Shown here: piece after piece, positions 1-64,000 of the stretch
Layout: each line of letters opens with the position of its first letter
How positions within the stretch are numbered: the first letter of the stretch is position 1
IMG/VR virus record: IMGVR_UViG_2648501258_000001
Span: 1 to 64,000 of that record
From: a virus
Taxonomy: Duplodnaviria; Caudoviricetes
Strand: one strand, 5' to 3'
Length of the DNA stretch: 64,000 bases
Position numbers and translations under genes: made by a program
The notes under the pieces: model-generated
What the model saw: only the letters and a program-made list of their open reading frames with translations
Told to the model about the DNA's origin: nothing
Databases searched by the model: none

Positions 1-381
1 AAAGCTGAAATCTACTTGCCGTGGGACGGATATGAAAAGCATACGCGGGACATGTGCTTTGGTTGTAATATCTTGCCTGACTTGGACAATCCGACGCTCT
101 ATAAGGATGCCCTGGTCATTGCAGAGCAGACACACCCTAATTGGGCTGCTTGTAAGCGTGGGGCTCGTTCCATGCACGCAAGGAACGTTTATCAGGTGCT
201 TGGGCAAGACTTGAAGACTCCTAGCAAGATGTTGATCGCTTGGACTCCGCTCACACGAGCTGGAGAACCCAAGGGCGGCACAGCTACGGCTATTCGTCTA
301 GCAGAGAGCTACAATATCCCTTGCTTCAATCTGAACAAACCTGTAGACTTTGCTCGTGTTCAACAATTCTTGGAGAAATAA
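1..381 (+). CDS. SLOG/DprA-like (Rossmann-fold) protein, 5'-truncated by the window
   Basis: YLPWxG, HPNW, ARNxxQVLG and GGTATAIxLA..IPxFNL motifs; frame is open from base 1. Confidence 0.7.
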   Translation, partial: KAEIYLPWDGYEKHTRDMCFGCNILPDLDNPTLYKDALVIAEQTHPNWAACKRGARSMHARNVYQVLGQDLKTPSKMLIAWTPLTRAGEPKGGTATAIRLAESYNIPCFNLNKPVDFARVQQFLEK

Positions 382-543
382 ATGATAAAGCTGATACGAT
401 TCTTGTTTACAGGCTCATGGCACGAGCATACCTGGAAAGTCATACAGTGTGGTACTTTAGGTACGAACGGGCGCGTATCAGGCTACCGTCATATTCTCCA
501 GTGCGAAGGCTGTGGCAATATCAAGCACAAGGACTCCATCTGA
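382..543 (+). CDS. small hypothetical protein (53 aa, CxxC)
   Basis: ATG after GGAG; abuts both neighbouring genes. Confidence 0.55.
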   Translation: MIKLIRFLFTGSWHEHTWKVIQCGTLGTNGRVSGYRHILQCEGCGNIKHKDSI

Positions 544-935
544 TGAGTATTTCCCGGAACGACTGGTTTGCAAGGGATTTTGTTAAGCTCCGTGATAAGT
601 GGATAACTACCCACGGGTATCAGGCCCTATGTGAAGACGCAGGACGAGCTGGCGTGGACGGCATCGAGTTTCCAGAGGTAGTGGAGCCTAAATATCGTTG
701 CACAAGGTGTCAGGCCCCTATGGTCGCCCGGTCTGGTCCTTTCGGGGAATTTCTAGCGTGCCCTAAAGCTACAAAGATTGACAGACACCCAACACAAAAG
801 ATGCCGAAGGACTATCACACCATAGCAACTCAGCGTATTGAGCGATTCCACCCAGACTACTATCAAGAACCGCTGAGCATCCGTATGCACCGTGAAAGTG
901 CAGTCATCCAAGATGAGACAGGGGAGTGGAGCTAA
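543..935 (+). CDS. protein with topoisomerase-type C4 zinc ribbon
   Basis: CTRCQAPMVARSGPFGEFLAC; start re-assigned to ATG 543. Confidence 0.65.
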   Translation: MSISRNDWFARDFVKLRDKWITTHGYQALCEDAGRAGVDGIEFPEVVEPKYRCTRCQAPMVARSGPFGEFLACPKATKIDRHPTQKMPKDYHTIATQRIERFHPDYYQEPLSIRMHRESAVIQDETGEWS

Positions 936-1117
936 TGGACATTGCAAAATGTAAAGGTACAGATTGTGCTAGACGGCAGTCGTGTATCCGGTTTACAATG
1001 CCTGAGCGTGCGAAGTACCAGAATTGGATTTTCATGCCGGTAGCTATTAAAGACACAGCAACGTGTAGATTCTATTGGGAGGTGGAGAGTGAGTTATGTA
1101 AAACCAGTGACACGTGA
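935..1117 (+). CDS. small Cys-rich hypothetical protein
   Basis: MDIAKCKGTDC..SCIRF pattern; RBS GGAG. Confidence 0.55.
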   Translation: MDIAKCKGTDCARRQSCIRFTMPERAKYQNWIFMPVAIKDTATCRFYWEVESELCKTSDT

Positions 1118-1295
1118 ACAAGTGCAAGCACTCCGAGACCAGACAGGCGAGGGGATGATGGCGTGCAGGCGTGATCTGCAACGTAAGGCCATGCTCGATG
1201 CTATCGAAGAGTGCAGATTTGAGGCTGGACCCGAGTACAATAGGGCTATGCATACCGTGCTAGACGTGTTACAATATCTTGTGGAACGCACTTAG
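1089..1295 (+). CDS. EF-Ts N-terminal (UBA-like) domain protein
   Basis: VTREQVQALRDQTGEGMMACRRDL resembles EF-Ts ITAxxVKELRERTGAGMMDCKKAL. Confidence 0.65.
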   Translation: MSYVKPVTREQVQALRDQTGEGMMACRRDLQRKAMLDAIEECRFEAGPEYNRAMHTVLDVLQYLVERT

Positions 1296-1319
1296 TGTTC
1301 CCTGATTAGGAGAAATAAA

Positions 1320-1646
1320 ATGGCTACAAGAGTTCTAGTGGCAATGTACGCTTGGGTTGTAAAATCTGTAGGCGGTTCCCAAGTAGATGACTGGTGGATT
1401 AACGTCTCCCAGGGCGGTCTAGTGGAGGCAGATGCTGTATTGGCTGCTCTCAACGTAGGAGCTACTCCGGGCAACAACCACGTTGTATCCCAGTACCACT
1501 GCTACTTCGAAGATGGCGGACATGCCCGTTACCGTATTCGCTATGATATCAACAACGCTTGGAATTGGTATGGTCCAATGCAGCCTGATAAGGCTCCTGT
1601 CCCACTTCTGCCAAAACCTGAGTGGGAAGTGCAGGAAGGGATTTAA
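1320..1646 (+). CDS. hypothetical protein
   Basis: ORF with AGGAG RBS. Confidence 0.65.
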   Translation: MATRVLVAMYAWVVKSVGGSQVDDWWINVSQGGLVEADAVLAALNVGATPGNNHVVSQYHCYFEDGGHARYRIRYDINNAWNWYGPMQPDKAPVPLLPKPEWEVQEGI

Positions 1647-2140
1647 TGCTCTCTCCCGAGGAACTACGTGAGCTAGATTCACGCCTCGGGGAGAACGCAG
1701 ATAAAATTATACGGAAGGTGACTCGATCACTCTATTCGTTTAAGGAATCTAAGGCGGGCCGCAAGCCCGCCTTTTTTCATAACTGCGTTTCGCCTGAGAT
1801 GACGGAAGTATTATACAGCGATGAAGATAAATGGCCGTTGTGGGTTGACGATATCGTATCTGGCGTGTCAAGATTGGACTGGTATGGCGAGAGGGAGAAA
1901 CAAGTACCTCTCGGTAAGAAGAAAATAGTCCAATGTTTTGCTTTACTTGAGCTGGTGAATGCTAGTACAATCTCTCACTTACTCAAGGTAGAGAAGAGAC
2001 AAGCAACTAGGTACTACAAGGCATGTGAGATATTGCACCAGAAATTGATTGACGGGTATTGTGATTATCGTATACACTCCTTGCATTATCCAGAAGTCTT
2101 CATCTACCCTCAAACAGATTTAAAGGAGGAAACACAATGA
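1646..2140 (+). CDS. hypothetical protein, possible C-terminal helix-turn-helix
   Basis: TAATG overlap with upstream gene; NASTISHLLKVEKRQATRY is HTH-like. Confidence 0.55.
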   Translation: MLSPEELRELDSRLGENADKIIRKVTRSLYSFKESKAGRKPAFFHNCVSPEMTEVLYSDEDKWPLWVDDIVSGVSRLDWYGEREKQVPLGKKKIVQCFALLELVNASTISHLLKVEKRQATRYYKACEILHQKLIDGYCDYRIHSLHYPEVFIYPQTDLKEETQ

Positions 2141-2331
2141 GTTTCACAGTAAAACTTGCAATTACTTTCTGGGTACTTGGACTGGGGATTCTATTCTTTT
2201 GTTCTGTTCTAGGACTAGTGGGGATCAGTGCTATGGCGTCCGTGGCGCCAGTAGGTATCGCAATTATGTTCGCTGGCGCTATACTGGGCACTGTTGCTCT
2301 TCTCATGGCGCTATGGAAAGAAACCCTGTAA
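2137..2331 (+). CDS. small two-TM membrane protein
   Basis: two hydrophobic segments; GGAGG RBS. Confidence 0.65.
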   Translation: MSFTVKLAITFWVLGLGILFFCSVLGLVGISAMASVAPVGIAIMFAGAILGTVALLMALWKETL

Positions 2332-2380
2332 CGCAATTTTTCTGGGCCAGTAGGCCCATAACATCCAAAGGAGAGTAATT

Positions 2381-2908
2381 ATGTTTAAAGTAGGCGATAA
2401 GGTAGTATTGATTGAGCAGTACGGTAATAATCAAGCCGGGGATGCGGGCGTTGTACTGGGAGTACGCCCGGCCTGGGGTTCGCCAGTGACTCAGATGGTT
2501 TCGGTAAAATTTGACGATGGGCGGCGGAATACCATGTTTAACACCCGGCTTGTACGTGTGAGCGAACCACTGTCCTTCCCAAAACCATCTTGGATGCCCC
2601 TTTCCTTTACACAAGGTCAGGGTCCAATGCGAGCTGTTGTCAACACTGTTGATCGAATCTTCCCTCGCCGGTCATATGACACCATCCTCAAGAGCCTCAT
2701 GGAAGAAGTGGGTGAGCTGGCAACTGAGATTGCAATCGAACAGGGCACCAAGGATCGCGTACCATCGGCAGACGGCATCAAAGGTGAAGCTGTAGACGTA
2801 TTTGTGGTTGCAATGGATATGCTGCGTCAAGCTTGGGGCGATGACCTGTTCAGTGCTGAATTCGATGCCAAAGTGGCTGAAAAGCTGGCTAAATGGGAGG
2901 GCAAGTAA
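2381..2908 (+). CDS. SH3/KOW-like N-domain fused to MazG-like NTP pyrophosphohydrolase
   Basis: FKVGDKV...VKFDDG N-terminus; LMEEVGELA...EAVDV MazG motif. Confidence 0.7.
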   Translation: MFKVGDKVVLIEQYGNNQAGDAGVVLGVRPAWGSPVTQMVSVKFDDGRRNTMFNTRLVRVSEPLSFPKPSWMPLSFTQGQGPMRAVVNTVDRIFPRRSYDTILKSLMEEVGELATEIAIEQGTKDRVPSADGIKGEAVDVFVVAMDMLRQAWGDDLFSAEFDAKVAEKLAKWEGK

Positions 2909-3330
2909 TGACTGAGACATTCTACCGCGTGGTTCTGATCCTTCTGTTCGGTGCTATGCTCTTCTGGGGCGGGAGCCTTCGCAACGATGTTGACAAGTAT
3001 GTTGTAAGCAATCCACGCCCCATGTTGATGGTTGACGCCTACGAATACTACAACGAGTCTGGCAAGCCCGGTTGGGCGGGTGTGTTCCGTGATAAGGAGT
3101 TCAACACTCGAATTGAGAATTCAATCGAGCCTCGTACATACCGAGAGTTTATAGCCACCAATAAGCCAATGGATATGGTGGTGTACAAGAGCCTGGAGCA
3201 AGTGAAAGACCCTAAGACACCAAGTGGTGCAATCTTCTGGTCTAGCGTGCTGATGATCCTTGGTAGTATTGGCGTGCTGTGGAACGTAGTCGCAGTTGTC
3301 TTCTTTCGTGATCCTTGGAGGTTTTCCTAA
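2908..3330 (+). CDS. membrane protein (N- and C-terminal TM helices)
   Basis: hydrophobic termini; TAATG overlap. Confidence 0.65.
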   Translation: MTETFYRVVLILLFGAMLFWGGSLRNDVDKYVVSNPRPMLMVDAYEYYNESGKPGWAGVFRDKEFNTRIENSIEPRTYREFIATNKPMDMVVYKSLEQVKDPKTPSGAIFWSSVLMILGSIGVLWNVVAVVFFRDPWRFS

Positions 3331-3797
3331 TGTCCTATCTTAATAAAGACGCACCACTGACGTTTTGGGAAGGCTTTATAGCACTCTGGATGGCTATCAG
3401 CTTTGTAGCTATACTTGGCCTTATTCCTGCACTAGGGATGGCCTTCAAGGACAACCCAAACAGTGTGAAACACTCCGTGGATGCTACGTTGATCGAAGCT
3501 CACGCATTCTCGAAGAGTACAGGCAAGTATTCCAGTGAGATGGCATGGCAAGGGCGATTTCAGTTGCCAGATGGTCGCACAATTGATCAACAGATTGACG
3601 GATTCTTCTACAAGAACTTCATCAATGGCGGGGAGAAGCCAATCAAGAGTTGGGTATCTGTGAGCGGTCAGCAATTGGGCAAACCAGACCCTGCTTGGGT
3701 ATGCTGGATGTTGAAATGCTTGATAACTGGTCTCTTCGGGATGATTTCCCTTCTGATTTCCCTTCTGTTTAGCCTAATGCTCCCAGAACGGCGATAA
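3330..3797 (+). CDS. membrane protein, same topology as the preceding gene
   Basis: hydrophobic termini; TAATG overlap. Confidence 0.65.
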   Translation: MSYLNKDAPLTFWEGFIALWMAISFVAILGLIPALGMAFKDNPNSVKHSVDATLIEAHAFSKSTGKYSSEMAWQGRFQLPDGRTIDQQIDGFFYKNFINGGEKPIKSWVSVSGQQLGKPDPAWVCWMLKCLITGLFGMISLLISLLFSLMLPERR

Positions 3798-3826
3798 TTG
3801 CACATGTGAAAGTGCTGTGGTAGAAT
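3798..3826 (+). promoter_or_regulatory. sigma70-type promoter
   Basis: TTGCAC-17-TAGAAT with extended -10 TG. Confidence 0.55.
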
Positions 3827-3875
3827 AATCTAAGGGGAGCATATCGCTCCCCTTTTTCAATGGAGAAAATATATA

Positions 3876-4223
3876 ATGGCAATTCCTGAAAACAACTGTG
3901 ACACTATTGGACAATGCTTCCCTAGTCCTGACATGGGTCGGTACGGCCAAGTGATCAACCTATATGTAGAGGCCGAGAGCCTGTCTATTGCGGAGCGAGT
4001 GGCATACGCCTCCCTTGTACTACAGCTCCCACCACCAGAGCAGCACGGTGTACGCACACGTGTGTGGAAATTCTGGTATCCAGATGCTCCGTATCCGGGG
4101 TTGACAGTGGGTATGCGGGATGTTACAGTGTCGGCATCAAACGAGATACTCATCCCTTACGATGACTTCGTAATGGCTAACGTCCCTTGGGATAAATTGG
4201 GAGGAACAGATGACTGCTGTTAA
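3876..4223 (+). CDS. hypothetical protein
   Basis: ORF with GGAG RBS. Confidence 0.6.
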   Translation: MAIPENNCDTIGQCFPSPDMGRYGQVINLYVEAESLSIAERVAYASLVLQLPPPEQHGVRTRVWKFWYPDAPYPGLTVGMRDVTVSASNEILIPYDDFVMANVPWDKLGGTDDCC

Positions 4224-4500
4224 AACATGTGTGACATGTGCGTTTAAAAGTGGTACACAATGTACTCGCCAGTGGATGGACAAACCTGGGGAGCAGGTGG
4301 ATAGAGTGACAGGACATATCACCCGCCAGTCAGGTCAGTTCTACTCTTGCGATACACAAAGACGATACACTATCAATTCTTGTGGTCCTCGGGGAGTCTG
4401 GTGGACTAATAAAGAGGCATACAAACCAAAGAAGGAGAGTAAGAATGGAAACAACATCTTCAAACGCATCGCACTCTCCGTCCTCGGCCTCTTTGACTGA
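4210..4500 (+). CDS. Cys-rich hypothetical protein
   Basis: CxxC..C and CGPxGxWW; GGAGG RBS. Confidence 0.6.
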   Translation: MTAVKTCVTCAFKSGTQCTRQWMDKPGEQVDRVTGHITRQSGQFYSCDTQRRYTINSCGPRGVWWTNKEAYKPKKESKNGNNIFKRIALSVLGLFD

Positions 4501-4684
4501 TATGTGCCCTGAGTGTTATGCTTCTCAGAAGGATATCGTATATTGGAAAACTCTTCCAATTAACCCTGAGCTTGCAGCACTCAGAGATGCATACATCTCA
4601 CCACCAAAGAAGTGTTATCCGTCTCTAATCGCAGCCCTGGCTGCATGGAATATCACTGTAACAGAAGAAGGAGAGTGGCTATGA
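4445..4684 (+). CDS. hypothetical protein
   Basis: ATG after AGGAG; ATGA overlap with next gene. Confidence 0.45.
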   Translation: METTSSNASHSPSSASLTDMCPECYASQKDIVYWKTLPINPELAALRDAYISPPKKCYPSLIAALAAWNITVTEEGEWL

Positions 4685-5097
4685 GTATTTGGAACTGGTT
4701 TAAAGATTCGAAGACTAAACCAAAGACTAAACCGAAGGAGCGCACTGTTGCAGACAGGGAAGCAGATATGATAGGAGAGCCTGTCAAGACATTCCTCCAG
4801 TCTTTGAAAGACAACCCCAAGCGTTATCAGTTGCAGCGTGTGCAAAAACTGTCAAGTAAGAAGTACCCAGGTTTCACAGGCTACCATTGGATGAAAGGCG
4901 CTGGGTACTGGGAGCTTACAGATAAGAAGACTGGCACCACCTTCGGAGCTTATGTCCACGAAGAGGGTGGGTACTCTAATCCAATGAGATGCACCAAACA
5001 TCTCTATCTCTACGAGGGAGAAGAGGAAGCCATATATGAATATTACAAGGGTGTTATTAGAGCAGCCTTTGCTGCACGTGGAGGGGCTATATGCTAA
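4681..5097 (+). CDS. hypothetical protein
   Basis: ATG 4681 after AGGAG. Confidence 0.6.
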   Translation: MSIWNWFKDSKTKPKTKPKERTVADREADMIGEPVKTFLQSLKDNPKRYQLQRVQKLSSKKYPGFTGYHWMKGAGYWELTDKKTGTTFGAYVHEEGGYSNPMRCTKHLYLYEGEEEAIYEYYKGVIRAAFAARGGAIC

Positions 5098-5264
5098 CTA
5101 CAAATTCAACAGATGAGGAAATCATCAACTATTGCACAGAACGCTTCAATCTCATCCGAGAGACTATTGTCGTAGAGCGGGACGACGATTGGGGTTTCTA
5201 CATCACAGGGCGCTCGGTTGGTAGCATAGAATACCTAACTGTAACTTCTTCCACTGTAAGATGA
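5091..5264 (+). CDS. small hypothetical protein (57 aa)
   Basis: GGAGG RBS; ATGA overlap with next gene. Confidence 0.5.
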   Translation: MLTTNSTDEEIINYCTERFNLIRETIVVERDDDWGFYITGRSVGSIEYLTVTSSTVR

Positions 5265-5446
5265 GCAAATACAAAGAACTACAAGCTCAACAAAAAGCTC
5301 TGGCAGCACGCCTAAAGGGTGCTATCCTCTATCAGCACAAATATCGTGGAATGGTGTACCAGCTTGTGGACGGGACATTCTTATCTCAGGCAGAGTACAA
5401 GGTGCTTCGTCGCCAGTGCATGTTCTATATGTTGTTTGCAATATAA
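5261..5446 (+). CDS. small hypothetical protein
   Basis: last ORF before the terminator. Confidence 0.5.
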   Translation: MSKYKELQAQQKALAARLKGAILYQHKYRGMVYQLVDGTFLSQAEYKVLRRQCMFYMLFAI

Positions 5447-5464
5447 TCCCCCGCCGAAATTTCA

Positions 5465-5494
5465 AATAGCCTCCTTCATTGGAGGCTTTCTTTT
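5465..5494 (+). terminator. intrinsic terminator ending the + strand block
   Basis: AGCCTCC-TTCATT-GGAGGCT followed by TTCTTTT. Confidence 0.8.
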
Positions 5495-5611
5495 GCCCGC
5501 TGAAAAATAATGGGGGGGCCTCCCTCTGATTCCCAAACTGGATATTTTTCCGAGGTACTTAACAGAACACAAGGGGGCCTATGGCTGGCCGCCGTAAATT
5601 ATAAATAACCT

Positions 5612-5627
5612 TGGCATGGAACATGCA
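5612..5627 (+). promoter_or_regulatory. sigma54 (-24/-12) motif
   Basis: TGGCATGGAACATGCA = GG-N10-GC. Confidence 0.55.
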
Positions 5628-5640
5628 TAATTAATACCTA

Positions 5641-5656
5641 TGTTCCACGTGGAACG
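5641..5656. promoter_or_regulatory. parS-like palindrome (host ParB site)
   Basis: TGTTCCACGTGGAACG, 15/16 match to TGTTCCACGTGGAACA. Confidence 0.75.
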
Positions 5657-5873
5657 CACACCCCGCCCCGACAACCCTTTGAGCCAATGAATACAGGGGA
5701 AAACAGTATACAAGTTTCGGTATATACAACTACTTGTATTTGTGTCGCATAATATAAAGAGGATCGACCGACTAGGGGATTCTCGCACCGTTGGATAGTT
5801 ATTACACTGTGGGCATAGCTAACCCTGTGAGCGTAGGACAATGACAGAAAGAATATTATTCAATGCCCTGCAT

Positions 5874-5909
5874 TGGTATGCTATGTGCATATGTGCAAGG
5901 ATAGTGCCA
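5874..5909. promoter_or_regulatory. head-to-head pair of sigma54 motifs
   Basis: + TGGTATGCTATGTGCA (5874-5889) and - TGGCACTATCCTTGCA (5909-5894, perfect consensus). Confidence 0.7.
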
Positions 5910-6371
5910 TACGATAGCGAGTGTATATATGCATGTACCATTGGGTAGGGTAGTGGGTGATAGGGGTGGACTATGTAGGGCTTCGCCCTGATAGAAAAGC
6001 TTTTCTTGACATTTGAGTGTAAAATGTGATCGCTTCGCTTAAACATCAGGGTCTGCTAGTAGAAAGAAACCGCCATAGCACGTTTTGAGGGGTTATTATT
6101 GATAGGCCAGCCTATCGGTGGGATTAACTCTAGGCCAGGGCCTACGGGGCTTACAGGGCCTTACAAGGGTATTATCTTGACCTTCGGTCACATAGTGCTA
6201 ACCCATACCTTCGGTATGTTTTCAAACCTTTTGAGAAAGTTTAACTATATATTATTTTATATGTAAAACCATATTGGAAGGTATTACGCTCTAGCCTTCG
6301 GCTAACGGTGCAAAGCTCTATTGTGCATAGTTCCTATGCTAGAAAACTAGCAGACGTTCCGTCTAGGCATG

Positions 6372-6393
6372 AAAAAGCCCGCTCAAGGCGGGC
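6372..6393 (-). terminator. intrinsic terminator ending the early (- strand) island
   Basis: GCCCGC-CTTGA-GCGGGC followed by TTTTT on the - strand. Confidence 0.85.
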
Positions 6394-6395
6394 AT

Positions 6396-6411
6396 TGTTT
6401 CACGTGCAATA
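6396..6411. promoter_or_regulatory. second, degenerate parS-like site
   Basis: TGTTTCACGTGCAATA, 14/16 match to TGTTTCACGTGAAACA. Confidence 0.5.
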
Positions 6412-6413
6412 TG

Positions 6414-6668
6414 CTACGGTATATCGTCGTTTTCGATAGTCTGGCCTTCGATATCAATCGAAACAATCTCAAAAACCGTTTCACCGATTTGATATTTATC
6501 GAGCCAATTGGTCAAGCCTTTTTCATCCTGCCATACGGCTTGATATTGGGCATTGTGTTGGCTTGTATTCACCATGCCGTCAAGCTTGTCTGTAGCTGTA
6601 TCAATGACGTAATCGTTACAAGCTGACATTGTGCAAACTACAGCTACAGTTGCAAATAGAACGCCCAT
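6414..6668 (-). CDS. early hypothetical protein (YebW/DUF1482-like N-terminus)
   Basis: LFATVAVVC....C.DYVID pattern. Confidence 0.55.
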   Translation of the reverse strand: MGVLFATVAVVCTMSACNDYVIDTATDKLDGMVNTSQHNAQYQAVWQDEKGLTNWLDKYQIGETVFEIVSIDIEGQTIENDDIP

Positions 6669-6753
6669 GGTTAGACCCCTTTGCTAAGGTTAATGAGACC
6701 AATCAGGATGCAAGCCCCAAGAGCTATCATCACCATATCGAGAATCAAATCCA

Positions 6754-6972
6754 TTATGCTTTACCCTGTTTATTGTTCAATTGTTTGACGGCGTCGTCAA
6801 TTTCAACTTGAGTGTCGCCAGTGCGAATGATTTTCATCTTGCAGGCTTTACCATAACCTTCTTGCAAGTCATCCTTTTCATCCTCAACAACTTCCCTATC
6901 GTAGTCGCCAAAGTGGATGCACCACTCGGTATCATCTTTGATCAGGAGGGTAAAGTAGGATTTGGTTTTCAT
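6754..6972 (-). CDS. early acidic hypothetical protein
   Basis: W.IHFGDYDREVV..E; directly behind a promoter. Confidence 0.7.
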   Translation of the reverse strand: MKTKSYFTLLIKDDTEWCIHFGDYDREVVEDEKDDLQEGYGKACKMKIIRTGDTQVEIDDAVKQLNNKQGKA

Positions 6973-7002
6973 TGTCCGGGCCTTTCTAGTTGGTGTGGGA
7001 GC

Positions 7003-7031
7003 ATTCTACCTAGAGAATGCCCCTTGTGCAA
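7003..7031 (-). promoter_or_regulatory. sigma70 early promoter
   Basis: TTGCAC-17-TAGAAT. Confidence 0.65.
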
Positions 7032-7034
7032 GCC

Positions 7035-7394
7035 TTATTTGTAGTTAGTGTTTGGCTTTTCTACCCGTACACTGCCGTTTTCAAGGTAGGCCACCACACG
7101 CAAGCTATGCTTTTTGAAATTCTTTACATAGTACATTACTGCGTCTGCCGCTGTTTCTACTTTGCTGCTACCTTCTTTAACTGGGATTTCTTTACCGTTT
7201 TCTTCGTCAATTACGTGACCTTCGACACTGTACCACTCAACTGGGGATGTTTCGCATTCTGCTTTGTACTCTTTATGGGCACTACGCAAGGCAATGGCAA
7301 ACAACACTTTGTAAGGCGCTGGCTTGATGCCATTTGCGGCGATACGAGCCATTTTAGCTTTAGTTGCTTTGTGTGCTTGGGCCATTACGTTCAT
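7035..7394 (-). CDS. early hypothetical protein
   Basis: ORF behind promoter; AAAGGT RBS. Confidence 0.7.
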   Translation of the reverse strand: MNVMAQAHKATKAKMARIAANGIKPAPYKVLFAIALRSAHKEYKAECETSPVEWYSVEGHVIDEENGKEIPVKEGSSKVETAADAVMYYVKNFKKHSLRVVAYLENGSVRVEKPNTNYK

Positions 7395-7447
7395 TGCTAG
7401 CTACCTTTAGCTGTTTGGGTTGGCTTGATTGCCTTCCCTTGACGCCC

Positions 7448-7475
7448 ATTCTACGCTTTTGAGGATAGGCGTCAA
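7448..7475 (-). promoter_or_regulatory. sigma70 early promoter
   Basis: TTGACG-16-TAGAAT with A-rich UP element. Confidence 0.8.
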
Positions 7476-7484
7476 GCTTTTATT

Positions 7485-7754
7485 TTAAGTATTTTTGAGC
7501 CACTTAACAATTTCTTTTACCTTTGGACCGTGGGCCTCAGTCCAACTGTACTCTAGCTGACTACCATCTGCATAACCATATTGTGATTTAACTGCACGAC
7601 CTTTATCATTACGCTTTTCATTGAAAAGGCTCCCACCTTGAAAGCGTACAATACTACCATCGTGGCGATTTGCTTGACCTGCATACAGGCTGTATGCAGC
7701 GAATGTTTCAGCGGTAAGGGTTGCGACTACTTTAGCAGCGATGGTATTAGTCAT
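7485..7754 (-). CDS. early hypothetical protein
   Basis: ORF following a long structured leader. Confidence 0.7.
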   Translation of the reverse strand: MTNTIAAKVVATLTAETFAAYSLYAGQANRHDGSIVRFQGGSLFNEKRNDKGRAVKSQYGYADGSQLEYSWTEAHGPKVKEIVKWLKNT

Positions 7755-7782
7755 GGTTGTGGCCTTATGTGTGGATTGGTTT

Positions 7783-7898
7783 GGTAGGCGCTGTATCCGC
7801 TTTTATGCCTACCTTCGCGGAATCCTTTGACGGGGATTAGTTCGAATGCTTCTGCATCCCTATCAAGGCTTTTTAAGAGCTAACCTTGCTTCCTCTTG
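7783..7898 (-). ncRNA. structured 5' leader or small RNA ending in an H-type pseudoknot
   Basis: UCCGC/GCGGA and GGUAGGC/GCCUACC interleaved, plus upstream hairpins. Confidence 0.45.
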
Positions 7899-7904
7899 AG
7901 ACCA

Positions 7905-7942
7905 ATTGTACGCCAATGGTTATGGCCGTCAACAACTATTTT
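7905..7942 (-). promoter_or_regulatory. sigma70 early promoter with AAAATAGTTG UP element
   Basis: TTGACG-16-TACAAT. Confidence 0.8.
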
Positions 7943-8183
7943 CGTATAGCGTATCGGATTATTAAAACCCAAAAGCATAAGGCCATAATACCTAAAACCG
8001 GATGATCAATTCCAAACATCACATAGTCTCACATTTTTCAAGGTTGTGTCAATACTTATTTGTATGGCCCTGTAAGCCCCTGTAGTGCGTTTTAAGAGGC
8101 TTTAGCCTCAAGGCATACATGGGCCTAGGGTGGGGCTGGCAAACGTCGTGCTTGATTTGTCAACCCCTATCCACACATTATTC

Positions 8184-8633
8184 TTATAAAGATTGCTTGA
8201 CAGTGGGAGCTTCTTTCTTGGCTGGCTTGTCAGCTAATACACTATCAATCTTTTCCTCAAGCAAGCTGATAGCCTTGCCGCCGATACGTTTACCCGTTTC
8301 ACTGGTAACAGCTTGGTAAGTGATGCCGCCGCCAACAATGATGGCTAGATCCTTTTGAGTGGGGATCAGGTAGCTAAGACAGCCTAAGACAATGCCGACA
8401 ATCATAAACCATTTACAGACGCCACGGACGGCCAAGGCTGTGGTGCTATTGAATGTGTCAGACCACTTTACCGCTGGCTTACCGCAATAGCTGGGGCTTT
8501 CTGTACACAAGGCGCTAATGATAGCCACAAGTGCCGTTACAACCAAACCGCCCCAGAATGCAGCCCAACCAAGGGCCAGCAATGCAGCGAATTGTTCAAT
8601 TATAACGAACATGTACAAAACCAGAAATTCCAT
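8184..8633 (-). CDS. early membrane protein
   Basis: hydrophobic segments and LIPTQKD motif; GAGG RBS. Confidence 0.7.
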   Translation of the reverse strand: MEFLVLYMFVIIEQFAALLALGWAAFWGGLVVTALVAIISALCTESPSYCGKPAVKWSDTFNSTTALAVRGVCKWFMIVGIVLGCLSYLIPTQKDLAIIVGGGITYQAVTSETGKRIGGKAISLLEEKIDSVLADKPAKKEAPTVKQSL

Positions 8634-8667
8634 GATATATCCTCTTTTATGTATTAGGGTAGGTGGA

Positions 8668-9270
8668 TTAGTCTTTCAATGCCCGGACTAGACGCCCGTC
8701 TTTGTCCCTTACAACTGGAATCTTTGCAGCCCGTAGTGCATAGCTATCACACAAATTGCTATCAGTCTGTAAACACTCAAGCAACACACGCTCATATATA
8801 GCATTATCAAATACCGTTTCTTCTGGCTCGCAAGCTGTCAGTGTAGTGGCGATAAGCCCCAAGCCGAACAACTTACCAAGCGTGCCAGCAATACGAGCTT
8901 TGTAGCCTACCAGCTTTTCACCCTTGTACATTTTCGTATGTTCCATTTTGTAACTGTCTTGACAAAGTATCGCTTTCATTGCAGCCAAGTGGCGCTGTCG
9001 CACAGCTTCGACATTAGAGCGAACCAATGCAGCCTTGACAATATCAGTGACTACAGTCTGGCCCCAGTCAGCGCCACCATAAGCGATAAACCCACCATTT
9101 GCAGCGCCTTTGTAGTCGATCCGCAAGATATTATGCCCTTTGCGATTCTGTACATAAACGCGGTTGGCGTGACCGCCACGCAAGTGGCCTTTACCCATTG
9201 CTGCATCTTTCAATGCAGCACGTACCTTAGCAATCATGGTTGGGTGTGTCAAGCTAGTGATGGTGATCAT
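8668..9270 (-). CDS. early hypothetical protein, possibly a fusion of two modules
   Basis: 200-aa ORF with internal lipoprotein-like LTAC. Confidence 0.6.
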   Translation of the reverse strand: MITITSLTHPTMIAKVRAALKDAAMGKGHLRGGHANRVYVQNRKGHNILRIDYKGAANGGFIAYGGADWGQTVVTDIVKAALVRSNVEAVRQRHLAAMKAILCQDSYKMEHTKMYKGEKLVGYKARIAGTLGKLFGLGLIATTLTACEPEETVFDNAIYERVLLECLQTDSNLCDSYALRAAKIPVVRDKDGRLVRALKD

Positions 9271-9315
9271 GATAAAGCTTCCTTTGTGTGTGCAGGCTAT
9301 CGCCTGTCTGTAGGC

Positions 9316-9344
9316 ATCTTAACAATACCGCTCAAGCTATGCAA
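9316..9344 (-). promoter_or_regulatory. sigma70 early promoter
   Basis: TTGCAT-17-TAAGAT. Confidence 0.6.
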
Positions 9345-9362
9345 GCGGTATTAGTAAAAAAT

Positions 9363-9575
9363 CTACATGTGAAATTCTGAGTTATCAAGCCATTCAATGG
9401 CTGCCCTCAATGCACTGCCATATTCACAGCTTGCCACACTGGCGCCTACATATTCCTTTCCACTATAGAAGCTAACCACAAAGCCGTTATCAGCCTCATA
9501 TATTCTAGCCTTGGCGTCGCCACCTTTATCGTCAGTGGCGAGCCTTTGGAATTCTGCTACACACTTAGTAGACAT
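9363..9575 (-). CDS. early hypothetical protein
   Basis: TAATG coupling. Confidence 0.6.
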   Translation of the reverse strand: MSTKCVAEFQRLATDDKGGDAKARIYEADNGFVVSFYSGKEYVGASVASCEYGSALRAAIEWLDNSEFHM

Positions 9576-9793
9576 TACGCCACCTTTTCAAGTTTGATAT
9601 TAGCCACTAGATAGCTATTGCCCCCGTAGGTTGGGTTTTCAGCCTTATAGGCCAAGTGAACCCCAAGCCCTGTACCCTCAAGCAAGCAATAGAGTTTATT
9701 GTCTACTTGAGTTTGAGCGCCTTTGTAGGTTTTATAACCTTTTGGATTGCCTTGTTTACGGCCTAGTGCATCGTAAATGAAATAGCGTTCCAT
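9575..9793 (-). CDS. early hypothetical protein
   Basis: YFIYD...GNPKGYKTYKGA motif. Confidence 0.7.
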   Translation of the reverse strand: MERYFIYDALGRKQGNPKGYKTYKGAQTQVDNKLYCLLEGTGLGVHLAYKAENPTYGGNSYLVANIKLEKVA

Positions 9794-9825
9794 GATTCTT
9801 TACCCTGTATCGTTTGTGTGTGGCT

Positions 9826-9853
9826 ATTCTATCAAAGTGAATAGCCATTGCAA
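9826..9853 (-). promoter_or_regulatory. sigma70 early promoter
   Basis: TTGCAA-16-TAGAAT. Confidence 0.65.
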
Positions 9854-9861
9854 GGATTATT

Positions 9862-10299
9862 TTAGTGGTTATCGAATACGTGGTAGCTTGTACCGTTTAG
9901 AGTTACTTCCTCTTCATTACCATCATAATGGTTGAAGTGGTGGCCGTAACCGTCTGCACTGGCATAAGCTTCTGCCATACTTTCGGCGTAACCTTCGCTA
10001 ACAATGGCTTGCCCCAGTGCATCATATGCATCGCCCTTCTGGGCCGCTTCGATCAGCGCCATGGGCCAGCCTGTCACTTCTGCAATGAAAGAGGCATTAA
10101 AGCAGCCAAGAACGTGTGTATCACTCGACAACTCAGACGCCAGCACAGCGTCAATTCCACTTGCCTTAATGAAACGTACATTATCAACTTCAAAATCATC
10201 ACAACCTTCTACCAGATTTTCAACCACTTCCCGCCAGTCTGGAGTCGAAAACAAATCATTGCAAAATTCAACGGTAGTTTTGATTTGGGAGAATTTCAT
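9862..10299 (-). CDS. acidic early protein, candidate antirestriction / DNA-mimic
   Basis: Asp/Glu-rich; ADGYGHHFNHYDGNEEE motif; function is inference. Confidence 0.55.
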   Translation of the reverse strand: MKFSQIKTTVEFCNDLFSTPDWREVVENLVEGCDDFEVDNVRFIKASGIDAVLASELSSDTHVLGCFNASFIAEVTGWPMALIEAAQKGDAYDALGQAIVSEGYAESMAEAYASADGYGHHFNHYDGNEEEVTLNGTSYHVFDNH

Positions 10300-10349
10300 A
10301 GTAGCATTCCTTTCGGGGTTGGGAGGCTTGTTCGCCTCTTGTGTGACCA

Positions 10350-10377
10350 ATTCTACAGGGTTGGGTTATGGTGTCAA
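10350..10377 (-). promoter_or_regulatory. sigma70 early promoter
   Basis: TTGACA-16-TAGAAT. Confidence 0.85.
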
Positions 10378-10713
10378 TACCCTATAACAACTATTTCCAG
10401 CTTTTGTTTGCCACTCACTAGGATACCAATGCACTCCCCAAACGGTTAAGAGTGCCTGCAATTGTCTGGTAGTGCGATAGTTGCGCATGCTGGGGCATGT
10501 TTCCTTATAGTATATTTCCCCACTAGGCAAGACAATCAACCCGCTATAGCCTCGCCTGTGCGCGTCTGATTTGAATGCTACAATCCTATGCCGCCCTACG
10601 TGGTCCCTGTACAACCTTATGCATGGGCCTTGTGGGAATGTAAGCGACCTAACAGGCCGCTCTAATCCGGTCATAGCACACTGATTAAGCGCGTTATAGA
10701 CTGATTTATCCAA
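10366..10713 (-). CDS. early hypothetical protein (start uncertain)
   Basis: fills the gap after the Gp88-like gene. Confidence 0.45.
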   Translation of the reverse strand: MDKSVYNALNQCAMTGLERPVRSLTFPQGPCIRLYRDHVGRHRIVAFKSDAHRRGYSGLIVLPSGEIYYKETCPSMRNYRTTRQLQALLTVWGVHWYPSEWQTKAGNSCYRVLTP

Positions 10714-10718
10714 GGCTA

Positions 10719-11414
10719 TTAACCCCGTGCAATCAATTCGACAGTCTTTGCGGCTGTACCGTGGGCGCGAAAACCAATGATATAATCCCGGTCTACCACT
10801 TGACACAAACCACAAGACATGCAATTCACTTTGTCTGTATTTTCGGCGGGACAAATTACCACCTTGTTGCCCGCTGGAGTGTAGGACACTTTTTCTGCAT
10901 CACGTGGCATAAGCACGACTACAGGGGCAATGTTCAAAGCTTTGAGCTTGTCAGCGTGTGTAATATCATTGCCGCTAAGGTTGATTGTGAAACCAAATCG
11001 CATAGCCTCACTGACACTCGTTTGATTGCTCATACGTACAGCATGATCTTTATGCAACACGTCGTAATGTGTGTATGTAAAGCCACGTTTACCCTTGTTT
11101 GCCTTCGCAAGCTCTACCAATTTCAGGCCGTCGATAACATCGTTTATGCCATTCAAATCACCGGCTTGATTGTGACGCCATAAGCTACCACGGGACAACG
11201 CTTTAACTTGGCGAATGAACTGGGGCCATTCTACAGCGTCCTTAGCTTTACCGTTGTCTACATTCCGCCATGCCATACCAGTTGGGCCGTACTTTGCATA
11301 ACAGCCTTTCAACTTGATAGGGCAAGCATCTGGGCATGTCGAACTATTGCTAGTCGATACAGGCATTGGGCCAGTTTTACGATTGCCAGATACAGCTTTT
11401 AGAACATAGTACAT
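10719..11414 (-). CDS. Gp88-like / radical-SAM-like Cys-cluster protein
   Basis: NxKTG, TCPxxCP..GCYA, RHNxAGD, C-terminal CPA..CxxCGLC..IGFxAHG. Confidence 0.65.
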   Translation of the reverse strand: MYYVLKAVSGNRKTGPMPVSTSNSSTCPDACPIKLKGCYAKYGPTGMAWRNVDNGKAKDAVEWPQFIRQVKALSRGSLWRHNQAGDLNGINDVIDGLKLVELAKANKGKRGFTYTHYDVLHKDHAVRMSNQTSVSEAMRFGFTINLSGNDITHADKLKALNIAPVVVLMPRDAEKVSYTPAGNKVVICPAENTDKVNCMSCGLCQVVDRDYIIGFRAHGTAAKTVELIARG

Positions 11415-11465
11415 AGTAGCGCTTCCTGTGGTTTGCTGTGGTGGCCCGCTGGCCTTGTGTGACGT

Positions 11466-11493
11466 ATTCTATAGCATTGGTTGGGTGTGTCAA
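11466..11493 (-). promoter_or_regulatory. sigma70 early promoter
   Basis: TTGACA-16-TAGAAT. Confidence 0.85.
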
Positions 11494-11882
11494 CTCTTAT
11501 TCTTGCAATATAACCAGAAAAGAACAATCAAGAATAGAAGCCAGCGAAACGCTTTGTCATTGCAATATTCCCTCATCCTGTAGCGTATCAGTCGCCACTT
11601 AGGAGGATCGGGAGCGAAAGGCATAGCGTCATAGTCTTTTTCCCCTTCGGCTTCTGGCTTGCTTCCTAGGGCCTTGAGCTTGACAGCGTGAATCTTTTCT
11701 CGTTGCACTCTAAGGTAGGTGCTATATTCCTCTATTTCCTCTTGTGGGATTTGACCGGCCTTGATAGCACGTTTAAATTCAGCCTCAAGCGCTTCTATTG
11801 CGTCTACCTTTTCTTCAATAGGTGCAATTCGATAACGCAAGGGCTTAACAGGCTTGACAACGTTAACCCTTAAAGCGGCCAT
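11490..11882 (-). CDS. early protein with C-terminal TM helix
   Basis: TAATG coupling; hydrophobic C-terminus. Confidence 0.6.
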   Translation of the reverse strand: MAALRVNVVKPVKPLRYRIAPIEEKVDAIEALEAEFKRAIKAGQIPQEEIEEYSTYLRVQREKIHAVKLKALGSKPEAEGEKDYDAMPFAPDPPKWRLIRYRMREYCNDKAFRWLLFLIVLFWLYCKNKS

Positions 11883-12004
11883 TATATAGCCACGTACCAC
11901 ACGCCATCTTGCTTGTAAAGCTTGCAAGGCGTACCACGGGAAACGTGCATATTAGCCACGTCACAAGCAAAACCAACGTTAGGAAAACCAAATACCTGTT
12001 TCAT
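11882..12004 (-). CDS. small early protein (40 aa)
   Basis: GAGG RBS; behind promoter. Confidence 0.55.
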   Translation of the reverse strand: MKQVFGFPNVGFACDVANMHVSRGTPCKLYKQDGVWYVAI

Positions 12005-12035
12005 TTTGTAGCCTCTAGTTCGTTTCGATATGAGG

Positions 12036-12064
12036 ATTGTATAGACGCAAAAATGCCCCGTCAA
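12036..12064 (-). promoter_or_regulatory. sigma70 promoter overlapping a terminator-like hairpin (12049-12094)
   Basis: TTGACG-17-TACAAT; ATGCCCCG..CGGGGCAT stem. Confidence 0.7.
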
Positions 12065-12092
12065 GCGTTTATTTTGCTTGCGGGGCATTCTT

Positions 12093-12386
12093 TTACAGTC
12101 GGCCAGTTAGGGCCTTGATTCGCTCGCCATGCTCACCGTCGATACATGCGGTAAAATCTGGCAATCCTTCGGGCCACTCTTTCAACCCTAGCGCCGCTTG
12201 GACGTCAACAAATAGGCTGTAATTACTACCACGAGCTAACGAACCGCTACCATTCCCGAGAAGAATATAGAGCCTTGCCATCTCCTCAAAACTAAGCCCG
12301 ATAAGATCGAAGGTTTCAGGCGTTGCCGCCGATACCACTACAGTTTCAGTAACAACCGGTTTTGCATCATGCTTGACTACTTGCAT
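12093..12386 (-). CDS. early hypothetical protein
   Basis: GGAG RBS. Confidence 0.65.
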   Translation of the reverse strand: MQVVKHDAKPVVTETVVVSAATPETFDLIGLSFEEMARLYILLGNGSGSLARGSNYSLFVDVQAALGLKEWPEGLPDFTACIDGEHGERIKALTGRL

Positions 12387-12544
12387 TATTCATCACTCCC
12401 CATTGCAGGTGCTACAGGTTGAAATTCGAAGCCACGGCGCCCGTTAGGCGATTGACGTTTGTTCACACTAGCCCGACGCTGGTCACGTTTGGCTTGTTCG
12501 TATTCACGAGCTGTAGCAAAATCCGCTGCTTTCACTTGTTTCAT

Positions 12545-13153
12545 TTATAGATCCTTTATCGAGTGGATTAATGTTTCATGGACTATAGCAGACACTAGCT
12601 TAGACCGTTTTACTTCTAAGCTATGTATTATGTCTTGTGAAGCATACTGCTCTAGCCTGTACCTGTCAAGCAATTTTGTTAATTGTTCCGACTTTTCTAT
12701 TAGCCAAGCCTTGTGAGCTAGCCATTCAGAATTATAGCGGCCTAGTGCCTTTACTTTACCGCTTAGAGTGATTTGAGGGTAAAACTTAGACCCACTCATG
12801 CAAACGCCTAGTGCTAGGCCATTAGAGGCCGTCGAATTATCGAAGGTATTGTTTAGATAGGTAGGGATAAATGCACAAGTGGCAGGGCTGTACAAACTAC
12901 CATCCCCTAGAAAATCCTTATCTAGCTGCCAACCTTCTACGCGGTTTAGCTGACTCCATTCTAAGAAACTGGAGAAAGTCAACCACGATTGACAAACTTT
13001 GACGTTTGCATATGCAGGCTGTCTTCCTGAATAGCAACGCGTGACCATATCCCGCCACAACCTGTAGTGCGGGCATGTGTACTGTTTACCTTCTAAATTC
13101 CATGTAACTTTTACGGGACTATCGTTTACTCCCGCCCCGCAAACTAAACGCAT
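12545..13153 (-). CDS. HNH-type homing endonuclease with AP2-like C-domain
   Basis: GVND..YxxWxxMxxRC..WLTFSxF..LDKD..YSPxTCxF..LGV. Confidence 0.8.
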   Translation of the reverse strand: MRLVCGAGVNDSPVKVTWNLEGKQYTCPHYRLWRDMVTRCYSGRQPAYANVKVCQSWLTFSSFLEWSQLNRVEGWQLDKDFLGDGSLYSPATCAFIPTYLNNTFDNSTASNGLALGVCMSGSKFYPQITLSGKVKALGRYNSEWLAHKAWLIEKSEQLTKLLDRYRLEQYASQDIIHSLEVKRSKLVSAIVHETLIHSIKDL

Positions 13154-13186
13154 TGTAAAATCCCTTATGTTATAGGCTTGATTGCC

Positions 13187-13273
13187 TGCAATGTAGACTG
13201 GTAGGGTTTACCTACATTCCCGACCTACTTTGTAACCAGCCGGACGCTTATTTAGAGGACAGTCTACATTACA
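13187..13273 (-). ncRNA. structured RNA element A (14-bp closing stem, multi-branch interior)
   Basis: UGUAAUGUAGACUG...CAGUCUACAUUGCA; the one mismatch is a U-G wobble only on the - strand. Confidence 0.55.
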
Positions 13274-13292
13274 AACTAACTAGAGTAAACCC

Positions 13293-13598
13293 TTAATCGT
13301 TGAAATTGTAAGTGATACCGGCCACGGTGCAAGCCTTGAGATTTTCCAGTTTGAGCGAGCGGAAAGAACGCTTAGGATCTTTCTTGTAAGCCTCAAGGTC
13401 ACACAAGACGTAGTTTTCGACTGGGGCATTGCTAACCCCCTTATCGTTCTTGTCCCCGCTTGCCAGCGCCTTTTCAATCCACTTCTTGGCTTGCATGGTG
13501 CGAAGTGTACCATCCGCTTTAACGAATGTCACGTGAAACATTTGGCCCTTGGCAGAGTCGAGAATTTCACGCTTTTTGTTGATTGATACAGTAGCCAT
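13293..13598 (-). CDS. WYL-like / SH3 beta-barrel (DUF2693-type) protein
   Basis: VTFVKADGTLRTM...DLE...FRSLKLENL. Confidence 0.7.
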   Translation of the reverse strand: MATVSINKKREILDSAKGQMFHVTFVKADGTLRTMQAKKWIEKALASGDKNDKGVSNAPVENYVLCDLEAYKKDPKRSFRSLKLENLKACTVAGITYNFND

Positions 13599-13648
13599 TT
13601 TGTAACCCTCTTTCGTTTGGTGTGCCCGTTGTGGGCGGTATGGAAGCA

Positions 13649-13677
13649 ATCTTACTGGCTTAGCTTGTCAGTGTCAA
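13649..13677 (-). promoter_or_regulatory. sigma70 early promoter
   Basis: TTGACA-17-TAAGAT. Confidence 0.75.
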
Positions 13678-13694
13678 CAAGCTAAACGATAAAT

Positions 13695-13841
13695 TTACTC
13701 ACATTCGTCCGGCAGGATGGTGATAGGAAAATCATATTCATCCTCTAGCATCTGGTAAACGTCAAGCTTTTGTGTACCCTTGACAAACCAAACTTTATCG
13801 ACGTGGCTGTGAACACCCTTGCGATAGACTTTCCAGAACAT
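13695..13841 (-). CDS. first gene of the early island (48 aa)
   Basis: MFWKVYRKG...; AAAGGT RBS; behind promoter. Confidence 0.6.
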   Translation of the reverse strand: MFWKVYRKGVHSHVDKVWFVKGTQKLDVYQMLEDEYDFPITILPDECE

Positions 13842-13891
13842 GGCTGCTTACCTTTCTACTAAAGGGAAGTTGTTTCCCTTTCTTGTTGCCC

Positions 13892-13929
13892 ATTCTACAG
13901 ACCTACAAACATACGTCAACAACTATTTT
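13892..13929 (-). promoter_or_regulatory. sigma70 early promoter with AAAATAGTTG UP element
   Basis: TTGACG-16-TAGAAT. Confidence 0.85.
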
Positions 13930-14006
13930 CATCTATTTTCTAGCAGCTACACATAAGGAAACGGGAGCGCGTGCGAATAGCATGGGAAAATATTTCTGTC
14001 AAGGGC

Positions 14007-14034
14007 TTGTTTTGCTTGTGGGCTTCTGTATAAT
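14007..14034 (+). promoter_or_regulatory. outward-facing sigma70 promoter with no downstream gene
   Basis: TTGTTT-16-TATAAT. Confidence 0.6.
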
Positions 14035-14109
14035 CATAGCTAGCAGGAACGCAAGCCTACGGGCCGGACACTGGAGTATAAGACGGGGAGGGTGGGCGTT
14101 ATTCTAAGT

Positions 14110-14143
14110 TGGCACGGCAATTGCTAGAGCAAAGATCATGCCT
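14110..14143. promoter_or_regulatory. head-to-head pair of sigma54 motifs
   Basis: + TGGCACGGCAATTGCT (perfect) and - AGGCATGATCTTTGCT. Confidence 0.75.
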
Positions 14144-14153
14144 AAATTAGTTT

Positions 14154-14191
14154 AAAATAGTTGTTGACACTGCCAACCAGAAGCGTACAAT
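14154..14191 (+). promoter_or_regulatory. outward-facing sigma70 promoter with UP element and no downstream gene
   Basis: AAAATAGTTG-TTGACA-16-TACAAT. Confidence 0.8.
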
Positions 14192-14286
14192 GACCACAGT
14201 TTCAAGCTTCCTACCGAGTTAGGAGGTGCCCACTTGTCCCAAGCGCAGCCAAGCGAGGCCAACTCCTGCCCGAGTGTTTTACATTC

Positions 14287-14302
14287 TGGCACGGGGCTTG
14301 CT
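14287..14302 (+). promoter_or_regulatory. sigma54 motif (perfect consensus)
   Basis: TGGCACGGGGCTTGCT. Confidence 0.75.
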
Positions 14303-14444
14303 AAGCTCATTCCGTGACTAAATACTCATGTTCAGTCACAAATAGATAGCATCCTATCTGATCCCAATTCTCCCTCCGATCCAATAGATAGCTCCCTACC
14401 GATGCAAATCCACATATGATGCCCATAATGTACAACCACGTGTG

Positions 14445-14580
14445 TATATTTTCAAAATTGTACAGGGCTGTAAAAAAAATCGCCCGGTTCCCAAATTTCT
14501 GTAAAAATCTGTCGTTACCTAAATTTCTATCGAGTCCCGAATTTCCACGAGACTCCTTGAGGCTGTAAAAATCTACCGAT
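14445..14580. repeat. A-tract repeat block, possible genome terminus / packaging signal
   Basis: CTGTAAAAA x3 and AATTTC x3 in non-coding DNA. Confidence 0.45.
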
Positions 14581-14583
14581 TCC

Positions 14584-15123
14584 TCAGTCTTCAACACTCC
14601 ATGTCCCCGCATGCGACTCTGCATCGAGCAGCTTGAACCTGCCTATCTCCCAACTCTTTCTTACTGCCACAGCGTCAAGCAGGCAGCGGTACATGCCCAA
14701 ACTCTTGTACTTCTTTCCTTCGGTATAATAGCTTTGGAACTTCCCTTTCGCCTCTCTCCAGCATACACCTTGCGGTAATATCCTGTTAGCTACAGCGGCA
14801 CGCCTATTGACCATCTGGACTCGATCAGATACCCACCTGCAATTCTCTTTGGAATATCCTAGCATGTCAAATCTTCTGTCCAAACTTTTACCCGCGTGAA
14901 AGTAATCTGGCAAATAAGGGTCGCCATTAAATAAGTCGGGATGTGTATCTACCATATCCCGCAGGAAATTCACGAATCCTATTTCTTTTGGCGGCATCCA
15001 CTCATCGCACACAGTAATACCTCTGCCGCCATAGTTCACCCAAGATTTGTGATGTGGTTTAGTGCAACGTGCAATCATAGCGTTCCACACTGGATACATC
15101 CGATGCCTCGATAATCTAGTCAT
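14584..15123 (-). CDS. HNH homing endonuclease with AP2-like domain
   Basis: YGGRGITVCDEW, SLDR..GYSKENCRW. Confidence 0.8.
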   Translation of the reverse strand: MTRLSRHRMYPVWNAMIARCTKPHHKSWVNYGGRGITVCDEWMPPKEIGFVNFLRDMVDTHPDLFNGDPYLPDYFHAGKSLDRRFDMLGYSKENCRWVSDRVQMVNRRAAVANRILPQGVCWREAKGKFQSYYTEGKKYKSLGMYRCLLDAVAVRKSWEIGRFKLLDAESHAGTWSVED

Positions 15124-15172
15124 TGTATTCCCCTTGGTCAAAACGAAAGTATACTTTAAATCGGAGGCAAAG

Positions 15173-15198
15173 AAAAGCCCCAGCACAAGGTTGGGGCT
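15173..15198 (-). terminator. intrinsic terminator
   Basis: AGCCCCA..TGGGGCT followed by TTTC. Confidence 0.7.
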
Positions 15199-15202
15199 AA
15201 AT

Positions 15203-15451
15203 TCATACAGCTTCTTTTCTATTGACAATCTCTTGAATGGTTGTGATACGAGTGTCAATCCATCGACGACGATAAAGATTGAAACACTTCACACGTTCTT
15301 CCTCTAACGACTTGATTTCCAACTTCAAATCTCGGATCGACTTTGCATACAAGAGCGCCAACTCTTTCTCGGTTAGCATGTCCGTTGCCTCTGTGAAGAG
15401 AACATCATTGTCCTCTTGAGTATTGTACACCTCTTGCATGCTCCTTGTCAA
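15203..15451 (-). CDS. hypothetical protein (start uncertain)
   Basis: ORF track. Confidence 0.45.
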   Translation of the reverse strand: MTRSMQEVYNTQEDNDVLFTEATDMLTEKELALLYAKSIRDLKLEIKSLEEERVKCFNLYRRRWIDTRITTIQEIVNRKEAV

Positions 15452-15460
15452 GCTACTTAA

Positions 15461-15646
15461 CTACTTGTTCTCTAAATAGTTTTTCAGTTGCTGGAGGACA
15501 GTGAATTCCTCGCTACGAATAACCCCCTCACAGCCTCGCGGCCTATAGTGGTACATCCTGCCTTCCTTGTAGATACGTCCAATCTCTGTACGCTTCCACT
15601 TGACCTTGATGTAATCGCCCGTTGGGATGGTCTGATAATTAATCAT
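15461..15646 (-). CDS. small hypothetical protein
   Basis: ATG after GGAGG. Confidence 0.6.
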   Translation of the reverse strand: MINYQTIPTGDYIKVKWKRTEIGRIYKEGRMYHYRPRGCEGVIRSEEFTVLQQLKNYLENK

Positions 15647-16757
15647 ATTTAGCCTCCTGATAGACAGTTGCGGTAAAGTGTGCTTGCGTAGCATCCTTAG
15701 CAGGTTCTCGACTAGAAGAATAATGCGTCTGGTCCTGCTTCTCAAATTTCTTAACTACTCGGTCAGGGCAATCACGGCGGCCAGGGGCATAATAGTAGCT
15801 GGTACGTTTGAGCATTGCATCTAGGTCTTTGAATTCTTCTGGCGACTCTCCCGGACGTCGAGAAGTAATCTTCACTGTCGCATTCTCAAAGGTCACAGCG
15901 AGTACAGGCTCGCTATATTCCCATTTAACCTGACCGCCATGGTGGGTTCCACGGTTGTATGACTCTTCTTGCACAGTGGATGCGAACAAGCCTACCCACT
16001 GAGTATCGCGGATCACTTCCTTACCATCGTCACGGTAATTTACAGCCTTGTAGTGTGTATAGTACGTGTAACCGCCCCGACTGCGATCCACTACACGATC
16101 AAACAACATGCGGTGCTGTGTCCACTCTAGCTTCACCATACCCACAAACTGACGCTCAGAGCCCTCAGAGCCATGCTGGTGAAGCTTGACGTAATCCCCA
16201 GGCTTCAAATCTTTCAGTCTAAGAGACTCATCTACCTTCTCAATCTCCTTGACCACTTGCTTGTACTCAGGAGCGTTGATTGGAAGCAGAATATGGCAAC
16301 CTTCCCGCCCCCATACACACTCATCCATAATCTCGCCATTGATGATAGTGCAGGATTGGATCAGGGTAGACAAGTTACCCGTTGGAATCTCTACAGTAAA
16401 GCCACGAGGATCGTGCAAACGGAACACCTTATTCTCTGTGGTCCAACGTGTGGCATCCTGTCCTACCTTAAAGCCCTTCATTGGCACGTTATCGTAGATA
16501 GCTGCATCACCCGCGTTCTCAGCCTCAAGTAGCTCTGTGATGTACTGTCCTTTATCGTCTTTGGTAAGATCACCATTAGCGTCTCTCACATACGAATAAC
16601 GAGCTGGTACATCTGCCCAGTTCTGTCCCGTGGTCATCATCTTGGTGGTGGCAGAGTCTGGAGTCCCATCACGCTTCACATTGTACGCACACATGTAAGC
16701 CAGACCACCACGACCTACAGCCTTAACAGCCCAAATCTTATCTGCAATATTGATCAT
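15639..16757 (-). CDS. conserved phage hypothetical protein (372 aa)
   Basis: DPRGFTVEI..NL motif; behind promoter 16788-16815 (TTGACT-16-TAGAAT). Confidence 0.75.
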   Translation of the reverse strand: MINIADKIWAVKAVGRGGLAYMCAYNVKRDGTPDSATTKMMTTGQNWADVPARYSYVRDANGDLTKDDKGQYITELLEAENAGDAAIYDNVPMKGFKVGQDATRWTTENKVFRLHDPRGFTVEIPTGNLSTLIQSCTIINGEIMDECVWGREGCHILLPINAPEYKQVVKEIEKVDESLRLKDLKPGDYVKLHQHGSEGSERQFVGMVKLEWTQHRMLFDRVVDRSRGGYTYYTHYKAVNYRDDGKEVIRDTQWVGLFASTVQEESYNRGTHHGGQVKWEYSEPVLAVTFENATVKITSRRPGESPEEFKDLDAMLKRTSYYYAPGRRDCPDRVVKKFEKQDQTHYSSSREPAKDATQAHFTATVYQEAKYD

Positions 16758-16831
16758 CTATTTTCTCCAAGGTTAGTTGATGTGCTTATTCTACGCTTAT
16801 CAGAAGAGCAGTCAAGGTTTATTTTAGATAT

Positions 16832-16858
16832 GAAAAAGCCCCGCATTAGCGGGGCTTC
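16832..16858 (-). terminator. intrinsic terminator
   Basis: AAGCCCCGC-TAAT-GCGGGGCTT followed by TTT. Confidence 0.8.
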
Positions 16859-16868
16859 CTTCTTGAGC

Positions 16869-17945
16869 TTAGGCTACAACAGTGTAGTTTTTCAGCTCAG
16901 TGTTACGAATCCACCAGCCGTAACCATCTTCGGATTCCAGCTTCCATTCCGAAGTATCACCACGATCACGTTGGATGATCTTGTATTGCTTACCCGGCTT
17001 ATGTTCCTCGGTATCCTCTGGAGTTACAGCCAGGAGTGTAACACCTACGGACAGCTTACCTTCATCATGTGCAACTTGAGCAGACTTCTCCACAAACTTC
17101 AAACCATGTTTAGCTACTCGCTCCAACAGGGCTGCAAGTTCTTCTTGTGCCTTGTCCACTACCGCTTGCTTTGTAGCAACACGCTGAGTAGCTGCTTCCA
17201 GTTCTAGGGTTGCAGTAGTGATAGCAATCTTGGCTGTCTCCATCTCGGCACGCAGTGCTGCCAATTCAGTATCCAAGACGTCTACAGCAGGGGCGCTAAC
17301 AACTGCAAACGTCCAGTCTGCATAGTTACGAGTCAAACGACCGCCAGGAGTCTTAACGGCTGGACGACTATAGCCCTCGTGTTGGACTACATCGTACACT
17401 TCACCGACTTTCATGCCCCAGTGTTCATGATGACCATCGCCCTTGCTGGTGAGTTCTACTTTCATACCAACTTTCATATCTTCAATTTTAATGTCGGTTT
17501 TAACGCTTGGGCGATCCGCAGGGAGACGGTAAGCTACAATGGTAGCATTGCCAGAGCCGGTGAAAGTCCAGGTTGTTGCACTGTAGCTGTTTTCAGGCTT
17601 GTTCACAGATTGTTTCGCTTCGCCGGTGCCAGCTTTAAGGCCAAGGATCAGCGTACCATCGTTGTACAGCACGTCTACGATAGTGCCACGAGGAACAGGT
17701 ACAATGCCACGGGTATTTTCACGGTTACTGATGAAGCCTTGTTCATCTTTTGCGGAGGTTGGAACCACTACAACTGAGTTTCGACGCCCATAATCACTGC
17801 TACCATCATCAAATCGAACCGCTACACGTACATCCCCAAGCTCTGTTACAACACCTTCTTTACCGTAATTGTGGGAGTAGAATGCACCGCCAGGGACATT
17901 TTTAACTCGTACACGAGAACCGACAGCCAGAGTAGATTGAGTCAT
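16869..17945 (-). CDS. multi-domain SH3/KOW-like repeat protein with coiled coil
   Basis: several xxVGxxV repeats; behind promoter 17994-18022. Confidence 0.7.
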   Translation of the reverse strand: MTQSTLAVGSRVRVKNVPGGAFYSHNYGKEGVVTELGDVRVAVRFDDGSSDYGRRNSVVVVPTSAKDEQGFISNRENTRGIVPVPRGTIVDVLYNDGTLILGLKAGTGEAKQSVNKPENSYSATTWTFTGSGNATIVAYRLPADRPSVKTDIKIEDMKVGMKVELTSKGDGHHEHWGMKVGEVYDVVQHEGYSRPAVKTPGGRLTRNYADWTFAVVSAPAVDVLDTELAALRAEMETAKIAITTATLELEAATQRVATKQAVVDKAQEELAALLERVAKHGLKFVEKSAQVAHDEGKLSVGVTLLAVTPEDTEEHKPGKQYKIIQRDRGDTSEWKLESEDGYGWWIRNTELKNYTVVA

Positions 17946-18025
17946 TTTTGAATCTCCTTTGTTTGTTTATGTTTGCCTTTCGGCTGTGAGACCATTCTGG
18001 CCTAATATGGTTTAGCTGTCAACAA

Positions 18026-18469
18026 CTATTTCAAGTAAGAGAACTTTTCTCGGTATAGCGTGATCAGACCGCTTGCAGTGGTTTCAATCTTAGACATGCA
18101 CGTGCCCAGCATGAAGCCTTTAGGACACACCACGTCAGTCATGTCCACCAGAACAGTCGCTTTGTTCTTTGTGCCAACGTAGGTGACGAAGGTCTCCATC
18201 TTGATGGACATATCCTTTTGCATCAGGGAAGTATCGCCTTCTGCTGCCCACTGAGAAGCTACAACAGGGTACACCGCTGCAATTGGGTAGGTGCCCAATT
18301 CATACTTATCAGGACCAACCTGTCCGGTCATCCGCACATCAGCATGTTCAGCTGTTACAGTGCCGACATTCACTGCACCAGAGCTGCCGTGGATCACTAC
18401 ATCTTGATTGATGCAGCCCGCCAGTAGGACAGCAGCTAGAGTCGCTCCAAGAGCCTTGAAGAGCTTCAT
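18026..18469 (-). CDS. lipoprotein
   Basis: signal peptide with LLAGC lipobox. Confidence 0.7.
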   Translation of the reverse strand: MKLFKALGATLAAVLLAGCINQDVVIHGSSGAVNVGTVTAEHADVRMTGQVGPDKYELGTYPIAAVYPVVASQWAAEGDTSLMQKDMSIKMETFVTYVGTKNKATVLVDMTDVVCPKGFMLGTCMSKIETTASGLITLYREKFSYLK

Positions 18470-18849
18470 ACGTCCAACTCACGCAAGAGCGTAGCTACCA
18501 ACACTTGACGCTTGCCGTTTAGGCGTGCCTTGTTGGCAATCTCTGCTGCGATCTGAGCTTCTAGTGATTCGATGGCTCCCTTGCTCTGTTTGATTTCAGC
18601 GTTGATTTCACGGATTTTCTGTTCAGTTGGAACTTCTACCTCTACCGGAATAGCTGCAAAACTATTAGAGTGGCAGGAGAGTCCCGGTCCATAGTGCCGA
18701 ACGTCGCCGGATACGAGAACCTCTTCAATTGAATACCGGCCCCAACTGTTAATCGACCGTATAGTTACAATCTTGCCAGTGAACTGAGGATGAATGCCCC
18801 AACCACCTTCTACGATTCTAACTTTCTGGCCTTCCCAAAATTTACTCAT
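18466..18849 (-). CDS. SH3-like domain plus coiled-coil protein
   Basis: FWEGQKVRIV N-terminus. Confidence 0.65.
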   Translation of the reverse strand: MSKFWEGQKVRIVEGGWGIHPQFTGKIVTIRSINSWGRYSIEEVLVSGDVRHYGPGLSCHSNSFAAIPVEVEVPTEQKIREINAEIKQSKGAIESLEAQIAAEIANKARLNGKRQVLVATLLRELDV

Positions 18850-19046
18850 TTTTGAATCTCCTTTCTGATGTTTTGAATTTCACCCTGCAACTCTCGGAAT
18901 TGCTGGTGACTGATTGTGAAGTCAGCGAAGTAAGCTTCTGCTGCTCCAGTGGCCTTATTAAGACACACTTCCTTCCACCAGTCAAGCTCATTTTCCCGGA
19001 AGATAAGGTAAGAGCGGACAAACTTCATTTTCTGATCAGTTGTCAC
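18846..19046 (-). CDS. hypothetical protein
   Basis: overlap-coupled ORF. Confidence 0.55.
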   Translation of the reverse strand: MTTDQKMKFVRSYLIFRENELDWWKEVCLNKATGAAEAYFADFTISHQQFRELQGEIQNIRKEIQK

Positions 19047-19258
19047 AACTTGCCCCCAAGCTTTTCAAAGAGACGATGACCAGGGATCACGCCATCGGCA
19101 GCTAAGCGGCTGTTGATTCGAAATTGGATCAAATCGTTTGCATTCTGTTCGCCCATGCTGTTACGTACCTTATCTTGACAATCCCAATGGCACTTAAGCA
19201 GACCATTAAATACCTGACCGTCGATCATTGGAAGGTTGCATCCGGGACAATTGCTCAT
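19043..19258 (-). CDS. small Zn-finger-like hypothetical protein
   Basis: CPGC...HWDC. Confidence 0.55.
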   Translation of the reverse strand: MSNCPGCNLPMIDGQVFNGLLKCHWDCQDKVRNSMGEQNANDLIQFRINSRLAADGVIPGHRLFEKLGGKL

Positions 19259-19518
19259 TTATCTTTCACTCCTATCTGTAGGGTGTATTCCCCGTTACTG
19301 TCCTTCGAGAGTTCAAAATGCTCACCGTAGATGTACTCCACGGGAGTGTCATCGCCCTCATCCTTCCACTGCTGGTGGTCTACCTTAGCATCGAAGTCCA
19401 CCATGTTGCAAGTGCCTCCTTGCTGATAGTAACCTCCACCACCGAAATGCTCCAAGGTGGAGACTTTAGCACGTTGTGGCATCGTTTTCAACCACTCAAT
19501 GTATTCAGCGACTATCAC
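19255..19518 (-). CDS. hypothetical protein
   Basis: overlap-coupled ORF. Confidence 0.6.
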   Translation of the reverse strand: MIVAEYIEWLKTMPQRAKVSTLEHFGGGGYYQQGGTCNMVDFDAKVDHQQWKDEGDDTPVEYIYGEHFELSKDSNGEYTLQIGVKDK

Positions 19519-19886
19519 TTCGAGCCTCCTTCGATACGTTTAATTGTCTTCTGGAAGACCTTAACACCCATTTTCAGTCCAGCAACGCCCGCCTTCTCGA
19601 CCTGAGCCTTCAACTGATTAGCTGCATGGCTACAAGCTACCACGTTACCCTTCACATAGCCCTTCGAACAGTCGATACGATCAATTGTCAAATCAGAACC
19701 ACGAATTGGAAAGCTAGCGTGGCGGGCCTTAGTCAGCGGAAGGCCAGTGTAGTGACATTTCTTTGCACTTAGGATGTTCTTCATTGCTTGGAAGGTCATG
19801 TTGAACTCAATGCCACGTTCCCTTGCATTATCTGCCTTACGACGAAGTTTATCGGCTACATACAGATCGAAGGTTGCATCGGACAT
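19515..19886 (-). CDS. HNH-like endonuclease
   Basis: CHYTG...TIDRIDCSKGYVKGNVVAC. Confidence 0.7.
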   Translation of the reverse strand: MSDATFDLYVADKLRRKADNARERGIEFNMTFQAMKNILSAKKCHYTGLPLTKARHASFPIRGSDLTIDRIDCSKGYVKGNVVACSHAANQLKAQVEKAGVAGLKMGVKVFQKTIKRIEGGSK

Positions 19887-19931
19887 TTTATTTCTCCTGA
19901 GTAATTTAGGATGTAAACGTTAAGTGTTCCC

Positions 19932-19966
19932 TGCCATGTACACTGTCAGATGCAGTGTACATGACA
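19932..19966 (-). promoter_or_regulatory. leader hairpin (element C) behind promoter 19994-20022
   Basis: UGUCAUGUACACUG-7nt-CAGUGUACAUGGCA; covaries with the element A stem. Confidence 0.6.
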
Positions 19967-20046
19967 AGCTAGCTTAACTTCTCTTGTGTGGCTATTCTAT
20001 TGGGAGTTGACGTCCTTGTCAACAAGGATTTTCACACCTTACACCA

Positions 20047-21430
20047 TTATTTACGAGCTACCAGCTTATAGTTGTGAACGTCGCCACGGTGACGTTGATC
20101 ACCCTTATCGTCCCGAAAACGCAGAGCATCTTGATCTGCATAATCATTTGTTAGGGTGTACACGCCACCCCTGTGAATGTCGACGCCACTTGCCAGAGCC
20201 TCAACACAGTCGCCTTTCTTCCAAGAAGACACACGAGCTTTGCTCAAGTCTTCGGCACGACGTACCAGCTTGAAGCAGCCGTTCGACACACAGCGCATCA
20301 TTGGATCACCGTCGTTGTCGATTACAAGTGATAGCTTCATATCCCATTTTGCGTACCTTGTACTCTCGACCTACTGTCAGAGCTGCTGGACTAGCACCTT
20401 GAGTGCTGATACAGACAACAGTGTCGCCTGTATTCCAAGTACTCGATGGCTCTTCAACCTCTGGAGCCTTAACTAGCTTACCACCCTGTACAGTGTAGCC
20501 CGACAAAGCGATATAGGCCAACTTGCTTTGCTTGTCTGTGTTGAGTCGAGCAACATCACGCTGCAAGGTTTCAACTTGCTGGAGCTTACCGCGAACCTCT
20601 TCTTCCAGTTTTTGAACCGCTGCAAACACGGTCGTTGCTGGACTCACTTCTACAGTGACACCCGGAATTGCAACTTGAGTATCTACCTTCGCATATTCCG
20701 CGTCAGTGTAAGCGTGGAAGGAAGTATTGCTATCATGGTCATTGATAGCGTAGTACCAGATGCCATTCTCATCCTGCTTGTGCCACCTGTTAGCGTGGAT
20801 ACTGTTCATGCTGTAGTGTGTTGCACCCCGTGGTGCATGCGACCACAGAACACCCGCTACAGGGCCAGCAGGGGCCTTGGTGATGTTCTCAAGGGATACA
20901 TAGTGCGAGAAGCCGTGTTCGTCTTTAAAGCGAGGGATGCGTGTAGCGTCATCAATGCTCAAGAACACACGACCACGGAAGCCGTATGAATACTTGAATT
21001 GTTCTTTAACTACAACCTCATCACCGACCTTGAGTCCCATCGCTGCCGATGGTGTGACAGGAATGCGAGGTGCTACTACAGTCTCAGGCTCCACTGCGGT
21101 AGTGATTTCACTCAGGTCCAAATACTGTGTCTTACCGTCCTGCATAAAGGATGGAACGGAAGTCTTATCATCACGGAAGAGTACAGCAGTCTTGCCGACC
21201 TTGAAGCTGTGCTCACATTTAATGCCACGGCCGACGATAACAACATCACCGACCTTTAGGCCGCGACGCTCTGCTGGAGTTTGCAGGCGAAGATTGGTAG
21301 TTGGAATGGCCTCATAACCCCCACCAACAGGGATCACGCCCATCAGAGTATGACCTACATCTTGAATAGTGCCGAGGATAGTGGTGCCGGATTTGGTTGC
21401 AACTTTATCGCCACGTTTGAATTGAGTCAT
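20047..21430 (-). pseudogene. SH3-like repeat protein split into two ORFs (21430-20306 and 20340-20047) by an apparent 1-nt frameshift
   Basis: deleting one base at 20326-20327 gives YEAITVIDNDGD and completes the repeat. Confidence 0.5.
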
Positions 21431-21444
21431 TGTAATCTCCTTTC

Positions 21445-21672
21445 TTAATTGATTTGGATTGTAACGTTGATGCCAAGATTGTACGTCCATTTCAAGAGCT
21501 GGTCAAGCGAAAACTTCTCAACTCTTGCGTGAAACAGATTACTTATCCGAGGCTGTGTAGTCTCCAATAAGTAAGCCATATCCACCTGATTCATAGAATG
21601 CTTGACGGCATAACGCTTAATGGATTGTGCCAGTGAAAGCTTCTGTTCGTCAAGCCAATTCTCTGCAATCAT
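21445..21672 (-). CDS. XRE-family HTH regulator
   Basis: MNQVDMAYLLETTQPRISNL...KFSLDQL. Confidence 0.8.
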   Translation of the reverse strand: MIAENWLDEQKLSLAQSIKRYAVKHSMNQVDMAYLLETTQPRISNLFHARVEKFSLDQLLKWTYNLGINVTIQIN

Positions 21673-21890
21673 TTATGTACCTCGTACACGTGATTGTTCT
21701 TAACAGCGAACGGTGAGATATTGGCAGTGTGGTACACACCTGTCAATCCCAGGGCGAAGATGATTGCACCAAACCACTTACCTGCTCCACTCTTGTCGAA
21801 TAGGCCAAGCAGGATGAACCACGAGGCGCCAACACAGGTGAAGAACACACAAACTGCCAGGAGAAAGAACCAGCCAATGATAGCTAGCAT
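21669..21890 (-). CDS. small membrane protein
   Basis: two TM segments. Confidence 0.6.
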   Translation of the reverse strand: MLAIIGWFFLLAVCVFFTCVGASWFILLGLFDKSGAGKWFGAIIFALGLTGVYHTANISPFAVKNNHVYEVHK

Positions 21891-22160
21891 TTAGCCCACT
21901 AGTGCTTTCAGTGTAGCCAAGGCGGCTTCTACGTTGGCGATAGCCTCTTTGACATTAGAGGACACTGGTGCAACATCAGCTACCAATTCAACGTCATCCA
22001 GCTGACCATAGTCTTCTTCGCCGTCGAAGCTGCAAGTTACGTGGTGTTCATTGAAAGATACAACTACGCCCACTGCACGTTCAAACTCGCTGGAGAACAA
22101 ACCGCCACGGTGTGCAGTTACACGGACACGTTGACCAACTTTAAATTCAGAATATTTCAT
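21891..22160 (-). CDS. SH3-like domain protein
   Basis: FKVGQRVRV...FDGEEDYG. Confidence 0.7.
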   Translation of the reverse strand: MKYSEFKVGQRVRVTAHRGGLFSSEFERAVGVVVSFNEHHVTCSFDGEEDYGQLDDVELVADVAPVSSNVKEAIANVEAALATLKALVG

Positions 22161-22180
22161 TTTATTTCTCCTTTGAAAGA

Positions 22181-22405
22181 TTATAGGGTTTTCAGTTCTT
22201 CGATAGATAATTGCTGATCCAGTGCAACAATCAACGGAAAACTCCGAAGAAAGCCAATGCCAAGATCAGAACACAAGTCTACCAGCTCATCGACATTAAA
22301 GTCAACATCGAGTTGCTTATATTCATACCCGACGCCCTTGGCGTCGAGGATGTTCTTTGCCAGCGTACACGATGGGCAGTTGGTTTTACCGTAGATCGTG
22401 ATCAT
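22181..22405 (-). CDS. glutaredoxin
   Basis: IYGKTNCPSCTLAK...SFPLI. Confidence 0.9.
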   Translation of the reverse strand: MITIYGKTNCPSCTLAKNILDAKGVGYEYKQLDVDFNVDELVDLCSDLGIGFLRSFPLIVALDQQLSIEELKTL

Positions 22406-22914
22406 TAGTACAGCATCGCCCGAATCTCAGCAGTCAGCTTGTCAATCGCTTCAAGCTTCTCCTTGATGGTAGTTGCTTCTGGGACTGGCTCTTTGAACAG
22501 GCTCAGCTCTTCATGAGTGCCCCAATCACGGGAGTCATCTTCAAAGCGTACCAGCACTGGAAGCGAAGTTTTATCCACCAGCTCTACGGTGCCAGTTTTA
22601 CCTCGGCTGCTGCGTTCGAAACCATCAGATGCACGGCGAGTTACAGTAACCTTGTCGCCCACTTTGAATTTAGTACTCATTACTACTTCCTCCTGTTCTG
22701 TGATTTTCTGTAAATGTTTCAGGGCAAGAAATGCCCCCTCGGACTGGAACTTATCTGCTAGTCTGTACTCAGTGTTATCACCTTTAAAAAGAGGGCAGCT
22801 ACTGCCATCGTCCATATTAAGGGTAACGATTTGCCCCTCTTTAAACCCACAGTGGGCCTCCAATACCCGGAATTTATCCCCGACTTTATAACCCTTGTCT
22901 TGGCATACTGTCAT
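22405..22914 (-). CDS. two-domain SH3-like protein
   Basis: YKVGDKFRV and FKVGDKVTV repeats. Confidence 0.7.
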   Translation of the reverse strand: MTVCQDKGYKVGDKFRVLEAHCGFKEGQIVTLNMDDGSSCPLFKGDNTEYRLADKFQSEGAFLALKHLQKITEQEEVVMSTKFKVGDKVTVTRRASDGFERSSRGKTGTVELVDKTSLPVLVRFEDDSRDWGTHEELSLFKEPVPEATTIKEKLEAIDKLTAEIRAMLY

Positions 22915-22924
22915 AATCTATCTC

Positions 22925-23146
22925 CTATTGTTTAATTTTCTGGACATAACTCAAATCGAGATAAGCACCTCTAGCAGTGTAATCGTCTGCCAGTGTGTAA
23001 AGAGCGTTATCACCCTTGAACATTGGCATATCTGTCTCATCATCCCGGTTTAGTTCGATTACCTGACCAGCCGTGAATCCCTCCATAGTTTCCAGTACAG
23101 TAAACTTATCCCCAACTTTGTAGCCCATCTCTTCGCACGGTGTCAT
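22925..23146 (-). CDS. SH3-like protein, paralogue of the N-domain of the neighbouring gene
   Basis: GYKVGDKF.VLE...GQ...L..DD....P.FKGDN..Y.LAD. Confidence 0.7.
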   Translation of the reverse strand: MTPCEEMGYKVGDKFTVLETMEGFTAGQVIELNRDDETDMPMFKGDNALYTLADDYTARGAYLDLSYVQKIKQ

Positions 23147-23172
23147 TTTTTTTCTCCCTTGCTTATCTTATT

Positions 23173-23233
23173 AAAAAGCCCCATCTACCGGAGCAGTGGG
23201 GCTGATTCTATACAGCTTCTAGGTAGCTGTCAA
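23173..23233 (-). terminator. sigma70 promoter (23205-23233) followed by a terminator-like hairpin
   Basis: TTGACA-17-TAGAAT; AGCCCCA..TGGGGCT followed by TTTT. Confidence 0.6.
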
Positions 23234-23236
23234 CCC

Positions 23237-24967
23237 TTATTGGCAAAGCTCGCAAGATTCTACACGAGAGATTCGCCCACTGTTCCGCATCGAGTAGATG
23301 TAGTAGAGGCTGAGGATTCCCTCATCTTCAAAGCACATGCGGTGAATCTTCCCAATGTACCACTCTGGGTCATTGCTGGTGAAGTACAGGTTGATGCTCT
23401 GTGCTTGGTCGATGTAGCGCTGACGTTGCGAGCAGAGACGGATGTAGTCTTCCATTGGAATCTCGAAACCTGTCCGTAGGGCAGCTTTCTCTTCATCATC
23501 CAGCCAGTCTACAAACTGAACAGAGCCCTTATCCTTGTTCACCTCACGTACACAGGTATCAAAGTCTAGACCTTTCTCCTTGATCCACTTGAGCAACACC
23601 TTGTTGACGCGGAAAAACTCCCCGCCAGCTGACTGCTTAGTGAACACCATCGCAGTGTCCAAGCCAATGCCCTCAGAAGCTCCTGCCATCAACTCTGCAG
23701 TGCTTTTAGTGGGTGGCATCATCAGACGTGTGGCATTGCGAATACCAAGCCCCACACAGCCCTCTGGCTCGCCCAGAACAGTAGCCAACCATTCTGTGGC
23801 TAGTCTCGATTCACTATCCAGCCCCTTGAAAATCTGTGTATTCAGGAACATACATTCCATAGAGGATACAGAAATCTTCTCTTGTTGCATCAATGTGTGC
23901 CAGCCCAACACACCACTACCCAAAGCACGGAAGTCCTTAGTGAACTTACGGATACGGGACATAGCAATCTTATCCACACTGGACATAGCGTCCATAGCCT
24001 CAATGTACTCACTGATATTGCAATCAGACATTACTTGCCCAATAAATACCAGATGCTCAGGCCAGCTGCGATACAACTCCAGGTTATAGTTCAAGATCAC
24101 ACACGAGAATGTGTAATCTGTAGAACTTGGCAGGCAAGTCTCTTGACACAAGTTAGAAGCATTGACACGCAGCCCCAGGCGTTTAAAAGCTAAGGCAAGG
24201 TGGCGGTTCATTTTACTGATAAAAGTAAAGTAACCCTTACCACGTGGGAGCTTAACACCGAGAATCTTGCCAAACTTCTTAGCTGTCTCATCACATGTAG
24301 CCATCTTGGCAATGAATTCATCGTCAATCAGCCAACCCACGTTGTTGCTCTCGGTACGTTCATACAAGTGTGTAAGCACACTGTCAAAGTCACCATGCTG
24401 TGGTCGGATAGAGTAAGCTAGGCTCCCTCTTCGTGCCCCCTGTGTAACCTCTTCCATGACATTGATGAAGTCCCGGATAATAGGCATTACACCTAGCGAA
24501 CGGCCACCACGAGCAAGAACGTCACCCTCAGCAGGCCAATCATCTACCGAATAACTCGTACCATGACTGTGTTTAGTTAGAATAGCAGCCTCTGTGATAG
24601 CGTTGTAGCGGTCGAACAGGTTATTCCCTACGTTACCACCAGCACAGCTTACAGTAGTACCTCGGCCACGCAGACCACCATTAGCCAGAAGAGGCGTTGA
24701 TGGAGAGATAAAGCCGTCCCACATTGCGAAGAAGAAGACGTCTTCCCAGTCTCTTCCTTTTGTATATTCATTCGTATTCCACCATTCCGGGTAATTCTTT
24801 GGTGCATGTTGTGCCATAGCTCGTGCAACGCTCTGAAAGCGGTTGCGTACTGTTTCGCCCTTCCAAGAATAGCGCTCCATGAAGAGCTGGTATCCGCCCG
24901 TTGTGTACCAGTCCGGGCAGGAACCGGCAGCTTGAGCTGCCTTCCGTTGTGCTGAGTAGTCAATCAT
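23237..24967 (-). CDS. nrdA: ribonucleotide reductase class Ia alpha subunit
   Basis: SPSTP, VSC, SNLCQE, PPTKS, DQAQSIN, SLYY and C-terminal CxxC. Confidence 0.95.
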   Translation of the reverse strand: MIDYSAQRKAAQAAGSCPDWYTTGGYQLFMERYSWKGETVRNRFQSVARAMAQHAPKNYPEWWNTNEYTKGRDWEDVFFFAMWDGFISPSTPLLANGGLRGRGTTVSCAGGNVGNNLFDRYNAITEAAILTKHSHGTSYSVDDWPAEGDVLARGGRSLGVMPIIRDFINVMEEVTQGARRGSLAYSIRPQHGDFDSVLTHLYERTESNNVGWLIDDEFIAKMATCDETAKKFGKILGVKLPRGKGYFTFISKMNRHLALAFKRLGLRVNASNLCQETCLPSSTDYTFSCVILNYNLELYRSWPEHLVFIGQVMSDCNISEYIEAMDAMSSVDKIAMSRIRKFTKDFRALGSGVLGWHTLMQQEKISVSSMECMFLNTQIFKGLDSESRLATEWLATVLGEPEGCVGLGIRNATRLMMPPTKSTAELMAGASEGIGLDTAMVFTKQSAGGEFFRVNKVLLKWIKEKGLDFDTCVREVNKDKGSVQFVDWLDDEEKAALRTGFEIPMEDYIRLCSQRQRYIDQAQSINLYFTSNDPEWYIGKIHRMCFEDEGILSLYYIYSMRNSGRISRVESCELCQ

Positions 24968-26019
24968 TCTGCATCTCCCATTCTCCATCCATCAATAAAT
25001 CCTTGCTCACTCCAGCTCGACTCATATTCCATGCCCATCCCAGGAGTAAAGAAGTCAACCATTTTGTAAGACTCAGTGCCCAACTCAAACCACTCTGTAA
25101 TAGGAGAAGTTGCACCAGGGAATGGTTCATCTAGCCCCAGGCGAGTAGCGAAGATATTCAAACGAGTCTTTACATAATCTTTGAAACTCTCCTTGGTCAT
25201 ACCATTCAAAGTATCTTCAATGAATGCCATATCAATGATCATGCACTCATGTGCGTAAGCATATTGAATAGCCTTGTTGATGATCGCTACGCGATGCAAG
25301 TCTTCCCGTAGTGGACGTCCAAGCTCACGGTAGTGTTGGTTGATCACCTCAGCAGCAGCAAGCCCGTGCAAGTCTTCGTCGATAGCACTTTGGTTAGTTC
25401 CCCGTACAACGACAGGAATCTTATTGTAACCATTACTCTGGAAGCTTTTCAGAATAGCAAAGCTCGCAAACAGTAGTGCAGTCTCTGTCATAGAGAAGAC
25501 GATACAAGATAGAAGTTTGTCCTCACCAGACAGTACACCTTCCAACCACTCGACACGTGCAGCCAACTCGGGGTTAGCAGCATATGCACGGTAGTCTTCA
25601 TCCTTATCTAGGCCAAGTTGTACGTTTAGTTGGTTATAGAACCGAGCGTGTACTTGCAATTCAAAAGCAGCGAAGGCAGCAGCCATTGCTTTAACTTCTG
25701 GCCGAGGGAACAACTTAATAAACAGATTGCCCCAGAACTCTTCACCAACAATCAATTCATACTTAAGGAACAACTGGAGAACAAATTTTACAGCGTGAAG
25801 TTGAGCAGGTGTTAGTTCGTAGAGCAATTGCATACGATCCAATTCAACTTTCATTTCTGTGTTAGTCCAGAATTGTTTGTCAAACTGTACGTCTGCAAAT
25901 GCGAAGAATTGCGGATAGACAGTGGCATAACTGTCTGTGGTTGTCATAATTCGGGTCTTGGCGTTGAAATCGAAGGGTAGCCCCATTGCTACCCCTCCTG
26001 TGATTGTCTGCTCTGTCAT
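24964..26019 (-). CDS. nrdB: ribonucleotide reductase beta subunit
   Basis: FW..E, E..H..FY, LFASFA, DEDLH, DFF. Confidence 0.95.
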   Translation of the reverse strand: MTEQTITGGVAMGLPFDFNAKTRIMTTTDSYATVYPQFFAFADVQFDKQFWTNTEMKVELDRMQLLYELTPAQLHAVKFVLQLFLKYELIVGEEFWGNLFIKLFPRPEVKAMAAAFAAFELQVHARFYNQLNVQLGLDKDEDYRAYAANPELAARVEWLEGVLSGEDKLLSCIVFSMTETALLFASFAILKSFQSNGYNKIPVVVRGTNQSAIDEDLHGLAAAEVINQHYRELGRPLREDLHRVAIINKAIQYAYAHECMIIDMAFIEDTLNGMTKESFKDYVKTRLNIFATRLGLDEPFPGATSPITEWFELGTESYKMVDFFTPGMGMEYESSWSEQGFIDGWRMGDAE

Positions 26020-26363
26020 ACTGCGTGTGTTGCCTCAATAGATGCACAACCAGATGATCGCATCTTGCGTAGGTCGTGCCGTAGGTGGATATCTTGTACA
26101 GCTTCGATCTGTGCTTCCATGCTCGCCGCACCAGTTGCAAGCCAAGGCTTATCAAGTCTTTCAAAGCCTTCTACACGGATTCCAGTGTATAGAATTTTAT
26201 TGATTGTTCTGTGTGTGCAGTGAACTAGTTCATAACCTACCGAAGTGTCCATGCCATTTGTAAAGAGAATAGCGTCCAACACCTTAGTGTTTTGAGAATC
26301 GAACGCATCCTTGAAACCATCCACAAACATTAGATCGTGAAATGATAGATTGTAATGTGCCAT
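26016..26363 (-). CDS. hypothetical protein
   Basis: coupled ORF between thyX and nrdB. Confidence 0.7.
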   Translation of the reverse strand: MAHYNLSFHDLMFVDGFKDAFDSQNTKVLDAILFTNGMDTSVGYELVHCTHRTINKILYTGIRVEGFERLDKPWLATGAASMEAQIEAVQDIHLRHDLRKMRSSGCASIEATHAV

Positions 26364-27007
26364 TACTTGGTTCCTTGTGTCAGTGCAGCCCAGCTTACAG
26401 GAAACAGAGGTCGAATAACTGTATCAACAATCACTGCAACGTCTCTGACTTCCTTCTGTGCGTGAGACTCTGTACGTTTGTTATAGAAGTTTGCAAACGA
26501 CACTAAATTGCCAGTCCAAATCCAATTTACAATAGTACCTTGAGGTAAGATGAACCGCGCCTGTTCAGGACAAATACCTGCCTCGATCATTTCCATGTAA
26601 GTGTCTACGGCTTCACCGCAAAGGCTTCTGTAGATACCTTCAAACATTGCACTGTTCGGGTGTTCCCCGCCGCTACCTTGTTTGATACTTCCTTGTGGTT
26701 TTTCACGGAAGAAATCAGGAATGTAAATCTCTGGTCGAGTGCTAATGTAGCGTCTACTCTCTTCGTTCTCTACGAGGCCAATCTTGTGCTTGAAGCACTG
26801 TGTTCGGATTGGCACAGGAGCTGATACGCGAAGTTGAATAGCGGTGTGAGCGAAAGGAGTCCAGTGGTCATGTGTTGCGAGATAACGAATCAACCGTTCG
26901 TCTTGTTCTACGAACTCCGTAGACTCCTTTGCAAAGCTTACCCGTGCAGCATTAACAACTGCAAGGTCACTTCCCATGTAGTCAATCAGTTCTACTTTGA
27001 TAGTCAT
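26363..27007 (-). CDS. thyX: flavin-dependent thymidylate synthase
   Basis: VVNAARVSF, HWTPF, NEESRRY, EQARFILP, HAQKEV. Confidence 0.95.
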   Translation of the reverse strand: MTIKVELIDYMGSDLAVVNAARVSFAKESTEFVEQDERLIRYLATHDHWTPFAHTAIQLRVSAPVPIRTQCFKHKIGLVENEESRRYISTRPEIYIPDFFREKPQGSIKQGSGGEHPNSAMFEGIYRSLCGEAVDTYMEMIEAGICPEQARFILPQGTIVNWIWTGNLVSFANFYNKRTESHAQKEVRDVAVIVDTVIRPLFPVSWAALTQGTK

Positions 27008-27459
27008 TTCTTTCTCCCAAGTCTGGCAGAGTTGCAAGGCAAACATGCCATTGTGACGTTAGATGCAGAATGTGCCCCGCCATCATTCAACTCTACAATA
27101 TGTTCTAGTGTCCGTTTATCCGGGTCTGTGAAGCGCCCACACCAATAACAGCGCTCAGTAGCATACACTCCTTTTAAGAAGTTATCTGTCACTGTACCGT
27201 CCTTGGTTGCTACTATATTGGAGCGCCTTTTAAATTGATGCAGTCTGTGGTTGGCTCTCCACCGCTCTGAATGTCTCTCCCTGTACCGAGCTGTGGCCTC
27301 TCTCGCCCTCTCCTTGTTCCGGTATTTATCTGCAAAGCATGGTCTACAATACGCAGCTACTCCTTGAGTCCCGCGTTTTGCCTTTGTAAACTCAGAGAGA
27401 TTTTTGACTACTTTACAGTGCCTACATTCTTTTACATCCAAATGAAGCAATTGATCCAT
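27004..27459 (-). CDS. HNH endonuclease
   Basis: CYWCG..LEHIV...GGAH..SNVTMACLPCN. Confidence 0.85.
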   Translation of the reverse strand: MDQLLHLDVKECRHCKVVKNLSEFTKAKRGTQGVAAYCRPCFADKYRNKERAREATARYRERHSERWRANHRLHQFKRRSNIVATKDGTVTDNFLKGVYATERCYWCGRFTDPDKRTLEHIVELNDGGAHSASNVTMACLPCNSARLGRKK

Positions 27460-27597
27460 ACTAATTTCTCGATCATCAAGTTGTCGATGATGTACTCTTG
27501 TTTTACCCAGTTGAGGAATTTCATGTCGTTCTCCTATTCAGTTTAGTAGTGGGGTTAGATGGTTATTATCCCACCTTTCCCCTTTTGAGTCAACAGC

Positions 27598-28176
27598 TTA
27601 TACAGCTCTTTCTCGCAGCATCAACTCCAACTGAGCCAGCACACCGAACGCCTCATGAGCCTTATGCACCAGCTCCGATTCAGGATCAGTACACTCCAAC
27701 AGAGGCTTACCCTCTACAACGTGCATGGCGATCTGATCTGTGCGGTGTCGGCTTGCAGCAGCAGCTAGCTCCACTTGAGCATTTGGTAGATTTTGCCAGT
27801 CATGGTCCTTGTAGCCCTTGGCTGTTTGAGCCCAGGTCATCACCTTGGCGACCTCACGCAAGGCGAGAGGGAAGCCATCGTCAACTAGCTGCACTCGAAC
27901 CTTACCAACCTTACGCTGCTCCAGCACTGGACGGTAGGTTCCAAGCTCTTCCTCTTGTGAAGGAGTCTCTTCGCAGGGCTCAGGATCAGGAACAATTACA
28001 TAAGTACCGTCAGCCACGTAGGCATTAAACATATTTGCAGAGTATTCGGTGCTGCCAGACTCATCGTGGCCGTTGTCACCTTCTCTCCAACTGACGACAA
28101 ACACATCACCCCGCTCTTCTGCGGTGTAGAATTCATCCTTACCTAAGAATTTGTGTTTGAATCGGAAGACGCTCAT
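27598..28176 (-). CDS. dATP/dGTP diphosphohydrolase-like (DUF5664-type) domain protein
   Basis: ALREVAKVMTW..KGY..DW..AASRH..DPESxLxHxAH. Confidence 0.7.
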   Translation of the reverse strand: MSVFRFKHKFLGKDEFYTAEERGDVFVVSWREGDNGHDESGSTEYSANMFNAYVADGTYVIVPDPEPCEETPSQEEELGTYRPVLEQRKVGKVRVQLVDDGFPLALREVAKVMTWAQTAKGYKDHDWQNLPNAQVELAAAASRHRTDQIAMHVVEGKPLLECTDPESELVHKAHEAFGVLAQLELMLRERAV

Positions 28177-28376
28177 TCTACGCTCACCTCCACTTCGCTA
28201 ATGCCCAGTTCTTTCTTGAGGATAGTGGTAACTGCCATCATTGCCAGAGTGGCCTTGGTCAGTTGTCCATCGTCCTCGGTGTAATTATCCATAATGAAAG
28301 CCCAGATATCTCCGAAGATTTCTTTATCCAGTACATCTTCACCGCTATGAATTTCAGTGGTCTTTTCAGTGGTCAT
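28173..28376 (-). CDS. hypothetical protein
   Basis: GGAG RBS. Confidence 0.6.
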   Translation of the reverse strand: MTTEKTTEIHSGEDVLDKEIFGDIWAFIMDNYTEDDGQLTKATLAMMAVTTILKKELGISEVEVSVE

Positions 28377-28391
28377 TTTAAATCTCCTTTA

Positions 28392-28676
28392 TTAACAGAT
28401 TACGGTGCCTGGAGGCCATTTCAAATCAGGTTGCAACCACGAGGGACGCAAGAAGGGTTGTGGAGGCGTCCACTCCCTAGGCATGGGTTGTGTCAACACG
28501 CGATCAGCAGGGGCTGGTGGATACCCTGGAAAGGGTGCCGGACGATCCGGCGTCTCCTTCTTGAATACCAGTTTCAAATGGTCCTTTATGATTTCCCACT
28601 GTGTATGTGTGACCATAGCATTTGGGTTCATCTCAACGAACCCTTGCAGCCAATAGCAAAATTCTCTTTCAGTCAT
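28392..28676 (-). CDS. hypothetical protein
   Basis: FCYWLQGFVE...QW.IIKDHL motif. Confidence 0.7.
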   Translation of the reverse strand: MTEREFCYWLQGFVEMNPNAMVTHTQWEIIKDHLKLVFKKETPDRPAPFPGYPPAPADRVLTQPMPREWTPPQPFLRPSWLQPDLKWPPGTVIC

Positions 28677-28814
28677 CGTCCTCTTCCTCTTCATCGTCGG
28701 CATAATACGAGTACCCTACCCAATTGTCAACTCCTGTCGCCACAAGGTGGGCCAATTGCTTTGAGTCTTCAAGCAGGTCGAGGTATTCTTTATTTGTGAT
28801 TGTAATTACAGCAC

Positions 28815-29600
28815 TCATTGGTATTTCTCCTTCAAGTAACGTAGGGACACAGGCATTGGGATACCAAAGCCATCTTCTACTTCGTGCAAGATAGTCAGAC
28901 CACGGAAATGGTTGTTACCTTGGTGGCCCTTGTAGGCTTCGTCATGCTCATAGCACGCACCATTGATTATACCGATTTTGAATTTCCCGTCAAGCTGATT
29001 ATCACCAATAGCAATGTCTAGCACTTGCTTGTGACCTACGACAAAAGAGCTGCCCACAGCCTTGAGTTGCGAAGCTGCTGTGCCAGCACGAGGACGCCCG
29101 TTCATAGGGTTCATCAGGTAGTGGACGTAGTAGATTCCATCAATGCACACAGGCTTCAAGAACTCTCCAACTTCCCAGCCATATTGTTCGAGGTTCAACG
29201 TCTTTGTTCCAACAAAACCTTCCAGCTCTGGGTTGTCGTTAGCCATGCGGTCAAAGCGGGCCTCGTGGTTGCCAGGGCAGAACACCATACGCGGCTGATA
29301 CACTTTCTTACGGAATCGGCGCTGTTGTTCTTGCAGACGCAGCAGAGGTGCCATAAGCAGCCGCATACCTTCATTACCAGCCTCGATATCAGCTACCAAG
29401 CGACGACCTTCCATCACCCGCTTACCCTTGTCATAGCTAGATAGGGATTCAAAGTCGTAGTGGTCTCCGATGTGAATAACTACGTCAGGTCGCTTCTCCA
29501 CCATGTACTTGCCGACTCGTGTCATGTAGCTCAAGTCTACGCCGGGTTTACATTGTGTGTCAGCAATTACCATATGCGTTTTACCAAGATCGTAACTCAT
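28815..29600 (-). CDS. calcineurin-like metallophosphoesterase
   Basis: IADTQ, IGDHYD, GNHE, GH motifs. Confidence 0.85.
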   Translation of the reverse strand: MSYDLGKTHMVIADTQCKPGVDLSYMTRVGKYMVEKRPDVVIHIGDHYDFESLSSYDKGKRVMEGRRLVADIEAGNEGMRLLMAPLLRLQEQQRRFRKKVYQPRMVFCPGNHEARFDRMANDNPELEGFVGTKTLNLEQYGWEVGEFLKPVCIDGIYYVHYLMNPMNGRPRAGTAASQLKAVGSSFVVGHKQVLDIAIGDNQLDGKFKIGIINGACYEHDEAYKGHQGNNHFRGLTILHEVEDGFGIPMPVSLRYLKEKYQ

Positions 29601-29959
29601 TGCTTAACCTCCCTCAAGAATTTATTGATCTGGTAGATCAGTGTTGGATTTGTCATCTCAAATGTAGCCTCTTTTAACAGATGCATCGCTTGTTTCATAT
29701 CCTCGGATACTTCAACTTTAGCTTCAACAATCTCAAAGATATCTTGGTTGTCGAACATCCAAGCTTTTCGCCCAAGCGAATAACCAGCGGAGTCTAACTT
29801 GCTTGCATCTGGGGAATAATCGAACCGAGCCCGGTCTTCCCATCGAAGCCCAGAGGTCTTGAAAGAAGCCTTAGCGTGAGCCTCTTTCTCCCATACGCTC
29901 TTACCAGAACGCATCTTTACAATCTCACCAGTTGCTTTATGTCGAATTACATATGGCAT
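29597..29959 (-). CDS. hypothetical protein
   Basis: ATG after AGGAG; TAATG overlap. Confidence 0.6.
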   Translation of the reverse strand: MPYVIRHKATGEIVKMRSGKSVWEKEAHAKASFKTSGLRWEDRARFDYSPDASKLDSAGYSLGRKAWMFDNQDIFEIVEAKVEVSEDMKQAMHLLKEATFEMTNPTLIYQINKFLREVKQ

Positions 29960-30531
29960 TAAATCTTCTCCTTCAATATGTTGACAATCTGTTCTCTTCG
30001 ACCTTTGGCAGTCTTTGCCGGAAAGTCGCAGCCTTTCCCGTTTGACACTATCCATTCCCTCACAGCGGCTACTGGAAGTTTGCAAATGGCAATAGCTTCC
30101 TTCTCAATCAAGGCGTCAACTATGGACATTCCAGAGCGTTCAGCATACGTCTTAGCTTTGTGACATGGTTTGCAAATAAGGCCAAGGTCTTTATTAGACA
30201 CGCACACAATACCCTCTACAAACGACTGGAGGTCTTCCAGCTTCCGTAGCGAGTGTTCTCCTGTAATGTGGTCAACTTCCATATCTTTCAACGCGAAGTC
30301 TTTACTGCACTGGTAGCATGTTCCTCCCCAAACTTCGGGGAACCGTGTACGGTTCTTCGCCACAGGGTTGATAATACGTTTCCTGTTTGCTTTCAGAAAC
30401 TCCAGTTTGATTGGACTCTTGTTCCAGAGGGAGCGGCGAATGCCGCCCCTCACATAGGACAAGAAGGCTGACTCTGTTTTCCAGATATGCTTGTGTTCTT
30501 CCCAAGGGGCCTTCTTTGAAGATTCCTTCAT
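29959..30531 (-). CDS. HNH endonuclease (conserved replication-region type)
   Basis: CYQC..EVDH...LICKPCHKAKT. Confidence 0.8.
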   Translation of the reverse strand: MKESSKKAPWEEHKHIWKTESAFLSYVRGGIRRSLWNKSPIKLEFLKANRKRIINPVAKNRTRFPEVWGGTCYQCSKDFALKDMEVDHITGEHSLRKLEDLQSFVEGIVCVSNKDLGLICKPCHKAKTYAERSGMSIVDALIEKEAIAICKLPVAAVREWIVSNGKGCDFPAKTAKGRREQIVNILKEKI

Positions 30532-30689
30532 TCACCAAACTCCGCAATTAATGCTTCATCTGTTGTCATGCCTTGACCGTGCATCTCTTCCCAAATAAAT
30601 GGTCGCATGGTGATGGAATTGTAAGCCGCTTGCCCGTACTCGAAGAAAGCTTTATCCTCAAGCTCATCCATCCAATCGTCAATATTCAT
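30528..30689 (-). CDS. small acidic hypothetical protein
   Basis: ATG after AGGAG. Confidence 0.5.
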   Translation of the reverse strand: MNIDDWMDELEDKAFFEYGQAAYNSITMRPFIWEEMHGQGMTTDEALIAEFGE

Positions 30690-31206
30690 TGTTTGCGTAC
30701 TCCTTATGGTAAGTTGCTCGATAGGCTTCAATTGCAATCTTGGCAGACTCTACAGAGTAGAACCTTCCGACGCATTTCCGCTTTCCGTCCACGCTAACCA
30801 TAGCACGCCACTTTCCACTGCGTGTCTCGAAAGAGACGCCTCTTACACCCGAGGTGTTGTTTGTGGGAGTTCGCTGATTGTACGCATTCTGGACTACAGT
30901 TGCAAGCCTTAAATTAGATATTTTGTTGTTTGTTCCGTCGCCGTCTTCGTGGTCGATCAGAGAATCTGGTAATTCTCCGTAGTACAACAACCACGCAGCT
31001 CTGTGTGCTTTCAATACCTTTCCATCCAAGCCAAAGGTGACGTACCCTGCCCCGGTAACACTTCCAGCGATAGAGCCTTCCACTGCACGAGGACTCAACG
31101 TCTGTTTCCAAACGAGAGTCCCAGTTGCAGGGTTGTACGACAGAACCTCTTGCAGTCTAGATAATTCCAAGCTTGTACAGGAGACTTTCAACGTCAATAC
31201 GGTCAT
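30679..31206 (-). CDS. HNH homing endonuclease with AP2 domain
   Basis: AHRAAW..IDHEDGDGTNNKISNLR..NTSGVRGV. Confidence 0.9.
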   Translation of the reverse strand: MTVLTLKVSCTSLELSRLQEVLSYNPATGTLVWKQTLSPRAVEGSIAGSVTGAGYVTFGLDGKVLKAHRAAWLLYYGELPDSLIDHEDGDGTNNKISNLRLATVVQNAYNQRTPTNNTSGVRGVSFETRSGKWRAMVSVDGKRKCVGRFYSVESAKIAIEAYRATYHKEYANNEY

Positions 31207-32194
31207 CCTCCCATCTACGCATGAAAGCCGCATCGAAGTACATCTGCATGATCTGTAAAGCATTTTTTGTGTGAATTACACCATCATGTGCCATATAAGT
31301 CACCGGCTCAGGATACCACGCTAGGTATTGACCATAGACCAGGGCGAGAGCTTCCTTATCCGTCTTAGCATCTTTCAAGAGCTTGTAAGCAGCTTGCTCA
31401 CCATACTGCATCGCCTCTCCACGTTTATCAGCTGCGATCTTAGCTAGAGATGATCCGTGGTAGCAGTCTACAGCATCTCCGTAGAGGCTCTGGAAGTAGA
31501 GCCAGAGGCGACCCGTACCCTTGATACCCTTACCTTCCTGATGCAGCTCACCGAAGCCCTGAATGAGTATAGGCTGTGGCATCTTGGCAGGGTTCCAGAG
31601 GTAGCCAGAGCATTGGAGTGCATCCTTATCTTCTGTCACTTGGATGATACGCCCCTTGTCCTCTTTCCAGCCTTTATAAGCCCGGATACTGCCCATGTCA
31701 TCAACTTCCATTCCGTTGACAACGATTGCACCTAGCTCGTTAATCATGAATGCTCTTAGTTCCTTTAACTGGGTAGGGCGAACTGTATCGTCTCGCTTGC
31801 CCTTATAGCGCCCACCGAGTGTAGCGCTTCCAGCGTACTTGCCTACTGTCACAGTGTGTTCCATTGGCAGAGGAATCAAATCTCGGAAGTTATCCGTCCC
31901 GCCAATGTAAATCTCACCTTTAGTGACACCAGTGCGGTTGTGATAACCTTTGATCATTTCTCGGATCAGGGACTTACCATAGGAACTGTGTCGTGGTTCT
32001 GCTGTATCTACGATAGTGAATTGATCGTAGGTGAACTTGTTATCTGTAGCTGCAAGTTCTGCTTTAAGTTCAGTTCTGTTTCTAAACTCTTTTTGTGATC
32101 CTTCTGGATCAGTTGCGAGGATACTCTTTGTTTCGTTCGCTGCTGCTGCTTTATATGCAATGCTATCCGCATCGAAGATTAGTTCATCTGACAT
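31157..32194 (-). CDS. 5'-3' exodeoxyribonuclease (T7 gp6/FEN-like)
   Basis: DADSIAY, NFR, YKGxR, EVDD, DKD, GDxVD. Confidence 0.85.
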   Translation of the reverse strand: MSDELIFDADSIAYKAAAANETKSILATDPEGSQKEFRNRTELKAELAATDNKFTYDQFTIVDTAEPRHSSYGKSLIREMIKGYHNRTGVTKGEIYIGGTDNFRDLIPLPMEHTVTVGKYAGSATLGGRYKGKRDDTVRPTQLKELRAFMINELGAIVVNGMEVDDMGSIRAYKGWKEDKGRIIQVTEDKDALQCSGYLWNPAKMPQPILIQGFGELHQEGKGIKGTGRLWLYFQSLYGDAVDCYHGSSLAKIAADKRGEAMQYGEQAAYKLLKDAKTDKEALALVYGQYLAWYPEPVTYMAHDGVIHTKNALQIMQMYFDAAFMRRWEDDRIDVESLLYKLGII

Positions 32195-32208
32195 TTATTT
32201 CTCCTAAC

Positions 32209-32243
32209 GAAAAAGGGGAAACGCTGTTAAGCGCCTCCCCTTT
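32209..32243 (-). terminator. intrinsic terminator
   Basis: AAGGGGAGGCGC..GCGTTTCCCCTT followed by TTT. Confidence 0.7.
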
Positions 32244-32262
32244 GGGTTTGTTTCTTATGGAA

Positions 32263-32556
32263 TTAGAATTCCGGGTTGTCCTTCAAGAACTCCGCAGTTT
32301 GTGCAGCGTTCTCTGGGTTAGGAGTGTCATATCCTGACAGTTCCTTGTACTTCTCAAACAGCTCCATAGTCGCCTCTTCGGTTTCTTCGAAGGTGTTCTT
32401 AACGTGAAGCTTTGCAGCCTTGGCAATCAAGCCAATAGCCGAAGTGTCGTGGCCCAGGTCTTTCGCCTCTGCTTTAACTTCTTTCACGTCTTCTTTTAGG
32501 GCCATTGCATCCAGCTCCAGATTTACCAGACGGTCAAACAATTCTTTTTCAGTCAT
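32263..32556 (-). CDS. GapR/T4 DsbA-like dsDNA-binding protein
   Basis: RLVNLE....KEDVKEVKAEAKDLG.D. Confidence 0.6.
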   Translation of the reverse strand: MTEKELFDRLVNLELDAMALKEDVKEVKAEAKDLGHDTSAIGLIAKAAKLHVKNTFEETEEATMELFEKYKELSGYDTPNPENAAQTAEFLKDNPEF

Positions 32557-32570
32557 TTATTTCTCCCTTG

Positions 32571-32738
32571 TTAGTCTAAAATTACTTTAATGCAAGCGGC
32601 GAACAGCAGTCCCACTAGTACGATCAAAGGGATGATATAGAATGGCATAAGAACTAGCCACCAAGACCAAGTGATTGTACCGACCAGCTTCAATACGATG
32701 AAGATGATACCTAGAACGCTGAAAAGACCAAGCTTCAT
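32571..32738 (-). CDS. small membrane protein (55 aa)
   Basis: IFIVLKLVGTITWSWWLVLMP; AGGAG RBS. Confidence 0.7.
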   Translation of the reverse strand: MKLGLFSVLGIIFIVLKLVGTITWSWWLVLMPFYIIPLIVLVGLLFAACIKVILD

Positions 32739-32748
32739 TTGAATCTCC

Positions 32749-33141
32749 TTATGGGTTAAGTGCTTCGCCGTGTTCAGCGTGCCAAATAGAATGGCATCTG
32801 GAACATAGCCAGCGGACTTCTAATGGTTTAGAATAGTCATCGTGGTGGCCTTCTACTTGCAAGTCTGACATACACTCTTCGCACTTGTCAAGCTTAAATA
32901 TCTTCCCATCCCGAATAGCATTGTTAACCTTGTTATGGGCCTTATACTTATTCGGATTAGCTGCTCTGTATGCTCTTACAGTTTCAAGGGATTGCCTATT
33001 CCCTCGCTTGCGGTCGTACTCTTGAACAGCAGGGTTTGTACGTCTGCGTTCTCTCACGAGGGCACAACGACAAACCTTACATGTTGCATCCCTTGCATAG
33101 TAGTCGGCTCGGGGTTTTTCAACCCCGCACCTGCTGCACAC
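32749..33141 (-). CDS. HNH-like endonuclease
   Basis: CEEC..EGHHDDYSKPLEVRWLCSRCH. Confidence 0.75.
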   Translation of the reverse strand: MCSRCGVEKPRADYYARDATCKVCRCALVRERRRTNPAVQEYDRKRGNRQSLETVRAYRAANPNKYKAHNKVNNAIRDGKIFKLDKCEECMSDLQVEGHHDDYSKPLEVRWLCSRCHSIWHAEHGEALNP

Positions 33142-34127
33142 TAAAATGGCACATCCGAGTCATCGAAAGCTTCTGGGTCTGCGGCCTTCGGGGCGATGCC
33201 CGGAGCCTTCTCCTTAACTTCCTCTTTAGGAGCCTCTTGTTGAGGCGCCCCAGCTTCAAGCATCTTGCTCAGAGGCGAACCAGCGTAGTTGTTAGCACGC
33301 TTGATTGTGTTCTTCGCAGCTACACGAAGTTGCTTCACAGCATCTTCATCGTTAGCACTGTACAGGTTAACACCGTGGAGGATACCTTCTGGTACTTCTG
33401 GCACTGCAACGCCTTCTGGAACCATACCAGCCAGCTTGATGCTTTCGGTGAAGAAGCTACCACCAGTTTTACCCGGCTTCATGTACACTTGGAACTGGAA
33501 CTGTGCTACCTTGCCAAGCAACTCACCGATACGCTCTTTCTTGAACAGACCGTTCGAGTCGAGAATACCACAGGCATCTGCCAGCTTGTGAATACCGTTG
33601 TTCTTAGCGAAAGCCCACATAGGCTTATGGCCCTTCTCAGCGTGGTTGGTTTCACGGATGTTGTATGGACGACCAACAACCTTAACCTTTTCGCCAGGGA
33701 GAGTGAACTCACCGTTCAACAGCATACGCAGAGGAAGCGGATTCGAGTTACCGAAGAACTGACCCTTGTCCACTTGAACTTGAGGGAAGTCAACCATTAC
33801 TGCCAGTTGTTGCACAGGCTTCTGAGGGTAGCATTTCAGACGGCAGGCTTTACCCTTATCGTCGAAACCATCCTTGAAGTATGTAGCAGCGCGTGCAGCA
33901 GTTTCAGCCAGTTCGTCTTCTGCTGTACCGACGAATACGTGTTCAGCGTCGTCGAGATTCTGTTCACCGAGGTCGATCAGACCTGAGATGATACCGGGCA
34001 GAGAACGAGTCTTGCCACCACCAGCAGCTTCAACCACGTGGGCATTCAGCTTATCCCATTCTACCACTGGACGATTGCCGCCTTCGGTAGTAGTGGTAGT
34101 AGTTGTTACGAAAGTGAAACCAGTCAT
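33141..34127 (-). CDS. putative ssDNA-binding protein
   Basis: IDLGEQ motif; acidic DDSDVPF tail; located in the replication module. Confidence 0.6.
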   Translation of the reverse strand: MTGFTFVTTTTTTTEGGNRPVVEWDKLNAHVVEAAGGGKTRSLPGIISGLIDLGEQNLDDAEHVFVGTAEDELAETAARAATYFKDGFDDKGKACRLKCYPQKPVQQLAVMVDFPQVQVDKGQFFGNSNPLPLRMLLNGEFTLPGEKVKVVGRPYNIRETNHAEKGHKPMWAFAKNNGIHKLADACGILDSNGLFKKERIGELLGKVAQFQFQVYMKPGKTGGSFFTESIKLAGMVPEGVAVPEVPEGILHGVNLYSANDEDAVKQLRVAAKNTIKRANNYAGSPLSKMLEAGAPQQEAPKEEVKEKAPGIAPKAADPEAFDDSDVPF

Positions 34128-34199
34128 TGTAAATCTCCTATCTAAAGGCCCTTCTTGGGCTTAAATGCGGGACACGTGCCCCGCGTTGGTTCGGAATCC

Positions 34200-34571
34200 T
34201 TAACGGATTTCCTTGAGTGGGGCATACGCCATAATGATGATGCCCTCTTTCTTGCCGCCCATTGCTGCTTTAATTTCACGGGCGTATTCTCGATCCTGTG
34301 TGCTGAGCCAAATATCGCCAGACGCGTCCACAACAGAATACAAATATCGTACACGAGCAGAAGTTGCTTGCTCTGCTGGAGCTACCGATTGCAGCTCTTC
34401 GTAGTCATCAGTGGTTAGAAGTTGACTGTAGCCTCGCTCGCACTTGGCGTCAATACCAGCCACGCTGTGACCCTTGGATGGGGCGGTGGCTGTAACGACT
34501 TCACCTACACGGAAAGAATGGCCCCAGATGTTTGGGGATTTAATAACTCGTACTTGACGTGGAAACTTCAT
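34200..34571 (-). CDS. hypothetical protein with SH3-like N-domain
   Basis: QVRVIKS...FRVGEVV; AAGGAG RBS. Confidence 0.65.
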   Translation of the reverse strand: MKFPRQVRVIKSPNIWGHSFRVGEVVTATAPSKGHSVAGIDAKCERGYSQLLTTDDYEELQSVAPAEQATSARVRYLYSVVDASGDIWLSTQDREYAREIKAAMGGKKEGIIIMAYAPLKEIR

Positions 34572-34626
34572 ATTTACTCCTTTGTAGAAATGAGAAGGCA
34601 GCATTTCTGCTGCCTAGATGGGTAGT

Positions 34627-35046
34627 TTAAACGCTAGGCTTCTGGTTGTCAAGCCAGTGACCAAGTTGTTTACGAATCTTTTTGACGTCTTCTGTTCGCA
34701 GACGAACGATCTGACCATCACCAGTACTACCTTCGCTCGTGGTGAAGTAGACGTATTCTTCACTGGACGCAGTATCCACTTCCAGATTGTCACCTTCGGA
34801 GTCTTCGTAGTGCGTCTCTTCGCCAACTTTAGGTGCTTTCACCTTGACCAGTTTCAGATCATCCACAACATAAGCATTGAAGATTTCCTCGCCCGGCCAC
34901 TGGACTCGGATAGGAAAAGAAATTGAATCTCTGGTTGCGGTAATAGTACCCTCAACGTCTGCTGGGTTCATTGTTCGATGCTTACCGTAAAACTGGCTCG
35001 ACTTACGAATTTTAACCTTGTCGCCTACTTTGAATTGCTTAGCCAT
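34627..35046 (-). CDS. SH3-like domain protein
   Basis: FKVGDKVKIRK; start at ATG 35046 after GGAGG. Confidence 0.7.
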   Translation of the reverse strand: MAKQFKVGDKVKIRKSSQFYGKHRTMNPADVEGTITATRDSISFPIRVQWPGEEIFNAYVVDDLKLVKVKAPKVGEETHYEDSEGDNLEVDTASSEEYVYFTTSEGSTGDGQIVRLRTEDVKKIRKQLGHWLDNQKPSV

Positions 35047-35070
35047 TTTGTATCCTCCGTTATATGTTAA

Positions 35071-35219
35071 TGGGGGCGGGAGCAGGACTCGAACCTGCAC
35101 GCTTTCGCTGTCCGTTTGGGGCCACTTGTAACCTGCTAAGCTACTCCACACCTCGATATGGAAAGCCTCATACTCTTGCAGACCCTTAGAACTTTGTCTA
35201 CCGATTCCATCATCCCGTC
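35071..35219 (-). ncRNA. tRNA-like RNA (Leu-type body, encoded CCA) with a 73-nt structured insert replacing the anticodon loop
   Basis: GACGGGA/UCCCGCC-C-CCA acceptor, GGAAUCGGUAGAC D-arm, GC-GAAA-GC variable arm, GCAGG-UUCGAGU-CCUGC T-arm. Confidence 0.8.
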
Positions 35220-35230
35220 TTGTTGGGGCC

Positions 35231-35258
35231 ATTCTACATGATCCTGACCCCGTGTCAA
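35231..35258 (-). promoter_or_regulatory. sigma70 promoter of the tRNA-like RNA
   Basis: TTGACA-16-TAGAAT with GC-rich discriminator. Confidence 0.85.
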
Positions 35259-35270
35259 CAATTTATTTTA

Positions 35271-37883
35271 TTAGTGGCAGCCTGCCCACGATTTTTCAAC
35301 AATGTACCCTGCTGTCAGGTCGATTGGCACAATCTCTGTGCTGTAGAACTGACCAGCCAACGATACAGCCTTCACAGCCAGCACGCCAGCTTCGCAGTAG
35401 GCCACGTACACGCCGTCACCCTTAGAAGCCTTGCTAATGTCAGACCACACCTTGCCAGTGGAAGCCTCTTCTGCATCCTTGAATGCCTGAGCCTCTTCCT
35501 TGGTTGCGAACCGCTTGAACTCGAACAGGGAAGCCGAGGCTTCGAGCTGTGCTTCGTCGTGGTACGCGATCATTTGCTGGCAAAACTTCTTGTTCTTCCA
35601 GTCGTCAAGGAAGAAGTCCACCGACAACCCTGCTTCCTTCAACAGAACATCGTGAATCACCATCGCACGCTTGGCACAGATAACCCCACCAGATTGGAAC
35701 AAGCTGTTCAAGATCGCATGTGCAGAACGTGTTGGCACACGACGACCGTCAATCCCGACAATGTACTTCTTACCATTAGCTTCCCACTCCCGTTGCAGTG
35801 TCTCTTTCAGCATCTTGAGCGGGAAAGCAGCATCCCAGAAAGCCTCAAACACTTGGTTGCCTGTTGTCAAGTCAGAACCAATAGTCTTAGCTACCTTCGC
35901 AGCCTGGGCACCATAGGTACAGCCATACTTCACGTTCTTAGCCGGACTACGACCAAACTCTCGCCCGATAATAGCACTAATGCTCTTAGCCATCATCGTG
36001 TGTACATCGAACGGTTTATCCAGCATCAGAGACTTGCAATACGCCCGGTCTACAGCATCGTACTGATCGCAATAAGCGCTTTCAATCCGAGCTTCCAAGC
36101 TATCGAAGTCATAACCGATCTGGAAGTAGCCATCAGAGACTCCAAACAGCGCTCTCAGCTCTTTGCCGTACAAGCTTGTAACACGAGGCACGTTCGCTAC
36201 AGATCGGTGCTTAAATCGGCTTGTAGCGGCTCCACATGTATCTGCTGGGGTTGGGATTCGGCCATCCTCACGGACGTTCGAAATATAACCCTTCTCTGGC
36301 TCTTCGTCTGGATCATCCCAATCAATACCCCCACCCAGGATCGAGTTACGGCGGTGCTTAAATGTCAGATACTCTACCACGTCCTTCGCAAATGGAAAGC
36401 TCTCAGAGATACGTTCCAAGTCGGGACACATATCTTTGTCCTGCCCCTTCGTAAAGCTAGGGTTGCTCAGTACCTTTAGGCCACGGCCACCACGTTCCAA
36501 CATAGCTTCAACAAGATTACGATCTGCTGGACGACGGTTAGGCCATAGGTGGGCCAAGCGGTCATCACGGAATGCAGTGGTTAGCGTCTGTTCAACGTAA
36601 CGTTCAATCGCTTCCTTGAATTTCTCAGGAGTCAGTTTAACCTTCTTGCTATCAACAGAAAGGTCTTTCTCTTTGTATTCACTTGGGTTCCAACCCAGAG
36701 ACACAAGCCAGTTCTTGATATGCGTGGTGTCGTCAATCGTAGCATCCATCTCAGTGACCAGAGGCACACCAGCTTCTAGTGGCAGCGAATACACCTTGCC
36801 CAACATCTCAACTGTACGAGTTTCAGGGTCATACACACCATCGTGCTTGACAATGAATTTCTCCATGTGAGCGGAGATTTCACCGTTCTTCTTGAACTGC
36901 GTCACTGGTGGAGTGTAGTTCTTCATGAACACTTGAGTTGCTGGTCGCTTAGGTAGAAGTGGTTCCACCTTAACGCGGCGCTCTTCCATCATTTTATCCA
37001 GCTCATCCAGGGCCTTATGTGCAAGCTCTCGATTGAAGTGGAAGCCACGGTGTTCTTGCCGTGTGATGATTTCAGCGATGTTGTGTTCAAGCTTAATTGC
37101 ACTCACCCACTTCATCAGCTCAGCCCGATCATTCAGGTTAGGGCCAGCTGTCTTGTGGTCAATCTTGTTCTTGGTGCCGTCCATCAAACCGAAGAATACC
37201 TCAGTGTTGGACTTAACGTCGAAAATACAGTAATAGAGCATATCCGCAGCAAAGTCACGGAATCGAATACTAACGTGCATGTGTTTACGGAAGGCGATCT
37301 TCTCGCTCATCCCACCAGACGCCAGCTTCTCTAGGGAGTGACCACCATAGCGGTCTGGGTTCAAACACTTACTCAGTGGGAGTGTGTCCCAGATTGCCAG
37401 CTTATTCCCACCCCATGTATCGCTGGTAAACGTTGTTAGACCACGATCCCGTACTTCATGACCAATTGTAAAATTGATGCCATAGGCCAGCTTGATAGCC
37501 ATCAAGTCATAACTGATTTGGTTATGAGCCACAAGACGACGAAACTTAGTCTTGAGGATGAAGTCTTTCAGCTCAGACATTTGACGGTGGGTGTACTCCA
37601 GTACCTCATACTCCCGCAAGAAGTAGGTCTCACCGTTGATTTCCTCGCAGTATTCCCGACCATCGAAAATATACTTCGGGCCATTGTGGAACGCGATGAT
37701 TTCACCAGTGAAATGGTTTTCAAAAACCACACAATGCATTGCGAAGTTGCCTTTCAGGCGATACGGGCTTGCCGTGTAGTCGATGGTGCGTTCGTTCAAG
37801 AGGTCGTTAGCCTCAATGTCCCAGGTCCAGTCGTCTGGATGTGCAAACTTGTTTGGTGCAAATGGTGGTTTAATCAGATTCAT
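35271..37883 (-). CDS. DNA polymerase, family A, with 3'-5' exonuclease
   Basis: WDIE, AHN..YD, YC..DV exo motifs; DFDSLEAR (A), R..AK...YG (B), YHDE (C). Confidence 0.95.
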   Translation of the reverse strand: MNLIKPPFAPNKFAHPDDWTWDIEANDLLNERTIDYTASPYRLKGNFAMHCVVFENHFTGEIIAFHNGPKYIFDGREYCEEINGETYFLREYEVLEYTHRQMSELKDFILKTKFRRLVAHNQISYDLMAIKLAYGINFTIGHEVRDRGLTTFTSDTWGGNKLAIWDTLPLSKCLNPDRYGGHSLEKLASGGMSEKIAFRKHMHVSIRFRDFAADMLYYCIFDVKSNTEVFFGLMDGTKNKIDHKTAGPNLNDRAELMKWVSAIKLEHNIAEIITRQEHRGFHFNRELAHKALDELDKMMEERRVKVEPLLPKRPATQVFMKNYTPPVTQFKKNGEISAHMEKFIVKHDGVYDPETRTVEMLGKVYSLPLEAGVPLVTEMDATIDDTTHIKNWLVSLGWNPSEYKEKDLSVDSKKVKLTPEKFKEAIERYVEQTLTTAFRDDRLAHLWPNRRPADRNLVEAMLERGGRGLKVLSNPSFTKGQDKDMCPDLERISESFPFAKDVVEYLTFKHRRNSILGGGIDWDDPDEEPEKGYISNVREDGRIPTPADTCGAATSRFKHRSVANVPRVTSLYGKELRALFGVSDGYFQIGYDFDSLEARIESAYCDQYDAVDRAYCKSLMLDKPFDVHTMMAKSISAIIGREFGRSPAKNVKYGCTYGAQAAKVAKTIGSDLTTGNQVFEAFWDAAFPLKMLKETLQREWEANGKKYIVGIDGRRVPTRSAHAILNSLFQSGGVICAKRAMVIHDVLLKEAGLSVDFFLDDWKNKKFCQQMIAYHDEAQLEASASLFEFKRFATKEEAQAFKDAEEASTGKVWSDISKASKGDGVYVAYCEAGVLAVKAVSLAGQFYSTEIVPIDLTAGYIVEKSWAGCH

Positions 37884-37955
37884 TTCTCTCTCCTTTAATT
37901 TCGGTTGTCTCTAAACGACGAAAAGGAGCTTACTCGCGTAAGCCCCCGTTGTCAA

Positions 37956-39902
37956 TCAGTATTGTGATTCACCGCCGTAGTCTACCCAGCCACGCTCAGA
38001 TAGTCCACGACGCGTACCACGGTCGTCATCACTTTTAGCAGCTTGGCTGGCAGCATACTCAGCTGCTGCCGCTGGGTTTCTGTTGAGGTAGTCTTCCAAA
38101 TCATACAAGGTGTGCTCCTTGTTGTTGTAGAAGTATTCCCCAGCTTTAGGCCCTGTGTTTCCTGTCCAACGACACTTGGTCATCTTCATGAACGTGATGT
38201 TACGTTCAATCTCGCACTCAGCTTCCTTGTTACGGGTGAACAGAAGGTTGCACGCACCAGATTTGAAGATCGAAGAACTACCTTGGAAGTCTTCTTCAAA
38301 CAGATCAGCACCAGCAGAGTTCTGCTTTCCGCCCTGCCCACTCTTACGGACGTGGTTGATGTTGATGAATGTGACCTTGTGGCTCTTCACAAGCCCTTTC
38401 TGCCAACGCATGAAGACAGCCTGCTCTTCGTTGCTCATACCGTCCAGAATGTCCTGTAGAGGGTCGAGGATGATAACTTTACAATCACACGAGATGATCA
38501 GTTCCATCACCTTCTCTTTCAAGTCGTCCAGACCACCATCACGCTCATCCAGCAAGTGCCAACGGTGACTGCCATCAGGATTGTAGGTCAGCTCGTGAAC
38601 AGCCGCTTCAAACTCCGGCGTATTCATCAGGTCGATCTTGTATTGCATATCCTCGATAAGCTCAAGCTTCTGACCAATGTGACGTGAAGCCATCTTAATG
38701 CCGTACTCTGCACAATCAGATTCTAGCGATACAACCCCAACCTTATGTGGCGAATGGAAAATCCAGAAATACACCATCTCATCCACAATGGTTGACTTAC
38801 CTGTACCAGACGCAGAGCCAAGGTTGACAATTCTGCCGAGTGGAATACCACCCGCCATCATCTTCTGTACCTTGTGCATGAACGCAGGAAGAGGAATCTT
38901 TGGAACTACAGCAGCAGCTTTCATCAATCCCAACAGAGAGCCAGAACCGACGATGCCATTTGGGGTGTAAGGTTGTGATGCATAGAACTCGGTAATGAAC
39001 TGACCCTGCTTGTTTACAGCTGTGTCCTTATCCTTGTCCCAGATGTAGCTGTTGGGGTCTTTGAGGCTCATCTGCATGATGTATGCCTTACCCTTCGGAA
39101 GTGCCTTGGCGATCTTCTCAGCAGCCTCACGGCCAGCTTTGTCGTTATCCATACAGATGATAACTTTATCGAATCGGTTGAAGAACTCATACTGGCCTAC
39201 AATTTGCTTGTGGGCTCCACTCTCCCCGATGGTTGGTGACACTACGAATGTAGAATCGAAATCTTGACCTTTCTTGGCGTTCTCCCTTGCTCGAAAGTCT
39301 GACAACATTTGATAGGCTGATAGCTGGTCAACTTCCCCACCTACGATCAGAATATCTCGACTACGCTTTTTAAGGAATCGCCACTGTCCGAACAAATGAC
39401 AATCTTTACCAGTCTCTCCAATCCCTGCAAAATCTTTAGGGATCATACGCTTCTTGTAGCCCGTCAGCTCAAACCCCATATCGTTCTCAGCTTCTTGCGT
39501 TGCTGGATAGAGTTGTGCAGAGACCTTACCTGTGGCACCGTCAATCTCGTGACGTACTCCAAAGAAGGTTGTAGTCTCTTTACGGATACCTCGGAAGCCG
39601 AAACTATCATTTGTCGTTTGCTCCTTCAAGCGCTCATGAATCTCTGCGTTAAACAAGCTACCCACTAGTTCATACTCCTTTTCTACTACAACACCATTGT
39701 CTTCGAGCCATTCTTCTGATGGAATGGTAAAACCACCACAACCACCGAAACAGTGGGCTCCCTTGTGGCGTCCCTCGCGGTCTACACCATAGACCATTAA
39801 GTTATCGCCACTGTTATCCATGCCCTGTGAAACACACTTGGGACATGCGACCTTACCTTCGGTATACAAGTCAATACCGTACTTCTCAGCTACATCTGAC
39901 AC
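37956..39902 (-). CDS. primase-helicase (T7 gp4-like)
   Basis: Zn finger; TOPRIM GEVD and DNDKAG; Walker A SGTGKS; IILDP, HVRK, GSSSI. Confidence 0.95.
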   Translation of the reverse strand: MSDVAEKYGIDLYTEGKVACPKCVSQGMDNSGDNLMVYGVDREGRHKGAHCFGGCGGFTIPSEEWLEDNGVVVEKEYELVGSLFNAEIHERLKEQTTNDSFGFRGIRKETTTFFGVRHEIDGATGKVSAQLYPATQEAENDMGFELTGYKKRMIPKDFAGIGETGKDCHLFGQWRFLKKRSRDILIVGGEVDQLSAYQMLSDFRARENAKKGQDFDSTFVVSPTIGESGAHKQIVGQYEFFNRFDKVIICMDNDKAGREAAEKIAKALPKGKAYIMQMSLKDPNSYIWDKDKDTAVNKQGQFITEFYASQPYTPNGIVGSGSLLGLMKAAAVVPKIPLPAFMHKVQKMMAGGIPLGRIVNLGSASGTGKSTIVDEMVYFWIFHSPHKVGVVSLESDCAEYGIKMASRHIGQKLELIEDMQYKIDLMNTPEFEAAVHELTYNPDGSHRWHLLDERDGGLDDLKEKVMELIISCDCKVIILDPLQDILDGMSNEEQAVFMRWQKGLVKSHKVTFININHVRKSGQGGKQNSAGADLFEEDFQGSSSIFKSGACNLLFTRNKEAECEIERNITFMKMTKCRWTGNTGPKAGEYFYNNKEHTLYDLEDYLNRNPAAAAEYAASQAAKSDDDRGTRRGLSERGWVDYGGESQY

Positions 39903-39911
39903 GAGGTCTCC

Positions 39912-40169
39912 TTATGCTACCATTGGACCCGGACCATCACCTTCTGGTTCCGGCTCTTGTGTTTTCAGCTTATTCTCTGCCGCTTTCCGTGCGTACAGCC
40001 ATTTATATTCCAATCGCTCTTCTGGAGAAAGTGGATGGGAGAGTTGATAGTGATCGCCCTCATCGGACACACTGAAAGGGATGAGATGCTCACCCATAGC
40101 CGCCGTGACCAGACTAGAGAGATTCGGGTGCTTGAGAATGAGGATATGACCTCGCAAATCTTTAATCAT
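39912..40169 (-). CDS. hypothetical protein
   Basis: GGAGG RBS. Confidence 0.55.
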   Translation of the reverse strand: MIKDLRGHILILKHPNLSSLVTAAMGEHLIPFSVSDEGDHYQLSHPLSPEERLEYKWLYARKAAENKLKTQEPEPEGDGPGPMVA

Positions 40170-40345
40170 GCAACACCTCCCAGAATCTTAGTTGTTACGG
40201 AAAATCCAGCAGCACAGTAGTGTTGTCGGATACTCTCTCCTGCTACACGAGCAGCGTCCGTATCAACGAACTTAATCACGTCACTTGTCATGACGTATTC
40301 TCCACGACTCAGGTAGCGAAGTACAACCAACAATGCAACTTCCAT
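40166..40345 (-). CDS. small hypothetical protein (59 aa)
   Basis: AAGGAG RBS; ATGA overlap. Confidence 0.5.
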   Translation of the reverse strand: MEVALLVVLRYLSRGEYVMTSDVIKFVDTDAARVAGESIRQHYCAAGFSVTTKILGGVA

Positions 40346-40557
40346 TATTCTTCTCCTTATCCAAGTATTAGTTTAAAGAAGCACGCACAACATACGGCAA
40401 TGACGATACCTTTAAATATGAAGTTGAGCATGATTTGCATCTCATTCGAGTCCATCAATCATCCCTCTTGTGTTTGTGCTTTTTCTTGCGACGGTACTTT
40501 GTACGATCCGGTTCAATCTTCGGAACGTTCACGCGTCGATTAGGTGCAGCCAGGGGA

Positions 40558-40767
40558 TTACGAGCCAAGGACACGAATCCACTGCCAACCTTCGTTAAAT
40601 TCAACATCATACACATCCTTTTCGTGAAGATTTTCGATTGTCACACGCCACATCACTGGCCCAGTCGGGACAGCAGACACATCGTAGCCCAGGGGATCAG
40701 TCTTGTCAAACAATTTCTGGACGAACTCTTGCATCATGTTGTTTGCTACGCTTTGGGATGTACGCAT
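40558..40767 (-). CDS. hypothetical protein
   Basis: ORF track. Confidence 0.55.
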   Translation of the reverse strand: MRTSQSVANNMMQEFVQKLFDKTDPLGYDVSAVPTGPVMWRVTIENLHEKDVYDVEFNEGWQWIRVLGS

Positions 40768-40937
40768 CTCATCTCTCCAATAGATTCTGTGAGGTAGGAT
40801 TGTAGCTGTATGGCTTGCTCCATGTCAAGCATTATCGTTTCTTGACTGCCATGCACACCATCCACAGCAATGAATATACGATTGTCCAGTGTGTGGACGA
40901 CTTCAATGCGTCGGTCATCTTGAGTGTCGATAATCAT
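40746..40937 (-). CDS. hypothetical protein
   Basis: AAGGAG RBS. Confidence 0.6.
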   Translation of the reverse strand: MIIDTQDDRRIEVVHTLDNRIFIAVDGVHGSQETIMLDMEQAIQLQSYLTESIGEMRCVHPKA

Positions 40938-40963
40938 TAACGTCTCCTTTTCTTTTGGGTGTT

Positions 40964-40991
40964 AAAAAGCCCCGCTGCATAAGCACGGGGC
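40964..40991 (-). terminator. intrinsic terminator of the element B RNA
   Basis: GCCCCG..CGGGGC followed by TTTTT. Confidence 0.75.
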
Positions 40992-41000
40992 AATTCAATT

Positions 41001-41193
41001 CAGAGCAACATCGTAGACTGGCTCACTATGAGCGACTCCACTCTCCACGAGTGGCAAGCTAAGCCTCATTTGAATTTACTAGTCAGGAAGTTCGCGACCC
41101 TCCATTCGTTCAACTCAAACTACGCAATCCTTCACACCATCTAGATTGGTCGTTTACGGATTTCACTGCTCTACAGTCTACGATGTTGCTCTG
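41001..41193 (-). ncRNA. stand-alone structured RNA (element B) closed by a perfect 20-bp stem
   Basis: CAGAGCAACAUCGUAGACUG / CAGUCUACGAUGUUGCUCUG; four internal hairpin domains; own promoter and terminator. Confidence 0.75.
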
Positions 41194-41204
41194 TTTATCG
41201 GGCC

Positions 41205-41232
41205 ATTCTACACTAGAACAGCCCCTTGTCAA
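41205..41232 (-). promoter_or_regulatory. sigma70 promoter of element B
   Basis: TTGACA-16-TAGAAT. Confidence 0.85.
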
Positions 41233-41235
41233 GTA

Positions 41236-41466
41236 TTAAATCAAGACAAGTTTCATTGGTTGAGTGTGTACCATCAGATCACCATCGTAAATCTCAACAC
41301 GAGAGTCCGCATAGTTCAGGTGCAGTACATACCCATCGAATCGACTAAGGCCAGAGAAGACCTTGAAATCACAATTACAAAATTGCACGCCAACGTCGGT
41401 CTCATCCCAGCCCTCATAGCTATTCAAAACGAAACTTTCAATGCCCAGGACACGTACACGACTCAT
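41236..41466 (-). CDS. hypothetical protein
   Basis: TAATG coupling. Confidence 0.6.
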   Translation of the reverse strand: MSRVRVLGIESFVLNSYEGWDETDVGVQFCNCDFKVFSGLSRFDGYVLHLNYADSRVEIYDGDLMVHTQPMKLVLI

Positions 41467-41765
41467 TATTTCTCTCCCTTGGTAATTAAACGGTAAATTG
41501 TGTTGCGTGTCTCAATGAAGTGTTCGCCATCCACAGAGAACATCTGCTTGACTGCCGATGTACGGACCGGCTCACCATCAGCGAAGATACCACGGCTGTC
41601 GTTGTAAATGTAACCATGAGCTACAGTGTGTCCTGGAAACATCTCACTGTCAAGCGAGCGGAACACCATCTGAGCAACAAACTTGTCTGCTGGCAGTGCG
41701 TCCAGTGGCAGAATACGCCATTGGCTACCCTCCAACATCTCCTTCACATGGTTCTGTGGGTTCAC
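41466..41765 (-). CDS. hypothetical protein
   Basis: G.IYND.RG.F.DG..VRTS...IETRNTIYRL motif. Confidence 0.7.
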   Translation of the reverse strand: MNPQNHVKEMLEGSQWRILPLDALPADKFVAQMVFRSLDSEMFPGHTVAHGYIYNDSRGIFADGEPVRTSAVKQMFSVDGEHFIETRNTIYRLITKGEK

Positions 41766-42118
41766 TGTGCAGTCTCCAGGCCATCCAGACGGGCATTCAG
41801 CTCATCGGTGAAGTAGGTCTTACCGAACAGAAGAGTCTTTGGACGCTCTGGTACAGGACGCAGAGTTGCTACCAGCAATTGCTCAAAGTCAATGAAGACT
41901 TCCTTGCAATATTTATTCTCGGTACGGTATGGAGTCATATCGGCGCTGGGAGTCATCAGACCTGTGCTGTCTACGAAAGTGCAGAGGCCATAGGTCGGTT
42001 CAACCCGAGTACTACCGGCAAACCAAGTACAGCCATTCGAGAACAGCAGCTTTTGTACTGCAACGAGTTCTTCTTTGTTGGTCGCACGAATCTTAATGTT
42101 ACGGAATTGTTGAGTCAT
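41762..42118 (-). CDS. hypothetical protein
   Basis: VQKLLFSNGCTW; AAGGAG RBS. Confidence 0.7.
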   Translation of the reverse strand: MTQQFRNIKIRATNKEELVAVQKLLFSNGCTWFAGSTRVEPTYGLCTFVDSTGLMTPSADMTPYRTENKYCKEVFIDFEQLLVATLRPVPERPKTLLFGKTYFTDELNARLDGLETAQ

Positions 42119-42130
42119 TTTTGCTCTCCT

Positions 42131-42541
42131 TTATTGAATTGATCGTGGCCCGGTTTGAAACACTGGACCCTTATCTTTGTTCGGTGCATCGTTCAAGATT
42201 GCAAATGGGTTGTCGTCAATCCAGATGGAGACGTTGATCCCTTGTGCAGCCATGAACTCTTTCTTGGCTTGGAGGCTAGTGTAGAAGATTCTATAGCCCT
42301 TGTCAACAAGAAATTGCAAATCTTCTGGGTACGTTTCTGGTGTTCTCCATGTACAGATCACAACATGATACCCGATCTTCTCCAGAAGATCAAGCACTTT
42401 AACCCAGCCAGTTTCATTGTCGCTGATTGTCTCATCGAAATCAACAGCAACAACCTTCGGTTCCTGCATCAGAAACTCCGTTCTAGCCCATGGGTCACAT
42501 GAACGTACAGCGGGAGATACAATTTCCAGCTTATGTTCCAT
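42131..42541 (-). CDS. HAD-family phosphatase (PNK 3'-phosphatase-like)
   Basis: VAVDFDETI, TWR, K, WIDDNP. Confidence 0.8.
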   Translation of the reverse strand: MEHKLEIVSPAVRSCDPWARTEFLMQEPKVVAVDFDETISDNETGWVKVLDLLEKIGYHVVICTWRTPETYPEDLQFLVDKGYRIFYTSLQAKKEFMAAQGINVSIWIDDNPFAILNDAPNKDKGPVFQTGPRSIQ

Positions 42542-42552
42542 ACATCCTCCTG

Positions 42553-42750
42553 TTATTTAAATTGAAGCAGCTCTTGCTCCAGTTCTCGAATCTTACCATC
42601 ACCCTCCACTTTACGCAAGAAGCGAATAGCATATTGTGAATTGGTCTCTTGAATGCCTTGACCTCCAAGGAGAATTCCAAGCTCGACACGTAGACGCTCA
42701 ATATCAGAAGGCCGTAGAGTCTTCAAGGCTGTACGCAGAGAGGCATTCAT
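42553..42750 (-). CDS. hypothetical protein
   Basis: coupled ORF. Confidence 0.55.
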   Translation of the reverse strand: MNASLRTALKTLRPSDIERLRVELGILLGGQGIQETNSQYAIRFLRKVEGDGKIRELEQELLQFK

Positions 42751-42977
42751 TTCACCACCACAGCGTTAAAAAATGCATTAGTTGTCCTGTCGTAGTTGTA
42801 TCGAATACCTGACACGGTGCAATAGCTGGTAAGAATAACGCCATCTCGGTCGGTTCCAGTTGTAAACTCACCTCCAACTTTATAGCAAGCCGCCTTGGAA
42901 GCTTCAACTTCTTCCATACTGTAAGAGCAACCTACCAGAGCCAGGGATAAAACTGCGAGTGCAATCATCTTTTTCAT
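42747..42977 (-). CDS. small lipoprotein
   Basis: LALVGC lipobox. Confidence 0.7.
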   Translation of the reverse strand: MKKMIALAVLSLALVGCSYSMEEVEASKAACYKVGGEFTTGTDRDGVILTSYCTVSGIRYNYDRTTNAFFNAVVVK

Positions 42978-43094
42978 TGGAATCTCCCATTCTTATACTT
43001 CAAGATTTTGTGCATTCGCATACACTTGTATGTTTCGGTGTTAAGACTAGCATACCCTCCAGCCTTGTTGCAAGCTATTCTTACATCTTCTTGT

Positions 43095-43532
43095 TTATCC
43101 GTTGTACTTATCAGGATAAAATTGAACAGGATAAACCCTGTAAGCAGTTTGCACCATCCTGCGAGGCTTGTGGGAATGATCATATATGACTCCATCTATT
43201 ACGGCAAGAGCATGTCCACGAACAAACACCCAATATCTTCCGACAGGGTGAGCGGTGCAGAACTTCTCAAGTGAGATGCGCTTCTCTTTCGTGTAAGGAC
43301 CAGCTCGCATTATTGTCTTAGGGCATAGCCGCATTGCCATATCCCTTCCAGTTTTCGTAGGAACGCCCTTCCTGGGCTTACGCTTGAACTGTGTACGCAT
43401 ATGGTTATGAGCAGACTCATAGGAAGCAGCCCACACTGTAGCGAAGCTCACAACCATGCAGTCATTAGTCTCACGGTACTTCGCACGTATCTCCTTGTGT
43501 TGTTCCCAATTGTCTATCCAATCAGTGACCAT
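43095..43532 (-). CDS. hypothetical protein with a Cys/His papain-like signature
   Basis: NDCMVVS...GHALAVIDGVIYD. Confidence 0.55.
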   Translation of the reverse strand: MVTDWIDNWEQHKEIRAKYRETNDCMVVSFATVWAASYESAHNHMRTQFKRKPRKGVPTKTGRDMAMRLCPKTIMRAGPYTKEKRISLEKFCTAHPVGRYWVFVRGHALAVIDGVIYDHSHKPRRMVQTAYRVYPVQFYPDKYNG

Positions 43533-44091
43533 AGTTGCACCCAATGTCAAACTGCATCTCATCAATGGTGACACGCTCAGCGTATCTTTCTGCGATGTGT
43601 TGGCAGATTGTATCGGAGTATCCGGCAGAACGCAACTCTTCTGCGATAATTTGTGAACGATTGAACTTGAATGTTCTCCAAGCTGCGTGTGCAACCCCTA
43701 CATTGTCGAATGTCCCGAGGTAGGTCGAGTCTGCATACGCCTTGTATCTTGTTCCGCTCCTGTTCATGGAAACACCGAGAGGTAGCTCAGACTTGTCCTT
43801 CTTTCTATTATCCTGCATCCAACCGTTTACACAGCGTGGCAGGAAGCAGCAATTCTCGGGAGAGTAAACAGAACCTCCGAAAAGGTCTTTATCTAGCTCG
43901 TTTCCTTCCCACGCTTGACTCTCCATCCATGCCTTGAATGTACTGAATGTCAACCATTCTCTTGCAATTGGAGTACCAAGTCTCCTGTTTCTGTCCAGCA
44001 TTCCTTTCCACGTACTGTAGAAGGGACAGATGATCCGCTTACCATCGTGTGTCTTGTATGTTGCATCATTTATTCCAATTCCGTATAACAA
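43522..44091 (-). CDS. HNH homing endonuclease, paralogue of 12545-13153
   Basis: GIND..YSTWKGML..WLTFSTF..LDKD..YSPENCCF..LPLGV. Confidence 0.8.
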   Translation of the reverse strand: MLYGIGINDATYKTHDGKRIICPFYSTWKGMLDRNRRLGTPIAREWLTFSTFKAWMESQAWEGNELDKDLFGGSVYSPENCCFLPRCVNGWMQDNRKKDKSELPLGVSMNRSGTRYKAYADSTYLGTFDNVGVAHAAWRTFKFNRSQIIAEELRSAGYSDTICQHIAERYAERVTIDEMQFDIGCNYGH

Positions 44092-44119
44092 GGGCTTCTC
44101 CTATGCTGATAGATTCGTA

Positions 44120-44388
44120 GTGGAGGCAAACCTCTCCCAAGGCTCGCCATACAGACTATTGCCTGCCTTCGACGTGCCGTTGGGTTCACCTCCGTGCGTA
44201 CTCATGCTGATGAGTTCGTGAGCGGGCAGCATGTGCTGCAAGCGGCTGAGAGCCTTCCTACATATAGTAGTCGTCGCCAGACTGTTCTCTCATTCAACCT
44301 CAGTTGCCCCTCTGGCAATCCTCTTCATGGGGCGTGTATCATCGAGCCGGTGAGGGAGGGCGTTGCCCCGACATGTCTCTCTCAATGC
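44120..44388 (-). ncRNA. ~250-270-nt structured RNA candidate
   Basis: 5' and 3' ends pair in a long interrupted helix; several internal hairpins; promoter TTGACA-16-AACAAT at 44395-44422. Confidence 0.6.
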
Positions 44389-44394
44389 ATGCGT

Positions 44395-44455
44395 ATTGTT
44401 GCACAGAAAATTAATTTGTCAATGGGGTTGACATGGTTCATAGAATCAGTAGAAT
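44395..44455. promoter_or_regulatory. divergent back-to-back sigma70 promoters
   Basis: - TTGACA-16-AACAAT and + TTGACA-16-TAGAAT. Confidence 0.75.
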
Positions 44456-44491
44456 GGGCCACAACGGCTCAACTAGAAAAGGAGAAATACA

Positions 44492-44821
44492 ATGGCTTCT
44501 ACTCACGTCACATCTGGTCACAACACCTTGGAAATTACCGACTCGTTTGGTGACTCTGCCCAGTTTCAAATCGGTGCCACAGGCATCTATCTTGTGATTG
44601 GACACAAGCACGCCAACCCTGATCGTACCATTTCCATTGCTATCACCGAGGAATCTTCCATAGCGCTGCGAGATGCCCTTATTCGCTCCTTTCCATTGAC
44701 AGCCTCCAAGCCGTCTGTCAAGGTCGATACTGTGGGCGAGCTGTCCAGCTTCGAAGTGGTTGGCGGGAGCGTCGTAATCAACGCTAGTGCTAATTCCACT
44801 GTAATCATTAACAACAAATAA
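44492..44821 (+). CDS. hypothetical protein
   Basis: AAGGAG RBS. Confidence 0.7.
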   Translation: MASTHVTSGHNTLEITDSFGDSAQFQIGATGIYLVIGHKHANPDRTISIAITEESSIALRDALIRSFPLTASKPSVKVDTVGELSSFEVVGGSVVINASANSTVIINNK

Positions 44822-44832
44822 GGAGATTCAAA

Positions 44833-45231
44833 ATGACACATCAATACAAAGTAGGTGATCGCGTTAAACTGGTTACGAATGGTAGCTATCCCCACTACAA
44901 GCCAGGGATGGAAGGTACTGTAGTCGGCAAGTCCCGGCACGTAGGTGACGTAGTTGAGGTTGCTGTGGACGGGGATGCTAGATACCCAGAAGGCTTGAAC
45001 TTCTATCTCCGTGAAATCACTCCACTCGTAACGGACGAACTCTCAGACGTTGGAATTTTCTTCCTTATCCGTCAAAAGAAAGACGATCCTTCAAAAGTGA
45101 AGGTTTGCTGGGCAGAGTCAACCGTGTCCCGGATGTTCACTAGTCGGGAACGTGCAGAGATTGTTGCTAATCGTCAAAATTTAAACTACCCGGAGTGGAA
45201 CTACTTCGTTGTTGCAAAGGAGAGTGTATAA
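44833..45231 (+). CDS. SH3-like domain protein
   Basis: YKVGDRVKLV..GMEGTVV. Confidence 0.7.
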   Translation: MTHQYKVGDRVKLVTNGSYPHYKPGMEGTVVGKSRHVGDVVEVAVDGDARYPEGLNFYLREITPLVTDELSDVGIFFLIRQKKDDPSKVKVCWAESTVSRMFTSRERAEIVANRQNLNYPEWNYFVVAKESV

Positions 45232-46364
45232 TGGTTGAACATACTGAACGTAAACTGGCACGTATCGTCCTGATCGACTCCCTGCACCCAATCGAAGGTG
45301 CTGACCGTATCGAACTAGCAATGGTTGGTGGCTGGCAGGTTGTTGTGCAGAAAGGCTTGTATGTTCCCGGCAGTAAGGCTGTCTACTTCGAAGTAGATTC
45401 GTTGCTTCCATTGGATCGCCCATGCTTTGCGTCTCTGTCGGGTATCAGCTCGAAGCTGCAATTCGTCATCGACGGCCACCAGTATGCTCGCATAAAGACC
45501 ATGAAACTGCGTAAGCAGCTCTCTCAGGGCTTCTGTGTGCCTGCAAGCGAAGTGGTAGCCAGCCATTTGGATGTTGATACCGACATGACCAAAGCTCTCG
45601 GTGTGATCAAGTATGAGAGTGCTGGCGAGAAAGGTATGAATGGTACTCCTGGCATGAAGACTGGTTCTTCTGTGCTTGGCTTCCCGAAATTTATCCCGAA
45701 GACTGATCAAACTCGTTTGCAAAATATCCCTGTCCAGTTTGCACAGGCTCGGGACTCTGGTGAGCTGTTCGAGAAGACCTTCAAGCTTGATGGCTCTAGC
45801 CTCACTGCGTTCATTAAGGACGGCACCCTGGGAGTTGCATCTCGTAACGTTGGATTCCGGGTCAAGGATGAAATAATCCCACTGGTCACTGCCGTTAAGA
45901 GATTCTTGCAGGGTAAAGGCTGGAAGCGTGTAATCAAGGCAGATGATAATGCTTTCATTCAAATGGCAGAGAAGGCTGGCCTGCTGTCTGTACTGTCTCG
46001 GAAAGAAGTGGGGCTAGGTAATATTGCAATTCAAGGTGAAATGGTCGGCCCTTCCATTCAGAAAAACTTTGAAGGTGTTGCAGAGAACGAGTTCTACTGC
46101 TACGATATTTACTTGATTGATGAGCAGCGCTACATGCTCCCTAAAGAGCGTCAGGAATTCTGTAATAAGTATTACATCAGTCACGTTCCTCTGGCTTCTA
46201 ACCACGCTGTGACTCTGCCTGTGGATGTTGCATCTGCTATTGCTGACGCGGACGGTCCTAGCGGCCTGAAAGGTAAATACCGTGAAGGTTTTGTCTACAA
46301 GTCGATGACTCGTGACTTCTCGTTCAAGGTGATCAGTAACGCCTACTTGCTCAAGGAGGAATAA
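45231..46364 (+). CDS. RNA ligase (Rnl2/DRB0094 family) with N-terminal OB domain
   Basis: PIEGADRIE, PKTDQTR, KLDGSS (motif I), QGE, EGFVYK, SFKVISN. Confidence 0.9.
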   Translation: MVEHTERKLARIVLIDSLHPIEGADRIELAMVGGWQVVVQKGLYVPGSKAVYFEVDSLLPLDRPCFASLSGISSKLQFVIDGHQYARIKTMKLRKQLSQGFCVPASEVVASHLDVDTDMTKALGVIKYESAGEKGMNGTPGMKTGSSVLGFPKFIPKTDQTRLQNIPVQFAQARDSGELFEKTFKLDGSSLTAFIKDGTLGVASRNVGFRVKDEIIPLVTAVKRFLQGKGWKRVIKADDNAFIQMAEKAGLLSVLSRKEVGLGNIAIQGEMVGPSIQKNFEGVAENEFYCYDIYLIDEQRYMLPKERQEFCNKYYISHVPLASNHAVTLPVDVASAIADADGPSGLKGKYREGFVYKSMTRDFSFKVISNAYLLKEE

Positions 46365-46463
46365 ATGAGTAGTTTCTGTATGTTCAAGACATGCATACAC
46401 TGCGGGACAGTGCAATACTACCAAGGCATCTGCACTCGTTGCGGTAAACATTGTTTGCGATGA
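46365..46463 (+). CDS. 32-aa zinc-ribbon peptide
   Basis: CIHC...CTRC; GGAGG RBS. Confidence 0.45.
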   Translation: MSSFCMFKTCIHCGTVQYYQGICTRCGKHCLR

Positions 46464-46490
46464 ACTGATAGGCACAAAGAAGCCCAGCCG

Positions 46491-46814
46491 TCACCGACGC
46501 TGGGCTCTTAGTCTTTCTCGAAGATCATCCTGTTCTCTCTTAATCCTTTTCATATCATCATCCAACAAATCATATCGCTTATTCGCAACGAATTGGAGGG
46601 TGTTGATTTGCTCCTGCAAGTTGTTGACCTTCTGCTCATATTTCCTTTCAACAGATTCAATACGTCTATTGAAATCTTGCTTGGCTACTTCAAGTTCTAC
46701 TTGGCTTGTTTTATTATTGTAGGCGGGGAAAGCCAAGAGGCTAATGCAGACAAGGAGAGCAATAAGAAGAGCCCCGATAGCCGAAACCATCGACCAATCT
46801 TGTGTCCTTGTCAT
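46491..46814 (-). CDS. TM plus coiled-coil protein of the lysis region
   Basis: N-terminal TM helix and coiled coil. Confidence 0.65.
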   Translation of the reverse strand: MTRTQDWSMVSAIGALLIALLVCISLLAFPAYNNKTSQVELEVAKQDFNRRIESVERKYEQKVNNLQEQINTLQFVANKRYDLLDDDMKRIKREQDDLRERLRAQRR

Positions 46815-46826
46815 AGTATGTTCCCC

Positions 46827-47123
46827 TTATTTCTTACTTGAAGTGGACTCCAACCTATCCATTAGACGCTCAAGCCACTTGTTAGTAACTTGTTGTTCGT
46901 TCTTGAGAGATGTGATCTTAGAATCCATTGAAGATTCTAGTCTATTGATTGCGGAGTTTAGTTTATCTTCTGTTACTGTAGTAGCTTGTAGTGTATAGAT
47001 TCTATCGTCTAGTTTGCCAATCTGCGTCTGCTGGTATCCAACGACACCCACACAGATCATCAGTAGTGCTCCGGCAACATATCCTAGAACCGACTTGACC
47101 ATACTGGTTGTTTCGTCGCTCAT
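46827..47123 (-). CDS. TM plus coiled-coil protein of the lysis region (holin/antiholin candidate)
   Basis: single N-terminal TM helix. Confidence 0.6.
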   Translation of the reverse strand: MSDETTSMVKSVLGYVAGALLMICVGVVGYQQTQIGKLDDRIYTLQATTVTEDKLNSAINRLESSMDSKITSLKNEQQVTNKWLERLMDRLESTSSKK

Positions 47124-47626
47124 TTAAGAAGTTCCTGTTTTAGTACGTTAAGGAATTCACTAAAGTCTTCTACGGTCGTATTTGATCGTCCAAGATTAGC
47201 GAAAGTTGAAGTAATCACTACATTCTCCCTAACGTAGCCTCTACTGTTGTCGAGTCTGTCCAATGAGGGTTTGAGCGGGTGCCTGTCAGGGAGCCCATTA
47301 CTTTCATCCAGAGCAATACCTAGCCAATAACACTTCCCATTTTGAGATTCCCATATAGATTGTATATCTTCGACTGATATGGAGTGCTCTAGTTTTCGAG
47401 TATTTGCACTCGATTTAGAACCTCTTTGCAGTCGAACAGTCCAGTGGAGCCTGTTTCTAGAAGCTATTGCAGATTGGTTTGCTTTTGCTCGTCGTGTAGC
47501 TCTGTACTCACGCGCATAGATTTTATTGCAATCCTTGCATCGGTAGTCCAGACCATCTTCATTGGAAGCTCTTTTACCAAAATCCTCTTTGGGTTTAGTC
47601 AGTTTGCATTTTGAACAAGCTTTCAT
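47120..47626 (-). CDS. HNH-like endonuclease inserted in the lysis cassette
   Basis: CSKC..C..C; QNGKCYW..PSLDRLDNSRGYVRENVV. Confidence 0.8.
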   Translation of the reverse strand: MKACSKCKLTKPKEDFGKRASNEDGLDYRCKDCNKIYAREYRATRRAKANQSAIASRNRLHWTVRLQRGSKSSANTRKLEHSISVEDIQSIWESQNGKCYWLGIALDESNGLPDRHPLKPSLDRLDNSRGYVRENVVITSTFANLGRSNTTVEDFSEFLNVLKQELLK

Positions 47627-47913
47627 TTGTATAACTTCTTCTGCTCTTCAATCCAAGTCTTTATTGACTCGATTCGAGTGTTACAGCGGTATACTTCATA
47701 TGTGTTGACCACGTAACCGTGAGCCAATGCACGAACAGTGTCTTCCTTAACACGCTCTGGTATGCACACTTGCAGAAGATTATCTGGAGGTGCAATAAGG
47801 ATCGTCTTTGTTTCCACTACAGTATGCGTTGTCGAGCAAGCGCATAGTGTCAGGAGAAATACGGACGTCATCAGGGTATCTCTTAGGAGCCTCTGTAGGC
47901 TTCGTAGTGCCAT
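47623..47913 (-). CDS. o-spanin (Rz1-like lipoprotein)
   Basis: LCACS lipobox; overlaps the i-spanin in another frame. Confidence 0.75.
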   Translation of the reverse strand: MALRSLQRLLRDTLMTSVFLLTLCACSTTHTVVETKTILIAPPDNLLQVCIPERVKEDTVRALAHGYVVNTYEVYRCNTRIESIKTWIEEQKKLYK

Positions 47914-48223
47914 TTACTTCAATCTCCGGTAGGGTGATGTGGGGGATGGAGTTTAAAGCGTCCAGATCGCCTGTACGGGACTCGTTGAGGCTGTCTATAG
48001 CCTTCTGCGTGCCCTGTATCAAGGAAAGAGACGCTGCACAGCTTTCGCCTGCAACTCTCACAGCCTCTGCGTTGGCATTAGCCACACCTTGCAGCTGTGT
48101 AATACTACCTTCCGCTACAGCAACCTTCCCGATTAGATGGTATGTTGACCAACTCAGGGAGAGGGTTGCAATAAGAAGGACTGCAATAAGGTAATTCTTT
48201 ATTGAATCAAATATGTTAAGCAC
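47780..48223 (-). CDS. i-spanin (Rz-like)
   Basis: N-terminal TM helix, coiled coil, position in lysis cassette. Confidence 0.75.
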   Translation of the reverse strand: MLNIFDSIKNYLIAVLLIATLSLSWSTYHLIGKVAVAEGSITQLQGVANANAEAVRVAGESCAASLSLIQGTQKAIDSLNESRTGDLDALNSIPHITLPEIEVNGTTKPTEAPKRYPDDVRISPDTMRLLDNAYCSGNKDDPYCTSR

Positions 48224-48434
48224 TCTCTTCTACCTTCTCGGGTTCGTCATCCACAACATCCGCTGTCATGTAGTACGCTAGTCCAGCTCGAATACACGCA
48301 CATACTGTTGCGATAGCTGCATAGGAACCGGGTGGAAGAAGAGGTTGCCATAACATCATCAAAGGCTCTGCTGCAAGGAATATCGCAGCTAGTGTCCCTA
48401 GAGCGAATCTAGTTCTACTCATCTTCTTTGACAT
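48216..48434 (-). CDS. putative holin
   Basis: 72 aa, two TM helices, charged C-tail. Confidence 0.65.
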   Translation of the reverse strand: MSKKMSRTRFALGTLAAIFLAAEPLMMLWQPLLPPGSYAAIATVCACIRAGLAYYMTADVVDDEPEKVEESA

Positions 48435-48450
48435 GTCAACCTCCGTCGTT

Positions 48451-48981
48451 TTATTTAAAGCTTGCGTAAGCCGCAGCTAGTTTAGTATCGTGTAGGAACT
48501 CTCTGAATTCCGATTCAGTGCATTCTGATCTGCCCATGTTTGCAAAGGAAGATGAAAGCACAACGTTACCCTTGACATAACCTTTCGACGGGTCAATTCG
48601 ATCAAGGGATGGTTTACTTGGATGCCTGTTCGACAGTGTAGAACTATCGCCAAGCTTGATCCCAAGCCAGTAACACCTACCTTCTTGTATGTGCCACAAG
48701 TATTTAAGGTGTTCCGCTGTGATTGCGTGTTCAAGGTTGCGAGCCTTGGCACTGCTCTTAGAGCCATAGATCAAATTATCAGCCCAATGACGAGCTTTAT
48801 ATCTACCTCGACCACTGGCTCTCCGTGTATCAGCGTTCTTACCATAAGACTCTGCGTGCTTGACTTTGAAACAAGGCTTACAGTAATTTGCAAGCCCGTC
48901 CTTGGTTCTGGCATTCTTCCCAAAGTTTTCATGAGCCAAAGATTCGCAACACTTTGGGCATCGCTTATACAAAACTTGCAT
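48451..48981 (-). CDS. HNH-like endonuclease, paralogue of 47120-47626
   Basis: QEGRCYW..PSLDRIDPSKGYVKGNVV. Confidence 0.8.
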   Translation of the reverse strand: MQVLYKRCPKCCESLAHENFGKNARTKDGLANYCKPCFKVKHAESYGKNADTRRASGRGRYKARHWADNLIYGSKSSAKARNLEHAITAEHLKYLWHIQEGRCYWLGIKLGDSSTLSNRHPSKPSLDRIDPSKGYVKGNVVLSSSFANMGRSECTESEFREFLHDTKLAAAYASFK

Positions 48982-49522
48982 ATGCTTCAGCCAAACGGGA
49001 ATCGTAGTTGTTCTTAGCGTAGTCAGGCCCATTATACAGCCTAGCAAACTTAGCCCAGTCTTTTTGTTTGAGTGCTTGGTGCATTCCCGGATTGATCTTG
49101 ATAAACTTCACAAATGTGTCAAGTTGTCCAGCTTCACTTTTGTATTGAACATTAATGAAGTCTTGGACGCTTGTATATCCAAGAGCCTTCCAGTGAAATC
49201 CCATGATCTGGAACAATCCCCAAGAGGCGCTTTGAAGCGCACATTCTCTGTCTATTGCGACAGCAGTAGCTAGTCTCGCATGTTCTGCAACTCCACCCTT
49301 GTACCCCCCAGCCTTTGGATTACAAACTTCGTTAACTACAGGCTCCTTGCCTGTCTTAGCCTTCAACAGTTTATACATCCAATGACGTTCGAATAGGATT
49401 ACAGGCTCACCAGAAGCAAGAAAGCCGCTCCCGCGACTCTCCACTTTGGTAACTGCTTGAACACATGCAACTTCAACTCCCAGCTCGATGGCCGCAGCTT
49501 TGTAGTCCTCTAGTGTCAGCAT
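48965..49522 (-). CDS. endolysin, N-acetylmuramidase (DUF3380 family)
   Basis: VES.G.GF, ILFERH, SWGLFQIMGF, FARLYNGP.Y..N.YD. Confidence 0.9.
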   Translation of the reverse strand: MLTLEDYKAAAIELGVEVACVQAVTKVESRGSGFLASGEPVILFERHWMYKLLKAKTGKEPVVNEVCNPKAGGYKGGVAEHARLATAVAIDRECALQSASWGLFQIMGFHWKALGYTSVQDFINVQYKSEAGQLDTFVKFIKINPGMHQALKQKDWAKFARLYNGPDYAKNNYDSRLAEAYASFV

Positions 49523-49523
49523 G

Positions 49524-50996
49524 TTAAACTCCAATTGCCCACCAGCGGATAATCCCACCGATGTTAGTTGTATTACTTTCCCAGATTCTAGCTGTAAACC
49601 CACTGTTAGTCAGGTTAATGGCGTTGATTGAGCAAGCTTGCAGTCCGCCCTCTGTAGCTGTAACTGTGAACACCTGAGCAAAAGGAACCGCAAATGTGAC
49701 AGGGTAGTCAGTAACTACAGCAATATCGTTGTGACCTGTGTTGCCCCACTGGAGCAAGAGTCCATTTGGAAGTCTAGAGCTTCCGTTTGCTGAAAGTACC
49801 GCAGTGAAGTCTAAAGATGTTGCCCCATAGACGTTCATTGTCGCAGCTGACCCTAGTCCGAGGTTGTTACGAGCTGCTTGGCTGTTGGTTAGATCAGACA
49901 AGTTGCTAGTACGAGCTAGCCAAGTTGTACTCGGGTAGACTGCTGCATCTCCTAGCCCTAGGTTTGCTCTAGCGACTGCAATGTTTGCAATGCCTGCAAG
50001 GTTTGCAGATTTGAATAGAACATCCGCAGAAGGCGTAACAGCCATATCCGCAAGGCCAAGATTGGTTCTTGCAGCAGAAGGACTGGTCAGCTCTGAGAGA
50101 TTATTACCTGTTTGCAAGAATGACCCAACAGATTGTGTAGCAATCGAACCAAGTCCGAGGTTGTTGCGTGCGACAGCCGCGTTTGTAATCTCGGCAAGGT
50201 TGTTGGTAGCCCGCAGGAACGACGTTGATGCCTGGGTTGCAATATCCCCTAGGCCAAGGTTAGAACGTGCCGTAGCGACGTTACCAAGCCCTGCAAGGTT
50301 CCCAGACTTCTTCAAGTACACTGTGCTGGCTTTCAACGGGGTGATAGCCTTAGTGTCATTTGTTCCGGTTTCAGTCTCTCCTACTGTAGCCAGAGAGATT
50401 TGACCAACAGTAGATTCTGTGGCAGACAACAGTAGGCTGCTCAATTGCCCCAACGGCACAGCATGGTTTGCACCAACAGCAGTTCCAACGTTAAACTGTT
50501 GGCTAGCATTTCCGTTCAATGCGGCAAAACGAAGGTCACTCTCTGACTTACTGTACACTGACAAGTTTGTACGAGCAGCTACTGGGTTTGTGATTCCAGA
50601 TAGAGTTGCATAGTTATTCAAGTGAACTGTCAACTGGTTTTGAACAACAGCTACAGAGCCATAGACTTCGAATGCTCTAGCCCAGTAAGGAGAGTTAAGC
50701 GGGTTCACAGGGTTGAAGTTTGTGTTTGTTGCAACGCACTTATAGATTAAACCGTCAGACCCTTGAGTATAACTCAAGTTACCCTGGTACTCTGTCTCAT
50801 TGTCCCACTCTGGAATACCATGTTGGTTAATGTGTGCAATAAATGTATCTTGTCTGTTATCGAGCCAGTTCTGGTATTGGTAAGGTGGAAGTTCAACCAC
50901 CCAACCAATATTCAGCTTCTGTAGGCCCGGATCGACTTTAGTACCACCAGCAGCCCATAGTTGGTTAATGCCGGATGGTTTGACGATGTTAGCCAT
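49524..50996 (-). CDS. tail fibre protein with ~32-aa tandem repeats
   Basis: repeated NL..L.N...AR.NLGLG; C-terminal LPNGLLLQWG. Confidence 0.85.
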   Translation of the reverse strand: MANIVKPSGINQLWAAGGTKVDPGLQKLNIGWVVELPPYQYQNWLDNRQDTFIAHINQHGIPEWDNETEYQGNLSYTQGSDGLIYKCVATNTNFNPVNPLNSPYWARAFEVYGSVAVVQNQLTVHLNNYATLSGITNPVAARTNLSVYSKSESDLRFAALNGNASQQFNVGTAVGANHAVPLGQLSSLLLSATESTVGQISLATVGETETGTNDTKAITPLKASTVYLKKSGNLAGLGNVATARSNLGLGDIATQASTSFLRATNNLAEITNAAVARNNLGLGSIATQSVGSFLQTGNNLSELTSPSAARTNLGLADMAVTPSADVLFKSANLAGIANIAVARANLGLGDAAVYPSTTWLARTSNLSDLTNSQAARNNLGLGSAATMNVYGATSLDFTAVLSANGSSRLPNGLLLQWGNTGHNDIAVVTDYPVTFAVPFAQVFTVTATEGGLQACSINAINLTNSGFTARIWESNTTNIGGIIRWWAIGV

Positions 50997-51007
50997 GTTA
51001 TGTCCTC

Positions 51008-51388
51008 TTAGATTGTATCAGGAGCGATAGGACGGTGTTTATTGTCTGGGAACTTGGCATGGTCAGGCCATGCTCTCAGCGCCACACGATACTTACGCCA
51101 GTCACTTGGGAGTCCAACACCATCCCCATCCTCAGATTTCAATAGGGAGATATCAGCACGAGCGAGTTCAGTATTACGCCATTGTCTTTCTAGGTCTGGC
51201 AAGTCCGAGGCAGGAATAACAAAGTCTTTTAGGACAATCTTATTCCGCAGAACTGATAGCACTTTACCGTTATTTCTTGCTTCCAAAAGCTCTGCGTGAT
51301 ATTCATCAGACAGAGCAATCAGGTTCTTATCTTTAGGGTCTTCATCATACCAATCGAATCCCAGTGTTGTTTTGTTTAGAAAATTCAT
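51008..51388 (-). CDS. tail fibre assembly chaperone
   Basis: ERQWRN.EL..AD...WRKYRVALRAWP....FP...RP. Confidence 0.85.
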   Translation of the reverse strand: MNFLNKTTLGFDWYDEDPKDKNLIALSDEYHAELLEARNNGKVLSVLRNKIVLKDFVIPASDLPDLERQWRNTELARADISLLKSEDGDGVGLPSDWRKYRVALRAWPDHAKFPDNKHRPIAPDTI

Positions 51389-51397
51389 GATTTCTCC

Positions 51398-53806
51398 TTA
51401 GTAGCCAGTAGCAATAACGTAAGCCACACCATTACCAACGTAGTTACCACCGTGGACAGTGATGAACTTGGTGTTATCTACGATTCTCATGTTCAGACCA
51501 TAACTTGCAGCATCTCCCATTGCAGCCGCATCAATACAGCAAGATACACTTGTGCAAGCTGTTGGGAATGAGCGTGGGAAGAATTTGAAGTCTGACCCAG
51601 ACGCACTTGAAGTCACTTTCATCCATTGAATGATTGCCCCGCCAGGAAGCATGGCCCAACCATTAGCTGCTTGCGATTGTGGAACAGCTGCAATGTTAGC
51701 ATGTTGGATGTTTGTGATACTCGAACCGCTACCAATGAATCCACCTTGAGCTTGAATAGCAGAGTCGCAAAGGAATCCCTTGTTACCGTATACTCTAACC
51801 CATGTTGAGTCTGTCTGGTAAATACCACCACCGTAGGTGTTGTTAACCCACCCGCTCTGTCCAGTAGAACCGAACCAATTTCCAGTTACAAAACTACCTG
51901 TAGAGAGTACTGTTCTTGCAATCAAGTTAATAACGCCAGTACCGTCACCAGCGTTGGCGTAGTTCTCAACTTGGATACGAGTATCGTAATTGACTCCAGT
52001 GCTACCAGCACCTCGCATAGACCACATCCCCGGCCCTGAAATATTCTCTCCTGTAGAGAAGATAGACGGGATGGTTACGTTCGCTGTTCCATCAAAAGAA
52101 ACTCCATTGATTGTTCTAGCTGTTGCAAGTCTTGTAGCTGTCGGAGCCACAGCATTACCATCTGTTCTTACCCACGCAGTCCAGACGTTAGAAATGCAAC
52201 TACGCATGTAGCTACGCGCTGGGCCAGAGGGGTTATATTCGATAGCTGTTTGAGCTTTCCCGCCTGTAGATTTGTTCAAGTAGAACATCGTATTGATGAA
52301 CCAGTATCTTGAAGCGTCAGGGGTATTTGCATGGGTAAGCAGCGCCCAAGGAATTGTCAATCCATCAGGATCAGTCCCTTCTGTTGGACCACTAGTTACA
52401 TTAACTGTGGCAACATCTTGCTTCAAAGCAAGTTGAGCGTTGACCTGTGCAATAACTCCAGCAGTTACAATGTCTGTCAATTGTTGAACGTTACCAGTAT
52501 GGTACAGCTCTACCCATGGGGTTCCAGTAGCGTTACTCTTCAAGATCGAGCGGAAGAAGGCCCTGTTGTTACCAATTTCTTGTGCAAACTGTGCCATCCA
52601 TCCTGTGTTGTCTCCACCCCAATCTTGAGATGACATTTGCAGAGCAGCAGCAGGGGTGTTAGAACCTCCATTGAACGCATAAGCACCAGAAGCTCGTGCA
52701 GTGTTAGCATTAGTATCTAAGATTGACGGACCACCATATCCCAGGTCTCCAATCTTAGATACTCGACCGATAGTTGAATCTGTATTACCCGATGTCAGAG
52801 TGAAGCTTCTGCTGGTGTAGTTTTCAGCCCAGCCGCTCCAAACTCCAGCTACGATTGTACGAACATAGTATCGCTCAATTCCTGGACTCCCTGCAAAGTT
52901 ACCAACTGCGTATTGTGTTGCGTATCCTACTGCGTTTCCATGACTGATATGGTGAATTCTTGTCCAGCCCGGAGTAGGTCTTGCAGTCCAAGTTACAGAC
53001 GGCTCTACATCGTAGTATCCAGTTGGACGGAATGCAACGTCAGGGTCCGTGATAGAGATAGCGTTTCCGCCTAGCCCAAAGGCCCCCACCAAGAGAACAC
53101 GGTTTGCAGTAGCGTCTACCGCAGACCCTTGCACTGTGTAGTCTGCTGCGTTACCAAGTCCTAGCAGTGTTTTAACAGCCGCAGCGTTGCTTGTGGCGAT
53201 CAGGCTCCGACCGAATGCTGTAAGTGATGTTGTGCCTGCTGTGGTCGTACCAGTGAAGTATGGTAGAGCGTTTGTTGCAGCGACGATGCCAGATAGCGCC
53301 GTGAGGTTAACGTTAGCCTGCTGAGCATCTAGGAATCCACGTGCCTGCGATGCAGTGGTAGAGGCCAAGACTTGTTGTCCAAGCCCACCATAAGGCAAAT
53401 AGGCTGCAACACTGCTACCATTGAAGGCAGGAATGCTCATAGCCTGAACACCCAATCCTTTCACAGCTTCCAAGAATGGAGTAGAATCACTGAATGCTTT
53501 AATCCAGTTGGCTGGAGTTGTAGCTGGGTCTTTATTGACTCCAGTTAGAATGCACTTATAGACAATGTTGTTGCGTTGTACATAAGATTTGTTTGTCAGG
53601 TATTCAGTGAATTGATCCCACTCTGGAATACCCTTTTGTAGCATGTATGCAATGTTTGTATCTTGGCGGTTTTCAAACCAGTTCCACCATTGGCGAGGTA
53701 CAGCTTCGATAGCCCACCCTGCACGAACCTTAGCACTATCAGGAGCAACTACGTCACCCGCGACAGCCCAAATGTCCGTCATATCCTGCTTAATAATGTC
53801 AACCAT
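51398..53806 (-). CDS. tail fibre protein
   Basis: N-domain shared with 49524-50996; RTINGVSFDGTANV; LPGGAIIQW. Confidence 0.85.
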   Translation of the reverse strand: MVDIIKQDMTDIWAVAGDVVAPDSAKVRAGWAIEAVPRQWWNWFENRQDTNIAYMLQKGIPEWDQFTEYLTNKSYVQRNNIVYKCILTGVNKDPATTPANWIKAFSDSTPFLEAVKGLGVQAMSIPAFNGSSVAAYLPYGGLGQQVLASTTASQARGFLDAQQANVNLTALSGIVAATNALPYFTGTTTAGTTSLTAFGRSLIATSNAAAVKTLLGLGNAADYTVQGSAVDATANRVLLVGAFGLGGNAISITDPDVAFRPTGYYDVEPSVTWTARPTPGWTRIHHISHGNAVGYATQYAVGNFAGSPGIERYYVRTIVAGVWSGWAENYTSRSFTLTSGNTDSTIGRVSKIGDLGYGGPSILDTNANTARASGAYAFNGGSNTPAAALQMSSQDWGGDNTGWMAQFAQEIGNNRAFFRSILKSNATGTPWVELYHTGNVQQLTDIVTAGVIAQVNAQLALKQDVATVNVTSGPTEGTDPDGLTIPWALLTHANTPDASRYWFINTMFYLNKSTGGKAQTAIEYNPSGPARSYMRSCISNVWTAWVRTDGNAVAPTATRLATARTINGVSFDGTANVTIPSIFSTGENISGPGMWSMRGAGSTGVNYDTRIQVENYANAGDGTGVINLIARTVLSTGSFVTGNWFGSTGQSGWVNNTYGGGIYQTDSTWVRVYGNKGFLCDSAIQAQGGFIGSGSSITNIQHANIAAVPQSQAANGWAMLPGGAIIQWMKVTSSASGSDFKFFPRSFPTACTSVSCCIDAAAMGDAASYGLNMRIVDNTKFITVHGGNYVGNGVAYVIATGY

Positions 53807-53822
53807 TTGTAGTTCCTCTTGA

Positions 53823-54554
53823 TTATGTGATTAGGTTGGAAAGGATGCCGCCTGATGATGGATCATTCAGATCGCCAGTACCAACTCCACCGGGGAATCC
53901 CTCTGTCGCGAATACGCGGTTAGATTGGAATTCACTATATGTATATTCAACACCAACTGTCTTTGGAAGTAGTGTTCCTGCACCAGCAAGATCAAAGAGA
54001 AGACCACGTTCAACTGATGACAGGATTTTACCGATGCCGATACGCACAGAGGCGTGTCCAAGCTCGGTGATTGTTACTTGAGAGGCACCAAACAAGAATT
54101 TGTATGCTTCGATAATATCTTCTGGACGGGATAGTGTCCTGTTCTTAATGATCTTCGCTTTGAGAATCAGTCGGTATTCTTCGTCACTCGGTGGACGGGC
54201 TCTCTGTGTTGGAGCCCCAATAGAGTACCAGGGGGCTCCCACGGATGGGTCCGTTAACGATCCAAAGCTGCCTGCGTTGGATGCACCGTCAAACCCGAAG
54301 TATGTGAAAATCTCCGCAGATACTAGCCCACGAGGACGTCCAACAATAATACCGATAACGTCCAACTGTGCCCCAACTGCTGTATCAATTGAGCGTAGAG
54401 TCATTACATCTTCCATCACAACTTGTAAATCCAACTTGCCCTGGAGCATAAGTTGGAGGTACTTGTCCATGATAGGCTTACCTTTAAACTGGTCTGTAAT
54501 ACGCGCTCTAGCTACATCTAAGAACGGCTCAACTACGAACTCGTTGACGGCCAT
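53823..54554 (-). CDS. baseplate wedge protein (DUF2612-like)
   Basis: IDTAVGAQLDVIG.IVG; YRLILKAKI. Confidence 0.8.
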   Translation of the reverse strand: MAVNEFVVEPFLDVARARITDQFKGKPIMDKYLQLMLQGKLDLQVVMEDVMTLRSIDTAVGAQLDVIGIIVGRPRGLVSAEIFTYFGFDGASNAGSFGSLTDPSVGAPWYSIGAPTQRARPPSDEEYRLILKAKIIKNRTLSRPEDIIEAYKFLFGASQVTITELGHASVRIGIGKILSSVERGLLFDLAGAGTLLPKTVGVEYTYSEFQSNRVFATEGFPGGVGTGDLNDPSSGGILSNLIT

Positions 54555-54569
54555 GTGGTGTCTCCTATA

Positions 54570-56024
54570 TTATGATTGTGTCACAATAACATTTGCTGGG
54601 AGGAAGGTAGCAACTTGATCAAACCCAATGGTGATGTTTGTCATGCCAGTTGGAGATGGCGATGTGCCAATTGTCAAACTATTTACCATGTGCCCCGGTA
54701 CTGCGTTAATTGGAGTGTAGAAACGAGAGTAGATAACATCGTCTCCAATGAAGCATGTGCTGTCTCCGTAATCCACGACATTCTGTCTGATAGTTGCAGG
54801 AGCATCACCAGCTAGCTCGCCAGTACTTGAAATGTCAATTGTGATGTAGATTGGAACCTCTGTTGGCCGCTTGTACGAGATAGGGTGGACGAACCCTAGG
54901 CTGTCCACAATTTGCACAGTTGTGTCTCCAGTAGAGGAAATTCCTGTAGGCTTGTTTGTCCAGATAGCGTTTCCAATATCTGTAGGCAGCCCGCCCAATA
55001 CGATAGGCATGAAACTCTTCGGAGGCACACCTTGTAGGTTAACTACGTCCGTGTCGTTCTCATATACCTTAACGTCTGTAACGCCTGCAACGTTCGTTAG
55101 GGCATCAATTAGGGATTCGAGGATGTTGGCAGACTGTACAAACTTGCTGTTACGGAATCGTTCTCGAAGCTCAGTATCTGTCTCTTGCAATCTACCAGTC
55201 GTGGCAGCTACTGGGTTGATAATGCTATCCCAGCCTGCGATAGGAACAGAGATTGTGTCAATAGACATAACAGGCTGTTCGAATGGGCCTACGATATCAT
55301 CTTGGGCGATGCCCAGCTTGATGACCTTCTGGATAGCAAGATTCACAGATACTTCGAAAGTAACAATCTGGAAAGGATCAGTACGTGATACGAATAGTCT
55401 ACCATCTTGATAGTAAGTTGTAAAGGCCCCAGCGAATAAAGAATCAATTTCAGCCTTCAATTGTGCTAGGATACTTTGTCCTGTAGCTCCGGCGCCAGAA
55501 GTGACCTGTGCTTCTACGAAGTTAACACCATCTGATGAGTATTTAAACACGTACACTGTGCTAGGTTGGACGTTAACAACATCAATGCCAACGCCCGATG
55601 CGTTCTGTGGACTTAGGACTACAGGATTGAGGATAGAGAACACACGCTGTGTAGTCGAGCTGTAGGCTTTTCCAAGTGGAGAGCTGATGACTGTATTGAT
55701 AGTGCCTTCCAGTAGTACCTGCGCTCTTGTAGGCATCGCCACAAGACGATTAATGCCCGACAGGGCGATGATATTATCCAGAGCCACACCAACTGCTGTG
55801 TTAGGGTTGAAGCTGTTGTAGATTTGTTGCAGTGCTTCCCACAGAGATGCCTCTGATGGAGCCATGACCCCGATCATACGACCAAGGGCAGAGTTGTCAC
55901 TGACGTCTACAATGTCGCCAGCAGGTACAAGGTCAGCAAAGATATCTGCTGCACGAGTACGGCTGTCATTGAGAACGTCGTCAATTGTTTTGATTTCCAG
56001 TCCTGTGTATGAAAGGCCCGCCAT
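54570..56024 (-). CDS. baseplate J-like wedge protein
   Basis: G..LD, ETD.ELR.R, VYEN motifs. Confidence 0.85.
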   Translation of the reverse strand: MAGLSYTGLEIKTIDDVLNDSRTRAADIFADLVPAGDIVDVSDNSALGRMIGVMAPSEASLWEALQQIYNSFNPNTAVGVALDNIIALSGINRLVAMPTRAQVLLEGTINTVISSPLGKAYSSTTQRVFSILNPVVLSPQNASGVGIDVVNVQPSTVYVFKYSSDGVNFVEAQVTSGAGATGQSILAQLKAEIDSLFAGAFTTYYQDGRLFVSRTDPFQIVTFEVSVNLAIQKVIKLGIAQDDIVGPFEQPVMSIDTISVPIAGWDSIINPVAATTGRLQETDTELRERFRNSKFVQSANILESLIDALTNVAGVTDVKVYENDTDVVNLQGVPPKSFMPIVLGGLPTDIGNAIWTNKPTGISSTGDTTVQIVDSLGFVHPISYKRPTEVPIYITIDISSTGELAGDAPATIRQNVVDYGDSTCFIGDDVIYSRFYTPINAVPGHMVNSLTIGTSPSPTGMTNITIGFDQVATFLPANVIVTQS

Positions 56025-56025
56025 G

Positions 56026-56394
56026 TTAAACTCCTACTTCGATTGTAATTGGAAGCGATGCTGTGTTATCTGCAACTCTCACTTGGAAAGTCATACTGTA
56101 CCCACGACCGCTAGATGAAATGGTAGATTCGAATGTTAAGATTTCGATAACATCCGGGTCAGCAGAAATAATCCGTTGGAAGATCAGATCGACTGTTGCT
56201 TTACTTCGAATCTTACCGAAGATTTGTTGGAAGTATGGAACTCCGATTGTAGTATCAAGGAACCATTCCCCCAGGAATGTATAGAGTGTGACCTTTAAAC
56301 GTTGAACAACAATATCCGTCAGTAATTGAGTTACTGGGCATTTACCGTTGACGAACACAAGATCATTTGTGTCTGTATTTAGTAGCAAATCCAT
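56026..56394 (-). CDS. baseplate wedge / sheath initiator
   Basis: LGEWFLDTTIGVPY. Confidence 0.75.
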   Translation of the reverse strand: MDLLLNTDTNDLVFVNGKCPVTQLLTDIVVQRLKVTLYTFLGEWFLDTTIGVPYFQQIFGKIRSKATVDLIFQRIISADPDVIEILTFESTISSSGRGYSMTFQVRVADNTASLPITIEVGV

Positions 56395-56403
56395 CTTGTA
56401 TCC

Positions 56404-57165
56404 TTACCCAGCAACTGGGCCAGAAGTACCACTGCCCGGAGTAACTCCAGAGTGGACGTGAGTATCAAACAAGACGCCATTGAATCTAGCTTGTCCTGTG
56501 CCTGTATAGTTCCCAGTGTGGATCACATTGCCTGTCCAGTTGGTAGTAGATGCGTTCACATTTAGAACTGGAGTGTTGATTGTGTAGGACTCAGTGGCGT
56601 TCATCTCACCAGTCTTACAGTTCACAATCGTCTTACCTTCTGTGTTGATAATCAGATCGCCATTCTGCTTCAACTGGATCATAACTTCTGTCCCAGAAGC
56701 GATATTATGTGCGATAACCAGATCAGTCTTAGGGTTGTGGGGATATTTACGGATGCCTGGACGATTCACACTCTTCGAGAATGGAACCAACCCAGGAATG
56801 GCCACAGCATCTTGATCAGAGAACTTACGATAGTCGTTAGGGACTGTAGGTTGCCCGTTACCAATCTTGAAATTATCCATAGAGCGCTGGGAGAAGATAC
56901 ACATTACCGTGTCTCCTACGCTCACTGGGAAGCTCACAAGGCTATTGGCTGATCCAGGCAGAAGCACAGGAACCCCTAGAATCTGAGTATGCTCATCGCT
57001 GCTGCCATCTTTATATAAGGTGTTGATGCTCGGTTGCACATCAACTCGTTGTGAATCAAAGGAGCCAACTACGTTAGTCACAATGCATGGGAGGGCTGTG
57101 TAAACCTCTGCCATGTTGATTTGGAATTGTGTCTGAATGTAGTCGCTCAAGAGAGCTTCCATCAT
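56404..57165 (-). CDS. baseplate central spike (Gp138-like)
   Basis: VDVQP, GD.V..IF.QRS, C-terminal H.H. Confidence 0.85.
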   Translation of the reverse strand: MMEALLSDYIQTQFQINMAEVYTALPCIVTNVVGSFDSQRVDVQPSINTLYKDGSSDEHTQILGVPVLLPGSANSLVSFPVSVGDTVMCIFSQRSMDNFKIGNGQPTVPNDYRKFSDQDAVAIPGLVPFSKSVNRPGIRKYPHNPKTDLVIAHNIASGTEVMIQLKQNGDLIINTEGKTIVNCKTGEMNATESYTINTPVLNVNASTTNWTGNVIHTGNYTGTGQARFNGVLFDTHVHSGVTPGSGTSGPVAG

Positions 57166-58082
57166 AGTAAATCTTGTGCCTCCACTTCGGATGTGAAACA
57201 TTCTACATACCAATCATTACCACGGAAATCTCCAGAGAATCTTGTGGAATTGATACGGTAGTACCCGGTGATAAAGTCTGACTCTAGTCTGACAATACGC
57301 CCTGGAACACACTCTGTGTTCAACAGTGCCTTGAACTGGACACCTCGACGGCGCTTCTTGTCTCCCTTCATCTTGCGTCCCTGTTCAGTTGTATGGAAGG
57401 GACTATCAATCATCCCCGTTTGTTCGCTGATTACAGGAGCCAGTACTGTGTCTTTTGTGTACAGTCCGTTTTCGTCTGATACGTTAAGAACACCACCTGA
57501 TACTGAATACTCCATGTTATGAGCTTCGCAGAGCTTGCGTAGCATCTGTGCAGGAGAGCCATTAAGAGTCCATCCGAACACAATGGGGTTGTTCAGGTTA
57601 GTACCAACGTATGCACCACGAGCTACACTTGGCATCTGTTTACGAATTTCTTCAATAACAGATTCAACTGTGGAGCCAGGGGATACCAGACTCTTCAATT
57701 TCTCGTGATTAAGATCAGAGTAGCCTTCACCCATTCTCACCTGTGTGATGAACTCGGTTCCACGCTTAACTGTTTTAACTTCAACAACATTCCCCTCAGC
57801 AACTACTCTAGCACCATCATCCTCGTATCCGACAGAGAATGTGCATTGTAAGTATTCACCTTGAAGAAGCTCGATACTGGAACGAGACAGGTTGTAGATT
57901 TCGATTGTGGCTGAATTGCCGTTGGTACGTTTAGCGTCTGCTGTCTTTGAAATATCGAAAGTGATTTGAAGTCCTGTGTTTACGGCTCCATTAGCATCTG
58001 GAATACCGCCAGTAATTCGAATTCCGTTACCAGTCTTGTAGTCTCCAACAATCAAGTCGTACACTCTGTTTCGCTGTGTCAT
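57162..58082 (-). CDS. baseplate hub protein
   Basis: I.FDI.K..IYNLS; position in tail module. Confidence 0.75.
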   Translation of the reverse strand: MTQRNRVYDLIVGDYKTGNGIRITGGIPDANGAVNTGLQITFDISKTADAKRTNGNSATIEIYNLSRSSIELLQGEYLQCTFSVGYEDDGARVVAEGNVVEVKTVKRGTEFITQVRMGEGYSDLNHEKLKSLVSPGSTVESVIEEIRKQMPSVARGAYVGTNLNNPIVFGWTLNGSPAQMLRKLCEAHNMEYSVSGGVLNVSDENGLYTKDTVLAPVISEQTGMIDSPFHTTEQGRKMKGDKKRRRGVQFKALLNTECVPGRIVRLESDFITGYYRINSTRFSGDFRGNDWYVECFTSEVEAQDLL

Positions 58083-58427
58083 TTAAACCTCCGAGATATA
58101 GACGTAAAAGAGTTTAAAAAACTCCGGCACGACACTGGAGTTCTCTGTGATTTGTGAATCAATGGCAGAGTTAACTGGCATCAATAGGAAGTAGCCAGAG
58201 AGTCCCTGCTCTTCGATGTTATAGTCAACCAGCATGGGATACTGGGCTACCATTGCGACACCAAGGACAAGCGGAGTCTGATCTTCGCGTCTAATGTCCA
58301 TGTGCCACTGAGCAGCTCTGCCATTCCAGTAGAATGTAAATTGCCACGACACACCTTCCAGGGAAATACCGTAGCGATACTTCTCATCAGTGTACAGTGG
58401 CATTTCAACGTATACAGTATTGGTCAT
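58083..58427 (-). CDS. baseplate/virion structural protein
   Basis: F.FYWN.R...W.MDI; position in tail module. Confidence 0.7.
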   Translation of the reverse strand: MTNTVYVEMPLYTDEKYRYGISLEGVSWQFTFYWNGRAAQWHMDIRREDQTPLVLGVAMVAQYPMLVDYNIEEQGLSGYFLLMPVNSAIDSQITENSSVVPEFFKLFYVYISEV

Positions 58428-59218
58428 TGTGAAGCTCCTGCATCATCTGCAATTTTCGCAGCGCTGGACTTCTTAGCATTAGCCGTTGGTTGACTAGCTG
58501 CATCATCTCCAGGCTTAGTTTCTGTCTTTGTCGTAGTCCCAGTCTTACGTCCCTTGTTAGGAGTCGTTCTAATCTTAATCGCAACATTCTCTACGTCTGT
58601 GTAAGTTGCTTGCTCCATTTGAATACTAGGGAACAATCCTAGCCCGCTATCTGCATCTTCTGCGAAAGACAGAGAAGTCATGGAGATGTTGGACCAAGAG
58701 CGGGCAATTAGATTACCGTTATACTCTACGAGAGTGAAAGACTCTTTCTTCTCGTACATGTCGATTAGATCGAATCGTACAGCTTGAGCTGTCTTGACCT
58801 TAGTCTGTGCTGTTACAATTACAGTAGGGATAGTGCTGGCTGTAAACTGAGCTACAACCTCTGGTAAGAAGCTACGCCACTTAGCGCCTTCACTTACAAT
58901 CTTCACTGGCACCGTAGTCTCTGTGTCGTTTGTAAACTGCTTCCGCGACCCAGTTGGAAATGTCACTGTCTCTTGTTTCAGGCCAATCGTATCAAGAGTT
59001 GTACTGTAACTTCTATCTGGTCTACTATAATTGAAGTCTGCGTCTGACAAGATCGCCTTTAAACTAAACTTCTTGTTATCTGTTGTAGTGTGATCCGAGA
59101 TGTATGATCCACTAGACAACGGGTGCTTTGTGATTTGGGCGGTGTACGTTTCCTCGATATTCGTAATAGCATCGAAGTAAAGCACATCGCCGTTTGCACG
59201 GCGAATAGCGTAAGTCAT
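58424..59218 (-). CDS. Dit-like / tail tube initiator protein
   Basis: ITKHP..SG..ISDH; follows the tape measure gene. Confidence 0.7.
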   Translation of the reverse strand: MTYAIRRANGDVLYFDAITNIEETYTAQITKHPLSSGSYISDHTTTDNKKFSLKAILSDADFNYSRPDRSYSTTLDTIGLKQETVTFPTGSRKQFTNDTETTVPVKIVSEGAKWRSFLPEVVAQFTASTIPTVIVTAQTKVKTAQAVRFDLIDMYEKKESFTLVEYNGNLIARSWSNISMTSLSFAEDADSGLGLFPSIQMEQATYTDVENVAIKIRTTPNKGRKTGTTTKTETKPGDDAASQPTANAKKSSAAKIADDAGASQ

Positions 59219-61563
59219 TACTTAGACTCCTTGGTGTTAATCATTGCGTCTCGTAGAACATCTTTGAAAGCGTCCTTAACCATCCCAGGCATAAGAGCAA
59301 TATTGTCTGCTGTGATACTTCCACCGCCTCCACCGCCAATTGTAACTGGCATGTTGACTTCGATTGGTGGCAGCTTCATACCATCTGCTGTCATGAATGT
59401 CTGTTTAAGTTCTTCTAGTTTTTCAAGAAGCCCTGCACTATCGAAAGATTGTCTTTGAACGTCTGCTTGATTTGGAATAGATGCCATAGACTCTGCTGTA
59501 TACTTCTGAGTCAGTTGAGCATTAACCCAATCTGGTCCCATCACAGTAGCCAACATGTTACGTGCGTTAGCTTCGACAGTAGTACCAGAGTTGTTTGTCT
59601 GCTTAGCATACTGTCCAGCAGCAACGAAACGATCCACAGATGAGTTGAATAGCGCCATGAGAGCTGTCAGCTCTTTCATCGTTGCTACCAGCATTTCAGG
59701 GAAGCTAAGCCCATCAAGTCCACCTGCCAACTCTAGAGTCTGGTCAAGTGCAAACTTCATGTTATCCCCGAACGTCTTGGCCTGTGCTGCTAGCTCTGTT
59801 AGAGCTTGTGTTGCAGCGGGAGAAGAAGCCAACCAACGTCCAAACAGGCTGTCTCCACCTTCGGCGTATGTGATCAGATCATCTAGAGCTAGGACGATTA
59901 AACCAATAGCGGATGCAACACCTCCGAATGGAAGCATTACCAATCCAGCTGTTACACCAAGAGCGGCAAGCTGTCCACCAGTGAGCCCAAACAAAGCAGC
60001 AATCTGTGGTAGCATCCCGAGGACAGTACCACCAACATTAATGAAAGCATTAACTGGTTCAATCAGCAAGTTGAACGCTTCACCTAGAGCTTTAACTCCC
60101 GGCTCGGCATCCTTCATACCGTCAGCCATTGCCTTGAAGAACTTACCCATACCCTTGTCAAACCCAGCAGCAGAGAACACTCCAACTGCATCAGAGAATG
60201 CGTTATTCATACGAGCTTGTTGTGCAGCTGTAGACTCCATAGACTTCTCAAGCGCTCCACCTGATCTTGCACGTTCTGCAAGAATCTTAGCGAACTTCTC
60301 AAGTACGGCTGTAGATTTGACTGTGCCATTTTTCATGGCGTCCATCAACTTAGCTACACCTTTCTCATCTGTACCGAACCCAGCAGCTTCTGCCATTGCT
60401 GACATTGCTCCAGGCATACGTTCCGCCAACTGCCCTTTCAGTTCTTCGGACATTACTTGGCCCTTGTTCATCATCTGTTCGATAGCTCGCATAGAGCCCT
60501 TCATAGATTCAGAATCAAGTCCCATTGTACGTCCATACTCTGAAACACCTTGGAAGATGTTTTGAACAGACTCAGTGGACATTCCAGAAGTTTGTCCAGA
60601 AGCTAGCATCTTGTTGTAAGATGGCGCTACTTGGCGATAGTCCATACCAATTGTATTGGAAAGATTCTTAACCCAAGCACTCTGTTCTTGCCCTGCTGAC
60701 TCGCTTCCCATCACAGCTGTCATCGCAAGCTGTTGTGCCTGCATTTGCTGGTTGATCTTGTTGAGTTGGCTAAATGCAAAAGCTGCTCCTAGTCCCGGAA
60801 TAGCTCCACGCATGAAGCCCATACCAGCACCAGCGATACCGCCGCCTAGGGCACCCTCTCTGGTCGTTCTAGTACGTGACCCGCCACTACCCCCTGTGCT
60901 GCTCACTCGCGTGCGTACAGTGAACTCGTGCTGGCTAATAGCTGCTCTGATCTGGGCTCTGAGGGCGGCTTGGTCTACATGAAGTTTCAGCTTAGGGTCT
61001 TTTAGGTCGATGGTCATTGCACCGATCTTACCCTTAGCTGCCATCAAGCTCTTACGGACATTTGAAATGAACTTGGCTTGACTGATATCAGCATCAATCT
61101 TTAATTTGTATTTAGACTCAGTACCTGTTTTCCAAGTGCGGAGCTGTTTCTCTGCTTCTTTCAAACTGATAGTGACAGGAAGTTTTACTTGCATCTGTCC
61201 AAGCAGTGTGCGAATGAATCTCTTCTGAGCTACAAGATCAGCAACATCCACTTTGATATTATTCAAACGGATGGGAGTCTTATCTAGTCTATCGCAGATT
61301 TTCTTCGACACGACCATCAGAGCTTCTTCGCTAACGTTGAAGTTTCTGAAAGTGATCTTAGCGTTAGTAGCCTTTTCTAGTTGGGCACGGAGCGTTCTTG
61401 AGTCGAGGCTTACCTTGATGTTGAATTTCTTATTGGCTGCTGTTCCAAACTGTTGCAGCATTCCAGTGACTTTTTCTAGCCTTTTCTCAAAGGCTGCAAG
61501 AGGTCGAGCGTCTACGTTAAACTTCAACGTGCCCGTTAGTCTTGCAATTTCTTCTTGGATCAT
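59218..61563 (-). CDS. tape measure protein
   Basis: QMM.KGQV.SEEL..QLAER.PG motif; Ala/Gly-rich. Confidence 0.9.
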   Translation of the reverse strand: MIQEEIARLTGTLKFNVDARPLAAFEKRLEKVTGMLQQFGTAANKKFNIKVSLDSRTLRAQLEKATNAKITFRNFNVSEEALMVVSKKICDRLDKTPIRLNNIKVDVADLVAQKRFIRTLLGQMQVKLPVTISLKEAEKQLRTWKTGTESKYKLKIDADISQAKFISNVRKSLMAAKGKIGAMTIDLKDPKLKLHVDQAALRAQIRAAISQHEFTVRTRVSSTGGSGGSRTRTTREGALGGGIAGAGMGFMRGAIPGLGAAFAFSQLNKINQQMQAQQLAMTAVMGSESAGQEQSAWVKNLSNTIGMDYRQVAPSYNKMLASGQTSGMSTESVQNIFQGVSEYGRTMGLDSESMKGSMRAIEQMMNKGQVMSEELKGQLAERMPGAMSAMAEAAGFGTDEKGVAKLMDAMKNGTVKSTAVLEKFAKILAERARSGGALEKSMESTAAQQARMNNAFSDAVGVFSAAGFDKGMGKFFKAMADGMKDAEPGVKALGEAFNLLIEPVNAFINVGGTVLGMLPQIAALFGLTGGQLAALGVTAGLVMLPFGGVASAIGLIVLALDDLITYAEGGDSLFGRWLASSPAATQALTELAAQAKTFGDNMKFALDQTLELAGGLDGLSFPEMLVATMKELTALMALFNSSVDRFVAAGQYAKQTNNSGTTVEANARNMLATVMGPDWVNAQLTQKYTAESMASIPNQADVQRQSFDSAGLLEKLEELKQTFMTADGMKLPPIEVNMPVTIGGGGGGSITADNIALMPGMVKDAFKDVLRDAMINTKESK

Positions 61564-61581
61564 CTGATGAGCCTCGCTTGA

Positions 61582-61851
61582 TTATTTCTGTGCCGCTCTA
61601 TCCTGTTCTGCTTTGATGCGAGCTAGTTCATCAAACTCCATCTTAACTTCAAGGATTTCAAGCATGTTGTGTAGGTCTTCTACGTTGCAAACTGTATCAA
61701 GCTCTACATATGTAGCCATAGGATTATCCGCAGTTAGGACAAGGTAGATTTCCCAGTCTTGCCCGAACCGCTCCTGTAGCTTCTGTACGCGAGGGTGAAC
61801 AGCTTGGGGTTCCCCGCTACTTACACGGCGGAACCGAGTAGAGTAAAAACC
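61582..61851 (-). CDS. tail assembly chaperone -1 frameshift extension (lambda gpGT-like)
   Basis: -1 frame is open from G GTT TTT (61851-61845) to TAA at 61582. Confidence 0.65.
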   Translation of the reverse strand, partial: GFYSTRFRRVSSGEPQAVHPRVQKLQERFGQDWEIYLVLTADNPMATYVELDTVCNVEDLHNMLEILEVKMEFDELARIKAEQDRAAQK

Positions 61852-62183
61852 GAACCGAAGTTGAATTCGATTACCTCCCGAACCAACAGGAACAATTTGT
61901 CGTACTCACCAGCAAACTCCATGTCGAAGTTAATGCCAACAGAACCCTTAGAGCATGTAGATACTAGTTCAACAATCAACTGCTCAACGCCTTGGTCTAG
62001 GTTCTCGAACAGAGCATTCATTGCATTGCCGATCTTGTCTTGACCATCACCTTGCATTTGAACAAGGGCTGGACCAAGAATCTTCGTCAGTTGTTTTAGG
62101 ACACGTGTGCCACGCATGGCAGGGAAGTGTGTGATCAGGTATTCAGTACCCAAGATAGTAACTTGCTTTTGGCCGATTGCCAT
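61821..62183 (-). CDS. tail assembly chaperone
   Basis: lies between tube and tape measure genes; ends EFNFGSVF. Confidence 0.75.
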   Translation of the reverse strand: MAIGQKQVTILGTEYLITHFPAMRGTRVLKQLTKILGPALVQMQGDGQDKIGNAMNALFENLDQGVEQLIVELVSTCSKGSVGINFDMEFAGEYDKLFLLVREVIEFNFGSVFTLLGSAV

Positions 62184-62198
62184 AATTTGTTTCTCCTA

Positions 62199-62711
62199 TT
62201 AGAACGAGTTGATGAACTCCGACCCTTTCCCAGAGATGTAGTCAATAGCGCCATTAGCAGAATCGAACAGGTCAAATCCTTGTCTAGCGTTACCACCAAC
62301 ACCACCGTCAATAAAGTCGAGGCATTCGATTTCCCACTTATATGTTCCCAGTTCCCCGGACAATCCAATATCAGGATATGCACCAAGGAAGCACTCTGTA
62401 GATTGATAGAAGGTTGTACCACTCTTATCGTTCACAGAGAATTCAAGTCGTGCAGATTGATTACGTCTATCTTGCACTAGCGTTGAGGTAAAGATATCGT
62501 TTGTGATTGAAGTTTGTAGAACTTCTACAGTCACAGTTGCATAGAGGTCGGGGTTGAATACACGAGTGTGTTTCCCACGGATGCCACGGCGGACTGTGAA
62601 AGGGCGAGCGCCCTTCCATTGAAGAGTAACGGATACGATACCCGTAAGAATATAACCGCAAAGGATGAGTTTAACATCCGAAGGGCTGTACGTCAAGACG
62701 TCAGAAGCCAT
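62199..62711 (-). CDS. tail tube-like paralogue 3
   Basis: TYSPSDV...LQTS..N. Confidence 0.7.
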   Translation of the reverse strand: MASDVLTYSPSDVKLILCGYILTGIVSVTLQWKGARPFTVRRGIRGKHTRVFNPDLYATVTVEVLQTSITNDIFTSTLVQDRRNQSARLEFSVNDKSGTTFYQSTECFLGAYPDIGLSGELGTYKWEIECLDFIDGGVGGNARQGFDLFDSANGAIDYISGKGSEFINSF

Positions 62712-62721
62712 TTATTTCTCC

Positions 62722-63225
62722 TTAGAAAACGCCGAACTGTTTGAGAATCGGCAGGGTTGCACTACTGATCAACAGTGCGTCTTCGATCAGGCTTGTATCT
62801 TCGTTGCCACCGATTGCCAAGATCACGTCAGAGCATCCAAACACCCATGTACGTTCTCCCATATCAGTGCCAAATGTAATCTCTGGAATCTGCTCAATCC
62901 AAGCTGTTCCAGCGAGGAATGTAGTCTGTCCACGTCCATCTTTAATGAACAGAGGGAATTTACCCATCTTTGTAACTGTATCCACATTGTGGATCATGTG
63001 TAGGACGTTGTTGCTCGAAGATGATTGCATCAACGTCAGTTCAACTTTGTATCCTGCATCGTCAAAGTACATACGGGCTTGCTCACCATCCATAGCTCTT
63101 ACTTTGCTGAACGGTTTCAAGTCTTTTGTGATTCGAACGAAAGTTCCATCAATGTACCCAGATACAGAATGCATTCCTGCAATTGTTACTGTTACATCAG
63201 ATGGAGAGTATGTCGAGAGTCCCAT
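62722..63225 (-). CDS. tail tube-like paralogue 2
   Basis: TYSPSDV...LMQSS.SN..L. Confidence 0.7.
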   Translation of the reverse strand: MGLSTYSPSDVTVTIAGMHSVSGYIDGTFVRITKDLKPFSKVRAMDGEQARMYFDDAGYKVELTLMQSSSSNNVLHMIHNVDTVTKMGKFPLFIKDGRGQTTFLAGTAWIEQIPEITFGTDMGERTWVFGCSDVILAIGGNEDTSLIEDALLISSATLPILKQFGVF

Positions 63226-63249
63226 GTGATTTCTCCTACAGTAGAAATG

Positions 63250-63283
63250 AAAAAGGGGCCGCCATCGTTAGATGGAAGCCCCA
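63250..63283 (-). terminator. intrinsic terminator after the major tube gene
   Basis: GGGGC..CCATC/GATGG..GCCCC followed by TTTTT. Confidence 0.6.
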
Positions 63284-63289
63284 GCGATG

Positions 63290-63817
63290 TTATCCAACCC
63301 ACTTAGCGTCGATTGATCTACCCAGTACCGTAATAACGTCTTGGTCTTCTGGTGAGAGAACCGCGTTACCACCGATGTAGGTGTCAAGGTTGTGAGCGTG
63401 CAATACCCAGTCACGTGTCTGCATCGAGTTAGCGAATGCAGAGTTTGGAACTACTCCAACATAAGCATCATCACTAAAGAATCGGCTACGTCCAGAGGCG
63501 TCAGAGATTTGCAGAGCAAACAAACCAGAGCTGTTACGGCTAGCCGCGTCGTTTGCATACAGCAAAGACAGGATATCGTTAGAGGCAGAAGTTTGTTGCA
63601 AGCTCAGAGTGATTGTTGCACTCTTATTTGCGTTGTAAATTCGAGTAGATGTATTGTCTGCACCAGTGTACATGGTGAATGTTTCAGCAACACGTTCAAT
63701 GTTGACAATACTATCTTCGCTATATCCACTCACAATGTGAGCAATACCCGAAGAGCGTTGAGTGATAACGACGTTCACGTCATTTGGAGCGAACGTTGCT
63801 AGACGTTGAGTAGCCAT
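63290..63817 (-). CDS. tail tube protein (DUF3277-like)
   Basis: TFAP.DV, GAD, LQQTS.SN..L; directly after the sheath gene. Confidence 0.8.
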   Translation of the reverse strand: MATQRLATFAPNDVNVVITQRSSGIAHIVSGYSEDSIVNIERVAETFTMYTGADNTSTRIYNANKSATITLSLQQTSASNDILSLLYANDAASRNSSGLFALQISDASGRSRFFSDDAYVGVVPNSAFANSMQTRDWVLHAHNLDTYIGGNAVLSPEDQDVITVLGRSIDAKWVG

Positions 63818-63848
63818 TGATTATCTCCTAGTTGGGGATGTAACCGTA

Positions 63849-64000
63849 ATTAAACGGTTACAGTTCCACGAATTTTGACGAAGTGGATAGCGCCAGCCAG
63901 ACGAGCTTCGAATGTGATGCCTTCAAAGATACGTTGGGCACGCAGGTTAGCTGCTACAGACAATACATCTGGGACAGTAACAATTGGAGCTGGGCTCTCT
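63849..64000 (-). CDS. tail sheath protein, C-terminal end (truncated by the window)
   Basis: R.FEGITFEARLAGAIHFVKIRGTVTV. Confidence 0.85.

What the first reader, a model, noticed from the sequence alone, without database searches (positions are those of the whole stretch)
5500..14580. Early island bracketed by two non-coding 'landing pads' for host DNA-binding machines
Seen: a ~7.5-kb block of small - strand genes with about 10 strong sigma70 promoters lies between two gene-free blocks (about 5.5-6.4 kb and 13.93-14.58 kb). Both blocks carry three sigma54 motifs each, including a head-to-head pair. The left block also has parS palindromes, UUCG hairpins and periodic DNA; the right block has A-tract repeats. 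Known: T5 has a long terminal repeat holding pre-early genes that ends in a non-coding injection-stop region. Inference: this island may be the first-injected or terminally repeated DNA, and its ends may recruit host RpoN-RNAP, ParB(-SMC) and gyrase to pull in, pause, protect or position the genome. I know of no described system with this combination.
Basis: partly seen in the sequence, partly recalled or inferred. Interest (0 to 1): 0.85.

Follow-up and report, generated by a model that had tools for sequence, protein, structure and literature searches.

The report
Phage genome end carrying host sites

Summary
The window is 64 kb of a 97.6-kb Otagovirus-like Pseudomonas phage. All 3 exact sigma-54 boxes (TGGCAC-N5-TTGC) of the genome lie in the two gene-free blocks, and a 15/16 host-type parS lies in the left block. 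Both motifs recur at the same places in relatives.

By homology to the mapped ends of phiPsa374 and UNO-G1W1, the left block is the collapsed short direct terminal repeat (about 5561-6039, 479 bp, non-coding). A roughly 350-nt structured plus-strand RNA region follows it. So the island lies next to a physical end but is not itself repeated, and it is not T5-like.

The right block is a conserved control region present in 63 phage records. It holds leftward early promoters, two rightward promoters making ORF-less structured RNAs, an exchangeable dyad slot and A-tract iterons.

The phage encodes no ParB, sigma-54 or sigma-54 activator, so host proteins would have to bind these sites. Binding and function are untested. 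My best guess is that the phage hitch-hikes on host ParABS, as phi29 does with Spo0J.

Precedents exist: phi29 parS and the YuA sigma-54 promoter. This scan reached the same reading earlier on a related phage (e1-5990564). I rate it a new variant of a known kind.

The parts
5468..5487 (+). Intrinsic terminator closing the rightward gene set that ends at about 5446
   Evidence: 7-bp stem, T tail. The stretch 5450-5512 is conserved in phiK7A1 and UNO-G1W1.
5561..6039 (.). Predicted direct terminal repeat (479 bp), present once in this collapsed assembly. Its edges would be the physical genome ends.
   Evidence: Boundary motifs GAGGTACTT|AAC and GATCGCTTCGCT| match the edges of the phiPsa374 DTR (PhageTerm) and, within 12 nt, of the UNO-G1W1 DTR. 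Inferred by homology, not shown by reads.
5612..5626 (+). Sigma54-like box next to parS (2 mismatches here)
   Evidence: Aligned box is TTGGCAYGAnnnTTGCATAA in ventosus, UAVern and Bitten and is lost in Y1-MI, so 4 of 5 rows counting the window. Position.
5641..5656 (.). Host-type parS, TGTTCCACGTGGAACG (15/16)
   Evidence: Invariant in 5 of 5 aligned left blocks. Its mismatch is at the same last position as P. aeruginosa parS1/parS4 (PMC4368675 Table 1).
5737..5766 (.). Conserved DTR-internal motif of unknown role (TATTGTGGTCGCAC-TATATATAGAGGATC in relatives)
   Evidence: Run of invariant columns in alignment A4.
5874..5909 (.). Inverted repeat made of a degenerate (+) and an exact (-) sigma54 box. 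The exact box is at 5895-5909 on the - strand.
   Evidence: The (-) box is kept in UAVern (exact) and, read by eye from alignment A4, in ventosus with 1 mismatch, so 3 of 5 rows.
6003..6039 (.). Conserved motif at the inner DTR edge (TTCTTGACA...GATCGCTTCGCT). Candidate terminase cut or recognition site.
   Evidence: It lies in the short stretch (window 6005-6051) that is one of the few parts of the left block still alignable to phiPsa374 and UNO-G1W1, and it spans their DTR edge. Conserved in 5 of 5 close relatives.
6040..6376 (+). ORF-less structured RNA region made of a chain of covarying hairpins, including the CTTCGG hairpins
   Evidence: RNAalifold gives + strand -45.98 kcal/mol (62 pairs) against - strand -33.62. 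94.3% of cells are paired against 87.0 +/- 1.2 in shuffles (0 of 500), and 14 pairs changed on both sides. No Rfam match. Transcription is not shown.
6377..6393 (-). Terminator of the island's last gene
   Evidence: Conserved in ventosus, UAVern and Y1-MI.
6396..6411 (.). Decayed second parS (3 mismatches)
   Evidence: The aligned sites in ventosus and UAVern have 1 mismatch.
6414..13841 (-). Block of about 18 small leftward genes, presumed early. Mostly unknown function, with DUF7227 at 10719-11414 and an HNH-type endonuclease at 12545-13153.
   Evidence: Early timing is inferred from promoter type and gene size only.
13892..13919 (-). Leftward sigma70 promoter with UP-like AAAATAGTTG, firing into the island
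   Evidence: TCTAyA...ACGTCAAC is conserved in 11 of 11 aligned phages.
13974..14003 (-). Putative second leftward promoter (TTGACA-18-TATTCG, weak -10)
   Evidence: Conserved TGTCAA and GCGAATA. Annotated as a promoter in KIL4. Not found by the scans.
14006..14034 (+). Rightward promoter A (perfect TATAAT at 14029-14034, weak -35)
   Evidence: The -10 keeps TAnnnT in 22 of 22 aligned sequences while its other letters vary.
14041..14105 (+). Conserved small structured RNA core (outer 3-5 bp helix, inner hairpin, several GGA motifs)
   Evidence: Of 22 sequences (19 distinct), 18 fold into both helices and 20 show the inner hairpin, with at least 9 different stem sequences. The outer pair A-U switches to G-C in 4 of 22. 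No conserved ORF. No Rfam match.
14110..14143 (.). Dyad slot: exact sigma54 box #1 (+, 14110-14124) facing a degenerate box (-, 14128-14143)
   Evidence: A (+) box with at most 1 mismatch sits 31-34 nt after the RNA core in 11 of 25 loci. Other phages carry other dyads there, and contigs of relatives replace it with a 26-nt dyad.
14164..14191 (+). Rightward sigma70 promoter B (TTGACA-16-TACAAT, 11/12), mirror image of the promoter at 13919
   Evidence: (25-nt inverted repeat I1). It is the only + strand site between 4.2 and 44.4 kb. Conserved in relatives.
14198..14345 (+). ORF-less conserved structured transcript of promoter B, ending in hairpin 14314-14339
   Evidence: RNAalifold over window 14195-14351 gives + strand -37.28 kcal/mol (45 pairs, 6 with compensatory change) against - strand -21.18.
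14287..14301 (+). Exact sigma54 box #2 (TGGCACGGGGCTTGC)
   Evidence: Exact at the aligned place in ventosus, UAVern, Amme-3 and XD2, so 5 of 25 loci. Its letters also pair with upstream GCGAG and UGCC in the RNA fold.
14341..14398 (.). Two copies of a dyad (AATAGATAGCnnCCTA)
   Evidence: D3. Conserved in ventosus and UAVern.
14466..14592 (.). A-tract iterons (CTGTAAAAATCTGTC-type, 3-4 copies)
   Evidence: D1, D8. The unit is kept in both clades. With up to 2 mismatches the motif occurs nowhere else in the genome.
14584..15258 (-). HNH-type homing-endonuclease-like gene abutting the block. It stands where ventosus and UAVern have a terminator and a 70-aa gene.

Best explanation
The stretch is the end-proximal, presumed early region of an Otagovirus-like virulent Pseudomonas myophage.

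Left block: (i) the roughly 479-bp non-coding direct terminal repeat (about 5561-6039), whose edges are the packaged genome ends and which the assembly has collapsed to one copy; (ii) a roughly 350-nt region that folds as a chain of conserved hairpins on the + strand.

Right block: the bidirectional control region of the leftward gene array. One or two sigma70 promoters fire left into the island. Two sigma70 promoters fire right into DNA with no ORF. The first rightward promoter yields a roughly 65-nt conserved stem-loop RNA followed by an exchangeable dyad. The second yields a roughly 150-nt structured RNA, and its transcription runs into two dyads and an A-tract iteron array.

Host-factor sites lie on top of this frame, and the phage has no protein of its own for them. 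There is a high-affinity-type parS inside the terminal repeat, so one copy sits at each virion end and one at each concatemer junction. Sigma54 -24/-12 boxes lie in the repeat and in the control region.

Inferred mechanism: host ParB loads at the repeat's parS and couples phage DNA to the host ParABS/condensation system. This would position the DNA, bring its ends together, or let it be inherited when lysis is delayed, as phi29 does with Spo0J. Host sigma54-RNA polymerase would sit on the boxes, either as extra condition-dependent promoters for the non-coding RNAs or as silent or repressive closed complexes.

Shown: the motifs, their conservation, their excess over chance, RNA covariation, and homology to mapped DTR edges. 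Inferred: the ends of this phage, early timing, all protein binding and all function.
For: Identity: best DNA matches are Otagovirus-type Pseudomonas phages. The genome is 97,612 bp and rated 100% complete.

Terminus: phiPsa374 has a 526-bp DTR by PhageTerm (PMC9796965 passages; annotated). UNO-G1W1 has a 544-bp DTR in the paper (PMC11256812 passages) and 551 bp exact in the record. Both DTR edges carry motifs kept in the window at 5552-5563 and 6003-6039. In those records the homologous small-gene block ends about 0.4 kb from the repeat.

parS: 15/16, against about 0.001 sites with up to 1 mismatch expected per genome (my arithmetic). It is invariant in 5 of 5 aligned left blocks. A site with up to 1 mismatch is present in 9 of 12 relatives examined. 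In phiPsa374 it lies inside the annotated DTR at 389-404. The reversed-pattern control gave 0 in all 10 records searched. P. aeruginosa ParB binds one-mismatch parS strongly, and a single parS with parAB stabilises a plasmid (PMC4368675 passages).

Sigma54: 3 of 3 exact boxes lie in the blocks. UAVern has 4 of 4 in its two blocks. Amme-3 has 4 exact boxes: 2 in its right block and 2 further on towards the presumed left block, one of them 85 nt from a parS site. Box #1 sits at a fixed 31-34 nt after the RNA core in 11 of 25 loci, with the N5 spacer free.

No phage ParB_N, Sigma54_activat, Sigma54_DBD or Sigma70_r2.

RNAs.

Right-block similarity in 63 phage records.

Precedents: phi29 parS/Spo0J, the YuA sigma54 promoter, and orphan or antisense RpoN sites with silent or repressive effect in Yersinia ChIP-seq (PMC7657599 passages).
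Against: No reads of this phage were available, so its ends are not mapped. The assembly shows no end repeat. The UAVern and KIL4 records carry no exact repeat either.

parS with up to 1-2 mismatches is missing in KIL4, UNO-G1W1 and 16Q, so the lineage can do without it.

No ORF follows any sigma54 box, and no activator is encoded. Box #1 is absent or replaced by unrelated dyads in 14 of 25 loci. Contigs of close relatives in runs X1, X10 and X18 replace it with a 26-nt dyad. The letters of box #2 can also be explained by pairing with upstream GCGAG and UGCC in the RNA fold, and those pairs never vary. Both head-to-head pairs are inverted repeats, which could be operators of an unidentified dimeric protein. 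The order of box and parS relative to the end differs between the window and phiPsa374.

Pseudomonas does not sporulate, so the phi29 rationale does not transfer directly. Early timing and transcription of the RNAs are not shown.
Confidence: 0.6

Rival explanations
1. The sigma54-like boxes are not RpoN sites. The dyads are operators of an unidentified phage or host dimeric regulator, or helices of the non-coding RNAs, and the likeness to the -24/-12 consensus is incidental.
For: Both head-to-head pairs are inverted repeats. The slot after the small RNA holds three unrelated dyad types in different phages. The GGCA and CUUGC of box #2 pair with conserved UGCC and GCGAG in the + strand fold. 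No gene and no activator go with any box.
Against: Single boxes without a partner (14287; L189 box #1; the DTR + box in UAVern and Bitten) keep TGGCAY and TTGC at the exact 5-nt spacing while the spacer varies. 3 of 3 exact matches here and 4 of 4 in UAVern lie in the blocks, against about 0.2 expected per genome (expectation is my arithmetic). Several boxes extend to TGGCACG...TTGCW. A sigma54 promoter is documented in Pseudomonas phage YuA.
Confidence: 0.3
2. The right block is the phage's replication origin. The iterons bind an initiator, and the tandem rightward promoters (sigma70 plus sigma54) supply activating or priming transcription. The small RNAs are by-products or primers.
For: 3-4 A-tract iterons occur only in this block and are kept in both clades. 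Two to four rightward promoters with no ORF point at them. The block is conserved at DNA level in 63 records while the flanking genes are not. From recall only: T7 and T4 origins pair promoters with an unwinding region, and lambda ori has bent iterons.
Against: No DnaA box or IHF core. No initiator gene was identified beside it. The first small RNA has strong structure covariation of its own, which a mere primer would not need. No replication data exist.
Confidence: 0.3
3. One reading: a T5-like first-step-transfer segment whose ends recruit RpoN-RNAP, ParB-SMC and gyrase to pull in, pause or protect entering DNA.
For: The island lies within about 8.3 kb of a predicted physical end. Host-factor motifs flank it. 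Earlier notes of this scan describe similar motif sets in T5-like phages (AI notes, not evidence).
Against: The repeat is about 0.5 kb, non-coding and excludes the island. Island genes are transcribed towards the near end, so polymerase could not pull DNA in from that end. No DnaA boxes. No feature speaks for gyrase or SMC. Strong leftward promoters continue to 44 kb, so the right block is not the edge of the promoter-rich region.
Confidence: 0.08
4. parS serves the phage against the host or in packaging, not in partition. Multi-copy phage DNA would titrate ParB and derail host segregation, or ParB would act as an architectural factor for terminase at the concatemer junction.
For: parS sits inside the repeat, about 80 bp from one cut site. 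Relatives carry 3-5 sites clustered in the repeat and island. Lack or excess of ParB disturbs P. aeruginosa segregation (PMC4368675 passages).
Against: There is no obvious benefit within one lytic cycle. Three relatives lack the site. No data exist.
Confidence: 0.15

Closest known systems
Short direct terminal repeats of Otagovirus phages phiPsa374 (526 bp, PhageTerm) and UNO-G1W1 (544/551 bp)
   Same: Same position between the end of the small-gene block and a convergent gene set. Non-coding. Both edge motifs conserved. parS lies inside the phiPsa374 repeat, and sigma54-like boxes lie inside both repeats.
   Different: Apart from the edge motifs the sequence is not alignable. The length here is inferred to be 479 bp. 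The ends of this phage are not mapped. UNO-G1W1 has no parS with up to 1 mismatch.
Host-type parS sites and Spo0A boxes of virulent Bacillus phages phi29 and Nf
   Same: A virulent phage without its own ParB carries sites for the host ParB (Spo0J) together with sites for a host transcription regulator near its early promoters (PMC2731898 passages).
   Different: phi29 is a 19-kb protein-primed podophage with five parS sites, and their use is entrapment in the forespore. Here the host does not sporulate, the best site lies in a DNA terminal repeat, and the second host factor would be sigma54 rather than Spo0A. Binding is not shown.
Sigma54-dependent promoter of Pseudomonas phage YuA
   Same: A Pseudomonas phage carrying a host sigma54-type promoter, supported by a promoter trap and ONT-cappable-seq (PMC10914365 passages).
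   Different: YuA is an unrelated siphophage. I did not check what its promoter drives. The boxes here have no ORF downstream, and two of them form dyads.
Phage T5 long terminal repeat with pre-early genes and injection stop signal
   Same: End-proximal block of small genes beside repeat-rich non-coding DNA with host-factor motifs.
   Different: T5's repeat is about 10 kb and contains the pre-early genes and DnaA boxes (recalled, not read here). Here the repeat is about 0.5 kb and gene-free, and no DnaA box is present.
PeSL cassettes (early promoter plus stem-loop) of T4-type hyperplastic regions
   Same: Small ORFan genes interspersed with strong sigma70-like promoters and stem-loops. Modular exchange is seen here as the swapped dyad slot and inserted HNH genes (abstract of PMC2839356).
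   Different: PeSLs are repeated terminator cassettes that drive recombination. The right block is a single, deeply conserved locus with covarying RNAs and iterons.

Membership tests
Otagovirus-type short direct terminal repeat | The same sequence is present at both ends of virion DNA | not testable with these tools
   The assembly is collapsed (no end repeat). No run holds this phage (best share of words 0.18). Read laying gave contigs only and no start or end pile-ups.
Otagovirus-type short direct terminal repeat | Edge motifs homologous to mapped DTR edges | tested here: met
   GAGGTACTT|AAC and GATCGCTTCGCT| against phiPsa374 and UNO-G1W1. Window 6005-6051 aligns across their inner edge.
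Otagovirus-type short direct terminal repeat | Non-coding, about 0.5 kb, between the small-gene block and a convergent gene set | tested here: met
   Inferred length 479 bp.
T5-type long terminal repeat / first-step-transfer DNA | Multi-kb repeat that contains the pre-early genes | tested here: not met
   By homology only: in phiPsa374 the repeat is 526 bp and the genes homologous to the island lie outside it.
T5-type long terminal repeat / first-step-transfer DNA | Injection-stop region with DnaA boxes | tested here: not met
   31 DnaA-box matches with up to 1 mismatch in the genome, 0 of them in either block. The consensus was recalled.
Sigma54 (RpoN) promoter | -24 GG and -12 GC elements, TGGCAC-N5-TTGC | tested here: met
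   3 exact boxes, all in the blocks, conserved in relatives.
Sigma54 (RpoN) promoter | An enhancer-binding activator and its upstream sites | tested here: inconclusive
   No Sigma54_activat domain in the phage. Host activators and their sites cannot be assessed here.
Sigma54 (RpoN) promoter | A transcript that starts about 12 nt downstream and depends on rpoN | not testable with these tools
   No RNA data. No ORF lies downstream.
Chromosomal-type parS centromere | 16-bp palindrome matching the host consensus | tested here: met
   15/16 at 5641. Consensus and natural one-mismatch variants from PMC4368675 Table 1.
Chromosomal-type parS centromere | A cognate ParB that binds it | not testable with these tools
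   No ParB_N in the phage. A host ParB is assumed, and the host itself is inferred from relatives.
Iteron-type replication origin | Three or more direct repeats of about 20 bp | tested here: met
   (D1: 4 copies; D8). The motif occurs only in this block.
Iteron-type replication origin | Adjacent initiator gene, DnaA/IHF sites, mapped initiation | tested here: inconclusive
   No DnaA or IHF motif. Neighbouring genes are unknown or HNH-type. Initiation cannot be mapped here.
Any Rfam RNA family | Covariance-model match | tested here: not met
   0 matches at E up to 1 over 4500-16000. 0 tRNAs in the window.

The most novel reading that the evidence does not exclude
Otagovirus-type 'virulent' phages may run a nutrient-gated carrier state by borrowing two host machines. 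The parS in the terminal repeat would act as a centromere, letting host ParABS hold and partition the circularised or concatemeric phage genome in slowly dividing cells. Sigma54-RNA polymerase parked on the boxes at both ends of the early region would switch the control RNAs, or the origin, according to which host enhancer-binding proteins are active (nitrogen or carbon status). This would be a Gram-negative, non-sporulating counterpart of phi29's Spo0J/Spo0A strategy.
Probability: 0.12. Interest if true: 0.85.

Novelty: new variant of a known kind. Interest (0 to 1): 0.55.

Why it matters
If host ParB and RpoN do bind, a whole group of Pseudomonas biocontrol phages (phiPsa374, KIL and P. putida phage relatives) would depend on, or sense, two host systems that are never considered in host-range or resistance studies. 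It would also give a concrete handle on how 'strictly lytic' phages persist in starved cells.

Independently of that, the analysis gives three practical results. It predicts the genome ends of this phage. It shows that two 'intergenic gaps' left unannotated in 63 phage records hold conserved structured RNAs that are absent from Rfam. And it defines an exchangeable dyad slot that could explain regulatory differences between close relatives.

Tried and rejected
- tRNA scan of the window: 0 genes. Rfam at E up to 1 over 4.5-16 kb: 0 matches.
- The look-up of sequencing runs: no run holds half of the words (best 0.18). No RNA holder listed.
- Read laying: all four runs are contigs of relatives (88-97% alike), so no starts or ends could be seen. 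The four runs are X10, X18 and X19, recorded as RNA-Seq but flagged 'probably DNA', and X1, DNA. One X18 contig begins, behind adapter letters, at about window 5563, within 2-3 nt of the predicted left DTR edge. Another adapter-tipped contig end lies at 11740, so I treat this as a weak hint only. The contig over 5638-6762 has depth 97 in X10 against 12-20 for other pieces. The tool warns that depth is not a measure, so I draw nothing from it.
30 of 119 have the site within 600 nt of a locus end, but many contigs are short, so I draw no conclusion.
- IMG/VR scan with GCACYGGAGACAAACA: 49 loci, of which only 6 are real homologues of the right-block core. The second pattern gave 10 loci, of which 8 are real. 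The rest are chance matches, as expected for 15-17 fixed letters.
- Reading TTGGCA as a sigma70 -35: rejected, because no -10 lies at 16-18 nt.
- Reading TTGACA...TAAAAT at 6006-6025 as a promoter: rejected, because the spacer is 8 nt. TTGACA-17-ATCGCT has a poor -10.
- Reading the dyad after the small RNA as its terminator: not supported, because there is no U tract and the dyad is absent in L189.
- Idea that a sigma54 complex between the DNA end and parS keeps ParB clamps from sliding off: dropped, because the order of box and parS is reversed in phiPsa374.
- Idea that the GGA-rich small RNA sponges RsmA/RsmE: not tested. The loops lack GGA in the phiPsa374 type.
- Coding reading of the blocks: translated matches occur on both strands and in several frames, no frame is conserved, and there are no PHROG hits.
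- Periodicity: weak.
- Literature: searches for native parS on lytic phage DNA found only engineered parS tags. The phi29 case came from a lead and was then read. I found no paper on parS or sigma54 boxes in Otagovirus repeats. Supplementary files were not opened.

Full report
WHAT THE DNA IS. The window is the first 64 kb of a 97,612-bp single-contig virus record rated 100% complete, with no end repeat in the assembly. The region 5-15 kb matches Pseudomonas phages of the Otagovirus type only in patches (PPSC2, ventosus, UAVern, Psxphi15, UNO-G1W1 and others). 11 records matched and none covered 80% of the query. Their hosts are P. fluorescens, syringae, putida, protegens, gessardii and aeruginosa. 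The host of this phage is inferred from them.

THE OBSERVATION. The layout is as described.
- Rightward genes end near 5446 with a terminator at 5468-5487.
- About 18 small leftward ORFs fill 6414-13841 and end with a terminator at 6393-6377.
- Leftward genes resume at 14584.
- Inside the two gaps, the 8 ORFs of 50 aa or more match no PHROG.
- Translated similarity to relatives in the gaps appears on both strands and in several frames, which points to nucleotide conservation rather than protein conservation.
- The conserved core of the right gap has no frame open in all 11 aligned phages.

Sigma70-like sites are twice as frequent as in shuffles: 40 against 19.1 +/- 4.6. By a stricter rule, 8 strong leftward promoters lie in the island. 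The same rule finds 25 leftward sites all the way from 7.4 to 44.4 kb. The island is therefore the end of a long leftward array, not a separate promoter island.

Exact TGGCAC-N5-TTGC occurs three times in the genome, and all three are in the gaps, which make up 1.8% of the genome: 14110+, 14287+ and 5909-.

The parS at 5641 is 15/16. The second site at 6396 has 3 mismatches. The CTTCGG hairpins and the A-tract repeats are present. Periodicity is weak.

THE LEFT BLOCK IS THE GENOME END. phiPsa374 has 526-bp direct terminal repeats found with PhageTerm (PMC9796965, passages). They are annotated at 1-526 and 97762-98287. UNO-G1W1 has a DTR of 544 bp by the paper (PMC11256812, passages) and 551 bp exact in the record. 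In both records the small-gene block homologous to the island runs up to about 0.4 kb from that repeat.

Little of the left block still aligns to these two phages. The longest such piece is window 6005-6051, and it spans the inner edge of their repeats. Printed side by side, the phiPsa374 repeat ends exactly after GATCGCTTCGCT, which is window 6028-6039. Its other edge follows GAGGTGTTT|AAC, which corresponds to window GAGGTACTT|AAC at 5552-5563. The UNO-G1W1 edges lie 12 nt inside each of these.

I therefore place the repeat at about 5561-6039 (479 bp). This is homology, not a measurement. No public run holds this phage, and the contigs I laid cannot show ends.

The island is thus next to a physical end but is not part of the repeat. 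The repeat is gene-free, so the T5 comparison fails on its defining feature. Neither block contains a DnaA box.

WHAT ELSE IS IN THE LEFT BLOCK. Five close relatives align over the whole block: window, ventosus, UAVern, Bitten and Y1-MI. The most strongly conserved elements are:
- the two edge motifs;
- the parS, invariant in 5 of 5;
- a sigma54 box just before it, TTGGCAYGAnnnTTGCATAA, in 4 of 5;
- an internal motif at 5737-5766.

Between the repeat and the island terminator (6040-6376) the sequences differ, yet they keep a chain of hairpins with compensatory changes. RNAalifold gives -45.98 kcal/mol with 62 pairs on the + strand, against -33.62 on the - strand. On the + strand, 94.3% of cells pair against 87.0 +/- 1.2 in shuffles (0 of 500) and 34-48% when partners are slid. 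14 pairs changed on both sides.

Two caveats apply. There are only five sequences, and the structure was derived from the same alignment, so the figures lean towards it. The G-U pairs favour the + strand. I found no convincing promoter for this RNA.

THE RIGHT BLOCK. Its centre is similar in 63 phage records, although the flanking genes are not alignable at DNA level. I aligned 11 phages and 14 further IMG/VR loci that passed a BLAST filter. Together they show a fixed order of elements:
1. A leftward promoter with an UP-like AAAATAGTTG (13919-13892).
2. A putative second leftward promoter (14003-13974).
3. A rightward promoter A whose -10 stays TAnnnT in 22 of 22 sequences.
4. A roughly 65-nt RNA core (14041-14105).
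5. A dyad slot (14110-14143).
6. Rightward promoter B (14164-14191, 11/12). It is the mirror image of the 13919 promoter and the only + strand promoter between 4.2 and 44.4 kb.
7. A roughly 150-nt conserved stretch that folds better on the + strand: -37.28 against -21.18 kcal/mol.
8. Two dyads.
9. An A-tract iteron array (14466-14592) whose unit, with up to 2 mismatches, is found nowhere else in the genome.

For the RNA core, 18 of 22 sequences (19 distinct) fold into the same outer helix plus inner hairpin. The inner hairpin appears in 20 of 22. The two misses, XD2 and KIL4, are rows where my regular expression started too early. At least nine different stem sequences keep the pairing. The outer A-U pair becomes G-C in 4 of 22. 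Neither RNA is in Rfam.

SIGMA54 BOXES: HOW GOOD IS THE READING?

For:
- Exact matches cluster in the two blocks in this genome (3 of 3).
- They do the same in UAVern (4 of 4).
- Amme-3 has 4 exact boxes. Two are in its right block. The other two lie further on towards the presumed left block, one of them 85 nt from a parS site.
- The reversed-pattern control gave 2 hits in 9 records, against 23 real hits.
- Box #1 sits 31-34 nt after the RNA core in 11 of 25 loci, with a free spacer. These loci include phages whose RNA core is of the phiPsa374 type.
- The repeats of phiPsa374 and UNO-G1W1 hold 3 and 4 boxes with up to 1 mismatch.
- A sigma54 promoter is documented in Pseudomonas phage YuA.
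- Orphan and antisense RpoN sites with silent or repressive effects are known from ChIP-seq.

Against:
- No ORF or activator goes with any box.
- Both pairs are inverted repeats.
- The slot of box #1 carries unrelated dyads in 14 of 25 loci.
- Contigs of near relatives from three runs replace it with a 26-nt dyad.
- The conserved letters of box #2 can pair with conserved upstream letters in the RNA fold.

I put host sigma54 binding at roughly 0.6.

parS. The 16-mer differs from the perfect Pseudomonas palindrome only at its last base. That is the position that varies in the P. aeruginosa sites parS1 and parS4, which are bound strongly and suffice for segregation. A single parS with parAB stabilises a plasmid (PMC4368675, passages and Table 1).

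Sites with up to 1 mismatch occur in 9 of 12 relatives examined. Most lie in the repeat, the left block or the island. In phiPsa374 the site is inside the annotated DTR, so each virion DNA carries two copies. The controls gave 0. KIL4, UNO-G1W1 and 16Q lack it. The phage has no ParB_N domain. I put host ParB binding at roughly 0.75.

MECHANISM. The shown facts stop at motifs, conservation and RNA covariation. The closest studied case is phi29/Nf. These are virulent phages with five host-type parS sites bound by Spo0J, used to carry the genome into the prespore, together with Spo0A boxes that silence early promoters (PMC2731898, passages).

By analogy, and from what a single parS does for a plasmid, I favour hitch-hiking on host ParABS. 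The purpose could be positioning, end pairing, or inheritance during delayed lysis. The sigma54 sites would serve as condition-dependent promoters or as parked, repressive complexes on the control region. The right block may in addition be an origin: it has iterons plus tandem promoters, but no DnaA or IHF motif and no initiator. I put that at about 0.3. Gyrase and SMC remain pure conjecture.

NOVELTY. Terminal repeats, intergenic control regions, a phage sigma54 promoter and host parS on a virulent phage each have precedents. New here are the combination, its conservation across a group of Gram-negative virulent phages, the placement of parS inside the terminal repeat, and two RNA candidates not in Rfam.

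An earlier follow-up in this scan reached the same reading on a related 96-kb Pseudomonas phage (e1-5990564). My analysis is independent of it, but the finding is not new to the scan. I found no paper describing it.

VERDICT. The finding is a new variant of a known kind, with interest 0.55.

Noticed in passing
window 12545-13153 (-) and 14584-15258 (-): Two HNH-type homing-endonuclease-like genes (PHROG 953 at 4e-63; PHROG 374 at 3e-39). The second abuts the iterons, where ventosus and UAVern have a terminator and a 70-aa gene. This suggests a mobile insertion at the edge of the control region.
   Followed up: partly
window 10719-11414 (-): A 231-aa DUF7227 protein (Pfam 3e-100) is 73-79% identical in PPSC2, UNO-G1W1, phiPsa374 and UAVern, although the surrounding island genes are poorly conserved. 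It is the one deeply conserved island gene.
   Followed up: no
window 14096-14153; runs X1, X10, X18: Contigs of close relatives replace the sigma54 dyad, together with the tail of the small RNA, by a 26-nt stretch that is itself an inverted repeat. A third dyad type stands there in phiPsa374/KIL-type phages. The slot therefore behaves as an exchangeable cassette.
   Followed up: partly
window 14041-14105 and homologues: The small RNA core keeps three invariant GGA motifs, and many relatives also have GGA in the hairpin loop. This recalls RsmY/RsmZ-type sponges of RsmA. It was not tested, and there is no Rfam match.
   Followed up: no
In 30 of the 119 the site lies within 600 nt of a contig end. 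Many of these contigs are short, so this may mean nothing, but parS near phage termini could be surveyed properly.
   Followed up: partly
window 13293-13649 (-): This 118-aa ORF matches two separate places each in UAVern and ventosus, so it belongs to a small paralogous family in the early region. It has a weak WYL_2 hit below the Pfam cut-off.
   Followed up: no
window 5615-5646: The spacer of the degenerate sigma54 box (TGGAACAT) is the exact complement of the first 8 letters at parS (ATGTTCCA). This forms an 8-bp dyad around a 16-nt AT-rich centre. It is specific to this phage and is not seen in Bitten or UAVern.
   Followed up: no
run X10, contig over window 5638-6762: The contig covering the repeat, the spacer RNA region and the last island gene has word depth 97, against 12-20 for other pieces of the same relative. 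The cause could be repeat doubling, a mix of strains or RNA. It cannot be decided from contigs.
   Followed up: no

Follow-up and report, generated by a model that had tools for sequence, protein, structure and literature searches.

Conserved sigma-54-type boxes, two of them face to face, in a gene-less island of a Pseudomonas myophage

The window analyzed here, the whole stretch of 64,000 nucleotides, is part of the 97,612-bp (97.6-kb) genome of a Pseudomonas myophage whose relatives include ventosus, UAVern, Amme-3, and Bitten. Between leftward genes lies a gene-less island, NCR-B (Table 1). The homologous gaps, 391-937 bp long, are without a CDS in seven of eight annotated relatives, the 16Q gap having one annotated CDS. 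The promoter of the leftward operon at the left of the island shares an upstream module, AAATAGTTGTTGAC (inverted repeat I1), with the promoter P2 inside it. At the right edge, alignment revealed that an HNH homing-endonuclease gene takes the place of a bidirectional terminator present in relatives. The island was considered as a replication origin and rejected, the cumulative GC skew showing no turn at 14 kb. No tRNA or tmRNA was found in the window. A scan of 13600-14800 detected no intrinsic terminator-like site on the + strand and one weak site on the − strand.

Table 1. Features of NCR-B, its borders, and the second gene-less island (window coordinates).
Feature	Position	Strand	Basis or remark
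Sigma-54-like box, second gene-less island, TGGCAT-GGAAC-ATGCA	5612-5627	+	perfect in ventosus and UAVern
Third perfect sigma-54 box of the genome, second gene-less island	5894-5909	−	exact-pattern scan
First gene of leftward operon, 48 aa, phrog_13300	13695-13841	−	function unknown
NCR-B, gene-less island between leftward genes	13842-14583		ORF list
Sigma-70-type promoter of leftward operon, TTGACG-16-TAGAAT	13892-13919	−	promoter scan
P1, putative sigma-70-type promoter of RNA1, −35 TTGTTT (14007-14012), −10 TATAAT (14029-14034)	14007-14034	+	
RNA1 core, conserved structured non-coding RNA	14041-14108	+	20 related loci
36-bp near-palindrome of Box 1 plus Box 3, probable degenerate class member	14109-14144		
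Box 1, perfect sigma-54 −24/−12 box, TGGCAC-GGCAA-TTGCT	14110-14125	+	predicted start near 14136
Box 3, mirror-image sigma-54-like box, AGGCAT-GATCT-TTGCT	14128-14143	−	predicted start near 14117, towards leftward operon
P2, strong sigma-70-type promoter of RNA2, TTGACA (14164-14169), 16-bp spacer, TACAAT (14186-14191)	14164-14191	+	scan
RNA2, structured non-coding RNA, hairpins H1, H2, H3	14198-14286	+	double changes, fold
Box 2, perfect sigma-54 −24/−12 box, TGGCAC-GGGGC-TTGCT	14287-14302	+	predicted start 14313
Conserved hairpin GTGACT...AGTCAC, always 11 nt past Box 2	14314-14339	+	
Two copies of a small hairpin repeat, AATAGATAGC.CCTA	14341-14398	+	
Four iteron-like direct repeats, CTGTAAAAATC...TTCC.AAATTT, function unknown	14466-14592		kept in relatives of both clades
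HNH homing-endonuclease gene, island right edge	14584-15258	−	phrog_374, E 2.9e-39

P1 and P2 appear to drive conserved structured RNAs with covarying stems. P2 scored 11 of 12 matches in the promoter scan, is kept in the alignment, and ends 95 bp ahead of Box 2. P1 ends 75 bp ahead of Box 1; it was not flagged by the window scan because its −35 element is weak, and its role as a promoter is suggested by TTG and TAnAAT columns that are invariant in nine phages. Sigma-70 promoters about 75 and 95 bp upstream of the two + strand boxes had been proposed in a first-pass annotation, and both were recovered, P2 by the scan and P1 by these columns. The inner hairpin of RNA1 was found with at least nine different stem sequences, all of them pairing when checked per sequence, and a CNG/CNG pair covaries (A-U in 10, G-C in 5). 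RNAalifold returned only a 3-pair helix, because MAFFT had put two hairpin registers out of step. A pattern scan for RNA1 gave 11 stretches, from which three (L017, L022, and L025) were dropped as unrelated coding DNA. In RNA2, which folds in the window with z = −2.44, the pairing of H1 survives double changes between the window, ventosus, and Amme-3, and in the predicted H3 the −24 element of Box 2 pairs with an upstream UGCC. A first pattern scan for further RNA2 relatives yielded three stretches identified by alignment as unrelated coding DNA, a second yielded only locus L015, and a metagenome scan yielded the contig of L015 itself and one unrelated high-GC contig. Rfam gave no match at the gathering score in the window, leaving RNA1 and RNA2 without a family, and a relaxed search of 13900-14650 gave only four chance-level matches (E 4-6, 13-16 bits).

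Box 1 and Box 2 match TGGCAC-N5-TTGCW exactly, while Box 3 has two mismatches that spare the GG and GC dinucleotides, its −24 element being degenerate in the window (AGGCAT). The −12 GC dinucleotides of Box 1 (14123-14124, + strand) and Box 3 (14129-14130, − strand) are separated by 4 bp. Re-reading of the sequence thus reproduced the original description of three boxes, two perfect and two face to face. A pyrimidine precedes every box and a G follows TGGCAC in most; the extended sigma-54 consensus is said to be YTGGCACGr. The exact pattern occurs three times in the window, compared with a mean of 0.14 in 100 shuffles, none of which reached three, and the entire 97,612-bp genome holds the same three matches and none to the reversed-pattern control. 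These sites are not spread through coding DNA, all three lying inside two gene-less islands. At the aligned place of the perfect box in the second island, ventosus has TGGCAC-GAGTT-ATGC. When one mismatch was allowed, four matches were found in the window against 3.02 expected; enrichment, which the first-pass annotation had singled out as a check, is therefore seen for exact sites and not at one mismatch. A looser core, GGCAY-N6-TGC, gave eight matches against 4.55 expected (at least eight in 15 of the 100 shuffles), five of which fall in the two islands that make up ~2.6% of the window.

Comparison with related phages revealed that the boxes are kept while their spacers change. For Box 1, TGGCAY and the GG-N10-GC spacing are present in 10 of 10 related genomes and TTGC in nine of 10, with six different spacers, and for Box 2, TGGCAY-N5-TTGCT is present in all nine genomes that have the module, with four different spacers. 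Amme-3 and Roomu-2 are isolated phages with these boxes. At the place of Box 3, ventosus, UAVern, Amme-3, Bitten, and the relative G002 have either TGGCAT or TGGCAC; in L015 the spacing of this box differs by one, and in KoPa-4 no match lies there at up to two mismatches. Exact sites number 19 in five ventosus-like genomes, compared with two for the reversed control, and nine in five KIL/phiPsa-like genomes, compared with none. In G002, a perfect box, TGGCACGTTCTTTGCT, stands a short way upstream of the sigma-70 promoter of the leftward genes and points towards them. The Box 1 module is also present a second time in this relative, in a different intergenic gap, where it faces a 130-nt stretch ending at a terminator. 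The Box 1/3 cassette (14095-14154) appears to be dispensable, because a natural metagenome variant carries 26 other letters in its place, which are also palindromic.

The face-to-face pair appears to be a degenerate member of a recurrent class. The class pattern, TTGGCAY-N5-TTGC-N4-GCAA-N5-RTGCCAA (also with WTGC/GCAW), offsets the two boxes by 18 bp; the window near-palindrome keeps this geometry and matches 34 of the 36 positions (it ends ...ATGCCTA), and G002 carries the full pattern. The full palindrome was found in at least 120 viral contig stretches, compared with nine in 596 Gb of bacterial and archaeal genomes. When the one-sided pattern was reversed as a control, it matched 64 stretches, in no case on both strands or in more than one copy. 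Positions left unspecified follow the sigma-54 consensus, with a purine after TGGCAY in 37 of 37 cases and W after TTGC in 33 of 37. Among the matches listed, 99 of 145 palindromes lie outside crude ORFs, and 49 of the 111 with genes on both sides lie between divergently transcribed genes. In two types of palindrome-bearing contig, the downstream genes include those for endolysin and the large terminase, and in other phages the palindromes form tandem arrays of three to four with a 52-55 bp period. A literature search outside the subscription journals found no paper on palindromic or face-to-face sigma-54 boxes in phages. The facing pair had at first been thought unlikely to act as ordinary promoters; since the palindrome is recurrent and often lies between divergent genes, its geometry is no argument against promoter function, and the class at divergent junctions fits a compact bidirectional promoter. 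Sequence comparison thus shows that the sites are present, enriched, and conserved in the manner of binding sites, and it links them to a phage-wide class; they are very probably real RpoN (sigma-54) sites.

What lies downstream of the two + strand boxes is conserved and structured. The earlier statement that no gene follows holds for both + strand boxes, after which the ORF list and the relatives revealed no conserved ORF; it fails for Box 3, which faces the leftward operon from 13841, the operon that has a perfect box directly before it in G002. Small ORFs over Box 2 were rejected as genes, one frame being closed in Bitten and the other shortened in the window and in ventosus (the latter read by eye). 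The spacing between Box 2 and the GTGACT...AGTCAC hairpin is 11 nt in nine of nine genomes, although the 11 nt themselves differ, and one pair of the hairpin stem switches from U-A to C-G. This fixed spacing fits a defined start better than a simple roadblock. A scan for Box 2 followed by 11 nt and GTGAC gave 16 stretches, which is within chance for the pattern. In the metatranscriptome library of a relative, a 130-nt insert with adapters at both ends spans Box 2 (14239-14368), which is weak evidence of transcription because the insert may be DNA. The RNA-library contigs, from four public runs, come from relatives only (at most 0.16 of the sampled words occurred in any run) and cannot show starts, ends, or strand; stretches that they leave uncovered carry no information.

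The best explanation, which we hold with moderate confidence, is that the boxes are genuine sites for the host sigma-54 (RpoN) polymerase and, most likely, enhancer-dependent promoters. A promoter of the sigma-54 type gives no transcript before an ATP-driven activator has opened it, and an rpoN-dependent start is expected 11-13 nt downstream of the −12 GC. From the DNA letters we infer RpoN binding, firing, start sites, and the identity of the activator as follows. Box 1 and Box 3 would form one compact, near-palindromic, bidirectional promoter, firing rightward into P2 and RNA2, and leftward, antisense to RNA1, towards the leftward operon. Box 2 would be a single promoter whose start falls at the foot of the conserved hairpin, giving a non-coding transcript across the hairpin repeats and iterons. 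The island would then most likely alternate sigma-70 and sigma-54 promoters (P1, Box 1/3, P2, Box 2), and the boxes would provide the non-coding RNAs and the neighboring operon with a second, sigma-70-independent input.

Control of this second input would fall to an activator of the host, as the phage has none of its own. Searches with PF00158 and PF14532 found nothing at E ≤ 1 in the phage; among its 96 ORFs of at least 120 aa, a Walker A motif was present in only one and a GAFTGA-like motif in none; and PF00158 was found in none of five other palindrome-bearing contigs. Two large neighboring ORFs, of 372 and 358 aa, matched nothing in Pfam at E ≤ 0.01 and no PDB sequence with an E value under 0.38. 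K-mer sharing revealed no upstream activator site, the shared k-mers belonging only to the sigma-70 promoter module, and by eye no fit was seen to the consensus sites of FleQ, NtrC, or CbrB (the last from PMC6296734).

A different and more tentative proposal takes the 36-bp double box as a phage-specific class that loads host sigma-54 polymerase without a phage enhancer-binding protein. Such a box might be fired both ways by a non-classical phage factor or by a host activator from solution, or it might hold a non-firing closed complex that serves as a clamp, an insulator, or a polymerase store. If this were true, the tandem arrays with a 52-55 bp period would be loading platforms; such arrays would also be the expected look of a loading or sink function.

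It is unlikely, in our judgment, that the RpoN holoenzyme truly binds the boxes but does not fire there, as the clamp idea of the first-pass annotation has it. Stable closed complexes would then stop or pause the sigma-70 transcripts RNA1 and RNA2 with defined 3′ ends, insulate neighboring transcription units, or titrate sigma-54 or core polymerase as phage DNA accumulates. The missing activator gene, in the phage and in the five other palindrome-bearing contigs, would suit such sites, as would their perfect, high-affinity-looking consensus, the tandem arrays, and the fact that a palindrome can be bound either way round. Nor was an intrinsic terminator found by scan between RNA1 or RNA2 and the boxes, and the box hairpins lack a following T run and do not qualify as intrinsic (Rho-independent) terminators. 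As described in passages of PMC4591121 and PMC3844500, many of the places where sigma-54 binds in E. coli and Salmonella lie inside genes or are orphans, lacking an evident gene downstream, and may hold an inactive closed complex. Those sites are mostly intragenic and single (same passages), whereas the phage boxes lie in gene-less islands, include perfect matches to the consensus, are conserved as sites, and comprise one palindrome. Firing is, however, the better fit to the constant 11 nt between Box 2 and the hairpin and to the palindromes enriched at divergent junctions (among the matches listed), and it would accord with the Box 2-spanning insert if that insert is RNA. The three to five sites per genome in the clade are few for a sink, and another palindrome can replace the Box 1/3 cassette. 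A related suggestion, that the boxes cap a DNA end, finds no support, since nothing locates the region at a DNA end.

An improbable alternative is that the letters are constrained mainly as RNA, or by another DNA-binding protein, and that their likeness to sigma-54 sites is secondary. Here the GGCA/UGCC pairing would form a 3′ hairpin of RNA1 (Box 1/Box 3) and H3 of RNA2 (Box 2). The + strand is indeed the likely RNA strand, because of its G-U pairs, GNRA loops, and conserved sigma-70 promoters, and a palindrome stands directly after the RNA1 core in every related phage, being GAGAAT-GA-TTCTC in the KIL/phiPsa clade and ATATGCA-TTTG-TGCATAT in the metagenome variant. The pairing of H3 is likewise retained in the window, ventosus, and Amme-3 despite a wholly different inner stem, and since the −24 element of Box 2 is paired beside a covarying stem, a constraint at the RNA level may add to or replace that at the DNA level. 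In Box 1/3, however, only the −24 and −12 blocks are complementary and the 5-nt spacers are not, an arrangement ill suited to a hairpin but exactly that of two sigma-54 sites. Covariation is seen in neighboring stems and never in the paired GGCA/UGCC letters, and unrelated phages carry the same motif with sigma-54-like preferences at its free positions; the small ORFs over Box 2, not being conserved, lend the RNA reading no help either. A single dimeric protein is a misfit, as GGCA...UGCC and UGCC...GGCA both occur and their spacings vary. That the boxes are functionless chance matches is scarcely credible: the lack of excess at one mismatch would suit this reading, but the exact-site excess, retention in 9-10 related genomes with variable spacers, and near-zero reversed controls refute it as far as sequence statistics can.

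Dual promoters of this kind have bacterial parallels. The sigma-70 and sigma-54 promoters of glmY/glmZ reportedly overlap and share a start, whereas those of the island are in tandem, 75-95 bp apart, with structured RNA between. The common element is dual sigma-70/sigma-54 control of a small RNA gene, as a passage of PMC3045617 describes it for Enterobacteriaceae. In Pseudomonas, the same host genus, the crcZ sRNA gene combines an RpoN promoter with read-through from an upstream promoter (passage of PMC5113210), and crcZ/crcY (RpoN and CbrB) thus resemble the island in joining sigma-54 control of a non-coding RNA with constitutive read-through from upstream. They differ in being chromosomal and in having defined upstream CbrB subsites, TGTTAC and GTAACA (passage of PMC6296734). 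That arrangement was not recognized in the island, where a CGTTAC was seen only past Box 2, within one of the iterons.

Among phages, Pseudomonas phage YuA has a sigma-54-like promoter, with P015 mapped by ONT-cappable-seq (Ceyssens 2008, cited in PMC10914365). As described in that passage, YuA too is lytic on Pseudomonas, lacks an activator of its own, and has sigma-54-type beside sigma-70-type promoters; it is an unrelated siphovirus, the likeness is by description, and the passage says nothing of a palindromic arrangement or of a gene-less RNA island in it. PAK_P3, from a related myophage group, makes two abundant intergenic RNAs of ~100 nt, sRNA1 and sRNA2, for which the relevant part of PMC4933390 reports no sigma-54 link. 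No sequence likeness to these RNAs was seen, the blastn matches all falling within the KIL/Otago/ventosus group.

A whole clade of Pseudomonas myophages thus conserves perfect sigma-54 sites in RNA-making, gene-less islands, and the present island holds at least two previously undescribed conserved structured RNAs. To our knowledge, lytic phages are not known for reliance on sigma-54 promoters. The face-to-face pair appears to be a degenerate copy of a palindromic design, common among uncultivated phage genomes and almost absent from bacterial ones, that is often placed at divergent junctions and also found ahead of lysis and packaging genes. If the sites do not fire, closed polymerase complexes would serve phages as structural marks on DNA. 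If they fire, phages would own a compact bidirectional sigma-54 promoter for which they must borrow or replace the activator, and the sites would offer a handle on how phage gene timing is coupled to host physiology.

The 64-kb window is the first part of a virus record of 97,612 bp, and its DNA matches the KIL/Otagovirus/ventosus group of Pseudomonas myophages (61 records, 60 of them Pseudomonas phages). Nearly all genes from ~6 kb to 44 kb are directed leftward, and the three candidate sigma-54 (RpoN) boxes lie in this region, within a gene-less island of 742 bp (13842-14583). The island is flanked by two HNH homing-endonuclease genes, the right one standing in place of a bidirectional terminator (GCCCCGC...GCGGGGC) of ventosus, UAVern, and Amme-3. 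Seven of the first eight annotated relatives retrieved have an un-annotated gap (391-937 bp) at the equivalent position; a single CDS is annotated within the gap of 16Q, and in KIL4 predicted promoters alone are annotated. Two large proteins of 372 and 358 aa (15639-16757 and 16869-17945, both on the minus strand) lie directly to the right, and matched nothing in Pfam or in a PDB sequence search. The iteron-like repeats at the right end of the island could serve as an origin or as an array for a regulator, or could be motifs of an RNA.

Features of the two gene-less islands and their borders (window positions)
Feature	Position	Strand	Remarks
HNH homing-endonuclease gene	12545-13153	-	left-side flank of island
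48-aa gene, phrog_13300	start at 13841	leftward	left border of island
Sigma-70 promoter of leftward operon	13919-13892	-	
P1, sigma-70 promoter	14007-14034	+	weak in window; deduced from TTG and TAnAAT columns that are invariant in nine phages
RNA1 core	~14041-14108	+	
Box 1	14110-14125	+	
Box 3	14143-14128	-	
P2, sigma-70 promoter	14164-14191	+	
RNA2	~14198-14286	+	
Box 2	14287-14302	+	
Hairpin GTGACT...AGTCAC	14314-14339		
Two small hairpin repeats	14341-14398		
Four iteron-like direct repeats, CTGTAAAAATC...TTCC.AAATTT	14466-14592		conserved in both phage clades
HNH endonuclease gene, phrog_374	14584-15258	-	its stop is right border of island
Sigma-54-type box	5612	+	island 5511-6413
Sigma-54-type box	5909	-	island 5511-6413
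Sigma-70 promoter, TTGACA	near 6006		island 5511-6413; conserved
Perfect 14-bp palindrome GTTCCACGTGGAAC			island 5511-6413

The strands and coordinates of the three boxes proposed in the first-pass annotation were confirmed on the sequence, as were the 4 bp between the -12 GC pairs of Boxes 1 and 3, and the sigma-70-type promoters upstream of the plus-strand boxes, the weaker P1 being recognized by its conservation. The exact motif TGGCAC-N5-TTGCW occurs three times in the window, compared to 0.14 expected, a count reached in none of 100 shuffles, and the whole genome contains the same three sites and none for the reversed control. With one mismatch allowed, four matches were found in the window versus 3.02 expected, so that the excess is limited to exact matches. 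Rather than being spread evenly through coding DNA, all three exact sites fall within two gene-less islands that make up ~2.6% of the window, as do five of the eight window matches to the looser core GGCAY-N6-TGC. The second island (5511-6413), located at the switch of gene direction, shows 71% mean column identity with ventosus, and its long conserved non-coding stretches probably encode further RNAs. The homologues of its boxes are perfect in ventosus and UAVern, with constant flanks and a changing spacer.

Box conservation was examined in ten ventosus-like genomes (the window, ventosus, UAVern, Amme-3, Roomu-2, KoPa-4, Kassivere, Bitten, and two related IMG/VR genomes, G001 (L015) and G002 (L021)). 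Box 1 is present in all ten, with TGGCAY and the GG-N10-GC spacing kept throughout, TTGC in nine (ATGC in Bitten), and six different spacers. Box 2 reads TGGCAY-N5-TTGCT, with four different spacers, in all nine genomes that carry RNA2; in G002 the second RNA is a different one. Ten KIL/phiPsa-like loci contain RNA1 but no box there, and carry GAGAAT-GA-TTCTC palindromes instead. Genome-wide, exact sites numbered 19 in five ventosus-like genomes (2 for the reversed control) and 9 in five KIL-like genomes (0 for the control), several of the latter being in coding DNA, where they may reflect chance or coding conservation.

P1 and P2, which had been described as gene-less, precede conserved structured RNAs, and therefore drive non-coding RNAs. 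No other piece of the island is conserved as widely as RNA1, whose core is present in 20 of 20 related loci examined, KIL/phiPsa clade included (RNA1 loci: the window, L001-L008, L015-L024, and L057-L060). It consists of ~70 nt in two sequence types, with a strongly covarying hairpin, and with a conserved sigma-70 promoter in front. At least nine different stem sequences were found in its inner hairpin (GCC/GGC, GGC/GCC, GCGC/GCGC, GGCG/CGCC, GACU/GGUC, GACC/GGUC, GCAC/GUGC, GUAC/GUAC, and GGC/GCC with a longer loop), with pairing kept in all, and the flanking CNG/CNG pair is A-U in 10 sequences and G-C in 5. In RNA2, seven pairs of hairpin H1 survive double changes among the window, ventosus, and Amme-3, and the RNA2 stretch of the window forms a better fold than shuffled versions of it (z = -2.44). 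Both RNAs are assigned to the plus strand by their G-U pairs and GNRA loops, together with the conserved promoters. Neither matched an Rfam family, and no description of either was found in the full-text literature (subscription journals and supplements lying outside this scope); RNA1 appears to be a family of phage RNAs not described before.

The face-to-face arrangement of Boxes 1 and 3 recurs far beyond this group. A one-sided pattern derived from it matched more than 119 IMG/VR stretches, many two-stranded and with several copies, whereas the reversed control matched 64, none two-stranded or multi-copy. The full 36-bp palindrome, TTGGCAY-N5-WTGC-N4-GCAW-N5-RTGCCAA, which has the geometry seen in the window (18-bp offset, 4 bp separating the GC pairs), was found in at least 120 viral stretches and in only nine stretches of cellular DNA (596 Gb, 185,579 genomes of bacteria and archaea). 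Of these nine, five are on small contigs from Leptospira, and the others on four contigs of three MAGs. The Leptospira contigs (L259, L260, L263, L265, and L266; 1.9-6.8 kb, three species) may be phage or plasmid DNA. The window copy is degenerate, with a perfect plus half and AGGCAT in the minus half; that of G002 satisfies the full pattern. Single consensus boxes numbered 334 in 1.06 Mb (the 119 loci listed for the one-sided scan), compared to none in 0.58 Mb of control loci, and five larger palindrome contigs hold 30 exact boxes versus 1 for the control, many as plus/minus pairs at the 18-bp offset. At positions left free in the pattern, TGGCAY is followed by a purine in 37 of 37 cases and by a purine as second base in 31 of 37, and TTGC by A or T in 33 of 37, preferences that agree with the sigma-54 consensus.

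Among the matches listed, 119 palindrome-carrying viral loci, with GC contents of 0.30 to 0.64, contain 145 copies (117 distinct), 99 of them outside crude ORFs. Of the palindromes listed with genes on both sides (n=111), 49 are at divergent, 49 at co-directional, and 13 at convergent junctions. Two to four copies occur in 17 of the loci listed, and 16 of the 18 close pairs among these matches are spaced 52-55 bp. Tandem arrays of two to four palindromes with this period (L290:313-456, L301:7738-7881, L295:5836-6038, L272:1520-1610) sit in unrelated viral contigs, with further single boxes alongside, all facing one way. The arrays of the viral loci L272, L117, and L137 precede a gene without assigned function, an endolysin-like gene, and the large terminase gene, and in two contig types endolysin and large terminase are among the genes downstream of the palindrome.

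Binding of the host sigma-54 holoenzyme is the simplest account of two different conserved blocks at a fixed spacing, and a probable one. The blocks are identical to the sigma-54 consensus; unrelated phages have them too, and they are seen alone as well as in mirror-image pairs. That the boxes are in addition firing promoters, giving the RNA island and the leftward operon a further input that is gated by an activator and independent of sigma-70, is an evenly balanced proposition; Box 1/3 would then act as a compact bidirectional sigma-54 promoter and Box 2 as a single one. Firing is favored by the enrichment of palindromes at divergent junctions and ahead of late genes, by a gene-facing box in G002, and by the fixed distance to the conserved 5′ hairpin. 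Exactly 11 nt, themselves variable, separate Box 2 from this hairpin in 9 of 9 genomes, which would place a canonical sigma-54 start (12 nt past the C of GC) at 14313, the hairpin foot; one stem pair of the hairpin switches from U-A to C-G. G002 has a perfect box, TGGCACGTTCTTTGCT, directed at the leftward protein genes, immediately upstream of their sigma-70 promoter, so that genes do follow a box in at least one case. Another intergenic gap of G002 contains a second copy of the Box 1 module (box, 11 nt, CATGCCA), arranged back-to-back with a sigma-70 promoter and pointing into ~130 nt closed by a bidirectional terminator. Alternating sigma-70/sigma-54 signals are thus a recurring design in this group. 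RNA-library contigs of relatives cover 14074-14403, and Box 2 lies within a single 130-nt insert that has an adapter at each end (14239-14368), which is weak evidence because RNA libraries can contain DNA.

The first-pass annotation had proposed that the boxes may be RpoN clamps, bound but non-firing. The predicted RpoN sites are retained, but the clamps are unlikely, the divergent junctions, the G002 box, and the hairpin distance making promoters the better reading. The idea stays alive because no activator is encoded by this phage or five other carriers, and no upstream activator site was found; the tandem arrays fit a clamp as well. Neither PF00158 nor PF14532 gave a match at E<=1 in the phage, which also lacks a sigma-54 DNA-binding domain; a Walker A motif is present in only 1 of 96 ORFs of at least 120 aa, and a GAFTGA-like motif in none of the 96. 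PF00158 was likewise absent from all five larger palindrome-bearing contigs. Judged by its predicted proteins, the phage encodes no enhancer-binding protein. A phage AAA+ protein whose fold is like that of enhancer-binding proteins, but which lacks the GAFTGA loop, is described in the available part of a 2026 preprint, where sigma-54 polymerase is proposed as its target (10.64898/2026.10.06.757011); unconventional phage activators are therefore under consideration. A 389-aa RNA ligase (45195-46364, plus strand; PF09414 and PHA02142 OB fold) is also encoded, and, as a thought, tRNA damage and an RtcR-type sigma-54 activator could link it to the boxes. A 123-aa protein (19515-19886, minus strand; no Pfam family), with two weaker paralogues near 47.2-48.8 kb, is homologous to the Srd-type "decoy of host sigma-70" proteins of T4, and is 54% identical to a KIL4 'putative anti-sigma factor'. 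Its PHROG matches include Srd anti-sigma factor and decoy of host sigma-70, but the best is an HNH endonuclease family, so that the anti-sigma identity is a lead only.

It is quite improbable that the conserved letters are instead constrained at the RNA level. Such a constraint would account for the Box 2 -24 element being paired in hairpin H3, and for some palindrome always following RNA1. In one DNA metagenome, a co-occurring variant has 14095-14154 (Box 1/3) swapped for 26 other letters with a 7-bp palindrome, indicating that the cassette is exchangeable, and the KIL/phiPsa clade carries up to three GAGAAT-GA-TTCTC palindromes in the same slot; the slot is thus always palindromic, with changing sequence. 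However, the RNA-level explanation leaves the non-complementary spacers unexplained, the paired GGCA/UGCC letters show no covariation, and the exact motif recurs elsewhere. Small ORFs over Box 2 were ruled out as an explanation, since they are not conserved.

For sigma-54 promoters at the island, the closest known logic, going by the accessible part of the source, is that of Pseudomonas crcZ, with an RpoN promoter and read-through from an upstream promoter (PMC5113210). The closest phage precedent in the available excerpts is a sigma-54-like promoter of phage YuA (PMC10914365), and the accessible portion of the KIL paper describes sigma-70-type promoters only (PMC4791379). Within the same full-text literature, again outside subscription journals and supplements, no phage was described as having sigma-54 boxes in a palindromic or face-to-face arrangement. 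The odd face-to-face geometry noticed in this phage is that of a widespread, virus-enriched palindromic element of sigma-54 type.
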